Below are positions 1 to 64,000 of a stretch of 64,000 nt of DNA, one piece after another. The DNA lies in NCBI GenBank assembly GCA_973895155.1, contig OZ316895.1, forward strand, positions 18,299,880 through 18,363,879, given 5' to 3'. The position numbers were made by a program, and so were the translations under genes. Origin of the DNA: Marsupella aquatica (lineage: Eukaryota; Plantae; Marchantiophyta). Numbering within the stretch: position 1 is the first letter of the stretch; each line of letters begins with the position of its first letter. Below the pieces are notes generated by a model. That model saw only the letters and a list, made by a program, of their open reading frames with translations, did not search any database and had not been told where the DNA came from.

Positions 1-473
1 TGAGTACAAGTGAGAAGCGCTCCCTCAACATTGGTAGGCTGAACGTAAAACCTCATTCCAATCGAAGAATTGTATCCCATGCTACGGAAAGAGTCTTTTA
101 GCTTGTCGATGGAAGAACTGTCTTTCTATAGAGTTCGGACAACCTCCATATGCACCAATCGACATAGTGGAATTCGTGGAGGCTCTTTGTCAAACCCTCT
201 GAAATCCTTCCCAAATGACATGACATGTTTCGAAATAAGATCCGTCTCGGAAAACGAAACATCTTGAATCGCAAATGTGTCAAGATTCTCCATCTTCTTT
301 CTCGCTGGTTTGGCAAACGAAATACTTGAGATTGGAACAAGCGATGCGGTGGACCTCGTTACTCGACGCGTATACACTGAACCAGAGAATGAAGACTCAG
401 AAGACTCGCAATACCCACGATCCTGATCCCCAACCACACTATACACCCTCGACAAGGAGGGGATTGCATCCAT
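1..473 (-). CDS. 5' part of ParB-methyltransferase cargo gene M, copy B (runs off window start)
   Basis: ORF 126..473 (SSESSFSGSVYTRRVTRS...ISKHVMSFGKDFRGFDKEPPRIPLCRLVHMEVVRTL) is clearly homologous to 9052-9430 (SSQSSFSGSVYTHRVTRS...ISKHVLSFGRDFRGLGKEPPQIPLC*LIHMEVVRTL). Confidence 0.8.
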
Positions 474-1191
474 TGTCTTTACGATGAAAGGTGTATGAAC
501 GGAATCCTCACGACTGATTACCAGTTCTCTGTACCATATTAACAGTTGGGTCCGTATTATATCCTATCAATGAGCGTTATTCCCCTCTTTGTAATCGGTT
601 GGAGAGACGTTACTCATTGCGAATGACGAGATTCAATTTTATTTATCCGTGACAGAAAGCGACAATTTAGAAATTGCGATAAGTATTAATGTGAATTACG
701 CTAAAATGTTGTCGTGGTCATCATGCTAAACATTAGTTACCGTTAAATGTTACCGTTGTCTCAGCACCTTTCAGACAAACATGCAATGCCAACGTCGGGC
801 GCTAACGAATAAGAGACTACCAAATTCAAGAACTTATTGGTGAACAAATGCTAGCGCCCGGCGCTAGCCATTTGAATAATTTCATTAACATTCTTTTTTA
901 GTAACAGATATTGTCAACAAACTTCCAAATGTACCTGTTTCACCCGTAGTAACTAAACTTTACTTGATATTATGATATTAAGTATATTGTATCAATACTA
1001 GCGCCTGGCGCTAGTAACAATTTATTGTATTTGAGCTTAAAAATGTTTGTGATGCAATATTTTGAAAAAACATTGCATCAATATTTTGTGTGTGATTATG
1101 CTAGCGCCAGGCGCTAGTCACAAGACTTTTCAAATTATGTCATTGTTATTCCAATGGCTTTTAGGTAGCGCCCGACGCTAATGCAATGGAC

Positions 1192-1345
1192 GAGTATAAC
1201 CACCGTGACAGCAAATAGTAAATAGATTTGCTGTTATGAGCAAATTTTTTGCTCGTACGAGCAAAAATTTACTCATATGAGGCTTTCAATTACTCATAGC
1301 AGAAAATCTGTTTACTCATACGAGAAACTATTTACTTGTACAAGT
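1192..1345. repeat. T-side TIR and subterminal ~20-bp-period repeats (ctcgtacgag / ctcatatgag) of copy A
   Basis: The same array is found inverted at the T-side end of copy C (54185-54336 and 61679-61735). Confidence 0.75.
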
Positions 1346-2254
1346 TTTATAGGTTATTCAAAGTTCAAAAAAATGGCTCGATGTTAAAAAATAACAACCA
1401 TATAAGCGCTCTCTGAAATGCTAACATAATTGGGCCCACCATTCAATGATAATAAACGGGCAATATAAAGGTCATTATAAGAAGACGCGCTTTATTTAAC
1501 AATCAATATATTTGCTATCTGTTTCAAATTTTGGCTAGCGCCAGGCGCTACCAACAAACAACACATTTTTCTAGATAAGAAACGGGTACATCTTCTGCCC
1601 GTTAGAAAAGACAAATGCCACTTAAAGTTGTTGAACGGCACCAAATTGACTACATGTCCGTTCCATTTTGTCGATCAAGCAGGTAACGGACTTCGCCCAA
1701 TGTCATATCTGGTTGACTAGATAGTGTCGAATCGTGAAGACTCAACTTTAACACAGTCCTGAATACCCAATATAGATGTTTGCAAGGCATGTAAGGTTTC
1801 CTATAAATGTGCCTCCGATAGAAATCCTCACATGAACAGCAAGGGAAACAACAAATCTGCACCCAATAAGAGGCAGCATTCCTCTCATGTTCATGTGTTC
1901 TGATACAATACTGCTTCCCCCACGCATTCCCACTCGTGACATCTCTCTCGCATATGAGCCTCATTACTTCTGTTTTGGATGCTTCGATCTTCTTGTAAAG
2001 TGTTTGAGTTAGATTCACTCTCTGCAAGCACTTCCTTCCATTCTTGGAGCCACATTTGAAAATTGGGTCTGCTAAATTGATCCTCTCTTGGAACAAATTC
2101 ACATCGATGCGTAACTCAGATGGGGATGGCTCCTGACCTTCCCTTACCTCTCCTGTACCAAGTAGACCTTGTTCTCTCAAGAATTGGATCTCGCCCTCCT
2201 GGAGATTGGTCCCTCTCGCAATGGGAAGAACGGATGGTATATTGGGAATGTTTG

Positions 2255-4762
2255 TGTGACGCCGGTGACATGGTCCTTATTCAATAATACGATGGAATTG
2301 GTATGCTGTGCACAGTAAGTAACTGTGAGACTGTAGAACGATCAGCGAGATGGCAAGAATAAGGGCAATCATATGTCGCGGGTGGTCGGCGAACGTATCT
2401 CTTTCAATGTGTCGCCAAATCTGGATCTATAAAGAGCATTGGAAAGATCTGGTCAAGGCGAGTAAAATCGATATAAAACACTCGGGAAACGGAGGTGTAT
2501 TAAGAAAGATACGGCCTGGTTAGTGTGTCGGGTTAACTTATGGCCGGAATTAGCGGGTTTGGCTTCGGTTTCGGGTTAACCTAAGCTTGGCCACGGCTTA
2601 GCTTAGGTTAGCCTGACCTCGGGCCCGGGTTAGCATAGGTCAGCTCGGGTTTGGGCTCAGACTAGCGGCTAGCAGACTAGTGGCTAGCAGACTAGCAGAC
2701 TAGCGGCTAGCAGACTAGCAGACTAGCGGCTAGCAGACTAGCAGACTAGTGGCTAGCAGACTAGCGGATAGCAGACTAGCGGACTAGCATACTAGCGGAC
2801 TAGCGGCTACCAGACTAGTAGACTAGCGATAGCAGACTAGCAGACTAGCGGATAGCAGACTAGTGGCTAGCAGACTAGCGATAGCATACTAGCGGACTAG
2901 CAGACTAGCAGACTAGCGGGTAGCAGATTAGCCAGAGGCCACGGGTTAGCTCTACTCGGGCTAGATAGATAGCTTGGTTAGCCAAACTCGGGTTAGCTAT
3001 GTAACTCGGGTTAGCGCAACAGTGCGTACCCCCTCTCGGTTGCGGGGGCATAACTTTCTCTGTATTTGCCCAAATTGGCTATAATTGACCTCGTTGGAAA
3101 GAGGAGCTCAAGCCGCTTCCAACTCTGCTACCCACGCAGCAAATGGTTGAATAGAGAAATCGGGAGAGGAGGCGCAAGCTCGCGAAAACCATGGAGGAGG
3201 GCCAAATCCGAAGTACATAGTCAGTTTGAGATAGAAATAAAGTTGCGAGTTAGGGTTTAGTAGTTAGATATAGTGGCGGCTCTGTTAGGGCTAGGATGGG
3301 GCGCCAACAACGTAGCATCCACCCATTTGGGCTTAGTGTGAGAGTATATAGGGCAGCCCCCCGGTAGAGGCAGGGGGGGACTTCAGTTGTGTGATCTCAC
3401 GTAGACTGAGCATCAGGGAGGAGCTCTATGCAAGCAAGACTGGACTTGGACGTCGTGTGTTGGGGAGAGCTGGGTTGTGCTATTACTCAGGGAGTAATCA
3501 GCCAAGCTTCACAGCAACAGTTTGCCAGGTTTGCGAGCTGGATTGTGGCTCTTTCTAGTGGGCAGCACAACTGGGTTCTTTTCCCCCGATACATAGCCTT
3601 GGTGATAGGTGACGTATTGGTGATTGTAAACTGTGGGGAGGATTTTGATTGCATTTATGATGAGCATAGTAGGGAGGCTGAGACACTGATCGAGGTGTAG
3701 CAGGAGGAGCATTTACAGTTCAGTTTGGCAAGGCTACGTGATCCATGGGGAGTCCCGGCCTTTGTCTGGTAGAGAGCACTAAGGGATTTATGGCCAGAGC
3801 TGAGCTTGCATGGCAAGCATGAGGCTGGGCCTCATTGCAATCTGGGGTAGATCGCCGTTAGGCCTAGTACCAGCTTTGAAGTCGAGTCAACTATGCATGC
3901 GTAACTTGACATTCTGAAATGGAGGTGTGAGATCTGTATGTGCCCCCAAGAATGAAGTGCAGTGAAGGAGGTGGAGTTCAGGATTGAGTTTGCAAGGCAA
4001 GTACGGGATTGGTTCGAGTCCAATCTGCGGCCGCAATCTGGAGTGAGCCGGGCTTAGGTTCAGGATTGAGCTTGCATGGCAAGCACGGGGCTTGCGGGGC
4101 AAGCACGTCGCAATCTGGAGTAGACAACCTTCGGGACTATTGTTCGAATCAAGTGTTCTCAGTGAACTATTGTGCACATCGTTGAATCTAATTGAGTTTT
4201 CCTCTCAGGCCTCATTTCTCTCATGGATGTGTGTGTGTGTGTGAGGCAATCTGAGTGTATGATGGGACTAGCGGCGCCATTGAGAGGTGTACCGGGTGCA
4301 TTGAAGTGGGTTGGGTGAGGGCTGTCATAACTCTGATTGCTGGGAGTGGAATGGCAGAGTGGTGGGGCAATGGCTTAGAAGTCCCTAAGCCGGGAATCAG
4401 TCAGAGTCACTGGTTTATGGGTACATTCCGGCGGCGGAATAGAAACATACCTATGGCAGTAAGCATACGTATAGACATATGCGCACCGTAGCGCTAGGCC
4501 CTGTGTGTACGGGCCCGACATGAAGACCCCCTTCTCACCAGAACTATCATGAGTGCAAGAGCTGATTCCCAACCTTGGTCCTTGGGGATTGAGCTTGGGT
4601 GATGTGTGACAGAGTCTTGCTATGATAGTCTAGCGTTAAGGGGATAAACCGGTGTATACCAGCCTTCACAACATCCCTCCGTGATCCTCAGGTACAAGGA
4701 GATAGTTTTGGCACCCAATAGTGACAGCTTGGGTGTCAAGACCCAATGTCAACCGCTTGACA
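2255..4762. mobile_element. Solo LTR, family 1 (2.5 kb), inserted in transposase A
   Basis: Starts TGTGAC and ends ...TTGACA, with 5-bp TSD GTTTG (2250-2254 and 4763-4767). A close homolog lies inverted at 48843-51487. No gag/pol motifs seen. Confidence 0.85.
2659..2930. repeat. Minisatellite of 7-9 bp units (GCAGACTA / GCGGCTA / GCGGACTA) inside solo LTR
   Basis: Directly visible tandem array; largely absent from the second LTR copy. Confidence 0.9.
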
Positions 4763-7700
4763 GTTTGAAACACCTCTTCTTGGCCGACTTTTGTGACATT
4801 TGTTGTTTGGGCAAAACCATATCTGGTCTGGATGAGGTTCTCCTCTAAAAAGTCTACATCCTCTTACAGATATTGCGACAACTCCTTCTGGATTTGGAAA
4901 CCCAACCTTCTTTACTCAATTTCGACATTCATCGCGGCTTCCTCCTCCAACCGAGGGTCCCATTACAAGCTGGACCAGCACCGCGTTTTGTAGTTTGTCG
5001 GAGCTGCCAGAGACCTGGAGCTATGTCAGTTTCCATTGGGAGAAGAGATTCCTCAGGCGCGGCCTCAGCTTAATTTAGTAACTACAGTAATTCGCGACAA
5101 GTGTAGTTTGTATTTATGCAATATGGACTCTCTAATATATAAGTAGCGCCTGGCGCTATCAAATCTCTTGCATGACTGCCATGTTCGTAGTTGCAAAAGT
5201 GTGCTTGTTCATACTAGCGCTTGGCGCTACTATATTGTAACAAGGAATTGGAGTCAGAATAATCATTTTCCATATTAGCGTCGGGCGCTATTACAAATCA
5301 ATGGTAACGGACTATCATGAATCTAAGAAAATTCTTACCAGCCTAATGAAGTTTCCCATTGGCTCCAACGGACAACCCACCATGAGAGCCATCCTTGCAA
5401 CATTCAAAGCTTCCCCTGATGGCAATTTCCAGCTCTCCACCAATCGTCGATCTCTCTTGACATACGATCTGCGTCCAAAAATGTTTTTGCGTTACGAAGA
5501 CCGTCCCACATCTTCTTGTGTTCTTCAAGTTTTCCTTCTGGAACACCTTCGCGTGAATGCCGATGAAATGACTGATAAAAATGAAACGCATCCAATTGCT
5601 CTCGGTCAGTATCAGGTACCCCATTGAAGAAAACATTTCGCACCGCATTCCATCCAGCCTGGGTATTGTCCGCCATGAATCCTCGAATTTGAATGTTCTC
5701 TAGGCCATTTTCACTCGCAACTTCTATCATCAATCACCACGCTCTCTCTAAGGACTTGGTGTCTTCAGCCTTTAATTCACAAGTGAAAATTGTACAAAGC
5801 GCCTGATAGTGATGATCATATACATGAACACTAAAAGTTAGCCAGTCCGATGTAATTCTATGCATGACGTCGAAACTCACCCATGACCCTTCTAATGAAC
5901 CACCGGTCTGCATTTTCCGGAGAAGGTCGATCCCAGATCCTTCGCCTTTCACAGTCATCTTGAAGATGTGAGCACTTTCGTCTCGACATCCTTGGCCTGG
6001 AAGCAAATACCTATGAAGAAAGGGAAGTCTCACACACTTTTGCATCCACACCAAATATTCAAGCTCACCTTTGCCTTTCTGGTCTTGTCTCACACTTCGC
6101 AGAACAGAAGCAAACTTTTGTGGGGTAGCAACAACCATGAGGGACTCCCAGATCTCCTTCTCCTCTTCCGAAGACATTTCCTCCACGGATTCCTCACAGA
6201 GGGCATTGGTTAGAGAGTCTGTAGCCGCATTCTTTATCCCAGCGGGCGTAGCTCGTGGATTAGCCTGGAACTCCTTTGCGAGGTGAGTCTTAGCAACCTT
6301 TTCAGCCTCTCTCGACCACACTCGATGACTGGGATGGTTGTGAAATCCCATGTGCACAACCAGCCGGGACATATACGCCAAATGAGTTGAATCCACTTTG
6401 GCCGAAGGATACATATAGAACATCATGGCCGGACACGATGTTGTACACATCGAAGGTTCAGAGCAGTGGTGACAGACAATACCACCTTGCGGTATGAGTT
6501 CTCCAACTCAAAAGGTGCCTGATAGTTTTGGTGATCTCGCCCAGACTTGGTTGTTCCTAGTCTTTTTGTCTCTCCAGAATTGGCAAGAATTGTTCCGACA
6601 TTCAAGAGAACCGGTACACTGAACCTTTCCAAAATCCCACATCTTCTTTGGTAAAACATTCGAAGATGTCTTGACAATGCGCGTCCAGTAATAGCAATCC
6701 TTCCCGCGGTCCATGTCCTTCAGTCGTTCCCCTTTTGAATTCACGCAATCGACTGGAGGCAACTCAAACACAACATTCCCATTGTATGTCATCGAGAGGC
6801 TGGGAACTATCTGATGCATGAAATCCTTCTCCCTGATGAAACGAGATAACTCGCTATGTCCCTTCGATTTTAGGATAGTATCCATCGCACTTTGCCGATA
6901 TACAATTGGGACATCTTGAACCTCCATCTTCACCACCAAGGGATCCACTGAGATCCTTTTCGGGACATCAAAGGAAAGGGGCAAATTCTTCCCATCGTCT
7001 TCCGAAGTGTCAGACAGATTGACAACATCAACACCACTGGGAACAGGACATAGATCTTCCGATATTTCAGAATCTTCCAAAACAAAGACCTCGTATATTT
7101 TCTCCGGATACATCATCCAAAACCTGAGTCCATCGACGACATCATAGAAGATGGTATTTGCCTTTGAATCCTTAGGGAGGAGGGACACAGAGAGAATACA
7201 CTCTTTGGAAACATCAAATCTCAACCCCAAGTATTCATCTGAAACTCTCCTTGACTGAGATTCAGGGGATACAATAACCATGACGACATCCCGCGTGTCC
7301 TTGCGTCTCACTACGATCGATCATCCCATTTCAGCGGAAGATAATAATCGATGTCTCACTTCCCAATCGGTTTAAGGCTTGTTTGATGTACGAAGTTAAT
7401 AACGACAGTATAAACAAACATTGAATAATGACAAAGAAAGTTACGTTAATGGTTTGGACGATGTAAATCAATTGAATTTTGTCGTTATTCAACGGCTGTA
7501 TTGAACCAGCTTAATTGTTGGGAGTTTAATAGCGTAGGGACTACTTTTGTGAACGGGGAAAAATTTGACAATGGAAGCATGACTCTCGACCGAATACAGT
7601 ACCGCATGGCGAGGAGGACAGGGAAAACTCAGATTGTAATAATAGCGCTCGGCGCTATCATCAAAGCTTGTATGTTCTACCTCTAACAACAGACAGGAAA

Positions 7701-7973
7701 TCCGTGAATCGGTCCAAGTACGCACGTGTGCATTAAAGTTTCCACAATCGATGCATCTCGGACGTCAATTGCACGATCGGAAACCATTACATCTGAGACG
7801 TCCATGGAAATCCAAACGTTCTCATCTCTGTCCTCAAAACCTGGTCGGCGAGTCTGCCTCTCACCATTTGAAGTTCTTTGTTCTCATAAACATGTTTTGC
7901 GCTCCCGCGTCCATTTTTATACGAGAAACTTCCGTTCAGTCTCGATCGTTTAGAGTCGTTTGTTTAAGTTTCC

Positions 7974-8410
7974 ATGGCTCCACCACGAGCTAAGGGGAAG
8001 GCGCAGGTTATGTTTCGAAGCGACAGCGATGGAGAGGGCGCTGAGGAGAAGTCTCTCGCAAAGCCTCCTTCTCATTCGAACGTCCCGATCTCGGCAAAGG
8101 GGAAAGTAATTGCGAAAACCCGGGTTGTATCCGCACCAGATGGTGCTCCTCAGGCTAAAGCAGAAGTTCAACCCGTCGCGCAGAAATGTCGGGTGTGGAA
8201 GGCGGCTTATCTTCATCACACCCGTCACCTAGACATGGAAAACGTTCTTCAAGTGAAGGTGAGGATACAGACGATGATGCAGGGACCCATGATGAGTCGG
8301 GGTCCAACGACGACTCCTCTTGTAGTCGGGGTGGGTTTCGCTGGGGCGTTGGTTCTAGCGATTCCAACGATGATTCAGACGCGTACAAGCCAAGCTGGTG
8401 GGAAGATTAA
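7974..8410 (+). pseudogene. Small accessory gene X, copy A (basic N-terminus, acidic Ser/Asp tail, ends SDAYKPSWWED); one frameshift
   Basis: ORF 7974 (MAPPRAKGK..NVPISAKGKVIAKT) joins the frame of ORF 8186..8410. Both termini are conserved in copy C at 46216-46644 (minus). Confidence 0.65.
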
Positions 8411-9051
8411 CTGATCAACTGATCCTAGAGATTAACACATGGACCGTCTCATCCTGGAGAACCCAGTAACCCTAAGTAGATTACCAACCTCATTTGGTGG
8501 AGTTCGATGTTGACAGCCACGACCAGTTGATGCAGTGATGGTAGAAATGGTAGTCAATCTTTTGCCAACACGATAGTCTCAGAATCTATTGGGAGGTTAC
8601 TCTCATGTTTTTACTCAATATCTCGGAATCTATTGGGAGGTTACTCTCATGTTTTTACTCAATATTTCGAGACTTTGTGAAGTAAAGCCGATACCATTAA
8701 ATGGAGTTTGAATCTATTAGCCATCCCTTACGCATTTTTCATTATTCAGTTTATTTTTCAATGTTTTGCCTTATAGGAATGAGTAAATCTTTTCACCAAA
8801 TGTCTTTTGAAAGTCTTCATAATGCTTGTAGTTTTCGATGGAGTGGTCTTACCCGTGACAGGTTCCATATTAGCGCTCGGCGCTAGCATTGGAATGCTCA
8901 AACTTATGCTTCTAATACCAGATGGATTCTTAAATATTTGTGGATATGTAAGAGTTTGTATTACTCTCTCATGATGAGTAACATCGATTCGGATGCGATT
9001 TATGATAGCACCGAGCGCTAATAACGCTTACGCCGACTCGGACAGAGTTGT

Positions 9052-12000
9052 ATGATACTGTCCGACGTTCTGCTCAATGCCATCGCCATCTCTCAGTGGG
9101 GTAATACGAGGATGGGAGATAGTCATGCCGGTCATTCCGAGTCCTCACAATCCTCTTTTTCAGGTTCTGTGTACACCCATCGCGTGACTCGGTCCGCTGT
9201 GTCTCATTCACATTCAGATATTGGCTCAACTCTTCCGACTGCGCGATCAAGAAGGGGGAGAATGGACACGACTGAGGAAGTTGCTCGAGTTGATTTCGGT
9301 GTTGCTGGACTTTCAATGGACGATTACATTTCCAAGCATGTCTTGTCCTTTGGGAGAGATTTCAGAGGATTGGGGAAGGAGCCTCCACAAATTCCTCTAT
9401 GTTGATTGATTCATATGGAAGTGGTGCGGACATTGCAGAAGCAGAGCGCTTCCATCGACAAATTGAAGGAGTCATTCCGGATTTCTAGATACAATTCACG
9501 CATGGGCATGCCATTTTATGTACAGCCAACGAATGCGGATGGGGTTCCACAGATTTGCACTAATGAGATTAGAGCCTCTTGGGACCCAATCTGGGTTGCC
9601 GAGAATGACAAGTTTGAGGAAGAGTGTGACGCTGATCCTGATTTCAGAGTTTTGAAGGACAAGATGTTTTGTGTCTTCGATGGAAATCACCGTTTGTATT
9701 CGTGGTCGATTGTGACAGCAGAGAATCCGGACAACATTAAGTACCACCCTCGTGTGACTTGCATTGTTTTCAATGGAGATAAAGGTTCCCTCGTGGAGCT
9801 CGAGCTGCCATACGCTGTCAACCAGTAAGCCATTCCTCAGGACAACCTCATTTAATATGACGTACTAGTTCAAGATGGATTTTGGATGTGATATTATCTT
9901 TGGTGTTTTACTAGCGCCCGGCGCTGCTAATTTACAATTAAATTTTGACGTAGGTTGGGACAAGCTGTGGTTGAGCCGTCTTGGATTCTTGATGCCAACA
10001 GAATCTCTTGTCTTTTATCCCATGACGTAGAGCACTACAAACCCCTAATTGATGCTACGAGTTATGCTAAGTTTGAAGCCATTCGAAAGAAGACTTGAAA
10101 GGGTTCTTGGTATACACACAAGATGCCACAAGACGCGCTCATCTACATTTTGTGTGAGAACAAGATTAAATCTTACACAAACCAGTTCAAAGTGGACATG
10201 GATTTTGCGGCCGCCCAGGGGACTCCGTGGTCCGAAGAGGAGACGCATAAGTGGCATGAAGCTATGATGAAGGAAGCGACAAAAGACTGGGCTATCAAAG
10301 TAACAAAGATCACTCCATTGCTGCACCTTGATTTTGGTGACTACTTGGCTACATGTGCCGAAATGTTTCCCGTCACAGAGAAGAACAAAAGAGAAAAAAA
10401 GCCCGATACAGTTGTTTGCACTATGGACCATGCTCGTCTGTTTACTGCAGTTACTTATCTGGATCCGAAGTTAAGGTGTACCCTTCTCGTTGCCCATTGC
10501 ACTCCGGAGATTCAGAAACAGTTCTTTCATCCGGCTAGTGTGAACGATGATCCTGTAAAACAATGGTACCATACCTGGCATATCTGGAATTCAGTGGAGG
10601 AAATTGCTACTGGATTGATCCTCACCTTGCTCGAGCAGGTGTTGGATTGCATGCAAGATGATCGTCTTGTCAAGTCTGGGTGTGAGTCCCTGGATGTTCT
10701 CATGAAGTCCATTATCAAAGAATTCAAATCATTTGGAGACCTTGTCAAGGCTAAATTTTTCAACATAATGTGGCCATCAAAGTATGCAGACAAGGAGGAC
10801 TACACTGAGCGGAACCGGAAACGAGCCAAGCGATACGTTTACCATTTCTACATGTGGATGGAGTTGCGATCTCCTGAGGTTTTGTGGGCTTACCCTGGTG
10901 CATTTCAAAAGTGGGTGATTATCAAAGATGGTGACCACCTTGTTGATCTGTATTCGATGTACCCAGCTGAGGGAAAGTTCCCACCTCGCGCCTTGTCAGA
11001 GTGGGAGAGACTCCACTGCCCATGGTATCTTGACACTGACAAATGGGATCTGCCTTTCGATGAGGTGGAGAAAGACGCTTTCATGAAGTTACAGAAGTCG
11101 CAAATCCCAGCAAGGTACATATCGGAGATGAAGCAGGGTCTTGCGATTGAAGTGGATGCTTTGACAACTGAACTGCAGAAGAAATGCAAGACAGTCGTCG
11201 TGCATGTTGACCGGAGCCGAAAGCCAAGAGTGAAGGCCAAGAATAAATCTGCAGCTCCCAGTGAATCAACTTGATCGCTTAAAAAACGTAAGTTTGCCTC
11301 TTAGGATTCAGTAAAGTATTCCCGCTCTTGTTTGTATGACATATTTTCCCCCAATTGATACTATTACGCCAAGCGCTATTATGAGAACTAGTTCTGTTGA
11401 GTACCGTCTCTCCGTCTTTCAAGGGGAAGGAAGTCGGATGCTATCGGTGATGTAAAAGAGGACGCTACTCCTCAGGCCTCTGAAGCTAACACTAGTGCGG
11501 AAAATACACCAGATCAGGGAACCCCTGGGGAGAGTGGAAAGGCAGTGGTTCCAGTGGACGCGACAAGTATGAAGAAGAAGAAAAAGAGAGGAACACTTGA
11601 GGATAGGCTTGGATCTTTGTCCCGAGATTCAGTTGCGTCTACTGGATTGCAAAGAGATGTGGGGAATTTCAAACAAAAGTGTACTCGACATTGTTTTGTG
11701 GAGTCGAGTGTTACAGAATGTTTTGATTCCCTGTTTAACAAGGGAGAAAAGCCGGACTGGGTTTCTAATATTGAAGGTTGGGGGAAGAGCTGGTGAAGTC
11801 TGGGGATCGAGCAAAAGGGGTTGTCCGAGGGGGAAAAGAAAGAGCTTTTGGAGTTGATGCTGGTTTCATATATCTTCCAACTGGGTTGAAACCAACACTT
11901 GTGGATAGGAAGGTTCCTAAATGGAACCTTCAAGATTATACGATTCCAAGTGCCTTTTTCAGAACAATGGATCCTTTCCTAGCAGATGATGGATTGCTAG

Positions 12001-13317
12001 CGATTTTGCACAGAGGCGACTATGACCAAGTTTCCGAGGTCATTGCAGCTTGTCAATTTTCACAGAAATTCCAGTGTATCTCGACACACAATGTTTTCAT
12101 GGGCACTCCAATGTACAGGCCTCGCTCGGATATGCAGGTATGTATAGTAGCGCCTGGCGCTATTCCAAAGTTTCTGTTTGGTGTCCTCCTTTGGAGATTG
12201 ACGGCGACGCTAGCACCAGGCGCTAGTGTGGAATATCCTCTTCGTGAAATGTTTCCGTATTCTCGACGTAGCATCTGATGTTTATTATGAACAAAACGTT
12301 ATTCGATGTGCAGATTTTTACGCTCACTCTCAATGTTTTTGGGCGTGTTTCGTCCAAAGGTAGGGCCCCTAAGGATCCCAAATTTGGGCCTCTTTCACAT
12401 ACAGAGGATCCTTCAATAACCAATCTCATTGGTTTTCCCGTGCCAAAAAATGATCCTCTGCCGGAGCTTGCGTTTGCCGGGAATTCAAGGCTGCCTGTGG
12501 GTTTCATGCAGTCCGTTTTAGAATTAATTACCCTCCCTGGGGATATTGTCATAGACTGGACTGTTGGGGCCGGAAGTACATTTGTTGCTGGAGATCATTG
12601 TGGGAGGTTTGTAGTTGGGATTGAAAATCGTAAAGAGTTTCTTGACATTGCCACAAAATTTTTCTTTGGACTTCTCGAGAATAAAGAGGCCTCCACGTCC
12701 ATGCCTCCGCACCGGCAGGTGGGGAGTAAGAAGCAGGACAGACTCCGTGTTGTTCTTAATTTTGATTCTGACGAGGACAATGATGGAGGCAATGGTACGC
12801 AACAGTCCAAAGATGATGGGGCCTCCAAGAAAGTGGTGAACCTCGAGTCTTCTGAATCTGAGGATAGTGAAGAGTCTTCTGAGTAATGATCTTCAGCTTC
12901 CCTGTCTTTTTTTTCTTTTTAAGTGTGACGTTAGTGTCTCCAACATTCCACCATTTTCCCGGACCCGACTAAAAATATCGGATTCAACTTTCCAGGTCTG
13001 AGTGGAATCTTTTGAAGGGCTTTCAACTACGGAGGAAAGTCGCTAGGAATGCAATAGAAACCCCGGAGAAGCCGTTTGTCTTGCCTTCTTATGCAGAAAA
13101 GGCGGCTCAAAAAGCAGATTCTGTGAGAATGCTGACTTGGGAAAGCAAAGGCCTGAGGCTCAAAAGGGGCTCTGATAGAAAGTTTATGAAGAATCGCTAT
13201 GTCGATGACATCGTCCCGAGCAAGTATGTAGACGATGAAGCTGAGTCTACTGATAGATCACAAAGTAGTGAAGAAGAATCAGAACTAGATTCGACTAATT
13301 CAAAATCTGATGGCTAG
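9052..13317 (+). pseudogene. Cargo gene M, copy A: ParB/Srx-like domain + helical region + N6/N4 DNA methyltransferase-like domain; five exons, several stops/frameshifts
   Basis: MFCVFDGNHRLYSW (~9665-9705); FLADDGLLAILH; RLPVGFMQSVLELITLPGDIVIDWTVGAGSTFVAGDHCGRFVVGIE (~12488-12625). GT-AG introns at ~9825-9953, 11288-11423, 12138-12313 and 12883-12995. In-frame TGA at 9403 and 11272. Confidence 0.82.
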
Positions 13318-13782
13318 CCAGACTTTAAAACTATATTTTGGGGATATAGATATTGGCTATTTTACAAAATAGCGCTTGGCGCTATTGTGAACACATGTAA
13401 TATTGATGGGTGTTTATAAAGTGAGACTGACTGTCCACATTGTTTTTTGACTAAACTTTCCTCTGTGAAGCGGACAATCTTAACTTGGGATGTATTACAA
13501 TTGGGTGTTTACCCTAAAGTTGATCTCTATTTTTAAGTCTGTTATTGAGGTCTGTATACTAGCGTCGGGCGCTAGTATACATATGTTTTTGGGGATACTT
13601 TTGCAAATGGATGTTTCGAATGAGGTTTCGGGTATTTTGGACTGTTTCAGGACTGTAGCGCTGGGCGCTAGTATTACGATGTGTTTCAAAATGATGGATT
13701 TTAGAGGTTTCGATCTCATTTTATGAGAGATGTCAGATTAGGGAAGATTTTTTTGGTGCAGACATTTGCTGCTATGAGCTTT

Positions 13783-13838
13783 ACTGTTTGTTGTTTGTTG
13801 TTTGTTGTTTGCTGTTTGCTGTCACTGTGAAAAGCCTC
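13783..13838. repeat. M-side subterminal 7-bp repeats (tgtttgt/tgtttgc) and TIR of copy A
   Basis: The same structure occurs at 21266-21342 (copy D) and inverted at 24180-24245 (copy C). Confidence 0.75.
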
Positions 13839-14096
13839 CAATGGACGCACTTGTATAGACTACTATCTAGTCGTATTCATGTAATAAATATTCCTGACAC
13901 CCGCACTTGACGGGAAAAAAGGACAAATGTATCATTTATGATTTCAACGGACGCAAAGTTGTGCGTGTTCTCTGTTGTATTGAAATGTCTCTTTTAACGG
14001 CCGGTGGTCCTTGAAGGGGTGTTATAAGCACAAGCAATACGGTTGGGATTGGGCTATTGCATGAAATACCTCTGGCCTAAACTTCATTCATCTACA

Positions 14097-17000
14097 ATGT
14101 CGCGCTCAATTGTTATTACACGTGCTTGTACCGGGGAAGTCGTCAAAGTTCCCGTGCAAGTTTTTGATACTTACAGGCAAGTAAGCGAGAACTACCTGTG
14201 CGGGAGATTCGATTTGAGAATCAATGACATTGAGTCGATTGTTCCTGATGAGTCATCGAGTGGAGGACTTGAACGTGCAGCAGTATTTGATGTGGATGAC
14301 AGAATACGTTTCTGGCACATGAATGTCGGACTTCGTTACACGCTTCATGTCAGACCTACTCCCTTTGAATCGGTTGTTCAGGAAATTCCGCCCTAGGTTG
14401 TTGAGATATCTAAGAGTGAAGATGAGGAAGTTGCACCCAATCCTCCTGAGAAGCACAAAGCTCCAGGTCTAGTTGCCTTAAGAGTGAACCGGTGGCCACT
14501 TCCGGAGATGTCCAGAAGGTTTACCGGCGGAGTGCAATGGACGCCTTACTCAAGGCCACTGGCCATAGTGAATTGTCAAGATTTATCTCGGCAGGGGACT
14601 TCCAACATGATCAAGTTCCTTGTTTGCCAAACAAGTACAACGGAAATATTGTATTTGAATTGCCTCCCATTGTGGGTGTGCAGTCCAAAGGATCTAGACT
14701 TCGTGACATGGACCGTGCCAAAGATTGTTACATTTGGACCAGGATTTTTCCGACGACCGCAAACGTGCAACCAAAGAAACACTGGGAGTTTGGTAAAGTC
14801 AGTTGTACTGGGTTGGTCGAGTGCAGGAACAAGTCCCGTGAGTATTTTTTGCGAAAGAAGAGATGCAATTCGAAAGCGTGGGCTGGTACCCCTAAGCTTA
14901 GTGGCCAGCATGTGGTGGGTTTGTTCATTGAAGAGGGTGGTATAGTATGTCACGACTGTGAACAGATTCATTTTTGTGTGGACTCTTGCCCTGCTCGTTT
15001 GTTCTATATGTATCCACAGGTCCTACTTGATACAGAAACCTATAGTCACATGTCTCGGCTCGCAGTTCATATAGGTGAACATAACCATCCGAGTAGAAAA
15101 GTTTTCTCGAGGAGTGCTGAAAAGATGGCCGAGGACTTAATAAAAAGAAATCATGAAGCCAATCCTCTTGCAAAACCGGCTGGGATTTTGAATTTGGCGA
15201 CTGGTTCGCTTGTGAAAGCTCTTTGCGAGAACGTTGATGACATCGTAGATATTGAAGAAACCAAAATTTGGAAGTCTCTCATGGTTCTATCTACTCCTCA
15301 GAAATTTGCATCCCTTTGTTGCAGCGTTCGAATGGACCAGGCTGGTCGTGGTGAGTTAGATTTCCTAGCTCGAATGCAAAGGTCAAATAATATTTCTTTC
15401 CTCCAAAGGTATCTTCTTCCGGGTCAGGGTTGTTTAGCAGATCGTCCCCACATATTCAAAATGTCAGTCAAGGGTCATGGATCTGGTGTAGATCTTCTAC
15501 GGCAGATGCAACCTGGCGGAAGACTGGAAGGGGCTTGGGTGAGTTTTGATGTCATGAAGCGAGTGACAACCGACTGGTTTACTTTTAGCGCACACGTTTA
15601 TGATCACAACTTTTGAGCTCTTTGTACAATATTCACATGCGAACTAAAAGCTGAAGACACAGAGTCCTTTGAGAAGGCATGGAGAATTATGATAGAGGTT
15701 TGTAAGGAAAATGGGTTACATGAGGTTACCATTCAAGGTTTTATGGCCGACAATGCTCAGGCTGGATGGATTGCCGTTCGCAATGTCTTTTTTGGGGGTC
15801 ACCTAGACCCTGAATGTGAACGCTCCGATGCATTCCACTTTTACCAGTCTTTCCATCGACATTCCACGGAGGGAGTACTCGAGGGTAGGCAACCTGAACA
15901 TCTAAGATTGTGGGAGAAATTGCGAAATGCTCCATCGTTCGTTGCGGCGTACCGAGTTTCTAGGGAGATTGTGTTATGGTGGCAAGCAGGCAACTGTGTT
16001 CCAGGAAAACTGATGATGTTGCAGAGTTGGATATCATGGTGGGTCGTTCGATGGCGTCAGTGGGGGAATTTCATTCGCGTGGTAAGTTTTATCAATGCGT
16101 ACAATAGTCACTTCTCCATGTTTTTATACTAGCGCCTGGCGCTGCTTTAAACTGTACAGATGCCAACATTATATTATTATATCATACACAATGCTAGCAC
16201 CTGGCGTTGCTTTAAATTGTACAGAGAACTTTGCCACATTCATGACTTATGAACACTTGATAATACCAACATTATATTAATGTATATTATATACATTGCT
16301 AGCGCCTGGCGCTGCTTAAACAAATTGACTAAAGTTGGTCTGGATCCACTTGATTGCAGAGCAAAAGCGCAGAAGAAGGTGCCCTCATTCCAAACTGTAC
16401 AGGTTCTGAGTCAAGGCACGCTTCAATGAAAGCATGGGCAACCAAAAAAATGGTGGGCCTCTTCGAAGCATGCGAAGTTGATCAAAATTGGGCTATATCT
16501 CAAGTTGCAGGTTACAGTGCATATCGGAAAGGACTCAATAGAGGGAAGGGGCCAACTATCTGGGAATTGGCATTCCGTTTGGCAGACCAAGCAGGTTCAC
16601 CCAAGTTATTCAAAGAAGCCACTAACATGATTCTTTCCAACTCTGCCGATTTTGATCTGGGTAGGAATTCTCCTCTAAATGGAGATATTGTCACCAAATC
16701 GGTTAAGAGGAAGGGACTTGCAACTGGGATTGTCTCGCCACAAGACTCCCATCGGCATGACACCATTCTCATCACTACCCCAAATACTCGAGGATTCAAA
16801 CGGAAGAATCTCAACAAGACTGAGTTCACTTCCATTCCCACCAATGTAGTAGATCCAATAGTAGATCCTGTAGTAGACCTCTGCGGGAGTGACACTTCAA
16901 CAAGTGAAAGCGATTCCCTTGCGAACACCCCTGAAGCCACGAGGGAAACAACATCATCTCAACCACCAGGGAGTGCCCCCGCTGTGCTTCAACGTTTGCC

Positions 17001-17898
17001 GACAGAATCAGCTCCTTTGGAAATGGACGTTCTAAGAGGAAGCTGGCATTTGAGACGGACAGCCAAATATGGGGCAGGGCCACAGTGTAATGGGACCTTG
17101 CATGGAAATTCTGACAGAGATGAGTGTCGAAATCGTGTCAAGAAAGTAGGGTTCCATTTTGCTGTCGGTGTTGTCGGCATTGTTGTCAATGGACATCGCA
17201 TTTTCAGAGGAACTCCCATTGCCAAAATGATATGGTTCTGCCCAAATAGCACATGCTACAAGAGCCGCCCGCGTCGTGGTGTTGAATGCCTTCCTCCTGT
17301 GCCGGACATCCTGCCAGTTGTGAAAGGAACAAACCTCTCGCCTGGCGAGATAGAGTACCTTCAAGTGCAGGGAGTCTCTATGGTCCAAATAGATGCGACC
17401 TCTCGAACTTGAACTGCACCATTTGCATTCGACTTGAGAATCAATGTTAACACATTTCCAGAGAAAATCAATTTTGTGGAGCCCAACGTGCGTCTTTGTA
17501 GCAGGAATGGGAGGAACTCCAGACCTCGCTCTAATCTAACTATGGCTCACAGTAAATGAATGGAGTCGGCTCGAAAAGAAGCTATGACTCTAGATGGAGA
17601 GTGGGATGTGATTAGTGGAATTGCTTTTGGGAAACAATTCAGAATACGGACTCACGAGAACCTTCGATCCCCAAACACTTACTGTGTCCAAATGTGCATC
17701 TTCCCTACTTGTTCCTGTGAGGATTTCTTCCGTCGTCATTCCCGCGGCAAGCCGTATATGCCCTGTAAACATTTGTACTGGGTGTTCATAAATGTCTTCA
17801 AGTTTCATGTAGAGGAGTCTACCCTGTGTAGCCAGCCGATTTTGACAGTTGGAGAAGTCAGACTTGTGTTGGAGAGGCACAACGCAAATGGTTTATAG
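14097..17898 (+). pseudogene. Transposase T, copy B (all domains present; stops/frameshifts)
   Basis: ORFs 14492..15616, 15689..16132, 16354..17412 and 17560..17898 carry SFDVMKR, GFMADNAQAGW, DAFHFYQ, CTGSESRHASMK (putative third catalytic E) and SWIM CSCEDF..PCKHLYWV. Intron 16082-16359. Confidence 0.87.
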
Positions 17899-18619
17899 AG
17901 GGACTCGATTTATCCTTAACTGTCGTATTCCATAACGGATACTATGTTGTTTTGTCTTTAGTCAACGGATATTACTTTAGTTTTTTATGTGGTTTTGGTT
18001 AGCGTCGGGCGCTGGTCAATAACTTATTTATAAAAAATTTGTTTTATCTGGTTAGTGCCATTGGATGGTCCCATAAGCTTTTATTATCGTCCCATTATTC
18101 TGCGTACTTAATCCTTTGTTAGCGCCTAGCGCTAGTTTCACACTCTGCCTGACAGACCCCTATGTTTCCGATAACATAATTCAGTCTACAACTGGCTTTG
18201 TGGTGGGTCTCGCCTGAGCATACTCCATTCCTCCATGGGTATTATGGTTAGGCTTTTTTTAACCACACTAATGAAGTATATGAACTAAATGAAGCATTTA
18301 AAAGTGGACTGTTTAGAAATGTTGTTGTATATAAACAGCAATGAATTGAATGACAACCCTTTTTTATCTATAATCTGAGCAAGTGACAAGGGATTAGAAC
18401 CTCTCCGAGCAACTGTGAGCACACCTTTCCCTTATATCTGACGTCGTGTCTTATGCCAATAGGAATATTTTTAGCTTAAGTATGTGGTTGTTCCTTACGT
18501 GAATTTTTGAAAAACTTTGCCAAATAGTACACCTTTACAATAACAATTTCTTGTTACCAGGAGAAATTACCTGGTAACAGGAAAACTGTTTCCTGTTTCC
18601 TGTCTCCACTGCTATACCC

Positions 18620-21009
18620 CTCTCACTTAGCATCTGGATCATCATTAGCTCAAACCTTTCCACCACGTTCATTGTCGGAGTGGGAGAGACTTCATTGTCC
18701 GTGGTACCTCGACACAGACAAATGGGATTTACCGTTCGACGAAGCTGAGAAGGATGCCTTCATGAAGTTGCAGAAGTCCCAGATCCTTGCCAACTATGTG
18801 TCTACAATGAAGCAAGGTCTCCAGTCTGATGTTGACGAATTTGCATCTGAGTTACAGAAGAATTGTGAGTCTCGTGTCATGCACGTTGACCGAAGCCGTA
18901 AGCCAAGAGCAAAGGCGAAGAATGAGTCAGCTGCACCAAGTGACTCCACAAGGTCCTTCAAGAAAAGTGAGTAGTCTAAGCGCTTTTTGGTTACTTGTTG
19001 GCGCTGCTTATGCGGGAGTTTCATTTGGAAATTCCTTTGATTAATAGCGTCTGGCGCTAGTCTGAAAGGTTGGACTCATGCAAGTTTCTATGCCTAACAG
19101 GAGGTCGAAAGTCCGACATGGAGGTCCAGGCTGTTGAAGGGAAGAATGATGCAACTCCTCAAGCATCGGAGGCAAACATTGGAGCTCAACAAACCCCGGA
19201 TCAAGGGACCCCGGATGGTGCTGGAAAATCCATTGTCCCTGTTGATGCAACTAGCACAAAGAAAAAGAAAAAAAAGGCGTCGGTGAGGACAGAGCAGCAT
19301 CATCTACTCGAGACGTTATTTCCTATGGACTCCAGAGAGATGTCGGGAATTTTAAGCAAAGGTGTTCTAGACACTGTTTTTTGGAGTCCAATTTAAACGA
19401 ATTTTACGATTTGGTATTTAACAAGGGGATGAAGCCTATGTGGGTTACTAAAGTTGAGGCCTGGGGAAAGGAATTGGTAAAGTCAGGAGACAGAGAGAAG
19501 GGAGTAATGCGTGGCGGAAAAGAGAGGGGCTTTGGTGTGGATGTTGGTTTCATCTACATTCCCACTGGATTAAAACCAACACTTCTTGATCGGAAGGTTC
19601 CCAAGTGGAACCTTCAGGATTACACTATTCCCAGCTCTTTCTTCCAAGCGATGGAGCCGTTCCTGGCAGACGATGGCCTACTTGCAATTTTACACAGAGG
19701 AGACTATGATCAGGTATCTGAAGTGATTGCGGTTTGCCAGGATTCTAAGTGTTTCCAGTATATTTCAACCCACAATGTGGTCATGACTACACCAATGTAT
19801 AGACCCCGATCTGATACTCAGGTAACAATTCCTCTTGCACATACTAGCGCCTGATGCTACTATTAGCATTCGCTATATCTACAATTCACTTATCTTTTGT
19901 AAGGATGAAGGGTTGACTAGCGCCAAGCGCTAATATATATGTGTCTGTTTTCTTATACTGCCTTCATTGGGAAACTGTGTTGCAGATATTCACACTTACT
20001 CTTAATATATTTTGCCGCATTTTGACAAAGGGAAGGGTCCTGAAAGACCCCAAGTTCCGGCCACTATCGAATGCAGAAGACCCTTCCGTCACTAACATTA
20101 TTGGGTTATCGTTGCCGCGACATGACCCAACTCCTGAGCTCCAATTTGCAGGAAATTCACGCTTGCCTGTGGGTTTCATGCAAATTATTTTGGAATTGGT
20201 GACTCTTCCTAGAGATATCGTTATGGAGTGGACAGTAGGTTCCGGTAGTACGTTTGTGGCTGGAGATTATTCTGGTCGCTTTGTTGTTGGGCTGGAAAAT
20301 CGGCCAGAGTTTGTTGATACTTCCGGTAAGGTCTTCCTCGATCTTTTACAGAACAAAGAAGTGGTTGCACCAACTCTTCCTAAGAAGATTCCTGGAAGTA
20401 AGAAGCAGGACAGGCTCCGTGCTATTCTAAATTTTGATTCGGAAGACGAGGATGAGGGTGGCAATGCTTCTCAGCAATCTAAAGATGATGAGGTGTCGAA
20501 GAATGTGGTGGACCTTGGATCTGGTGATGAGGACAGTGACAAGTCAGAAGAGTAATGTTCTTTAGCTTTCTTTCTCTCATTACAGTATACTTTTTTCCAA
20601 AGAACTCCTATACTCCCTTTTGTCTAGAAAATTCGCCCGATTTCCCGACTTCGACTAAAGAACTCCAGTTCAAATTCTCAGGTCAGAGTGGAATCTTTGG
20701 AGGTGTTTTCAACTTTGAAGGAACGTCTCTAGGAACGTTGTACAGACCCCGGAGAAACCATTTGTTCTCCCCTCTTATGCTGAAAAGGCGACACGACGAG
20801 CAGATTCAGTCAGGACGCTTACTTGGGAGAGTAACCTGGGTCTTAGACTCAGAAGAGGCTCAGATAGAAAGTTTGTGCAAAATCACTTCGTAGATGATAT
20901 TGCAAAATCCAAGTATGTGGATGACGAAGCAGAGTCCACTGATAGATCAGAAAGTAGCGGTTTCAAATCGGGCTCAGAGTCAAGTGGTGGTTGTGGATCT
21001 GGTCTTTAG
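18620..21009 (+). pseudogene. 3' half of cargo gene M, copy D (methyltransferase-like part)
   Basis: FPPRSLSEWERLHCPWYLDTDKW; VDVGFIYIPTG; RLPVGFMQIILELVTLPRDIVMEWTVGSGSTFVAGDYSGRFVVGLE. Intron positions match copy A. Confidence 0.85.
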
Positions 21010-21342
21010 TTTTCCTTGTTTTATTTACCCGTTTGTGGAGAACGACGACACTAAATAAGAACGCCGCGACGTGTCGGATTAGAGTAGCGCCCGGCGCTAC
21101 TACTGTAGCCGGTAGTTCAAAGAGGTTTTTATTCGGATGTTTTCCTTATAGCGCTCGGCGCTAGTATAAATGTACTCAATGGCCGCTTCATGTCCAATAT
21201 ATGTGACAATATTTTCTTATCATTCGGTGTCTTTTTTGGGGTGCACATTTGCTGGTATGAGTTTTGTTGTTTACTGTTTACTGTTTATTGTTTGTTGTTT
21301 GTTGTTTGCTATTTGCTATTTGCTGTCACGGAGAGATCCCCC
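18620..21342. mobile_element. M-side remnant of Mutator-like copy D, interrupted by copy B
   Basis: M coding sequence begins directly after the end of copy B and terminates ...tttgctgtcacggagagatccccc (TIR) at 21342. Confidence 0.7.
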
Positions 21343-24179
21343 CATCCAAACACCGGCACCAACATGACACAATTATATCACAGGATGACAACCTTCCATG
21401 CATTGGTGTTGCACTACTTCTTGGAGAGACAAAAAAGGGCCTCATTTGCCTTCGGCACCGATGGTATGCATCCATGGAGACACTTTTAGCAAATCACTCC
21501 AAAGTTGTATGACTTGGGAGTGATTTCCCCAAAGGTGCATCATGCCTTAAGTAAACGCAAAAACATGTGTCCAAAGTGTTCATGGCACAACTAGTGGTTG
21601 GACAATGATGAGTATAGTGTCCCGCACGCAGTGGAGGGGTTCTCACCTCTATGTGGGGCCCCATGGCACTCTAGGGCCCACCTCCATCCCCTAGCCCCAA
21701 ACTGGTCATTTGTGCTTCTGCTTAATGACTGCACAAGGGACCCCTCAAATGACCACAAATCCAGTCATTTGACTTATGTGACAGCCCATATGACAGATTT
21801 AATGACCCTACTTGTAGTCATTCGTATTTATGACACCAATTTTTTCAGAAATGACTCAATGAAGATTACACTACCTCCTTGAATGCCCTGTCACTGTTCA
21901 TTTTCAAAATAGAATATTCCCCATCCAAGCACCAGCACAAACATGACACAATTACATGGGAGGACGACAGCCTTGCACTACTTCTTGTAGAGACCAAAAA
22001 ATGGCTTCATTTCCTTTTAGATAGGATGGTATGCATCAATGGTGACACTTTTGGCAAATCACTCCAAAGTCGTATGACTTGGGAGTGATTTTCCCAAGAT
22101 TATATCATCCCTTAAGTAAACACAAAAACATGGCTCCAAATTGCTAATGGTGCAACTAGTGGTTGGAGAATAGTAAATATAGTATTTGACACCTAGTGGA
22201 GGGGTTGCGAGCTCTATGTGGGGCCACATGGCACTCTAGGGCCCACCTCCAGCCCTTAGCTCAAAATTGGTCATTCATGCTTGTCTTCAATGACTGCACT
22301 AGAGACCCCTCAAATGACAACAAGTCCAGTCATTTGAATTAAATGACATCCCATATGACCATTTCAATGACCCTACTTGAGGTCATTGGCACTTATGACA
22401 TGACTTTGTTAAAAAATGACCCAATGAAGGTCCTAGTACCGCCAAAGAGAGCCCGCTGTACATTCCTTGCAAAAATGGAATATTCGTATACCTTTAAACA
22501 TCAGACACATCATAGAGGGAAGCACCGCCCATTCCATTGGTGTTGCGCTACCTCTTGGAGAGACAAAAAAGGGCTTCATTTGCATTTGGAACGATGGTAT
22601 GCATCCATGGTGACACTTTTGGCAAATCACTCCAAAGCCGTATGACTTGGGAGTGATTTCCCCAAAGGTGCATCGTGCCTTAAGTAAGTAAACGCAAAAA
22701 CATGTGTCCAAAGTGTTTATGTCGCAACTAGTGGTTGGACAATGATGAGTATAGTGTCCCGCATGCAGTGGAGGGATTCTCACCTCTATGTGGGGCCACA
22801 TGGCACTCTAGGGCCCACCTCCAGCCCCCAGCCCCTAGCCCCAAACTGGTCATTTGTGCTTTTGCTTAATGACTACACAAGGGACCCCTCAAATGACCAC
22901 AACTGCAGTCATTAGACTTATAATATGACTACCCATATGATAGTTTTAATGACCCTACTTGTAGTCATTGGCATTTATGACGGTCCATTGCTCACATATG
23001 ACCCAATAAAGGCCCTAGTACCTCCAAAGAGAGCTTGCTTTAGATTCCTTGCAAGGTTGGAATATTCCTCTTCCCTAAACCCGCACCCACACCATACAGA
23101 GAAGCATGACTCCCCTGTTCATTCCATTGGTGCAGCACTACCTCTTGGAGAACCCAAAAACAACTTTTATTTGCCTTTGGATGTGATGGTATGCATCCAT
23201 GGTGACACTTTTGACAAATCACTCCAAAGTCGTACGACTTGGGAGTGATCTCCCCAAAGGTGCATCATGCCTTAAGTAAATGCAAAGACATGTGTTCAAA
23301 TTGCTAATGCCGCAACTAGTGGTTGGACAATGATGAGTATAGTGTCCCGCACCAAGTGGAGGGGCTCTCACCTCTATGTAGGGCCCATGACACACTCGGG
23401 CCCACCTTAAGCTCGTAGACCAAAAATGGTCATTTATGCTGGTCCATAATGACACCATGAGGGGGATGTCTTGAATGACAACTTATATAGTCATTTGGTC
23501 AAAATGACCTCTAATATGACCACTGACATTACCCTTATTGTAGTCATTGGCATTCTTCAATGACTCTACAATTATGACCGGTGTCTGGAATGACTATTGA
23601 GTATTTTAATCTTGATATCTCTTGGGTTCTTCAATGACTATAAGTAGTCATTCATGCAATAAGTCCATAATGACTGTATGTTATTGTAAACATTGATATA
23701 TCATGATTTTTAGATTGACCCTATATTTAGTCATTTATGCGACAAGTCCATAATGACAGTATGTTGTTGTAAACACTGATATATCCTAATTTCAAGATTG
23801 ACCTAGAGTTAGTCATTTATGAGAGAAGTCCATAATGACGGTATATTTTTGTAAACACTGATATATTCTTATTTTCAGATTGACCCTAGATTTTGTCATA
23901 TAACACCGTTGGTTAAAATGACGGAAATACATTTTTGTCATTTATCACTGTTGTCCAAAATGACCCAAATAGATTTTTTGGTCATTTCATTCATTGTCCA
24001 AAGTGACTATAATGGTGCTAAACACTGATTTATCATTGTTGTTATTTATTGGGTCATTTAGGACATGTGTCTAAATTGACCATTTTAGGAAAATTGTGTC
24101 ATTTTGGTCGCATCAGTCATTATAGACATTATACAAAATGACGCAAAAATTATCATTTTGTCATTTCAGTCTATTGGTC
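21343..24179. repeat. ~570-bp tandem repeat (about 4 units) grading into TGAC/GTCA-rich sequence; possibly CACTA subterminal DNA
   Basis: Marker gacacttt..gcaaatcactccaaagtcgtatgacttgggagtgat occurs at ~21478, 22044, 22612 and 23204. The same unit lies inverted at 61736-62730 next to a CACTA transposase fragment. Confidence 0.85.
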
Positions 24180-26434
24180 GGGTATAACGATCGTGGAAGT
24201 AAACAGTAAAAAGGAAACAGGAAACAACAAAAACTAAACAAGAAAAATGTTTGAGAACAAGACACACAAAGATTGCCAAGATAACATGTAAGATAGAATA
24301 TTCCTAAAATCACTACTATCCATATGTACATACTGGACTTGCCCCTTATGTTTCTGAGACAGGATTTTGGTGCAAAGTTTATACTTTTGGTGAAGATTAA
24401 GAAGTCAACTACCTGAAATCCCTCGAGAACATACAAAGTATCCCATCTGCTGTCTTCCAAAAATTTAGGGTTTAGGGTGTGTCCGAAACAAAAACATAAA
24501 ACCAATGAGGATGACAACGCATACTCCGGCTTCCACATAGATATTAAAGTACAACTGACTGTGCTCGCAAAACACCAAATTTATTCATAAAAGACAGTCA
24601 TTCATTACTGAAAAGCTTAACATATTTCCGACCAGCTTGTCCGAGGGTAATACAATGGAAAATTCTAATTGTAAGACTCAGTCGAGAGGTAATCGACAAA
24701 AACAACCTTTGATGGCTAAACACTCAAAAAACAAATTGAGAGTCCGAGGGATCATCCATGCTTCTACATTGTTGGGATGAACGATAGCCCACACAAGCGC
24801 CGGGCACTACTCAAAAGCATATCATTCCTATCTAAAGATCCAAAATCTTCCCCTCTCAAGATCCAGGATTGCTGAACATATTGCCGACCGGCTTGTCCGA
24901 GGGTAATACAATGGAAAATCCTCACTGACGAATATGAACTCCATGTCACTAAGGCTAGAAACTCAATCCAAACTTAGAGTCCAAGGGATTGTCTCTGCGA
25001 TATGACTGCCCATGTTAGCGTCGGGCACTACTCAAAACTATGGCGTCCTTCTCAAGATCCAGGATTGCTAGGTTTGCTAGGAGTACTGGCTTGCTAGGAG
25101 TACTGGCAGAGTCACCTCAGTGACTGCGTTGCTGGTCTAGGAGTGATAGTTATTGGAAGAGGGTGAATGGGCTACCTCGTTTATTGGCTCTAGGGCTCTA
25201 CAAGTTGACATGATGTGTGGGTCACTCACATTTTGGGCCACTAGGTTTAGTCTCCCCTTTTTTTATTGTGATTCTGGCCTTTGCTTTTGCCAGTTGGCCT
25301 CCTTGTGGGAGTTGTGCTGCTATATCTATGGGGCTGTTTGCTTCCCCCCGGCCGTGGGGTTTTCGCGGTCTCACCTTTTTATTATAAAAAATATTTTCCC
25401 AAGAAGATCCAGGATTGCACAAAGATCCACATTCATTGTCCACCCCTGCTTTCGCCGGGGCTTTCGCTCTATAGCGATCTTGCTGAAAACCAAATGTGCA
25501 AAATCGGGAACATCGTTGACTCGGAAGTCTTCGAGCTGGAACTGAGGAAGAAGGACCTGGACAATTTGTGTCGTGGAAATCAACACGCCCAAGGAACTCC
25601 GCAGTGCGCACTTCAACTTCCCAATCAATATTCTCCGATGGATCTTGGGGAGTGGGATAGTGAATCGAGAAACAATCCTAAAATGGTCTAGGGGGAGAAT
25701 TGGGTAGCCATGGAATGTTTCAATCCCCAAGACTCATCAATTCATCACGAGGCAAGAAAAGACAATTTTGAATGTCCAATGTCTCCGTCACGACACTCTC
25801 ATTGTCCACAATGGATGTGGATGAAAGATCAGTTTCCGATTGCGCCACCAACAATGGCACATGGCGCGGTGGCCTTGCGCCCCTACCATTACCAACGTTT
25901 GGGACTCGATGCTCCATCACTCTGGAATCAGGATGGAATGACTCACTTTCTTCAAATGATGCGAAACGAGGAACGAGAAAGGAAAAAAGTGTTGTAAACC
26001 CAAAACAAAACTCTCTCTATGAACAATGTCTGAAAAGTTTTGGGGATACAGAAGTGGATCTCATTCCTTTAATAGGCGTAGTGACCGGTGGGAAGGGCCC
26101 AATGCCAATGACAAGGAAACAAATCCGATAGAATTGACAAGAATTCCAACGGTAACAATCCCTAACAACGGATCCAAACACTAGCATAAGAGACAATTTG
26201 GCTAGCGCCAGGCGCTATCAAAGTGAAACAGTAATTATCATCACTGATGGACGAGAACATAAAAGACTAGGAAACAAACCTGGCGTTAACTATGTCTTTC
26301 GAAAAGGCCGACAATTCAAATATATAAAAATTGAGGTTAAGGGTTTCCCATTTTTACCACCTAATGACGGGAGAAAATAGTCATTTAACGACAGTACTAG
26401 AAGCCGACCAACGACCACTGGACAATATCCGTTG

Positions 26435-27057
26435 GGGGTAGCGAGGATCATCAGTTATCAGTGGCTGATAACTGATATCAGTCACTGATATCAGTTATCA
26501 GTTTGGTCGCCTTGAAATTTCTGAATCTCAGCTGAGCAGTTGAGATAGGGCCTTCGCACTTTTGCGCATCTCAGCTGGGGCAGCTGAGATTGACTCAATC
26601 TCAGCTGACCTCGCCGAGATTGGCGTAAGGACAAAAAAAACGAAGAAAAAAAATTAATTAATTTTTTTCAAAAATTCTATAAAAAAATTAAAAAATTAAA
26701 AAATTCAATGTCCGTACCGTACGGACATCGGACTATCTCGGTGGGTCTCGCCGAGATGCGGTGTCCGTACGGTACGAACACCCATAGTGAAAAAAATATT
26801 TGTGGGGAATTTTTATTTTTTAAGAATTTTTGGAAAAAAAGTTCAAATTTTTTTTCCATTGTTTTTGGCCTTACGCCGATCTTGGCAAGGTCAGCTGAGA
26901 TTGAGTCAATCTCAGCTGCCCTAGCTGAGATGCGCAAAAGTTTTTTTTTCGCATTTTTTTTCGGCGCCCCAACTTGGCGGCCTCTCTAAGATGACGTGGC
27001 GACTAATATCAGGTCGACTGATGGAAAACACTGATTACTGATGATGTAGCTTTACTC
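26435..27057. mobile_element. 623-bp foldback MITE, Mutator type
   Basis: 9-bp TSD tatccgttg / tatccgctg (26426-26434 and 27058-27066). Terminal IR core atcatcagt(t/a)atcagtg, plus long internal inverted arms at ~26559-26700 and ~26800-26941. Confidence 0.8.
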
Positions 27058-27363
27058 TATCCGCTGCCTATCAATAGACTCCAATGGTAACAATATCCGC
27101 GATACACACCTTTTTGGCTAACGCCCAACGCTACTCAGAAAAATTGGCTAACGCCTGGCGCTATCCAATATAGGTCCCAAGAAATCCCTCCCAGTCTAGG
27201 TCAAAATAATCCAATGATTTTCTCTATAGAGATTCAAGATTCAATAGAACTTGAACCTCACCAATGACACAAATAAACCGAGAACATAGTATTTATTATA
27301 TGTGGATTCTTGAAATTGGTTTACAATGAATTGTATAACAAATGTGCATGCTGGAAACTATTT

Positions 27364-29015
27364 CTAATCGGAGGACTCTGCCTCACTGCTCTCGGACCTA
27401 TCGATAGATTCCGCCTCATCGTCCACAAACTCACTTCTACAAATATCATCCACAAACCTCTTCACTAAAAACTTCCTATCACAACCTCTCCTTAGACGAA
27501 GGCCCTTCGTTTCCCAAGACAGTTTTCGGCACCTCTCAACGTTTCTGGCCGCCTTCTCTGCGTATGATGGAAGAATAAATGGTTTTTCTGGTGTCATCTC
27601 CATTGCTTCAGCAATCGTTTTCCGAAGGTCAAACCGCATATTCCACTCCGACCTGAAAGTTTTCATAGATATTAAAAATATATACATGTAAAAATATCTT
27701 ATTGAAAATAGTCATGGATTTGGAGCGGGCTTACGAGCATTACTAAGAAGACTCCTCATCCTCGGATTCAGATTTTGATCCCAAAGGATTTCTCTTCTCT
27801 TCCTTGTCATCTCCAAGATCGACGACGGGAACATCTTCCTCATCACGTTCTCCAGCAACATCCGGATTGCTGTCTTCAGAATCAAAGTTTAAAATTGATC
27901 TAACTCTGTCCAACTTCTCTTTTCCCTTCCTTGAGACTGTCTTGTCCGGAGTCAAAATTGACTTTGGCTCCAAAATGTCATCTAGCATAAATCTTGCAGC
28001 AGTCACAAACTCTCTCCGCCCTTTGACACCAATAACAAATCTACCACAATAGTCTCCCGCCACAAATGAACTTCCCAAACAAGCGGTCCAGTAAATGAAA
28101 ATATCCCCACGATAGGAGATGAGCTCTATGACAGATTGCATAAAGCCAACTATAAGCCTTCCGTTTCCACAGGCCACAAGGTCTGGCATTGGATCAGTCT
28201 TTAAAGATGGAAGTCCTATAAGATTTGTAATAGAGGGATCTTTGGAGGGTGACAATGGACGAAACTTGGGATCCTTGGGGATTGAAGTTTTTGCTTGAAA
28301 CACGGCCGAATATATCCAACCTCAGCGTGAAGATCTGCAAAACAAAATAATAGTGAGGTCGTGGTAAAGAATTTAAACTAGCATAGTCATACATAATATT
28401 AGCGCTTGGCGCTGGCCAAAAAGTAATGCAGATAATTCTTACCTGAGTATCAGACTTAGGTTTGTACATAGGAAACCCCATGACGACTGTATGCGAGGCA
28501 ATACAAGAAAACTTCTGAGACTATTGGCATGTAGATATTACTTCCGAAATCTGATCGTACTCTCCAGTGTGAAGAATAGCCAGAAGTCCATCGTCAGAAA
28601 GGAAAGGGTCCATTGCGCTATAAAAAGCCAATGGAAGAGAGTGGTCTTGCAAATTCCATTTTGGTACTTTTTTGTCTAAAAGAGATGGTCTCAACCCAGT
28701 TGGCAAATAGAGAAAGCCGGCATTGACACCAAATGCCCTAACTTTACCCCCTCTGATTACCCCCTTCGCACGGGATCCTGACTTAACGAGATTTTTACCC
28801 CAGCTCTCAACCCGACCAACCCATGATGGCTTCTCTTCCCGCTTGAACACACTCTCGTAGAAGTCTGCCAAGGTGGACTCCACAAATGTATGTCTTGATT
28901 TGTTCCCCTTGAAGTCTCCCACATTCCGTTGTAAACCAATTGCTGCAAGCGTTTCCCGCTCAGAACCCGTGGACGTAGAAACATGACGTTTCTTCTTCCT
29001 CCTTATGCTGGTTGC
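27364..29015 (-). pseudogene. 3' part of cargo gene M, copy C (methyltransferase-like part and last exon)
   Basis: ORFs 28521..29222 (VNAGFLYLPTG, FLSDDGLLAILH), 27743..28303 (RLIVGFMQSVIELISYRGDIFIYWTACLGSSFVAGDYCGRFVIG) and 27364..27687. Confidence 0.83.
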
Positions 29016-32000
29016 AAGCATGTATTGCAAGCTATTCCTATCTATCATATGATGTTCCTCAGAAGCTCCAACTCTTTGGCTAAGACTTTGGTGGCTCTCT
29101 ACCGTGACTTCCTTTGGGGATATAATGAGAATGGTGGACGGAAAATTCCCCTGGTAGCGTGGAAGACGATGGCACGGCCTAAGGTGGATGGTGGCCTTGG
29201 GTTTAAGGACATTTGCAGTCACTCTGACGCTTTACCAGTCAATGGTTCACCCGTGCTCTGGATTCGCAAGTCTCTGAATGGGCTAGGCTTTTTGGGGAAA
29301 ATTTGAGATTGGCAAAATGGAGGAATGCTAAGCGCATCAGGAGAAATAGATACTCTCTCTTTGATCGACTATTGCTCTGTTACCCTCGTTCTTTTGGCTG
29401 TCTCTTTTACACGAGTAGTTTGTGGAAGGCTTGGGAGTCTCTTTGGCTGCACCTTATACTCTCACCGGGCGTTTTTGGCGTGGCATGCTGGTGGAGCGTG
29501 GAGGATGTTGTGAGATGCCTGGAAGGTTTTCAGCACCTACAGGATGACATGATTTGCTCCATTATCAAGATGTGCGGGAGGATTGGAGTAAGGACGATGT
29601 CGAATTTAAATGGTTCTCATGACTCAGTTGTTCGAACCTTCACTAGAAGAAAACGTCCCCTTTGAGACCCTATGCTTTGTGACTTTAGGGAGACTTTCAA
29701 AAATACATGACTCCAAGTTTAGGGGAGTCATTGTTGTTACATTTTATCAACTGATTTTTGGGGGATATTTGTGAAAGTCATTCCTACAACTTCTGATAAA
29801 GTAGCAATTGTAACACTAGTAGGGCAGTCATATGTAAGTTGAATAAGCTACTCTCCATTCCGGCATTCTGAAATAGAGTGCAAGAAGGATTACATGCACT
29901 CTAGACATCACAGAATGTTCCATTTACAACCCTTGACTTGCAACCTGCGGAGTCGGGAGCACTAGGTGCACATAGAAGGAATGGGGGTTTAGGGTTGCAG
30001 AACTAGTTAAATGTCTTCATGTCAAGAGCATTGTAGTTATCCTAGCCTAATTAAACGTGCATGGGAGTACTTGCCTCTATAATAGTAAGTCTTATGCTGC
30101 TCAATGGATTCCTTAGAGTTAATGGGCAACTTTGACAAGAATATTGGGGTGATATCATTTTCAATTCAGGGCTAAAGTAGTGTCTGGCCCCCATTCTTTG
30201 TCCACCCTCCCTAAGTGGCATGTGTAAGGGTTAATTTACAGTTGCGTTCTAAGAGGTTACATTTGCGTTCATTTAATCTTTGCTCACAAAGTGTCGTGTC
30301 CAATTTGCTTTAGGGTACTAACATGTGTATCAACGGCTCATGTCAACGCAAAGTGGTCAAGGCTCATTGGGTTTGGTTCACTAAGTGTTAAGGTATGCTT
30401 TGTGCGTGAGTGTGCCTTTGGACACGAGTTTAGGGTGCGCGGGTTTTGTTTAGGGTTTAAACACGCCAGCAGAGTGCAAAGTTCAGTTCAATGTGCGTGG
30501 GAACTCGGAGGTTTTTGTTTCAGAAAAACTCACTTGTCCATTACGGGAACATTCGTCGTGCCTGAAGGTCGTCACATTGTGCGCGGTCTCACGAAGTGGG
30601 GAGTGTGCTTCACGATCGGGGCGGTTCCTTCGCGTAGGGGAGTTTTGCGCTTGGAGCTTGAAGGTTTACCTTCAAAGCTCTAGAGCATTCAAGCCGAGAG
30701 GGCGACCGGCTTGCGGAGTGGAGAGGTGAGCTGCAGTGGACGACGAGCTCTAGGACTGGGAGGAGCTGTGGGCGGGCAGGAGCTGAAATTTGGGAGCTGC
30801 TCTGGCCGCCGGTCTGGCCGAGGAGCTATGAGCGGAGAGCAGCTGGAGTGGAGCTCGAGCGGAGTGGAGCTGGAGTGGAGTGCTTCTATCACACACTGCT
30901 AAGGATTGCTACGTAGCTTCAGTTTGGGCGGCGGTGTGAGCAGAGGTGTTGAGAGCGGCTCAGGTGCCAAAGGAGGTGGTGCGAGCGGAGGTTTACCCTA
31001 AATCAAATCCAAGGAGAAACCTTGGATTTGATATGATTTAGGTAGTATATCCGCAAGAACATTTCTGGAAAGGATTACGATACTAGGATGATTACTAAAA
31101 TGCCGTCAACATGTCTCAACTTTTCCTTCCAAGGTACTGAGTGGAGACTAGTAATCAATCACTTTTGTATCCAATCGGTACTTTGTGTCACGAATAAGAG
31201 ACACCATCATAATCAAATTTGAAGCCATAAATAATTGATGAGTAACAATCTTTGCATCCCGTGCACAAGCAATGTCACGTCAAAAACTATGCATCAAGAA
31301 CTAAGGAATATGTAGAACATCACCAACAAGGAATCTATTTCCACATACTCAAAAGATTTAACAATCACAATAATTTTACTTCAAGGGTCCAAACTTCTCA
31401 TTCATTTAGACTTGAAGGGGGAAGAATTCCTTTGTATTAAGTACTCATATGCAATGGAGTGCTTATTACAAATGGAGGTAACAAAGTTGCAATCTTGCAA
31501 CTGAGCGCTCATGAAATTTCTTCACACAAAAAGTGGCAAAAACTCTACTACATATAGGGTGGCAGAAACTAAAGGGGAAAAGAGAGAATGAAAGGACATG
31601 CCTTTTCATATCTTAAGGGTCATAGATTAAAGTAAAAAGTATGAAAATATGCTATAGGAGTACTCAAGGTTCACTAGAATGTTGCTGGAATGAAAAACTA
31701 ACCAAAAGTTATCCCTAGTGTAAATTGGAGTAAAAGTGTTTTTTGTACTTTTGTGGTAAAACTAACAAATATCAACTTTGTCTTAATTTTAATTTCTAAC
31801 ATAAAGGTCAGAATAGGGTAAACCTTTCCTAGGTGGAAGATTTATATACATGCTACATGCTGACAAAATGTTAGACTTTTCTGAGGTGTCTAAGTGCCTT
31901 AATAAAATCGGTAAAAAGTGCTGTCAGATAAAAAAAATACATTTTTCTGGAAATTTTTCCAAGTGTCGGAAGCGCCGTTGCGCCTTTGCGCTTTGGCATA

Positions 32001-32553
32001 GTCGCGCCGTTGCGCCTTTGCGCACTCACGCTTATGTAAAACTAAAAATGCCATATCTCCTAAACGACATGTCGGTTTTGGCTGATATTTTCAGGGTATG
32101 GTCTACTATGTAAGGGCTATCTCCTGAAAAAGTATGAGACTTTTCTAACTATGATAACTATTTAACTAAAATTGCAGAGATCGACTGATCTTAACTATTG
32201 TCGTAGGAGAACTAATCTTGTTGGAGTAGTGCTGTCTGGTCTGGTTGCTGAACTCTTGTGTAGGTATTCTCTTGCATAGCTTCTTGAATTTCATCCATGT
32301 CTTGAACGTGATGCCGATAGAAAGGTAAAGACTTCCGCTGTCATTCAAGATCAGAACAGGAAGTAGTCTTCGGTGTAGCATGGTATTAGGTAAAGTGTCC
32401 AGTCGATCTAAATGGTTACAAAAGGTAGCTATACTGCACCTTTGACTTAGAAAAAGTTCAAAATTTATAATTTTTCTATCATTTCTGACTAATGTACTAT
32501 ATTACACTGGTCACCACCCTCCCCAGACCCAGCCCAGGGCACAGGCACTGCCT

Positions 32554-35500
32554 TTGCATCATCCCACAAGGATATCATGCCATGATAATAAGCTTTGGCA
32601 GCGTGAAAGGTTACGAACCAGACTTTCAGGAGCCAGTAGGATGAGATGTCCTTGTGCAATCTGCCAAGGATCCCGTACCAGGGGTCTGAATGAGGTTTGG
32701 CGGCATATCGCGGTTCATGGAAGAGATCCACGACATCGAGTTTGGAATGATCTTGCAGAGGAAGATTCTTCCGATGTGGAGTGGAGGTTAGAATTTGATG
32801 CTGCCAATGCTGCAAGACGGGCAAGTGAGGTTCTGCCTGGTGCATTTGAAAATGTTGTAGCTGGTCTCTGTGGGTTGTCAGCTCTCCAACGGGATGGTGC
32901 TCAGGCAGCACCACGTGACGAAGGAATTCATGTGGAAGAGATGGTGAGAGACATCTTCCAAGACTTGGATGCATTTCATGATGGGCTGGACAACGAAGAG
33001 GATACGGCTGCAGATGCAAGTGTGCCCCCTGTCGAAGAGCCTCTTGATGAGTTTGAGATAGGGCAGGAAACCCCTGGGCATGATGGGATGTTTGGCTCTC
33101 CCCTACAAATACAGGAAGGCAGGAAGTCTTTGTACCCCAGTAGCAAATGTTCTAAACTGGGATTTGTCATCATGTTCCTGAACATTTGCGGCAACCACAA
33201 TGTCCCCAACGTTTTGGTTTCTGAGTTGTTGGCATTCTTGCGAACAACTGTGCTACCAGATGGTAATATTTTGCCCAAGAACATGTACGAGGCAAAAAGA
33301 TGCATATCTAATCTTGGATTGAACTATGATTCGATCCATGCCTGTCCTGATGGCATGTTCTTTTCAGAAAGGAGTATAAAGAATCGTTGACATGCCCTAA
33401 GTGTGGGAAGCACAGGTATCGGAACTCAGGAAAGTCTATGGTTCCCGCCAAGGTACTTCGTCATTTTCCACTCATTCCCAAACTTCAGCGGATGTTCAGA
33501 AGCCATGCCATCTCGGAGATGATGACTTGGGCAACTGACAAGAAAAATGATGATGGGCTACAACGACATGCTGCAGATTCAAGGCAATGGAAACTCATAG
33601 ATGAGATGTATCCCGAATTTGCTGCTGAGCCGAGGAATGTCAGACTTGGGCTGTCATTGGATGGGGTAAACCCATTTGGAGACAAGAACAACAAATTTCC
33701 GTGCTGGCCTGTAACTATTTTGAATTATAACCTTCCTCCTTGGATGACTACAAAGCGATTTTTTGTTCTGATGGTCCTACTGATACCAGAGCCAGATAGT
33801 GCTGTATCTGCCAACATAGATGTGTTTCTGGCTCCCCTAGTGGAGGAATTGAGAAAGCTTTGGGAGGAAGGAGTTCTCACATATGATGTCCTACAGAGGC
33901 TTGGGAGGTTAAACCCATTCATCCTTAGAGCCATTGTCATTCTGACTATAGCTGACTACCCAGCCCATGGGATGATATCAGGCCAAACAACAAAAGGATA
34001 TTGTGCTTGTACTATCTGTGGGCGCAATGTCACCAGTGAGTACTGCAGAGCCCTGCAGAAAGTGATACACATGGGCCATCGTCGTTTTCTGAAGGCAGAT
34101 CACCCTTACAGAGAAAGACAGGCACTGATTGCACACTTTGGCAATGAGATTGAGCAACGTGGACTCCCGGCACGAGTGACCAAAGAGGAGATCAGGCAGT
34201 GGGGAGCACTAAGGGATGACTATATCAAACGAGGGGGCAGGGAAGATGGAGTGAGTGATCCAATAAAGCGATATGGTGTAAAAAGACTGAGCATATTGGA
34301 CTTGGAGCTCAAGTACTGGAGGGTAAGCCTCTTGGAGTTGATGCTAATTGGGATACATGTTTTGGTTCAGAGCATGTGCATTCATTTCAAAGAGAGAGAC
34401 TAAACTTGAGGCATTTCCTGACGCTTTTGCATTGCAACGATGCAGGAGTTTGAGCCAAGCAAACATAACATTGATGTTATGCACATTGAAAAGAATATTT
34501 GTGAGAGTCTACTCAGATTCTTGTGTGGAGAGAAAGACACTGGTTCAGTGAGATTGGATCTTGAACAGAGGGGAATGAAACCCCATCTTTGGTTGAGGCC
34601 ACATGCCCACAGAGCTGATGTGCTCTTGAAGTACCAAGCGCCTGTTGCAGAAGCCTGTTCGTACTGTGATCATGCGACTTAGTGATGTGTTTCGTCGTAT
34701 TTGTGTGAAGGTTTGGGATGAAACACACTTCCCACAACTGACAGAAGATGTCGCTCAGGTGCTGTGTGACCTGGAGATTTATTTTCCTCCCGCATTTTTT
34801 GATGTCATGACCCACCTACTTGTCCATGTTGTGGAAGAGCTACACCAATTTGGGCCTGTGAGTGCTCGTTGGTTGTACCCTTTGGAACGGTACATGAAGC
34901 TACTCAAAGGTCACGTGAGAACATATTACAAACCTTAAGCAAGCATGGCTAAAGGTTACATCAAGGATGAGACTCTGGGATTTCTGACCGAATACATAGC
35001 ACAATATGAGCATGTGAAGACCAGGGTGTGGAATTCTGATGAGGAGGAAGGGGTGATAGGTGAAGTACTGGAAGGGGCTGCAACCACAAAGAACCTGACC
35101 ATATCTATGAGAGACTTGGCACATGACTTTGTATTGCACAACACTGTGGTGATGGAACCCTGGATACAATGAGTGCATACATGTGCTATAATCCAGTTCA
35201 TGAGCTTAAATGTTGTGTTCGTGTGGTTTTCTCCTTCAGCCTGTTCATGTTTACCCAAGCTAATGCTGTGTGGTTGTTCGTTTAGGGAGTATGAGTCATT
35301 GAAGGCGGCCCATCCCATTGCAGGAACAACTTTTCCAGGTTTCATGGAGTGGATCAGAGTGGCAATTAGAGAGCATCACGAGACCCACCCAGACATGGAT
35401 GCAGATGTTTACCTACTGTCTAATGCCCCTAGCCTGAAAGTGAAGACTTACAAACGGATGAGAGCATATGGGAATCACTTTCGAGTGAAGGATGGTGACA

Positions 35501-36051
35501 GTGCCTACAGGGTGACGAATGACTGTGGGCTCATCACTGTATTTGAGCAACAGAGCAACAATCACGACAGGGCCTGGATGGAGATGGGATATGTGGGAGA
35601 ATTAGTTGACATATGGGCTTTGGACTATGGGGCGGTGTCCAGTCCTGTGATTCTTATGAAAGGTTCATGGGTGCGGCAGGATTGGCTTGGTAACAGGGCT
35701 ACCATGAAGAGAGACAACGACGGTTTCTTGCTGGCCAATTTCAGAGGGAAATTTTCCGAATGGTCTGAGCCATTTGTGTTTCCTAGTCAGGTGGAGCAAG
35801 CTTTCTTCCTGGATGTGGAAGACTCCCCAGGTTGGCGTGTAGTGTGTCATAAACAGGCCAGGCAACGTCAGATGGAAGGATCAAACCTTGAGTTTCATTT
35901 ACACTCTCATAGTGCCTTTGATCGTCGGCGTTCAGACCAAGTGCCTGTGGTTCATGATAGCGGGGACTTCATTCCTGTGACAAGGGTAGATGCATTTGCT
36001 GAAGGAGGCAAATTCAGAGATGCAGATGCCAACAGTGTGCCTGTGCCATGA
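32554..36051 (+). pseudogene. CACTA Tnp2/TnpD-type transposase (Transposase_21, DUF4218-, DUF4216-like parts), degraded
   Basis: RCPCAIC; YDSIHACPD; RNVRLGLSLDGVNPF; YNLPPW; DYPA; DVMHIEKNI; FPPAFFDVMTHLLVH..GPV..RW.YP.ER; EPFVFPSQVEQ. Frameshift, stop at 34936 and apparent internal deletion near 34640. Confidence 0.92.
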
Positions 36052-39000
36052 GTAATGTGAATTGTTTGCATGGACATTAGTGAGGGGAAGGATGTGTAAT
36101 AAAGTAATTCTGAAGCAACACAGATGTATGGATGGATGCCTGGTGATTGTGGTTGCATTGTGTTATACGGGGTGACCATAGATGACATGTTTTTGTGGTC
36201 CAGTAGGATGGAACAGAGTGACACAGAGATGTGTGAGTATGAAAGGAAAGCTATGGAACAACGAGCATACGTGAAAGCCAAAATCGCAGAACTGGATCTG
36301 GAAAAGGATGTGGCTGAATTGTAAGGGAACGATTCTCAACTACACCCCTCCGCTGAGTTTGTGTGACATGAATAGTTCAATGTGGCACTGAAATTGTGAC
36401 TGTATTCTCATATTGGAATGTCGCAGAGCCACAACATTTTCAAAGAAACAAAAGGAGTACGCAAGAAGGGTGACCAGCACTATCTCTGGGCCTGTGCGTC
36501 GGAGTGACAGGTTGAGCAAGAAGGTCGTACCTACAATGGCAGAATGTGGAGATGACATTGATGCTGCACAGGTGGGTGCAGACACTAGACAAGAAGATGC
36601 AGATGATGAGTATTTTCCAGAGGAAATGGATGAGGATGGGGGTTATGAAGATGAATACATTGCAGAGCAGCCCCAAAAGAAACAGGTAAGTAGTTTTCCC
36701 AACAAGGTTTTGAGTTAAAAACTCTTGTTTAGAGGTTTCATATGTTCAGTACTACACATATGTACCTTGATTAGTTCCTGACATTGTAGTTGGTGATGTG
36801 ATGCAGCGTCCTGCCAGTTCTATTTTGCCTTTGAAGCCTGTGCATGCACCATACCAGCAGGGGGGCTGACCTCTGATCAAGGTTGGCGAGGTGGTAGTAG
36901 TGGTAGATCCCAGGCTGGTGCCCAATACTATGGCAGGGGGCAAGCTCTAGGTTATGCCCGTGGTAGAGGCAGAGCAGGTCCAAACCCACAATCTCGTGGG
37001 TATGGACGTCCACCTCAACCATGGGGATGTGAGTATATATCTATATGCCAGTTCTTTGTGAAGGCATGGCACTCCTGAATTTCAGACTGCATATCAATTT
37101 TTGACATTGTTTGGGATGTATTGGATTCAGACAACATGAAATTCTGTCCACCTGCCATTGCATGCAGATTCTGCCCAACCTGATTGGGCAAATGCTAGTA
37201 ATGATCAATTCCAATGTCCACAAGGACAGACATGGGTTGAACCAGGTTGGGAGGATGGTGGTGGGTCGTGGAATGAACAAGGTTGGGAAGGTGGTGAAGG
37301 TAATTGGCAGGGATATCAAAATACAGTACCTACAAACGCTGGAAGAGGGGCAGGTAATGTCTGATCTTGTCAACAATGGAAGAACTCATTATATCTGGAG
37401 TCCATTCACGTGGGGGGGATTCTGCACATGTATAATGATAGAAAATGTATGTGTGCAGGTTGGACAGTCGAACCATCGACTCAAGTATTCACTAATGCCC
37501 CTATGCAGATGCAGCACGGAAGGGGGACAGGTATGTCGGTGAATGTTCAGTTGTTTTTCTACAGTTTGTACTTAGTTTTCAGTACATATGTTTGCACACA
37601 CATACCTAGAAAGTGACATCATCCGGCCCCTGTACTAGGTTGGACAGGTGGTCCAGGGTCGCAACAATTTCAGAGTGCAGTCCCTGCACAGGCATCTACA
37701 GGCAGAGCTATAGGTATGTATGTTTGAAGAATTTTTCTTGAAGTGAAGCATTGAATGTTGCCGTCATCCATTCTGCTATATGTAGTTCTCAAGCATGAAT
37801 GGCATTGTATTTTCCCAGGTGGCTTCAGAACCCCAGGTAGGATGAATGAAGGGGTGGCCAATACAACGCCCAGTACTACCGAGAGCAGTGCACGAGGGGA
37901 GGTGACAAAGAAAGGGAACGTAAAGTTGAATGAGAGACAATGGGTGGATGCTGAGTGTCCTCGCAAGAACCGATGGCATGCTGATTTGAAAGCTGAAGTA
38001 TTGCGTTGGTTAGATGTGAGTGTTATTAATTTTAAAAAACAACATCCAAAAGATTGGAAGACTGTATGTGAAAATGTTGCTGCCAAATGGAATTATGTGG
38101 GCAGTGATGATGGTGTGGACATAGGTTGCCTAGAGAGTATAGCAGGTAAAATCATCAAGCAAGAGAGGTGGAGAATGCATAAGGCTTGGAAGGAAGGTGG
38201 GGAGAAGCCAGATATGCCTCCACCAGCCAGTTGTGATGATAAAGTGTGGGCAAGGTTAGTAGCTTATTTTGTAACAGATGCTTCAAAAAAGAAGAGTTCA
38301 CAGATGACCGAGGCCAGGTTGAGTGTTCAGAACCCTAATCTGACAGGAAGGACCGGCACTACACCGACAGCTAAACATTTGGTAAGAATGAATGGCCTAG
38401 CTATGTAATTTATGCTACACTATGTACTGTTTTTTAGTGTAAACCCATACATGTAAACTTTGTTTTTTAGTGTACGTTCCCTGAATATTGATCGATAACT
38501 TGTGTTTGCCATGCATGTGCAGAAAGCCCAATTGGGGCAAAGCCCTTCAAAAGAAGAGTTGAGGCTGAAATTGTGAACACCCGGGCTCAAGAGGGTGCAT
38601 CTGAATCCTCCAAGCATGTAAGTTATATGAGTTCTGATTGGTAATTGAATGACCTGCGTTGAATTTCAGGTGTACACTGTATATAACATTGATTGTGCAT
38701 ATATTGCCCAACATTTCATATGGAGTGATTGAACCTATACCCCTGTGTCATGTAGGGAGGTGGATCTTCACTTACAGAGATAAGTGGTCGTTTGAAGGCT
38801 GTCGAAACATGTCTTCCAGAGATCAATGAACGTTTGAATTCATTGACTGACTTGTTCCATGTGAACTTCAAGACATTAATGGAAGCTGTTGTGTCGGTGA
38901 GAGATAAAATTGATTCCAATTCTGCAGGAGTTCCACCATCACCACTTGAGGTGGCAAAGTCGATGCACTCTTCTGGCATGCCAACGACATGTAGGCTTGA

Positions 39001-39506
39001 AGGTAAGGCCTTTACAACTGTGTGGGATATGATTATTAAATGTATAGTTTGAATTGACATTGTTTGTTGAATGTGTTATTTTCAGTAACATATATTGTGG
39101 TTGTTGTGTCCATAGAGAATAAGACAGGTGCTACAGAGAAGAAGTATGAGAACCTGGAAAATACTCGCTGTAATTTAGAGGCAACAAAGTTGCAGTCTGT
39201 ACAAGCTACTTGTTTGACAGAGGGCAGTCAACCATGTTTGGATGAGGATGACATTGGCAAGGGAGTGGATGATATCAATGTTGGGGCAAATGAGGATATC
39301 AGCAAGCATGACAATGATACCATTGAGCCAGATTCATGCTATGTAGATCTTGACTCCATTGCAGAGATAAATGATTTGCAGAATGTATCATTCTCAATGA
39401 CAGGTGTGCCTATTGTTGAGATAAATCCAACCAAAGAGTTAGTTGGTATGACACTCCCAGGTGATGAACCTGCTACTGTGACAGTCCTAACAGAGGAACC
39501 TACTGA

Positions 39507-41138
39507 CACTAGTACATATTAAGCTGATTTCCGATGCTCAATTTTTGCGAACAATCGGCGTCCGATTCTTTTAGCATCGGAAATTCCGATTATCAAAAAA
39601 TGGCAATATGCCATACTCTCGGCTTCGGATATCTTCATTTCCGATATAATTGACAACGGAACCTTTTCGATGCGTTAAAAAACGGATCATATTCGTTAGA
39701 AAACACATCGGATCCCTCAACAGAAACTTTGATTGATATGTCCGATGTTTTTTGTAACAAAAATGATGTGCGTTACAATATTGATCGGAAACTTTCCGTA
39801 GTTAATAATAACGGATATTATATCCGATTGTGCTAACATGGCAAAGTCCGATGTTGGGAGAATGGGAAAGTCCGATGCTGGGAGTATGGGAAAGTCCGAT
39901 GCTAGAAGAATGGGAAAGTCCGATGCTGGAAGAATGGGAAAGTCCGATGCTGGGAGTATGGGAAAGTCCGATGCTAGAAGAATGGGAAAGTCCGATGCTG
40001 GGAGTATGGGAAAGTCTGGTTATGACAAAAAGAAAATTTTTGATTGTGTTATAATGAAAAGTTTTGATGTGTTAGATGGGGTATGTGGTTGCACCGACAT
40101 ACTCTTCCCAAAAGATGCAATCATTCTTGCATGCATGAATAACTTCATACTTGAGGCAAATGGACTTGAGTGTTGTTTTTGCCTCATTCCAAGACCTAAC
40201 ATATTGTTCCCTTACGGAAATATGTGCTCAACATGCCAAGTCCAAAATACATCATCTAGAAGGAGGTTGCTTGTCCCATGTAGTCTTTGTTGCAAGTCCA
40301 ACAACAACATAGTTGATAAAAGATGAGACAATTAGGAGCCATTGACGCTGAGGCTTTGGAAGGACCAAAATATCATCCATAACTAATAAGCCATAATTAT
40401 CCCATATCAAATCTAATGAAGGAGGGCTTTACTATCGATGAATGACCCCTGCCAGATTTCTATTGGTTTCTCCTAGGGGAATGTAATAGGGTAACTAGAA
40501 TAGGTCACTTGATGCAAAGATCTAATCTCATGATAGAGAAAAATGGATCAAGAATGGGTCCAAATTATGGGTCTTAGTAAACTCACAAGTGTATAAAATC
40601 CCCAAACACTCTAAGTCAAACAACAGTGCTAAGCTTGCATGTACAATGTAAGGAATAAGAACCACAAAGTTAAGCTCATGTTGGAGGAATAGCAATTGGG
40701 ATGGGTGACCAATTAGTTGAGAAAATTTGAAGAGTTCACATGTCAAGGGAGATGGGCACCTAGCTCATAGTTCCAAATGAAAGTAGAAATCCAATTAAAG
40801 GAAGAGATGGGTGACCTGAGCATGTCGCGTCCGCTGACATGCATATCCCATTTTGATTGCTTCGGACTTTCCCATTCTCCTAGCATCGGACTTTCCCATT
40901 CTCTCACCATCGGACTTTCCCATTCTCCTAGCATCGGACTTTCCCATTCTCCCACCATCGGACTTTCCCATTCTCCCACCATCGGACTTTCCGATAGAAG
41001 TCTGATTGTCGATATCCGATACTATTAAAATGGCATGTTGCGATGCTAGTAGTATCGGATATATGGTTTTTCAAATTTTATTTTACAAAGGCGTTCGATG
41101 TGGAGAGAATCGGAAAAAGGAGGTAAAATGTACTAGTG
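39507..41138. mobile_element. Non-autonomous CACTA (1.63 kb) nested in the TnpA-like gene
   Basis: TIR CACTAGTACAT...ATGTACTAGTG and TSD TGA (39504-39506 and 41139-41141). Removal restores the frame EPT-EPSFTT. Confidence 0.9.
39838..40995. repeat. Two inverted arrays of a 24-bp unit (atgggaaagtccgatgctgggagt): ~7.5 copies at 39838-40020 and ~5.5 rc copies at 40861-40995
   Basis: Directly visible; the arrays give rise to the repetitive MGKSDAGS / GLSHSPSI ORFs. Confidence 0.9.
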
Positions 41139-43809
41139 TGAGCCTAGCTTCACTACTGTGAAGAGAGGAAACATGCGCACACGAAGCAAGTCTGCTAGTG
41201 GGAGCAGAGCCACGTCAAAGGTTTCATACAAACCTCCAAGAACGGTGCTGGCAGAAAGATCTAAGGTGGAAGTGGGGAAAGCACCTAATGCTGAGGGACA
41301 AAGTGGCTTGTTAGTTGTTGATGAGAGTGGAACACGAGTAGGATTTGGCAGAGTGCAGGTTGGTTCCACAATGTTCCATGGCAAGAGGATTCCCCAGGTT
41401 ATTCAGTAGTGTTAGTCACATTACTAGTGAAACCTAAAGCTGTCCTTCCCATTCCAAACACAAATGATGATCCTCCTCAAAAGACACTTGGAGATGCTGC
41501 AGGTTCTTTGGTATTATGGCCAAACAAGTTCATAGAGGATCCATAACAATGTCATGCCATTATTTGTTTGTAGTGTGAGTCATGTTATGTAGATTTTAGA
41601 TGTCAAGAAGCAGTACAAGAATCATGTCCTCTTGGACATTCATAGTATCATGCATGTGCTTTCAATTATCTCATCCTGCAGTCATCAATTATGAGTTCCT
41701 GTTTTGTCTGAATTACATTGATCACATTGTAAACTATTCCATTGGAATTCAAATGATCTTCATTTTTTAGCAAGATTGTGATTGTGTTTAATTCTTATGA
41801 ATGTTTTATGTAGGATCTGCTTATATGATGCTTTGTTTCATGTGGATGTCATTCATGCTATGTTCATTTCTTGTATTAAATGTGTTATATTTCTAAAGTT
41901 AGAACATCAGGTTTCTATGTATTGTAATGTCGAGTGCTCTCTCTCCTTATGAACTGTCCCTCTGTGTTCATTAGTCATGGTTCACATGCAAGTTATAACC
42001 ATGACTAATGAACACAGATGTCCCAAATGGTTATGTTGTGTGATGCAGGCCAGGGTCTCCATTGGTCTCTCCTGTGACACTAAATGGTCACACGCTAGTC
42101 GTTGTTGAATGCGGGTAAGTCATGTATGTGACTTACGATGTGACTCGCTGAAGTCATATTGCAGTCACGTCGAAACAAGGCTAGACTCCACAATAAAGTC
42201 ACAGATCAGTCACAAATGGGTATCAAGCAAGTTGCAAAGCCCAGTATCAATAGTGACTTCCATTTTTTGGTCTCAACTTTTGCAACTCCAAGGGTCACAG
42301 CGTGGGTCAAGTCACGTTGAGTCACAATGAAGTCACATGAGCCAAAATGAGTCACATATTGCGGTCTCAGTTCACCTCGGATTCTTCTAGTGCTTTTCTA
42401 CTAAAATTGCAAGAATACGTGGTGCTGACGCTGCAACGAGAGAGCTTTGTTTAGCATTCGTGGACAAAATCAAAGGTACTATGGATTGCTTTGGAGATCT
42501 CCAAGCTTGTGCCGCCCAATGGTGTTGGTCTGACAAACGTGAACGGCTGAAGAGCTTCACCTTGTCCAATGCACGTATGTATCAGCTGATTCGACCCAAA
42601 GGCTCTGATTCTCTCAGGCTCAACGGGTTTTGGAGCATTTCTTTTTCTGACCTCGAATGGAACAATTTCTGGAATGCTCTATGGTCATCTGATTTACCGT
42701 TAAAAGGCCGCTTATTCCTTTGGAGATTAGCTGCTCAAGGGTTATTCACTGGAACACAAGCTAGAAAGATTGGTAAAGGAGATGGAAGCTGCCTACTGTG
42801 CACCAATGTTCTTGAAACAATTCCTCATCTTTTCTTCACATGTCCCTTCGCTAAGAGGTGTTGGCAGCTAGCTGGGTGGATTTTTCCGGGAGCCACTTCT
42901 TGGAGACATTTGAATTTATTCTCTATCTTGGAAGACACTGGATGCACCAAAATTGAGAGAACCATTCGGGTCTTTGTGGTTTACCACGTGCTGTGGACTC
43001 TCTGGCTGGCACGGAATGAGCAGTTTTTTAATCGTGTCAATAGTAGAAGGTTTAATCTGAATCTACTCCTTTCAGATATGTTAGACTCCTTGCATGGCCT
43101 CTGTGAAGCCTCGGGTCCCAGTAGAAAACATACTAGATTACTGCGAGTCAAAGAATTAGTCCGTCAGGAACGTCTTAGGTGGGTTACTCGTCTAGATGCA
43201 TGGCTTTTTAGTTGAAGCAATACTTGTTTATGCATTCTACTTTAGTTGGCTAGGAACACTTCTTTGTGCCTTTGCACTTAGGTGCTCATTATGGCCTCAC
43301 CTGGGTCACACTATGCTACCCACGCTTTTGTTGCCCTGTTGGGCCCCCCTTCCCGTGGGTTTTTGCGGGTTTCATTTTTATTTCCAATAATAATAATAAT
43401 AATAAAGCAGAAAGGGTTCCGTGAACCTCAATCTACTATAATATTACCGTTGGAAAGTGACCGCTGGAACCACAACAGTGTCGGTAGTTGTGGATAGTGC
43501 CAGGCCCTATTATACAACATACCTTCAAATGTATCTGAAAACCGTCTTCACGTAGCTACGGGAAGTACTGTCGATACTATTGTCTATAAATTTGCAAATT
43601 TTGTGTAGGTGTCCACAAGCCAACTTTAGTAGCGCTAGTATTCAAATGAATCATGAAATCGGAGTCCAATGACAACAAACATGAATGCATGAACCCATTA
43701 ATTCAGCGAATATTCCAATAAATTACAATAGCGTCTGGCGCTATTAAAATGCACATCAATTGAACAGAATTTGTTGAAATAAAAGTAAAAATAACTCCAA
43801 ACGAGTATG

Positions 43810-45772
43810 TGTCAAACACTTGTCAAGGAACTTAAGCGGCTTTTCTCCCCAAAAGACTACCTAATACCTGCTCCATATCATACCAGGGTCACAAAGGATT
43901 GACAAAACTTCTGAAATGTGCCTACAATGTCTAATTACTCCATACATAAGTAGTTTTAACTCTCCACTTCTAGAGAGGTAGTCCCCTTGACTACTTTTGT
44001 ACTCACACCCTTCCTCTCTCCTCTACTCCAAGGATCAGCAAGGGGGATCTCCGCTCCAAGCTATCACCTTAGAGGAGATTCTCACATAAACACCCAAGAA
44101 CCAAAGTACTTTCCTCTTCAAGCTTAAGTCTCCTCGAGACCCTCAAAGTAGTGTTACCCCTCAACCTTGCCCCCTGGCCTTGGTTTGGGTCCACACATCC
44201 CCCTTTGAGCTCTAGAGAAGGCTCCTCTATCTAAGGACTCTTCCTCTTGTTCTTACTTCTTGTTAACACCACACACCAAGCAAAATACTTTCCACCCTCA
44301 AGCTATAATCCTTTCTAAGTCTCAAAGTAGTGCTCTACCTTAACCTTGCCTCCTTGGCCTTGGTTTTGTACTAGCACATCCCCTTCAATTACATCATAGC
44401 ATGGACTCTTCTCTTGCTCTCATATACTTCAAATGCACTCACACTTAATGGTCACAATGAAGATTGACAAGTCTCCTTTTATTGCATCACCTTTACAACA
44501 AAAGTTCACTACACATTCTCCACACTAAGCATGGACCACCTCTCCCTTCTCAAGCTTAGCCCTACCTTGGCAAGGTAGAGATTCCACTTAAGAGATGAGA
44601 CTCCCGGTCCCTAACAAATGAAAACTTCCTCCTTATATACTATTCTCCTTCCACACCACACCAAAGACAACCCACCAAGGACCAAGGACCAAGGACCAAA
44701 ATAGCCCACCAAGGACCAAGGACCAAAGTAGAGGACCAAGGACCAAGGACCAAGGACCAAGGTAGCCCACCAAGGACCAAGGACCAAAGTAGCCCACCAA
44801 GGACCAAGGACCAAAGTGGAGGACCAAGGACCAAGGTCCAATCACCAAAGTCCTCATAACTACCAAAGTCACACTACAACAAAAGTCCAACTAACTACCA
44901 CTCCCACTCAAGCTCCTTCACCTTGTGATTGCCTGGTCTATTCAAACATCTCCTAGCCGCCCTTGTGCTTGACTTATTCCTGCCTTGTGGTAGCCTCGTC
45001 GAAGCGTTTTTACACTTAGTCGGATTTTGTTATTTTGGAAAAAATATAATTCCCCGGCCCATATTGTACCCACCGCCAAAATCACCCATAAGGCCAAAAG
45101 GACTTTTGAGTAGATCCATAGATTCTCTGGACATAGGGCTATGTCTTGATTTACTAAGATCTAAACAAAACCCTATAACCAATTTTCTAAAATTATGTAA
45201 AGAGGGTTAATTCTTATGTTTTCCAAAATTCTTCTCAACTTTGAGATGCTCCCAAAAAGTAACCAAAGGTAACCAAGTTCTCCCACAAGTTTCCAGGGAT
45301 AGAGTGGACCATATTTAACCTACTTTGAAACTTGGAACCCCTACCTTTTCCCATCAGCTATTTTTCCCGAGACCCGCTATTTGGTAACTTTAAGTTTTGC
45401 CAAAATACTTACAACTCCTAGGTTAAGACCCCACTTGACTTTGTGACTTTTATGTGTGGTCTAGGGACTACCTAGCACCTATAGGGTGAGTCTTAGCAAA
45501 ACTTATCACTCAAAAGTATCGGTCATGCCTTCGGCCCGACTTGCCGACTACCATAACTTTTTTCCGCCCTTACCAAATATCTTACTCAACTCTTGATACT
45601 TCTTAGAGAAACACGTCCTCTCCCTCAATTTATTTCCCTACTCTACTTCCTTAGTTATTAAGTTACCCTAAACCTAACAACTCCGCTAATCACTAAAACT
45701 ATGTAATTACTACTCCTTGAAAGCAAAAAACTGATGCATTTCCTACTCAAGCCTCCATTGAGCCATTCCACA
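43810..45772. mobile_element. Solo LTR, family 2 (1.96 kb)
   Basis: TGTCAA...TCCACA flanked by 5-bp TSD GTATG (43805-43809 and 45773-45777); no coding motifs; family palindromes resume on both sides. Confidence 0.8.
44668..44840. repeat. GGACCAA 7-bp minisatellite inside solo LTR 2
   Basis: Directly visible tandem array. Confidence 0.9.
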
Positions 45773-46215
45773 GTATGACTTGTGATTCCTTTAATTAATA
45801 GCGCCCAACGCTATCAAAAAAAATTTAAAGATAAGCCATGTCACGACAGTGTTAAGGACACTTTGTTTCTCATAATAGCGCCAAACGCTACTAAAAACAT
45901 TGACAACAAATGAGTGTTTACGACAATTTCAAAGAAATCGATCAGGTTTGCATTCAGAAATACAATGCAAACACGGGAGTAGAACCGGAAATTAAAGCTT
46001 GGTATTTTGAATTCAAAAGCATTGACACCGATGTAAAAACAAACAGCTGTGTCGTTCATGTACAAAATGTTACAGTGCACTAGAAATCCGACATACAATG
46101 AAGGAATGGTATGCGTTTTCTATCGGAAAAAAACATGTGGAAACAAATCCTATCAACCTCGATGGATCCTCCAAGTCTCTCCAGCACTCGAACGATACGC
46201 TCTGACAACAGGAAA

Positions 46216-46644
46216 TCAGTCTTCCCACCAACTTGGCTTGTACGCATCGGAGTAGTCATTCGAGTCGCTCGATCCATACCATGCAAATCCTCGCCTGCTC
46301 AATGATGAGTCCCCGCTTGAAGAACGATCACTCTCAGTGGATGAAGAAGGCTCGGAGATACCCGTGCAGATACTGTCCGCTCTCGGACGGCCGAGTGAAG
46401 CAAGGGCAATATCCCTAGCGGGAACAGAAGTCGGGCCGCTCGGATTTTGCCAACTGGATCCTTCGCCGCGGCCCGCAGGTGGGGCATTCTTCGTCTTTGA
46501 GATGAGTTTGCCCTTCTTCGAGATTGGAATAGTCGTCCTATCGGCATTCCGCTGAGGCGGTAAGCTATTTGATGCGGGGGTCTCCCAATTGGTTTTGCTC
46601 GTGACAGGTGCCTCCTCCTTTGCCTTCCCTCATGGAGGTGCCAT
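46216..46644 (-). pseudogene. Small accessory gene X, copy C
   Basis: Minus strand reads MAPP*GKAK...TIPISKKGKLISKTK...DDYSDAYKPSWWED*, matching copy A. Confidence 0.65.
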
Positions 46645-47428
46645 TGAAAGTGAGGACAAGGACGAGAACAAGAAGCGCGAACAAGAATGCGAACGAGGAC
46701 AAGAGCGCAAACTAGGACAAGAATGAGAAACAAGGACGAGAACGAGAACAAGAACAAGAACACACACAAAAGTGAAGTAGAACCACTGGGCCCGAAAGTG
46801 AGAGTGAGAACCACGCACCCGAAAGATGAGCCACAACTGCGACTTAGTGAAGAATGGCTTGACAATGAGGACATTGGAGGAGAACGACGAGATATAAAGA
46901 GAATTTGCACTTGGTCCCGGGTACCCACTTCGAAGAGGACCCTCTGAGAGCACTTTTGGAGACGCTTCCTTTTTGACACATCTGGACCCGGGCGGATCGG
47001 ATTCACGAAGATCCAGTGGAGATCTTCAAGCGTGCCAACTTAATGACTCGTACTGTATCGCGTTAACATACTTTTCCTTCCATTGAATGTTTTCAAGTCC
47101 ATTGAAATAGGTAGCGCTAGGTGCTATTATTAATTGCCATCGTACTCCTCACCCAAGAATGTTTGCACCCAGAGGTAGCGCCAGGCGCTATTATTATTGG
47201 CATTCGTAGTCCTCACCCAAGAGTGTTTTACACTTAGAGGTAGCGCCAGGCGCTAGTAACTATGAACCCAAATCCTGCCGTTGGTAAGACGACAAAACGT
47301 CATTGATGGAGTGCTCCAAATCTATAACGACTCTATAGTGAGAATGAAACGTTTACTTCTTGTACTCGAATCTCATGATAAACATATTTCATTTCGCGCG
47401 GGCAAAGGCATATCCCTCTTTTGAAGCC

Positions 47429-50400
47429 ATGGCTCAAAATATCATTGTCACGAGGAAGGACACTCGGGATGTAATCACAATTCCCGTTCTCGACTCATCT
47501 GAATCAAAGCGTGTTTCAGAGGAATATTTGGGAGTGAGATTTGATGTCGCTAAGGAGTCTATTTTAGCAATCTCGTTAGTGTCGGTTTGTTTGGGGGAGA
47601 CTCCAGTTTTCTACGATGTTGTTCATGGTCAAAGATATTGGACTCTGGAGGCTCAAAAAGAATATGAGCTTTTTGTGTTGAGTGATTTTGGGGCCTCCTA
47701 TACTCGTCCTCCCACAGCAGCTGAACTCGATGTCATCGAACTCTCGAAAAGTTTTGGAGATGATAAGCAAGCGACAACTACTCTTGGAGAAAAAATTCCA
47801 GTTTACCCATCCGAGGTTAAAAAGGAATCTAATGCAAATCAAGAAAAGATTGTGCCTTTGACTGTGTACCGGCAGAGTGCAATGGATACAATCTTGAAAT
47901 CCAAAGGTCATAGTGAATTGTCTCGGTTTATAAGGGGGAGTGATTTTGTTCATCACGTAGTGCCTAGTCTTCCCACGTCTTACAATGGGAATGTGGTTTT
48001 TGAGTTACCCCCGGTAGACTGTGTGAACGCAAAAGGTGAACGTTTGAAAGATATGGGTCGCGGTAAGGATTGTTATTATTGGACTCACATTGTGAAAACG
48101 TCTTCAAATGTTCTTCCAAAGAAAATGTGGGATTTCGGGAAAGTCCAGTGTACGGGATCTCTGCAGTGTCGAAATAATGCTTGTCCGTGGTGGAAAGACA
48201 ACAAGTTTCAAAATAATGAGATGTGGGCAAGAACCCCAAAACTTTTGGGCCCATTCCGAGTTGGGGAATTGATCTCCAAAGGTGGAGTTGTTTGTCACCA
48301 TTGCTCCGAACCTCCGATGTGGTTGAGGCCTGCCCTGCTCTAATGTTCTACATGTATCCATCTGCAAAAGTTGACGTTAAGTCTTTGGCCCACATGTCGC
48401 GACTAGCTGTTCATATGGGATTTCACAATCACCCCAGTTGACGGGTATTTTCGAGGGAGGCAGAAAAGGTTGCAAGGTCTCATCAAGAGAAGGGATTCAC
48501 TGCAAACCCCATGGCATCCCCAGCAGGGATAAAAAACTCTACGACTGAGACACTGTCGACTACATTTTGCGAGGCCTCTATTGAAGAAATCTCTCTCAAA
48601 GAACAGAAGGAAATTTGGGAGTCCCTGATGGTCGTGGCATCTCCTCAGAAGTTTGCATCCGTGTTAAGGAGTGTCCATCAAGATCAGAAGGGGAAAGGGG
48701 AACTGGAATTCCTTGTGAGGATGCAAAAGTGTATCCGACTGCCTTTTCTTCATAGGTTCTTGCTCCCTGGTCAAGGCTACCGGGACGAGAGTGCTCATAT
48801 CTTTAAAATGATCGTAAAAGGTGACGAGAGTGGTTTGGACCTTGTCACGCGATTGACATGGGTCTTAACACCAAAAATGTCACTATGGGTGCCAAAACCA
48901 TCTCCTTGTACCTGAGGATCACGAAGGGATGTTGTGAAGGCCGGTAAACACCAATTTATGCCCTTAACACCAGACTATCATAACAAGACTCCGTCACACA
49001 TCACCCAAGCTCAATCCCTAAGAACCAAGGTTGGGAATCAGATCCATGCTCATGATAGTTCTGGTGATAAGGGGTCTTCATATCGGACCCGTACACACAG
49101 GGCCTAACGCTATGGTGCGCATATGTCTATACGTATGCTTACTGTCATAGGTATATTTCTATTCCGCCGCCAAAATGTACCCATAAACCAGTGACTCCTG
49201 ACTGATTCCCGGCTTAGGGACTTCTAAGCCATTGCCCCACCACTCTGCCATTCCACTCCCAGCAATCAGAGCTGTGACAGCCCTCACCCAACCCGCTTCA
49301 ATGCACCCTGTACACCTCTCAGTGGTGCTGCTAGTTCCATCATACACTTAGATTGCCTCATACACACACACATCCATGAGAGAAATGAGGCCTGAGAGGA
49401 AAACTCAATTAGATTCAAAGATGTGCACAATAGTTCACTAAGAACACTTGATCCGAACACTAGGGCCGAAGGCTGTCTCCTCCAGATTGTGACGTGCTTG
49501 CCCCGCAAGCCCCATGCTTGCCATGCAAGCTCAATCCTGAACCTGAGCCCGGCTCACTCCAGATTGCGACGGCAGATTGGACTCAAACCAATCCCGTACT
49601 TGCCTTGCAAACTCAATCCTGAACTCAACCTCCTTCATTGCACTTCATTCTTGGGGGCACATACAGATCTCACACCTCCAATTCAGAATGTCAAGTTACG
49701 CATGCATAGTTGACTCGACTTCAAAGCTGGTACCAGGCCTAACGGCGATCTACCCCAGACTGCAATGAGGCCCGGCCTCACGCTTGCCCTACAAGCTCAG
49801 CTCTGGCCATAGATCCCTTAGTGCTCTCCACCAGACAAAGGCCGGGACTCCCCATGGATCACGTAGCCTTGCCAGACTGAACTGTAAATGCTCCTCCTGC
49901 TGCCCCTTAATCAGTACCTCAGCCTCCCTAATGTGCCCACCGCAAATCGAATTGAAATCCTCCCCACAGTTTACAATCACCAATACATCACCTATCACCA
50001 AGGCTCTGTATCGGGGGAAAAGAACCCAGTTGTGCTGCCCACTAGAAAGAGCCACAATCCAGCTCGCAAACCTAGCAACCCGTTGCTGTGAAGCTTGGCT
50101 GATTACTCCCTGAGTAATAGCACAACCAAGCTCTCCCCAACACGCGGCGTCCAAGTCCAGCCTTGCTTGCACAGAGCTCCTCCCTGCTGCTCAGTCTAAG
50201 TGAGATCACACAACTGAAGTCCCCCCCCTGCCTCTACCGGGGGGCTGCTCTATATACTCTCATACTGAGCCCAAATGGGTGGATACTACGCTGCTAGAGC
50301 CCCATCCCAGCCCTAACAGAGCCGCCACTATCTCTAACTACTGAACCCTAACTCGCAACTTTATTTCTATCTCGAATTGGCTATGTACTTCGGATTTGGC

Positions 50401-53400
50401 CCTCCTCCATGGTTTTCGTGAGCTTGCGCCTCCTCTCCCGATTTCTCTATTCAACCATTTGCTGCGTGGATAGCAGCGTTGGAAGCGGCTTGAGCTCCTC
50501 TTTCCAACGAGGTCAATTATAGCCAATTTGGTCAAATACACAGAGAGTTATCCCCCCGCAACCGAGAGGGGATATTCACTGTTGCGCTAACCCAAGTTTG
50601 GCTAACCTAGCTATCCTATCTAACCCGAGTAGAGCTAACCCATGGTCTCGGGTTAGGCCGCTACCCGCTATCCACTATCTGCTAACCTAGCCTAAGCTGA
50701 GCCCGAACCCGAGCTTACCTATGCTAACCTGAGCCTGAGTTTAGGCTAACCCGAGTTAAGTCTAACCCGGGATCAATCTAATCCGAACCCGGGTTAAGCC
50801 TAAGCTGAAGCTGTGCTTACTTGAGCTAAGCTGAAGCCGTGCTTACCTGAGATAAGCTGAAGCCGTGCTTACCTTAGCTAAGCCGTGGCCGAGCTTGGGT
50901 TAACCCGAAATTGAAGCCGAACCCGCTAATTCCGGCCACAAGTTAACCCGTCACACTAATCAGGTTATATCTTCCTTAATACACCTCCGTTTCCTGAGTG
51001 TTTTATATCGATTTTACTCGCCTTGACCAGATCTTTCTAATGCTCTTTACAGATCCGGATTTCGTGACATATTGAACGAGATATGGTCGCCGACCACCCG
51101 CGACATAGCCTTTTATTTCCCTAACATTCTAAGACTAGACTATGAACCACTAACCTAACTAACAAAATGAAGCTACACACCCAAGACATTCAAATTTTAT
51201 CATGAGAACAATCACCATACCACACAGCTTCATATTCAGTTATGGAGACTCGCTTCCTCCTCTCTTCCCCAACTTCTCCTTTGTGGCCTTGACAGTGACT
51301 ACCTCAACTGTGTCTACCTTGGTTGTGCAGTCTTCAAGCTGAAATACCTTTATCCCTACTCTTAACGCCATGATTGCCCTTATTCTTGCCAGCTTGCTAA
51401 TTGTTATGCGGTATCAATAGCTACTCCTTGCATACAGCAACCTAGTTACTCAGATTATAGAATAAGGACCATGTCATCGGCGTCACAGACCTGCTCCAAA
51501 GAATGAAACCTGGTGGGTCGTTAGAGGGTTCATGGGTAAGTTTTGACGTGATGCATCGAAACACGGCAGATTGGCTTACTTTCAGTGCCCATGTATATGA
51601 TCATCATTACCGGGTACTTTGCACCATATTCACTTATGAGCTAAAGGCCAAAGATGCAAAATCTCTGGAGAGAGCCTTGCGTTTGATGCTAGAGGTTGTT
51701 GATGAAAATGGTTTACAGGATGTTACAATTCGGGGATTCATGGCGGACAATGCTCAAGCTGGTTGGAATGCAGTTCAAAATGTGTTCTTTGACGGTGTAC
51801 CCGATCCAGAGCGAGAAAGATCAGATGCCTTTCATTTTTTCCAATCTTTTCATCGTCATTCCCGAGAAGGTGTGAAAGATGGAAAGCATGGAGAGCACAA
51901 GGAGATGTGGGATCGTCTTCGGAACGTGCCAACTTTCTTGAAAGCATATCGAATCTCGAGGGAAATCGATGACTGTTGGAGGTTTGGCAATTGTCACTCA
52001 GGCAAACTTCAAATGCTGCAAGGGTGGCTGTCTTGGTGGGTTGTCCGATGGAGACAATGGGGGAACTTCATTAGATTGGTGAATTATACACTGCTCTAGG
52101 ATGCATGTTCCCATTAATAGCGCTCGGCGCTAGTGAAGCATGTGTGAGACATAAGAGTTCCTTATCCGCAAGAGTAGTGTCGAGCGCTAATAATCTGTTT
52201 GGACTGTGAGTGATGTAAGGACTACCTTTATTCTGTGTTCAACGGTACTTTACATGGAAATATCATCATCAGTTTATTAGCGTCTGGCGCTACTGTTATT
52301 TCCATTGTGTTGCCACTTTTGTGTGCAATTTCATACATGTACTAAACCCTTGCGTGCAATGTTTCAGAGCAAGAGTGTCGAAGAAGGTGGGATGATTCCT
52401 AATTGTACTGGTTTGGAATCTAGGCATGCTGGAATGAAAGCATGGCAACAGAATAAAAAGGTTGGTCTATTTGAAGGATGCAAAACGGACCAAAATAGAG
52501 CGGTTGCTCAAATTGTTGCTTATACTGCATACAAAAGGGGATTGAGCAGAGGAACTGGCCCAACTATTTTTGAGCTTGCCTTCAGATCGGCGGACCTGGC
52601 GGGGTCACCGCGTCTCTTTGAGGAAGCCACCAATCTCCTCCTGTCGAACGCTGCTGAGTTTGATTTGGAAAGAAGCATTCCATTGAATGGTGATGTTGTA
52701 ACTCGATTGGTGAAACGAAAAGGACATGCAACTGGGAACGTCTCGGCAGAAGACTCGCACAGGCATGATACCATCCTTGTTACTTCACCAAATACAAAAG
52801 GTTTGAAAAGGAGAAACCTGCATTCCACTGATTTCAAGAAAATGCCTTCTATGCCTTCAACCGGTGGAATTGATGCGGTCCATAATTTGTCAGAAAGCAA
52901 TGCTTCTGAGGAAGTTGTGGTCATTGACACACCTTTGCGTCGAGCAACAAGATCCTCTGTCCCACCAGTGACCCCCGCAAGACCTGTCGAGACTGCATAT
53001 TGTCATTCAGTTTCCCCAATGGAAAGTGAAGTCCCTCCCGGTGCCTGGCAGTTGCGTCGGACCTCAAAACGGGGTGCGGGTCCAGTGTGTAACGGAACCC
53101 TTGGACGGGGAGGGAGTCGTGATGAATGTCGAAATCGAGTAAAGAAGGTAGGCCTTCCGAATCCAGATGGTGTTGTTGCAATTTCCGTGAGAGGATGCAG
53201 AATGTTTAGGGGGCAACCTTATAACGATCAGATATGGTTTTGCCCCAACAACCACTATCACCGAAGCACAACAAGGAGAGGAGTCTCGAACATTCTCAAT
53301 GTTCCTTCACATCTCCCAATTGCCAGAGGGACCAATCTTTCTGGAGCAAAGATTCAATTTTTGAAAGAACAAGGACTTATTCTCTCCAAAGGCTGTGGAG

Positions 53401-53894
53401 ATGAAATCGAAGCACCATTGCCTTCTGCGTTACGGATTGATGTCAATCTTTTCCGGGAGAGGATCAACCTAACTGACCCATCTATGAGGTGCGCTTCAAG
53501 GAACAGGAAGAAATGCTTGCAAAGAGTGCATCTTACCCAAACACATTTGAAGAGAATTGAAGCCTCTGAAAAAGAAGTCATGAGCGTCATTGGAGAGAGA
53601 GAGATCATGAGTGGAAATGCGTCGAGGAAATAGTTTTGTATCCGGACCCATGAACATGAGAGATCAGTCGCCTCTTATTGGGTTCAGATATGTTGTTTCC
53701 CATGTTGCTCCTGCGAGGATTTCTACCATCGGCATACTTATCGAAAGCCTTACATGCCTTGCAAACATGTTTATTGGGTGTTCAAGAATGTGTTCAAACT
53801 GGATGTGCTCGATTTGACATTATGTAGCCAGCCAATTCTAATGTTGGGAGAAGTCCATTACATACTTGATAGGCAGTTGGGAACGACAATGTAG
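47429..53894 (+). pseudogene. Transposase T, copy C, interrupted by solo LTR
   Basis: ORFs 47360..48343, 48511..48915, 51503..52099 and 52305..53633 plus SWIM tail to 53894. Intron 52079-52367. Removing the LTR restores SGLDL-LQRMKPGG. Confidence 0.88.
48843..51487. mobile_element. Solo LTR, family 1, second copy (inverted relative to 2255-4762)
   Basis: TGTCAC...GTCACA with TSD GACCT (48838-48842 and 51488-51492); colinear with the rc of 2255-4762. Confidence 0.88.
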
Positions 53895-55035
53895 ACTGTT
53901 TCTTTATCGTTGAACAACTACAATTGTAGTTTGTCTTTTCGAACGGGCAGAAGTGTGAGTTCTTAAAGTGTTGTTTTTTTAGTATAATACAATACTAGCG
54001 CCGGGCATTAGTATTGTATGACTTTGTTTTGACTTCATATTTCGTTGCAATATATTGGAGTCCTTGTGTGAAATCGTCAAGAAATTTCCTCTGATGTTGT
54101 ACAATGGTTGGACCCACCATAATATTGTCCGCACAATTATTGCATATATGGACGCTACATACCCTGAAGAGAAGAAACTAAAATGCATACAAGAAAAAAA
54201 ATACTCGTACAAGAAAACATAAACTCATACAAGAAAACAGAAACTCGTACGAGTAAATAGATATGCTCATACGGGTAACTTGTTTACTCGTACGAGACAA
54301 AATTTTGCTTGTACGAGGCAAAATTGGCTCGTATGAAATGTTGTGTCTGAAGGTGCCTGAACAGGAGTACTGGGCGGAGCTGAAAGGACTGAAGCACTTT
54401 GGTTCTGTCTCGTGTGGATCTTTGGATTGACTTTGCTAGTCGTTCTTGTTGCTTTGATCTGCTTGCCTTTCACCTCCGGAGTGGAGGTACTCACCGCTAT
54501 CCTACGAAACAAATTTGAGTGCTTTGGGCTGTGGAACAAAGAAGAACGAACACATTAGCAAGAATTAGGGTCTCGACGTTCTTATGATAAAACACGGTTA
54601 AGGTTCACCGGTTTAGGCGCTTCTCATGGGCGGAGGTTTAATGTGAAGGAGTCTTGAGCTTTTGGAGAAAGGCAGGATCGCGAGGGTTTAACACAACGGG
54701 AGATTACGCATTTGGGAGAGGCAGCTCCTTTGCCTTTTTGGGGGGCGCCTTCATCTTTTTGGAGCTTGGGCATGATCTCGTGAGTTTCCTGCGGTGCAAC
54801 TGTGCGAACGACAATTAGTGTCGGGCTACCGGCGGAGTGATTTTGCGTGAAGAGATGGTGCACTCGGGAGAGACAAAATCTCTACCTGCTTGGGTGGTGT
54901 CTCATATCGTCTGCAGCTCTGGTATGCTCAAATGAGTTATACGAGGTGCTACTGCGCGAGGAAGATTGGAGCAGATCAGCAACACCTGCTTATGTGTATT
55001 GCTTTTGGTGAGCTCTTGACTTTCTTCCCTGAAGA

Positions 55036-57374
55036 TTGGTTGTCTTTTACTTGCACTCGAGTGCCCATCCTAGTAGAAAAACTGAATTCTACGTCGATTC
55101 TCTGTTGACCATCCGGGGACCCTCTTCTCCCAGTACCTTTTGCAATTCGGGCCACGATCCTTCGACCCATATCCTATTACGGGTGGCGGAGCACATGTCT
55201 TATCAGCCGAGGAGCTTGCGGAACTTTGCGGGTCAGGGTGTCCCTATGACTGGCCCTGCTTATCCCCGTGAGGGCCAGGTGCGGCGTGATGCTACTCAAT
55301 ACGACGCTGAAGGTGGAGCCGGACATTGGGTGGATCCTAGGTCTAATGCTCGACAGACATTTTCTGACCATGGCCCTACTGCACTCCATGTTGCACCACT
55401 CAATGAGCGGAGCTTCTCGGGCCAGGATGCTTGGTCCGATTTGACTAACACTCGGCGCCCAGCTCCCCAAGTACCGCATGCCCCTTGCATTGACTCTGAG
55501 CCCAATCAAAGTTGGTTTGGTCTGCGCCCGACGGGAGATCACACTGATGGCTTTTCACGATGGGATCAACCGCGAGCTCAAGCAGTGGTATCAATGGATG
55601 AATTAGAAGGGCGACAGAAGCCTGCTTACGGTGATTTCTATAGAGAAGATATTGGGGAAAGGATTGGCCAGGATGAGCAAGATATGCACATGGAGGACCT
55701 GCAAGAGAACGATGCTTTGGCTCGTGAGCGGGATCAGACGATGGCTCAGCACAGGGCGGAGGAGGCTGAGGCTTGCATTCCCCTCCTTAGACGCATTTCA
55801 GATCTGTCAGTCCAGGACTGGCCATCTAAGCTCCATACCACTATTCAATGGTCTTTGGAAGAGGCGGCAGAGACAGTGACTGAACTATATAATTGTTCTA
55901 TGATGTGCTATTTTACTGACCGTGCCCCCATGCTACCCACCTTTAAATTATGGGTGGAGAAGTCCTTTGTAACAGAGATGAATTGGCCTGTGTCTCAGGT
56001 GAAATTCGTAGGGAAAATTTTTATATGGTAGTTTTTAAGTATCCTGAACACTGGGACTTTGCACTGGCAAGTGCCCCGTGGTTCTTAGAGCAAAAATTTG
56101 TATTCACATTTCCATGGGACCCTTCCTTCGACATCAGGAGTGAATCATACACGTTACTACCAGTATGGATTGAGATTCCGTTCCGTGCTTTGCTACTTGA
56201 ACCTTGTCATCGAAAGCTTGCTGCTTCTCTGGGTGACATCCTTCACTACATTCAGGGGGATGATCTGAGCTCATATCCACATGACAGGGCCTGTGTACTA
56301 TGGGATACTAAGCGGGAGGTGCCTTTGAGCGTGGAGGTACAGATCAAGGCTGACCTTTCTATCTGGCAACCGGTAATATTTAAGAACATCCCCTTTCATT
56401 GCTTTAACTGTAACAAGAAGGGCCATCTCGCCAAGGACTGTTGCCTTCATGAGGAGTCAACTGCCAATACTATGGCAAACGTGCTGCCAACTCCATTGGT
56501 GCCTGAAACTACCGAGCCGTTGGCTGCTGCAACTTTGGAGAGGGACGGTATTGCTTCTGCTTCTGCTTTTGTTCCACAGGATCGACCTCTGGCTAGTTCT
56601 TCATTGCCCTCAGCAGCCATGAGGAGTGTCCTACCCTTGGTTCAGAAACAACCTGCGCTGGCCGAAGGGGACTTTGCTCTTTTTGGGAACCCCCCGGATC
56701 TTGTTGGAGATTCTCGTTTAGTTGTAATTGACAGGGCTATTGATGAATCCACAGAAGCTATGGATCTGAGAGTGACTTCTGTACATCTTCTATCAGATTC
56801 AAGTGCCATCCCAAAGGTTATCCAGGACCTGCAAGTCATGAACAGGAGTGAAGTTGTTCTTGACACTGCCGCTGAACCGGAGACCCTTATCGAGCATTCT
56901 GAGATTTTGCATCACTCAACACAACTTGTTGAAACGCCAGTAATCTTGCTGCTGACTACGGGGGCTTCTGATGACATGGATGAGGTGGAGGAAGATCTTT
57001 CAAACCCTGAAATTCCCTCTGACATGGAGGTGTCTGAGTATGAGGGCTTCATTACTCGTACCTCACAGAAGAAGGAGAGAGCTCGAAAGCTAGCCAGAAG
57101 ATCACCTCCAGAAGATAAGAAAAAAGAAAAGGAAAAGAAGAAAGCAAAAAATCAGAAATCCTTACAATTTGCCCCTGATTCCAACCTGCAGGATGTTGAA
57201 GGATGGGTGACACCTGGACAGAAGCAGAGTCGTGAACACAAGAAGAAATCTGGGAGCTCCCCTCTAAAGGAGATTGATGCTGGGACTATCGCCCGTGAAG
57301 CTCCCCTCGACATGGTACCTGATTCCCCTGGTGACTTGCCGGTGGTGAATGCAAGTTCTACCACCTTCATTTAG
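55036..57374 (+). pseudogene. L1 ORF1 (DUF4283-like region + CCHC zinc knuckle), frameshift near 56020
   Basis: ALASAPWF..W.P.F..PVWIEIP and CFNCNKKGHLAKDC. Confidence 0.85.
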
Positions 57375-57447
57375 ATTGTATGCTGAGCTTGTGAAGGCGG
57401 GCTGCATCAGCAAGGGTATATTCATTGATGAGTGGGAGCCAGGTGAA

Positions 57448-60400
57448 ATGGCACTTTTAAATTTTGCTTCTTGGAATGTCTGTGGTTTATGTGACCCAGA
57501 CCGGAAAAATGTTGTCATGAAATGGACCTCTTCCTTGAGACCGCCACTGGACGCCCTTGCCTTGCAAGAAGTCAAGGCTGACAGTTTTCGTTTAGATCTG
57601 GCCCTACGTACTATTTTACCTCAATATCAACATTTCTACTCTGCCCCTAAGGAAGGCAGAGGGGGTATAGCCATCCTCCTCAACCCTTCTTATAAAGTTC
57701 TAGCATCTGGTAAATTAGACTGTGGTCGTGCTATTTGGGTCCAACTGGAGCATCCAGAAGGGAATTTTGGGCTGATCAGTGTGTATGCGCCTAATTCCGA
57801 TGGTGAGAGAGCTTTGCTGTGGAATGACCTGAGAAATGAACTTCCGCAAGATAGATGGGTACTATGTGGAGATTTCAATATGACTGAGCTACGGGCGGAC
57901 TCCAGTGGCCCCTCCCCACTGATTCATGGACGGGAGCTTGAGTTCTGGCGCTTCCTAAAGCTCCGTTTGGATCTGCAAGATGCTTATTTTGTTCTTGGCC
58001 AGGTGACTGGCTCACGATTTACTTGGCGAAGGGTACGGAATGGTGTACTGGTCCAATCTTGCCTGGACTGCTTTTACTTCTCAGAGAAAGGAAGATGGAC
58101 TGAAGAGCTGGTTGAACTCACACATGATGGATCTTCAGCACTTTCTGATCATGATCCAATACTTATCTCTTTTCGTCTAACGCCTATTCTTCTGACTGAG
58201 TCGAACCAACGTAGAGTTACGTACTTTAAGGCCAACCCTGCGGTGCTTCGGAAAAATGAGAATCTTGAATTGTTGGCTGCTGCTTGGTCAGGAACTGAAC
58301 CTCCCCCTACTGACCCCCATTTGCACCTTACTCAAGCTTCACAGAGGTTCCGACAATGCTACATGACACTGCAAGCTTCCCCCCTTCCCCGTGAAGAGGA
58401 GCTATGAATACTGCGCGACAGGCTCCGACTTTTGAAGATCACCATCATGGATGATTATTCGCCTAACAATATCAAGGATTTTACTTGCACGGGGGATAGT
58501 GTTAGGGCCTTCAAGCTGGAGGAAGCCCATCACTGCCGTAGACTATCCAGAATCAAATGGTTGGGGCAAGGAGACGAACCTTCTAAATTTTATTTCTCAA
58601 CGGTGAAAGCCAAAAGAAAGAGAGAAAATGGAATACCTGTTAGCTGAAGGAGGGAGAGAAATTCGTGATGAGAATCTTATCGTACAAGAGGTACAAACTT
58701 TCTGCGAAGACCTACATTCACCCCCAGACCAGGATACTGAGACCCTTAGGAAGATGCACTCTGCACGGAGAGTGCTGACCCGAGCAACTCACTTTGCCCC
58801 ATCGGCTGCAGAGATCAAAATGCTGGAGGAACTTCCTTCTGCATGCGAATTACAGGAGACTCTTATGCTACTCCCTAATGACAAGGCTCCTGGCATAGAT
58901 GGGATGACGGCAGAGGTATTTAGAGCTTGTTGGCATTTTCTACAAGCAGACTTTCATGCTATGATCTGTGATTTCTGGCGAACTAGGAATCTGGCCTTCT
59001 GCATCAAGGAAGGGGTAATTTGATTTATACCGAAGAAAACCGACAAACGCCGCCTGGGCGATTGGAGAGCACTAACAATGTTGACCACCACCTACAAGAT
59101 CCTTGCCAAATTGGTGGCCCTACGTCTGAGATTACTCCTGCCCAAGCTGATTAGCCCTCAGCAAACTGGGTTCATACCTAGTAGACACATTCTGGAAAAC
59201 ATCTCCCTCACATGGCTCACCCACGACTGGATCAACTGTACTGGAACTCCTTCGCTTTTTCTCAAATTGGATTTCGAAAAGGCTTTTGATAGGGTAGATC
59301 ACTCATATATTTGGGAAACCATGTATTTGTTAGGGATCGGACCTCATTTCATCTTCCTTGTTAAATCTCTACTCAGTAATGCTTGCTCTAAGGCCTTGGT
59401 GAATGGATTATGGACTGCTGACATTCAGATGCGCAAAGGGGTACGGCAAGGCTGCCCTCTCTCTCCTCTGCTCTTTGCTATTTCTACACAGCCTCTTATG
59501 GACTTCCTCAAGGCTGAGATTACTGCTAGTCGACTACAAGGGATACAAATCTCCCGGACACTAAACATCTGCTATAGGCTACTTGCGGATGATTTAGGCC
59601 TCTTTATCCCAGCCACTGCAATGGCCTTTGAACAGGCAAGATGTGCTATCCACTATTACAAATGTGCAACAGGTGCTAAGCTCAATCTGAGCAAGTCGGT
59701 GGTTGTGCCTCTAGCTCTGGAGGAGATTCCTGTGTGGCTGCAGAGCACTGGTTGTGTGATTAGCAAGGAAGGGGAGATACAGAAATATCTCGGGGCACCT
59801 TTTGGATTTGGTCTTTCAGAAGCACAACTGCACTGCTTTTGTCTGGATCGCATCAGTGCTAGACTCTCCTCCTGGACAACCCGGCTCCTTTCATTCACGG
59901 GCCGTGTCTTGCTGGTTAAACATGTTCTACAAGCTATCCTTGTTTATCATATGATGTTTCTTAAATCCCCTACTGCCTTGGCCAAGAAACTGATTGCTTT
60001 GAGTCGGGTCTTCCTGTGGGGGATTAACAAGCAGGGCGGGAAGCGGATACCACTGGTTGCATGGCACAAGCTCTGCCGACCCAAGGTAGATGGGGGCCTT
60101 GGACTTAAGGAATTTCGCAGTCATTCCGATGCCTTATTGAGCAAGTGGTTCAATGGGGCCTTGGATCATCCGGAGGCTGAGTGGTCGTAGATGTATGCAA
60201 CAAACTTACTACTGACAAAATGACATAACTTCAAGACAGTGCGCAGGAATTGCTACTCATTGTAGGATAAACTACTTTTGAGCACTCCACGCTCTTTTGG
60301 TAAGCTTACCTATACTGGACAGATCTGGAGTGCCTGGAAGCAGGTGCGACGACATTTGGTTTTCTATCCAATTACCAGTGCTATCCCGGGGCACTGGGGA

Positions 60401-61365
60401 GTTGAAGACTTACTCCGGTGTCTACATGGATTCTATAATCTTTCTGAAAGGACAAGGGCAGATGTTGTTATGGTCTGTGGCAGGTTAGGGATGAGGACGG
60501 TCCAAGATTTCTGGTCTGCACCCCATAACGATTGGAAGTGCCTCACTGATAGGATGCAAAGGCTACGTGGGTTAACCGAGGTTAATAGGACCTATTGCCT
60601 GGCCTTTTTTGCTGCAATTCAGAGAACTGTATTTCTTGGGAACAATTTGGATTCATCTGCTAGGAAGTGGCGCTGGAATGATGTGGATTCTCAAATTAAA
60701 TCTTTTGCCTTACCAAACCATAGAATCTACAAATTACTGCGCACTAAGGGATCAGACTACCTCAGATTCAACAAGATCTGGGAAGTTTCATTATCTGTTT
60801 CTGAATGGAGTGATGCCGGTAGATACTCTGGATCTCTGACCTCTCCTCTAAGGCTAAAACCTTTCTATGGAGGATTATCGCCCAGGGCCTCTTTTCAGGA
60901 TCTAGAGCATTGCAAATTGCTAAGTCTGATGGACTCTGTGCGCTCGGATGTGGAGTGGTGGAGAACATTCCACACATTTTCTTTCACTGTCGGCATGCAC
61001 TTAACTATTGGAATGAGGTTAGCGGATGGCTCAATGGTGAGCTTACTGACCAACCTGTGACTATTATTGGCCTCCTCTTGTCCTATCGACGGAAATCACC
61101 TCTATGTACGCTACGTGTTTATCTGATCTATGAGATTCTTTGTAGCATATGGCTAGCACGGAATGGACAAACCTTTGATCTATCCCGGAAGCGTATTTTC
61201 AACCCAATTTCAGCTATCTATGAGACTCTAGATCATCTGTCTGCCGTTGCTGCTACAGCTGGCTCTAGCCGGAAGCATACCCGACTGGTTAGTGCGGTTT
61301 CACTCTTGGAGGGTGAAAGAGATAGAATTTTGAGGACTGATGTTAGACAGGTAGAATCTGGATGA
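57448..61365 (+). pseudogene. L1 ORF2 (APE endonuclease, reverse transcriptase, zf-RVT), with stops/frameshifts
   Basis: SWNVCG, LQEVK, VYAPN, GDFN, SDHDPI; KAPGIDG, KLDFEKAFDRV, RQGCPLSPLLF, LADD, KYLG; CALGC..ENIPHIFFHC. Confidence 0.93.
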
Positions 61366-61735
61366 CTAATGAACATTCATTGTAGTAAAACTCTGTTAGA
61401 TCCTGGTCTGTTCATAACTGTACCACCTCTTTGTGTTGACCCTGCCTAAATGTGATTGACAGGGCAGAGAATAGTTCAAAAGTAGCATGTTGATGTGTTT
61501 GACAGTTCTGGATTGAGTTGCCTGCCTTGTTTGGTCTTTCGACCTCACTTACAACTCAAGGAACTGGTTTCTTGTATGTCCTTTTTGCCCTCTTTGAGGT
61601 GCTGTTGCCTCTTTGGCCTGCTTGGTCCCCCCATCCGTGGGGTTCACGCGGAATAAACGAACAATTAAAAAAATTTTAAAAATTGGCTCGTATGAGAATA
61701 TCTATTTACTATTTGCTAGCACGGTGGTTATACCC

Positions 61736-62730
61736 GTTTGGATGGGGAATACTCCATTTTGCATATGAATAGTGTCGGGGCATTGTGAGTAGCTGTTGTA
61801 ATCTTCATTGGGTCATTTTGGAGGAATAGTGTGTCATTAATGCCAAAGACTGCAGTAAGGGTCATTTTTGCAGTCATTTTGGAAGTCATTTGTGCACAAT
61901 GACTGCATATGGGGTCATTATAGAGGTCCCTCATGGTGTCATTATGGACCATCAGAAATGACCCTTTTGAGTCTAGGAGCTTAAGGTGGCCCTAGTGTGC
62001 CATGGGGTCCTACATGAAGGTGGCAACCTCTCCACTAGGTGTGGGGTACTATACCCACTATTCTCCAACCACTAGTTGCACCATGAACACTTTGGAGCCA
62101 TGTTTTTGCATTTTGTTAAGGCATGATGGAACCTTGGGGAAATCACTCCCAAGGCATACGGCTTTGGAGTGATTTGCCAAAATTGTCACCATGGATGTAT
62201 ACCACCACATTCAAAGTTAAATAATAGTTGTTTTCTTGTTCTCTAAGAGTTAGCGCAAAACCAGTGGAAGGTTGTTGTCCTTTGATTTAACTATGTCATG
62301 TTTGTGCTAGCATTTGGGTGAGGAATATTCTATTAAATTGCTAAGGATTTTCCAGGGGCCACTCCGATAGGTAGTGTAATCTTCACTGGGTCATTTTGGA
62401 GTAATGGTGTGTCATTAAAGCCAATGACTACCATATGGGTCATTTTGGCAGTCATATTGCCGGTCATTTGGACCAAATGACTGCATACCTGGTCATTATA
62501 GAGGTCCCTCATGGTGTCATTATGGACCAACCTAAATGACCAGTTTGGGGATAAGGGCTGAAAGTGGGCCCTAGACTGCCATGGGGCCCTACATGGAGCT
62601 GGCAACCTTTCCAATAGGTGTGGGACACTATACTTACTATTCTCCAGCCACTAGTTGCACCATGAGCACTTTGGAGCCATGTTTTCGCAATTACTTAAGG
62701 GATGATGCAACCTTGGGGAAGTCACTCCAT
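61736..62730. repeat. Inverted copies (~1.7 units) of the ~570-bp tandem repeat
   Basis: rc of the 21343-23550 unit, e.g. aatcactcccaaggcatacggctttggagtgatttgccaaa at ~62140-62180. Confidence 0.85.
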
Positions 62731-64000
62731 GGTACAGGTATGTAAACCCTATACCATATGGATCATAATTATGCTACCCCATTGTGTTTGTATATTCATG
62801 GTGGATTGTGCATTGATGTCTTCAGTGTTGTTGTTGCCATGTAGGATATATGATGCTACCAATGAGACTGTTACCAAACAAAGAGTGGATTTCCGGAAGG
62901 AATGGATGAGGAAGCCTGCCAATTGAAGAAAACCAGTGGAATTTCCCCTTGACTGCCAAGAACTGCCACCTTTCAAGGAATGGTTTCAAACATTAGTCAA
63001 TACGCATAATTTTGAGACAGAGTCTGAGCGGTCATTACTATCTACATACTCCACACCACCTAGTTTGAAGGCACGACTGTATAGGGCATGCAGAGCCTAT
63101 GGGCATCACTGGAGGACTATTCCATCCTTGGGGTGTTTGAGTGATTGTGATTCTGGTGCATTCAGCACTTTTGATTATGGGATGGCTTCGACATTCACTG
63201 AGAAGCGAGTGGACAGGTCTGGCGCAACTAGAGAAGAATTTGTACAGTATGTAGGGGCCTTGACAGATATCTTGGTACTGAATTACGGCAACTTGAGGAA
63301 AGAGGTGATTCTTTTCAAAGGGAAATGGGCAGATCCATCATGGACTCCTAATCACTCAGTGAATGGAGAATCCTCTGCCAGTATGCCAGTATTCTGAGTC
63401 TGGTCTTTGGCAGGTGAATTTCCATAGAGAACTGGGTGTGTCCAAGAAAATGGATTACGTTTTCCCAAAGCAAGTGGAGCAGGTTTTCTTCCACCCCAAT
63501 GAGAAGGGGATAGCATGGAGAACAATCCTCCACAAAGAATCTAGGTCCACAAGGGTGTTAGGTGATTACACAGATGTTGATTTCCATGCTACAATGGAAA
63601 ACAATGCCAAATTACACATTGAATTGGCTAAAGCCTGTAGGACTAGAGCAAATCCAGGACCAAGTACTGGTCCCAAACGAGGCAGAGATGCAGAGGGATC
63701 TGCAAGAAAGGGTAGGCCTTAGCAGTGAATAGGTTTTAGGTGTGTGAAGTCCATAGATAGACTACATTTATGGACTATATATGAAATCAGACTAATGTTT
63801 TGCCCATTTGCGTAGTTGGTGAATGCAACCTGTGAAAGGAAGATTGCAGGGGTTGTCACATCCTGTGAATGCTTATGAGGAGGCCCAAAAGCGGAACATA
63901 GAGCATAATGTCAGGATTATGCGTGATCTAGGACTGGGGCCAGACTGCATGCTGATGTGTCTGTTAATATGTCTATTGCAAATTTGATTCCATAGATATA
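62730..64000 (+). pseudogene. Fragment of a second CACTA element (3' end of Tnp2 and start of TnpA-like gene)
   Basis: YRACRAYGHHWR, YVGALTDILVLNYG, VILFKGKW and YVFPKQVEQVFF are homologous to 35173..36051. NAYEEAQKRNIEHN near 63870 resembles the first exon at 36208. Confidence 0.8.

What the first reader, a model, noticed from the sequence alone, without database searches (positions are those of the whole stretch)
1192..13838. Mutator-like transposon family carrying a ParB-methyltransferase gene plus its own array of palindromic sites: candidate self-marking/anti-silencing system
Seen: a TIR/TSD-bounded ~10 kb unit (excluding the LTR) with divergent transposase and ParB-MTase-like genes, a small third gene, and a 15-bp palindrome in most introns and spacers. 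The layout recurs in four diverged copies. Established: Arabidopsis VANDAL Mutator elements encode VANC, which binds short motifs accumulated in their own non-coding DNA and counters silencing; ParB proteins load at palindromic parS sites; ParB-MTase fusions are typical of phages and prokaryotic mobile elements. Inference: M recognises or spreads from the palindromes and marks or shields the element's DNA. I do not know of a described plant MULE with this cargo, but cannot exclude prior reports.
Basis: partly seen in the sequence, partly recalled or inferred. Interest (0 to 1): 0.92.

Follow-up and report, generated by a model that had tools for sequence, protein, structure and literature searches.

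The report
Transposon with disarmed methylase and palindromes
A 10-kb jumping DNA element, likely from a liverwort, carries a likely transposase gene, a bacterial-type DNA-methylase gene that lacks the usual catalytic motif, and 14 copies of one symmetric 15-letter signal in its introns and spacers; the methylase-like protein likely binds those signals and likely helps the element escape silencing.

Summary
Window 1192-13838 is one insertion: 8-bp target duplication, and the empty site appears in contigs of 4 of 4 runs laid. It holds a Mutator-like transposase gene (T), a divergent five-exon gene (M, about 1,200 aa) and a small ORF. Of 47 near-matches to TAGCGCCnGGCGCTA in 64 kb, 46 lie in family DNA and none in an exon. 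Five copies have diverged to near or full synonymous saturation, yet keep M (57-84% identity) and the motif in otherwise unalignable introns, so both are under selection. M's C-terminal domain has a bacterial beta-class amino-methyltransferase fold, but the catalytic DPPY reads YLPT/YIPT here, and 13 of 13 family sequences lack the aromatic residue: self-marking by methylation is unlikely. The ParB label is only weakly supported. Relatives occur in the liverworts Riccia and Calypogeia; T-M linkage outside this genome is not shown. Best reading: M is a pseudo-methylase that binds the dyads and works like VANC; binding and function are untested. This copy is decayed. No description found in ten literature searches; Repbase and Dfam could not be checked.

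The parts
1184..1191 (+). left target-site duplication (8 bp)
   Evidence: empty site
1192..1345 (+). left TIR (about 24-34 bp) plus subterminal array of a separate 10-bp palindrome CTCGTACGAG (4 copies); candidate transposase sites
1536..1550 (.). 15-bp palindrome, 3' of T
1650..5071 (-). T exon 2 remnant with C-terminal SWIM-type CxC...CxH; first about 210 codons (with the likely catalytic E) deleted at 5071/5072; split by the LTR-like insert
   Evidence: Pfam SWIM only E=0.19 on copy 2
2255..4762 (+). later insertion, solo-LTR-like (TG...CA ends, 5-bp duplication, high depth); not part of the family
5083..5340 (-). T intron with three palindromes (5144, 5215, 5276)
5341..7329 (-). T exon 1: Cys/His cluster (GCM-like by recall), D (WVSFDVM), D (GFMADN), DxxH; four TGA stops
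7643..7657 (.). 15-bp palindrome, T-S spacer
7974..8410 (+). small gene S (about 145 aa, frameshifted here); also in copy 4, conserved C-terminal end; no family hit
8871..9020 (.). two palindromes (8871, 9006) upstream of M
9112..9824 (+). M exon 1 (predicted): ParB-like region with DGNHR
9912..9926 (.). palindrome in M intron 1
9954..11287 (+). M exon 2 (predicted): about 440-aa middle region, no family hit; its 3' part resembles the start of Riccia protein P0135 (by eye)
11364..11378 (.). palindrome (3 mismatches) in M intron 2
11424..12137 (+). M exon 3 (predicted): basic linker and N-half of the methyltransferase fold with motif IV position YLPT; frameshift near 11784
12148..12225 (.). two palindromes (12148, 12211) in M intron 3
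12314..12882 (+). M exon 4 (predicted): C-half of the fold with motif I (DWTVGAG) and acidic tail; reads to a stop at 12884-12886 if unspliced
   Evidence: Pfam N6_N4_Mtase E=5e-8
12996..13317 (+). conserved coding segment U, most likely M exon 5; exact acceptor uncertain
13370..13670 (.). three palindromes (13370, 13560, 13656) 3' of M
13760..13838 (-). right TIR with 7-bp subterminal repeats
13839..13846 (+). right target-site duplication
1..18619 (-). copy 2 (host of the element): M 5' part at 1-563 (minus), spacer with 5 palindromes, T at 14096-17898 (plus), TIR ending 18619
18620..21342 (+). copy 3: M 3' half, U, 5 palindromes, right TIR
24180..28990 (-). copy 5: TIR, 6 palindromes, U and M 3' half
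43401..61735 (-). copy 4: palindromes, S (46644>46216), T (47429-53893, plus), TIR at 61735 beyond a LINE insertion

Best explanation
This is a decayed copy of a Mutator-like DNA transposon family, likely of a liverwort, whose second gene M encodes a bacterial-type methyltransferase fold without the canonical catalytic motif; M likely acts as a sequence-specific DNA-binding dimer on the 15-bp palindromes in the element's introns and spacers and likely keeps the element transcribed and under-methylated, as VANC does. Shown: unit insertion, gene layout, non-coding motif array, purifying selection on M, persistence of the motif, fold, loss of DPPY. Inferred: the transposase uses the TIRs and the separate subterminal 10-bp repeats; M dimers sit on the dyads, with neighbours on one helix face; occupancy or recruitment of a host factor limits cytosine methylation; the ParB-like N-terminus may add oligomerisation or spreading (weakest step).
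For: Unit insertion with T and M inside one TIR pair. M under strong purifying selection: pS 0.68-0.92 against pN 0.09-0.29; the N-half of the fold is the most conserved part, 84%. Motif only in family non-coding DNA (46 of 47) and kept in introns that, with it masked, align no better than shuffles in 6 of 7 pairs (z -1.6 to 1.4; one at 3.0). No flank co-variation, but fixed symmetric flank preferences (R at 43 of 46, Y at 46 of 46), as for a protein-bound dyad rather than a hairpin. CpG intact in 81 of 92 half-sites. Neighbour spacings phased to 10.5 bp (n=23, Rayleigh p=0.009, post hoc). A different subterminal palindrome changes between subfamilies while the 15-mer does not. Fold: CcrM E=3e-13, Z=19.1, rmsd 3.8 over 213 (on Calypogeia homologue P0004); plant-only profile aligns (D/Y)LPT on DPPY. 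Synonymous CpG retention at codon boundaries 0.56 against 0.28 (LINE, p=2e-4) and 0.24 (CACTA, p=2e-5). Precedent: VANC binds motifs in introns and spacers (PMC5735166, passages); beta-class enzymes are usually homodimers (PMC10406627, passages).
Against: No binding, expression or methylation data. CpG retention is mixed: NCG codons do not differ from the LINE (0.60 vs 0.54, p=0.62), and this copy has 9 of 10 listed premature stops as TGA, the mark of CpG decay. VANC motifs differ between families (PMC5735166), whereas this motif is the same across subfamilies, which also fits a host factor. No DNA-binding domain was identified in M's first 700 aa; ParB support is weak (PHROG E=0.1, hhalign probability 1-11%, rank 2 of 501 against shuffles). 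The 6 Riccia M-like and 2 T-like locus tags seen are not adjacent. A Mutator transposase alone can bind and de-silence cognate copies, though at TIRs (bioRxiv 10.64898/2026.08.24.746577, section 7).
Confidence: 0.45

Rival explanations
1. M binds the palindromes, but as a structural helper of transposition: dimers on phased sites bridge or compact the 10-kb element, or steer insertion into or beside other family copies, rather than acting on silencing.
For: ParB-like region; helical phasing; this element sits 3 bp from a palindrome of copy 2 and five copies are packed in 64 kb; mudrB is a second Mutator ORF apparently needed for integration (PMC6446971, passage).
Against: One insertion site beside a motif is anecdotal; other ends abut a satellite or M coding DNA; clustering is common in repeat-dense regions.
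Confidence: 0.2
2. M is an active methyltransferase with an unusual active site and writes 4mC or 6mA in or near the palindrome (self-marking, the first reader's idea).
For: Whole fold, motif I and the acidic SAM-contact position are kept; the motif IV region is the best conserved part; 6 of 13 family sequences keep D (4 from one cluster); eukaryotic variants of this motif are described (PMC4738411, passages); a liverwort has a working 4mC enzyme (10.1101/2021.02.12.428880, passages).
Against: 13 of 13 lack the aromatic fourth residue, and the three window subfamilies have Y in place of D/N/S.
Confidence: 0.12
3. The transposase T (its Cys/His N-terminal domain) binds the 15-mers; M has another role.
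For: AtMu1 transposase binds motifs and de-silences cognate copies (bioRxiv 10.64898/2026.08.24.746577, section 7); T is always co-inherited here.
Against: That binding is at TIRs; here the 15-mers avoid the TIRs and a separate subterminal repeat family exists that varies with the subfamily.
Confidence: 0.11
4. The palindrome is the site of a host transcription or chromatin factor that the family exploits, independent of M.
For: Motif unchanged across subfamilies whose T and M differ by 15-45%.
Against: Zero matches at <=2 mismatches in about 34 kb of LINE, CACTA, satellite and LTR-like DNA of the window; a 14-base symmetric site is long for a host factor (general knowledge). No host genes were available to test.
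Confidence: 0.09
5. The palindromes act as RNA or single-strand DNA hairpins.
For: Six-pair stem with a three-base loop is possible; many sit in introns.
Against: No compensatory changes; flank pairing at chance level for offsets 1-6; the would-be loop shows only C>T/G>A changes; many copies are outside transcribed introns; no Rfam match.
Confidence: 0.03

Closest known systems
Arabidopsis VANDAL elements with VANC (PMC5735166)
   Same: Mutator-type element with an accessory gene and short motifs accumulated in introns, spacers and ends; one 64-bp tandem repeat carries the motif three times.
   Different: M has a methyltransferase fold; motif is a 15-bp dyad, mostly dispersed, and constant across deeply diverged subfamilies; TIRs present; function untested.
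Phage/prophage ParB-methyltransferase fusions (ParB-Terminase loci, PMC4738411; examples L002, L006, L008, L014, L016, L017)
   Same: N-terminal DGxHR region followed by a beta-class amino-methyltransferase; DW in motif I.
   Different: Those keep DPPY and are about 480 aa; M is about 1,200 aa, has introns, a 440-aa middle region and lacks DPPY; the plant-type proteins form one side of a long branch (100/100) with no specific bacterial sister.
DIRS1 retrotransposon MTase domains (PMC4738411)
   Same: Transposon-borne, likely inactive adenine methyltransferase domain.
   Different: Different methyltransferase group, part of a retro-element polyprotein, no DNA motif array described in the passages read.
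Fungal TET/JBP-carrying DNA transposons and SET-carrying MuDR/HarbingerS (PMC12730594)
   Same: DNA transposons carrying a gene for an epigenetic modifier.
   Different: Different enzymes, proposed to be active; no cognate palindrome array in the passages read.
Marchantia MpDN4MT1 and rotifer N4CMT
   Same: Bacterial-derived beta-class amino-methyltransferase fold in a eukaryote (8s9m Z=17.1).
   Different: They keep SPPY and are active host genes; kinship of M to MpDN4MT1 was not tested.

Membership tests
Mutator/MULE superfamily | 8-11 bp target-site duplication | tested here: met
   8 bp, with empty site in 4 of 4 runs; range from PMC6446971
Mutator/MULE superfamily | Terminal inverted repeats | tested here: met
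   Short, imperfect (18 of 24); similar ends at five other places
Mutator/MULE superfamily | DDE domain with C/DxxH recognisable as MULE | tested here: inconclusive
   D, D, DxxH conserved in homologues, E candidate in copies 2 and 4; no Pfam MULE hit in 10 of 10; hhalign to four IS256 proteins aligns the second-D region only, P=0.02, probability 2%
Mutator/MULE superfamily | Zinc finger (SWIM C-terminal; WRKY/GCM/FLYWCH-type N-terminal) | tested here: inconclusive
   CxC...CxH present, Pfam SWIM E=0.19 below cut-off; N-terminal Cys/His cluster conserved; GCM label is recalled, no Pfam hit
Mutator/MULE superfamily | Placement in a MULE transposase phylogeny | not tested
   No eukaryotic MULE reference set was fetched
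Beta-class N6A/N4C DNA methyltransferases | Fold and motif order IV before I | tested here: met
   Model pLDDT 77, CcrM E=3e-13, Z=19.1; profile hit E=3e-8
Beta-class N6A/N4C DNA methyltransferases | Motif I SAM-binding loop | tested here: met
   DWxxGxG and following acidic position nearly invariant in 30 sequences; altered in copy 5
Beta-class N6A/N4C DNA methyltransferases | Catalytic motif IV (D/N/S)PP(Y/F/W) | tested here: not met
   YLPT, YIPT, YLPT, FLPN x2, CLPN, ALPT, DPPT, DLPS x4, DIPE: 0 of 13 canonical
Beta-class N6A/N4C DNA methyltransferases | Methyl transfer activity | not testable with these tools
   Needs an assay
ParB/parS systems | ParB/Srx N-terminal domain | tested here: inconclusive
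   DGNHR motif; PHROG ParB-like E=0.1; Atlas neighbours include clusters with ParB_N in 11% of members and DUF6551; no Pfam or NCBIfam hit; single-sequence model unusable, pLDDT 31
ParB/parS systems | HTH domain that reads the palindrome | tested here: inconclusive
   No family or Atlas hit for exon 2
ParB/parS systems | ParA ATPase partner | tested here: not met
   Only T, S and M lie between the TIRs
ParB/parS systems | CTP-dependent loading and spreading | not testable with these tools
   Needs biochemistry
VANDAL/VANC anti-silencing systems | Accessory gene plus motif enriched in the element's non-coding DNA | tested here: met
VANDAL/VANC anti-silencing systems | Accessory protein homologous to VANC | not tested
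   No VANC sequence compared directly; M's recognisable domain is a methyltransferase fold and Pfam gave no other hit
VANDAL/VANC anti-silencing systems | Motif diverges between subfamilies | tested here: not met
   Same consensus in all five copies
VANDAL/VANC anti-silencing systems | Protein binds motif and lowers methylation | not testable with these tools
   Only an indirect, mixed CpG-retention signal

The most novel reading that the evidence does not exclude
A liverwort transposon lineage took a phage-type ParB-methyltransferase fusion together with its logic: M loads at a parS-like array inside the element and spreads or bridges over the whole 10 kb, using the disarmed (or rewired) methyltransferase fold to read or shield DNA. 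That would be a parS/ParB-style self-recognition system running in a plant nucleus, and a portable 15-bp address for local de-silencing.
Probability: 0.2. Interest if true: 0.92.

Novelty: new variant of a known kind. Interest (0 to 1): 0.74.

Why it matters
Few transposon counter-silencing systems are known, nearly all from flowering plants and fungi. This one names both a candidate protein and its exact target (a rare 15-bp dyad), so it can be tested directly in a transformable liverwort. It would show a bacterial or phage DNA methylase recycled as a non-catalytic reader by a plant transposon, in the lineage where a related fold became the sperm 4mC enzyme, and could give a compact tool to protect transgenes from silencing.

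Tried and rejected
No whole genome is held, so no genome-wide copy survey. No RNA holder listed; splicing is predicted only. Long-protein homologue searches with M exon 2 and P0018 found nothing (weak evidence). Viral contigs: no M relative; 85 exact motif matches, and 1 of the 80 loci returned had a second near-match, so no array seen. Metagenome scan: 13 loci, 1 plant-type (L010, 1.3 kb, no motif, too short to test linkage), the rest prokaryote-like or spurious. GTDB scan: 4 loci, all bacterial methylases. tblastn of the ParB-like region against phages and of T against plasmids: nothing significant. PDB sequence searches with P0135, P0160 and the T alignment: nothing significant. Single-sequence fold of the ParB-like region failed. 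Homodimer prediction of the methyltransferase fold: no answer, not evidence either way. Variant density in palindromes among close copies, 1 of 45 against 27 of 214 positions, p=0.06, biased by contig ends: not counted. Hairpin role rejected. U as an independent gene disfavoured: no start codon in copies 1 and 3, conserved splice signals, fused in P0100 and P0120; but 12935-12995 is also conserved between copies 1 and 3, so the acceptor may differ. hAT and KDZ/Zisupton were considered for the 8-bp duplication and set aside on motif layout from recall, not by a test. Earlier scan findings: none returned.


Full report
1. The observation. The unit runs from 1192 to 13838. CAATGGAC flanks both ends, and contigs of all four public runs laid join 1184 to 13840 with eight shared letters (3, 2, 1 and 2 contigs; two organism labels, two studies). 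So T, S and M were inserted as one piece. The ends share 18 of their first 24 bases, and similar ends stand at 18619, 21342, 24180 and 61735. A 2.5-kb LTR-like insert (2255-4762, 5-bp duplication) came later; its empty site is also seen.

2. The palindrome. TAGCGCCnGGCGCTA has 41 matches at up to two mismatches, against none in 100 shuffles. At up to three mismatches there are 47; 46 lie in family DNA and none in a predicted exon, although exons are 18.4 of 29.4 kb of that DNA (family and exon bounds drawn by me). This element has 14. LINE, CACTA, satellite and LTR-like DNA of the window have none at two mismatches (identities). Flanks do not co-vary, but prefer W-W-T-R-N on each side: the pattern of a duplex site for a symmetric protein. 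Nearly all changes are C>T or G>A, and the CpG survives in 81 of 92 half-sites. Of 23 neighbour spacings up to 250 bp, 8 are 61-65 bp, and the set is phased to 10.5 bp (Rayleigh p=0.009; jitter test p=0.001, 0.012 after collapsing the 61-65 group; noticed post hoc, copies not independent).

3. T. Exon 1 holds a Cys/His cluster, D, D and DxxH; exon 2 holds the likely E and a SWIM-type finger. Nine homologues at 33-62% identity were found, two named as Riccia sorocarpa. No Pfam transposase model hits; comparison with four IS256 proteins aligns the second-D region weakly. Mutator-like is therefore the best label from the 8-bp duplication, motif layout and SWIM, not a proven membership. In this copy about 210 codons of exon 2 are missing; contigs in all four runs continue differently at 5071, and those with loose ends at 5072 read into the intact exon start.

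4. M. Five exons with GT-AG borders give about 1,217 codons; the model is predicted, with no RNA. The last segment (U) is coding (dN/dS 0.13) and is probably exon 5: donor and acceptor recur in three copies and Riccia P0100 and P0120 carry a similar sequence after the methylase domain. A search of 1.84 billion representatives with exon 4 gave 130 hits, roughly 50 plant-type by a crude filter; among 30 proteins looked up, the named eukaryotic ones were Calypogeia fissa (3) and Riccia sorocarpa (3, plus 3 cluster members). The host is thus likely a liverwort. A model of homologue P0004 matches beta-class amino-methyltransferases (CcrM E=3e-13; Z=19.1, rmsd 3.8, 213 aligned). A plant-only profile hits CcrM at E=3e-8 and puts the family's xLPT on DPPY. 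None of 13 family sequences that cover the site has the canonical motif, while motif I is kept. The seven plant-type rows in a 21-row tree form one side of a long branch (100/100), with no bacterial sister resolved. The N-terminus has DGNHR and weak ParB-like signals; its fold could not be modelled.

5. Selection. Between copies synonymous sites are at or near saturation (pS 0.68-0.97), while proteins stay 56-84% identical for T and M; the half of the fold with the altered motif is the most conserved. Introns with the palindromes masked align no better than shuffles in 6 of 7 pairs. M and the motif have therefore both been kept through a long history of the family. M is not a passively captured fragment.

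6. Mechanism. A symmetric site, kept only in non-coding DNA of the family, calls for a dimeric binder. T has its own candidate sites: the TIRs and a 10-bp subterminal palindrome found 4 times in this copy and 8 times in copy 4, replaced by another sequence in copy 2. M is the other large element-encoded protein, and beta-class folds usually work as homodimers on DNA (PMC10406627). The anatomy matches VANC, which binds motifs in introns, spacers and ends and lowers methylation across the element (PMC5735166). One indirect sign agrees: synonymous CpG retention at codon boundaries is about twice that of the neighbouring LINE and CACTA genes, though the LINE inserted into copy 4 and is younger here; a second CpG measure does not separate the family from the LINE, and this copy has itself decayed by CpG loss. 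I put M-binds-and-counters-silencing at 0.45, a structural role in transposition at 0.2, active self-marking at 0.12, T as binder at 0.11, a host factor at 0.09.

7. What is not shown. Binding, expression, activity; ParB identity; linkage of M, T and motif in any other species (the 6 M-like and 2 T-like Riccia locus tags seen are not neighbours).

8. Literature. Ten full-text searches listed no paper whose title, abstract start or passages read describe this family. Read as passages: PMC4738411, 10.1101/2021.02.12.428880, PMC5735166, PMC6446971, PMC5225508, PMC12730594, PMC10406627, 10.1101/2021.12.13.472469; abstract and section 7 of 10.64898/2026.08.24.746577. Others were seen as listings only. 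No supplements were read; those of PMC4738411 and PMC6446971, Repbase Reports, Dfam and subscription journals could hold a prior mention. GCM, hAT and KDZ motif patterns and parS properties are recalled.

9. Verdict. Real, well-bounded and apparently undescribed; a new variant of Mutator elements with an accessory regulator, with a bacterial pseudo-methylase in the VANC seat. Interest 0.74.

Noticed in passing
window 21342 and 61735: The right end of copy 3 and the left end of copy 4 abut the same phase of a ~580-bp satellite and share the same 8-9 bp flank in inverted orientation; they may be two halves of one insertion split by an inversion whose left break is the TIR of copy 2 (18619), or two insertions at one satellite site.
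   Followed up: partly
window 1166-1191: The element inserted 3 bp from a palindrome in the T-M spacer of copy 2; three of four flanks seen share a central TGG. Too few sites to claim targeting.
   Followed up: partly
window 2255-4762 and 48843-51487: The same LTR-like family (91% identical) inserted independently into T of copies 1 and 4, in the same orientation relative to T; summed contig depth is tens of times that of the transposon.
   Followed up: partly
window 47109-47255: A 64-bp tandem repeat carries the palindrome three times, a visible route for motif multiplication.
   Followed up: partly
window 54330-61680: Near-full LINE inserted in the subterminal repeats of copy 4 with a 17-bp target duplication.
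   Followed up: partly
window 26455-27050: A ~600-bp strongly self-complementary insert (MITE-like, arms 26558-26941) inside copy 5.
   Followed up: no
window 32400-41100: CACTA/EnSpm-type element (Transposase_21, DUF4218, DUF4216, Transposase_24) with two inverted arrays of a 24-bp repeat at 39838-40016 and 40862-40992.
   Followed up: partly
window 21343-23900 and 61738-62728: ~580-bp satellite with strong CpG depletion, followed by an 83-bp repeat.
   Followed up: no
window 7974-8410 and 46216-46644: Small gene S keeps a conserved acidic C-terminus ending WWED in two copies but was not detected in copy 2; no family match.
   Followed up: partly
window 9406-9825: Atlas neighbours of the ParB-like region include a fungal cluster with DUF3723 in 31% of members; DUF3723 is a conserved cargo gene of Starship transposons (10.1101/2021.12.13.472469). 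A lead only.
   Followed up: partly
L010:527-1207: A metagenome contig encodes a distant plant-type M relative (motif DIPE) with an intron at the same place as M intron 3.
   Followed up: partly
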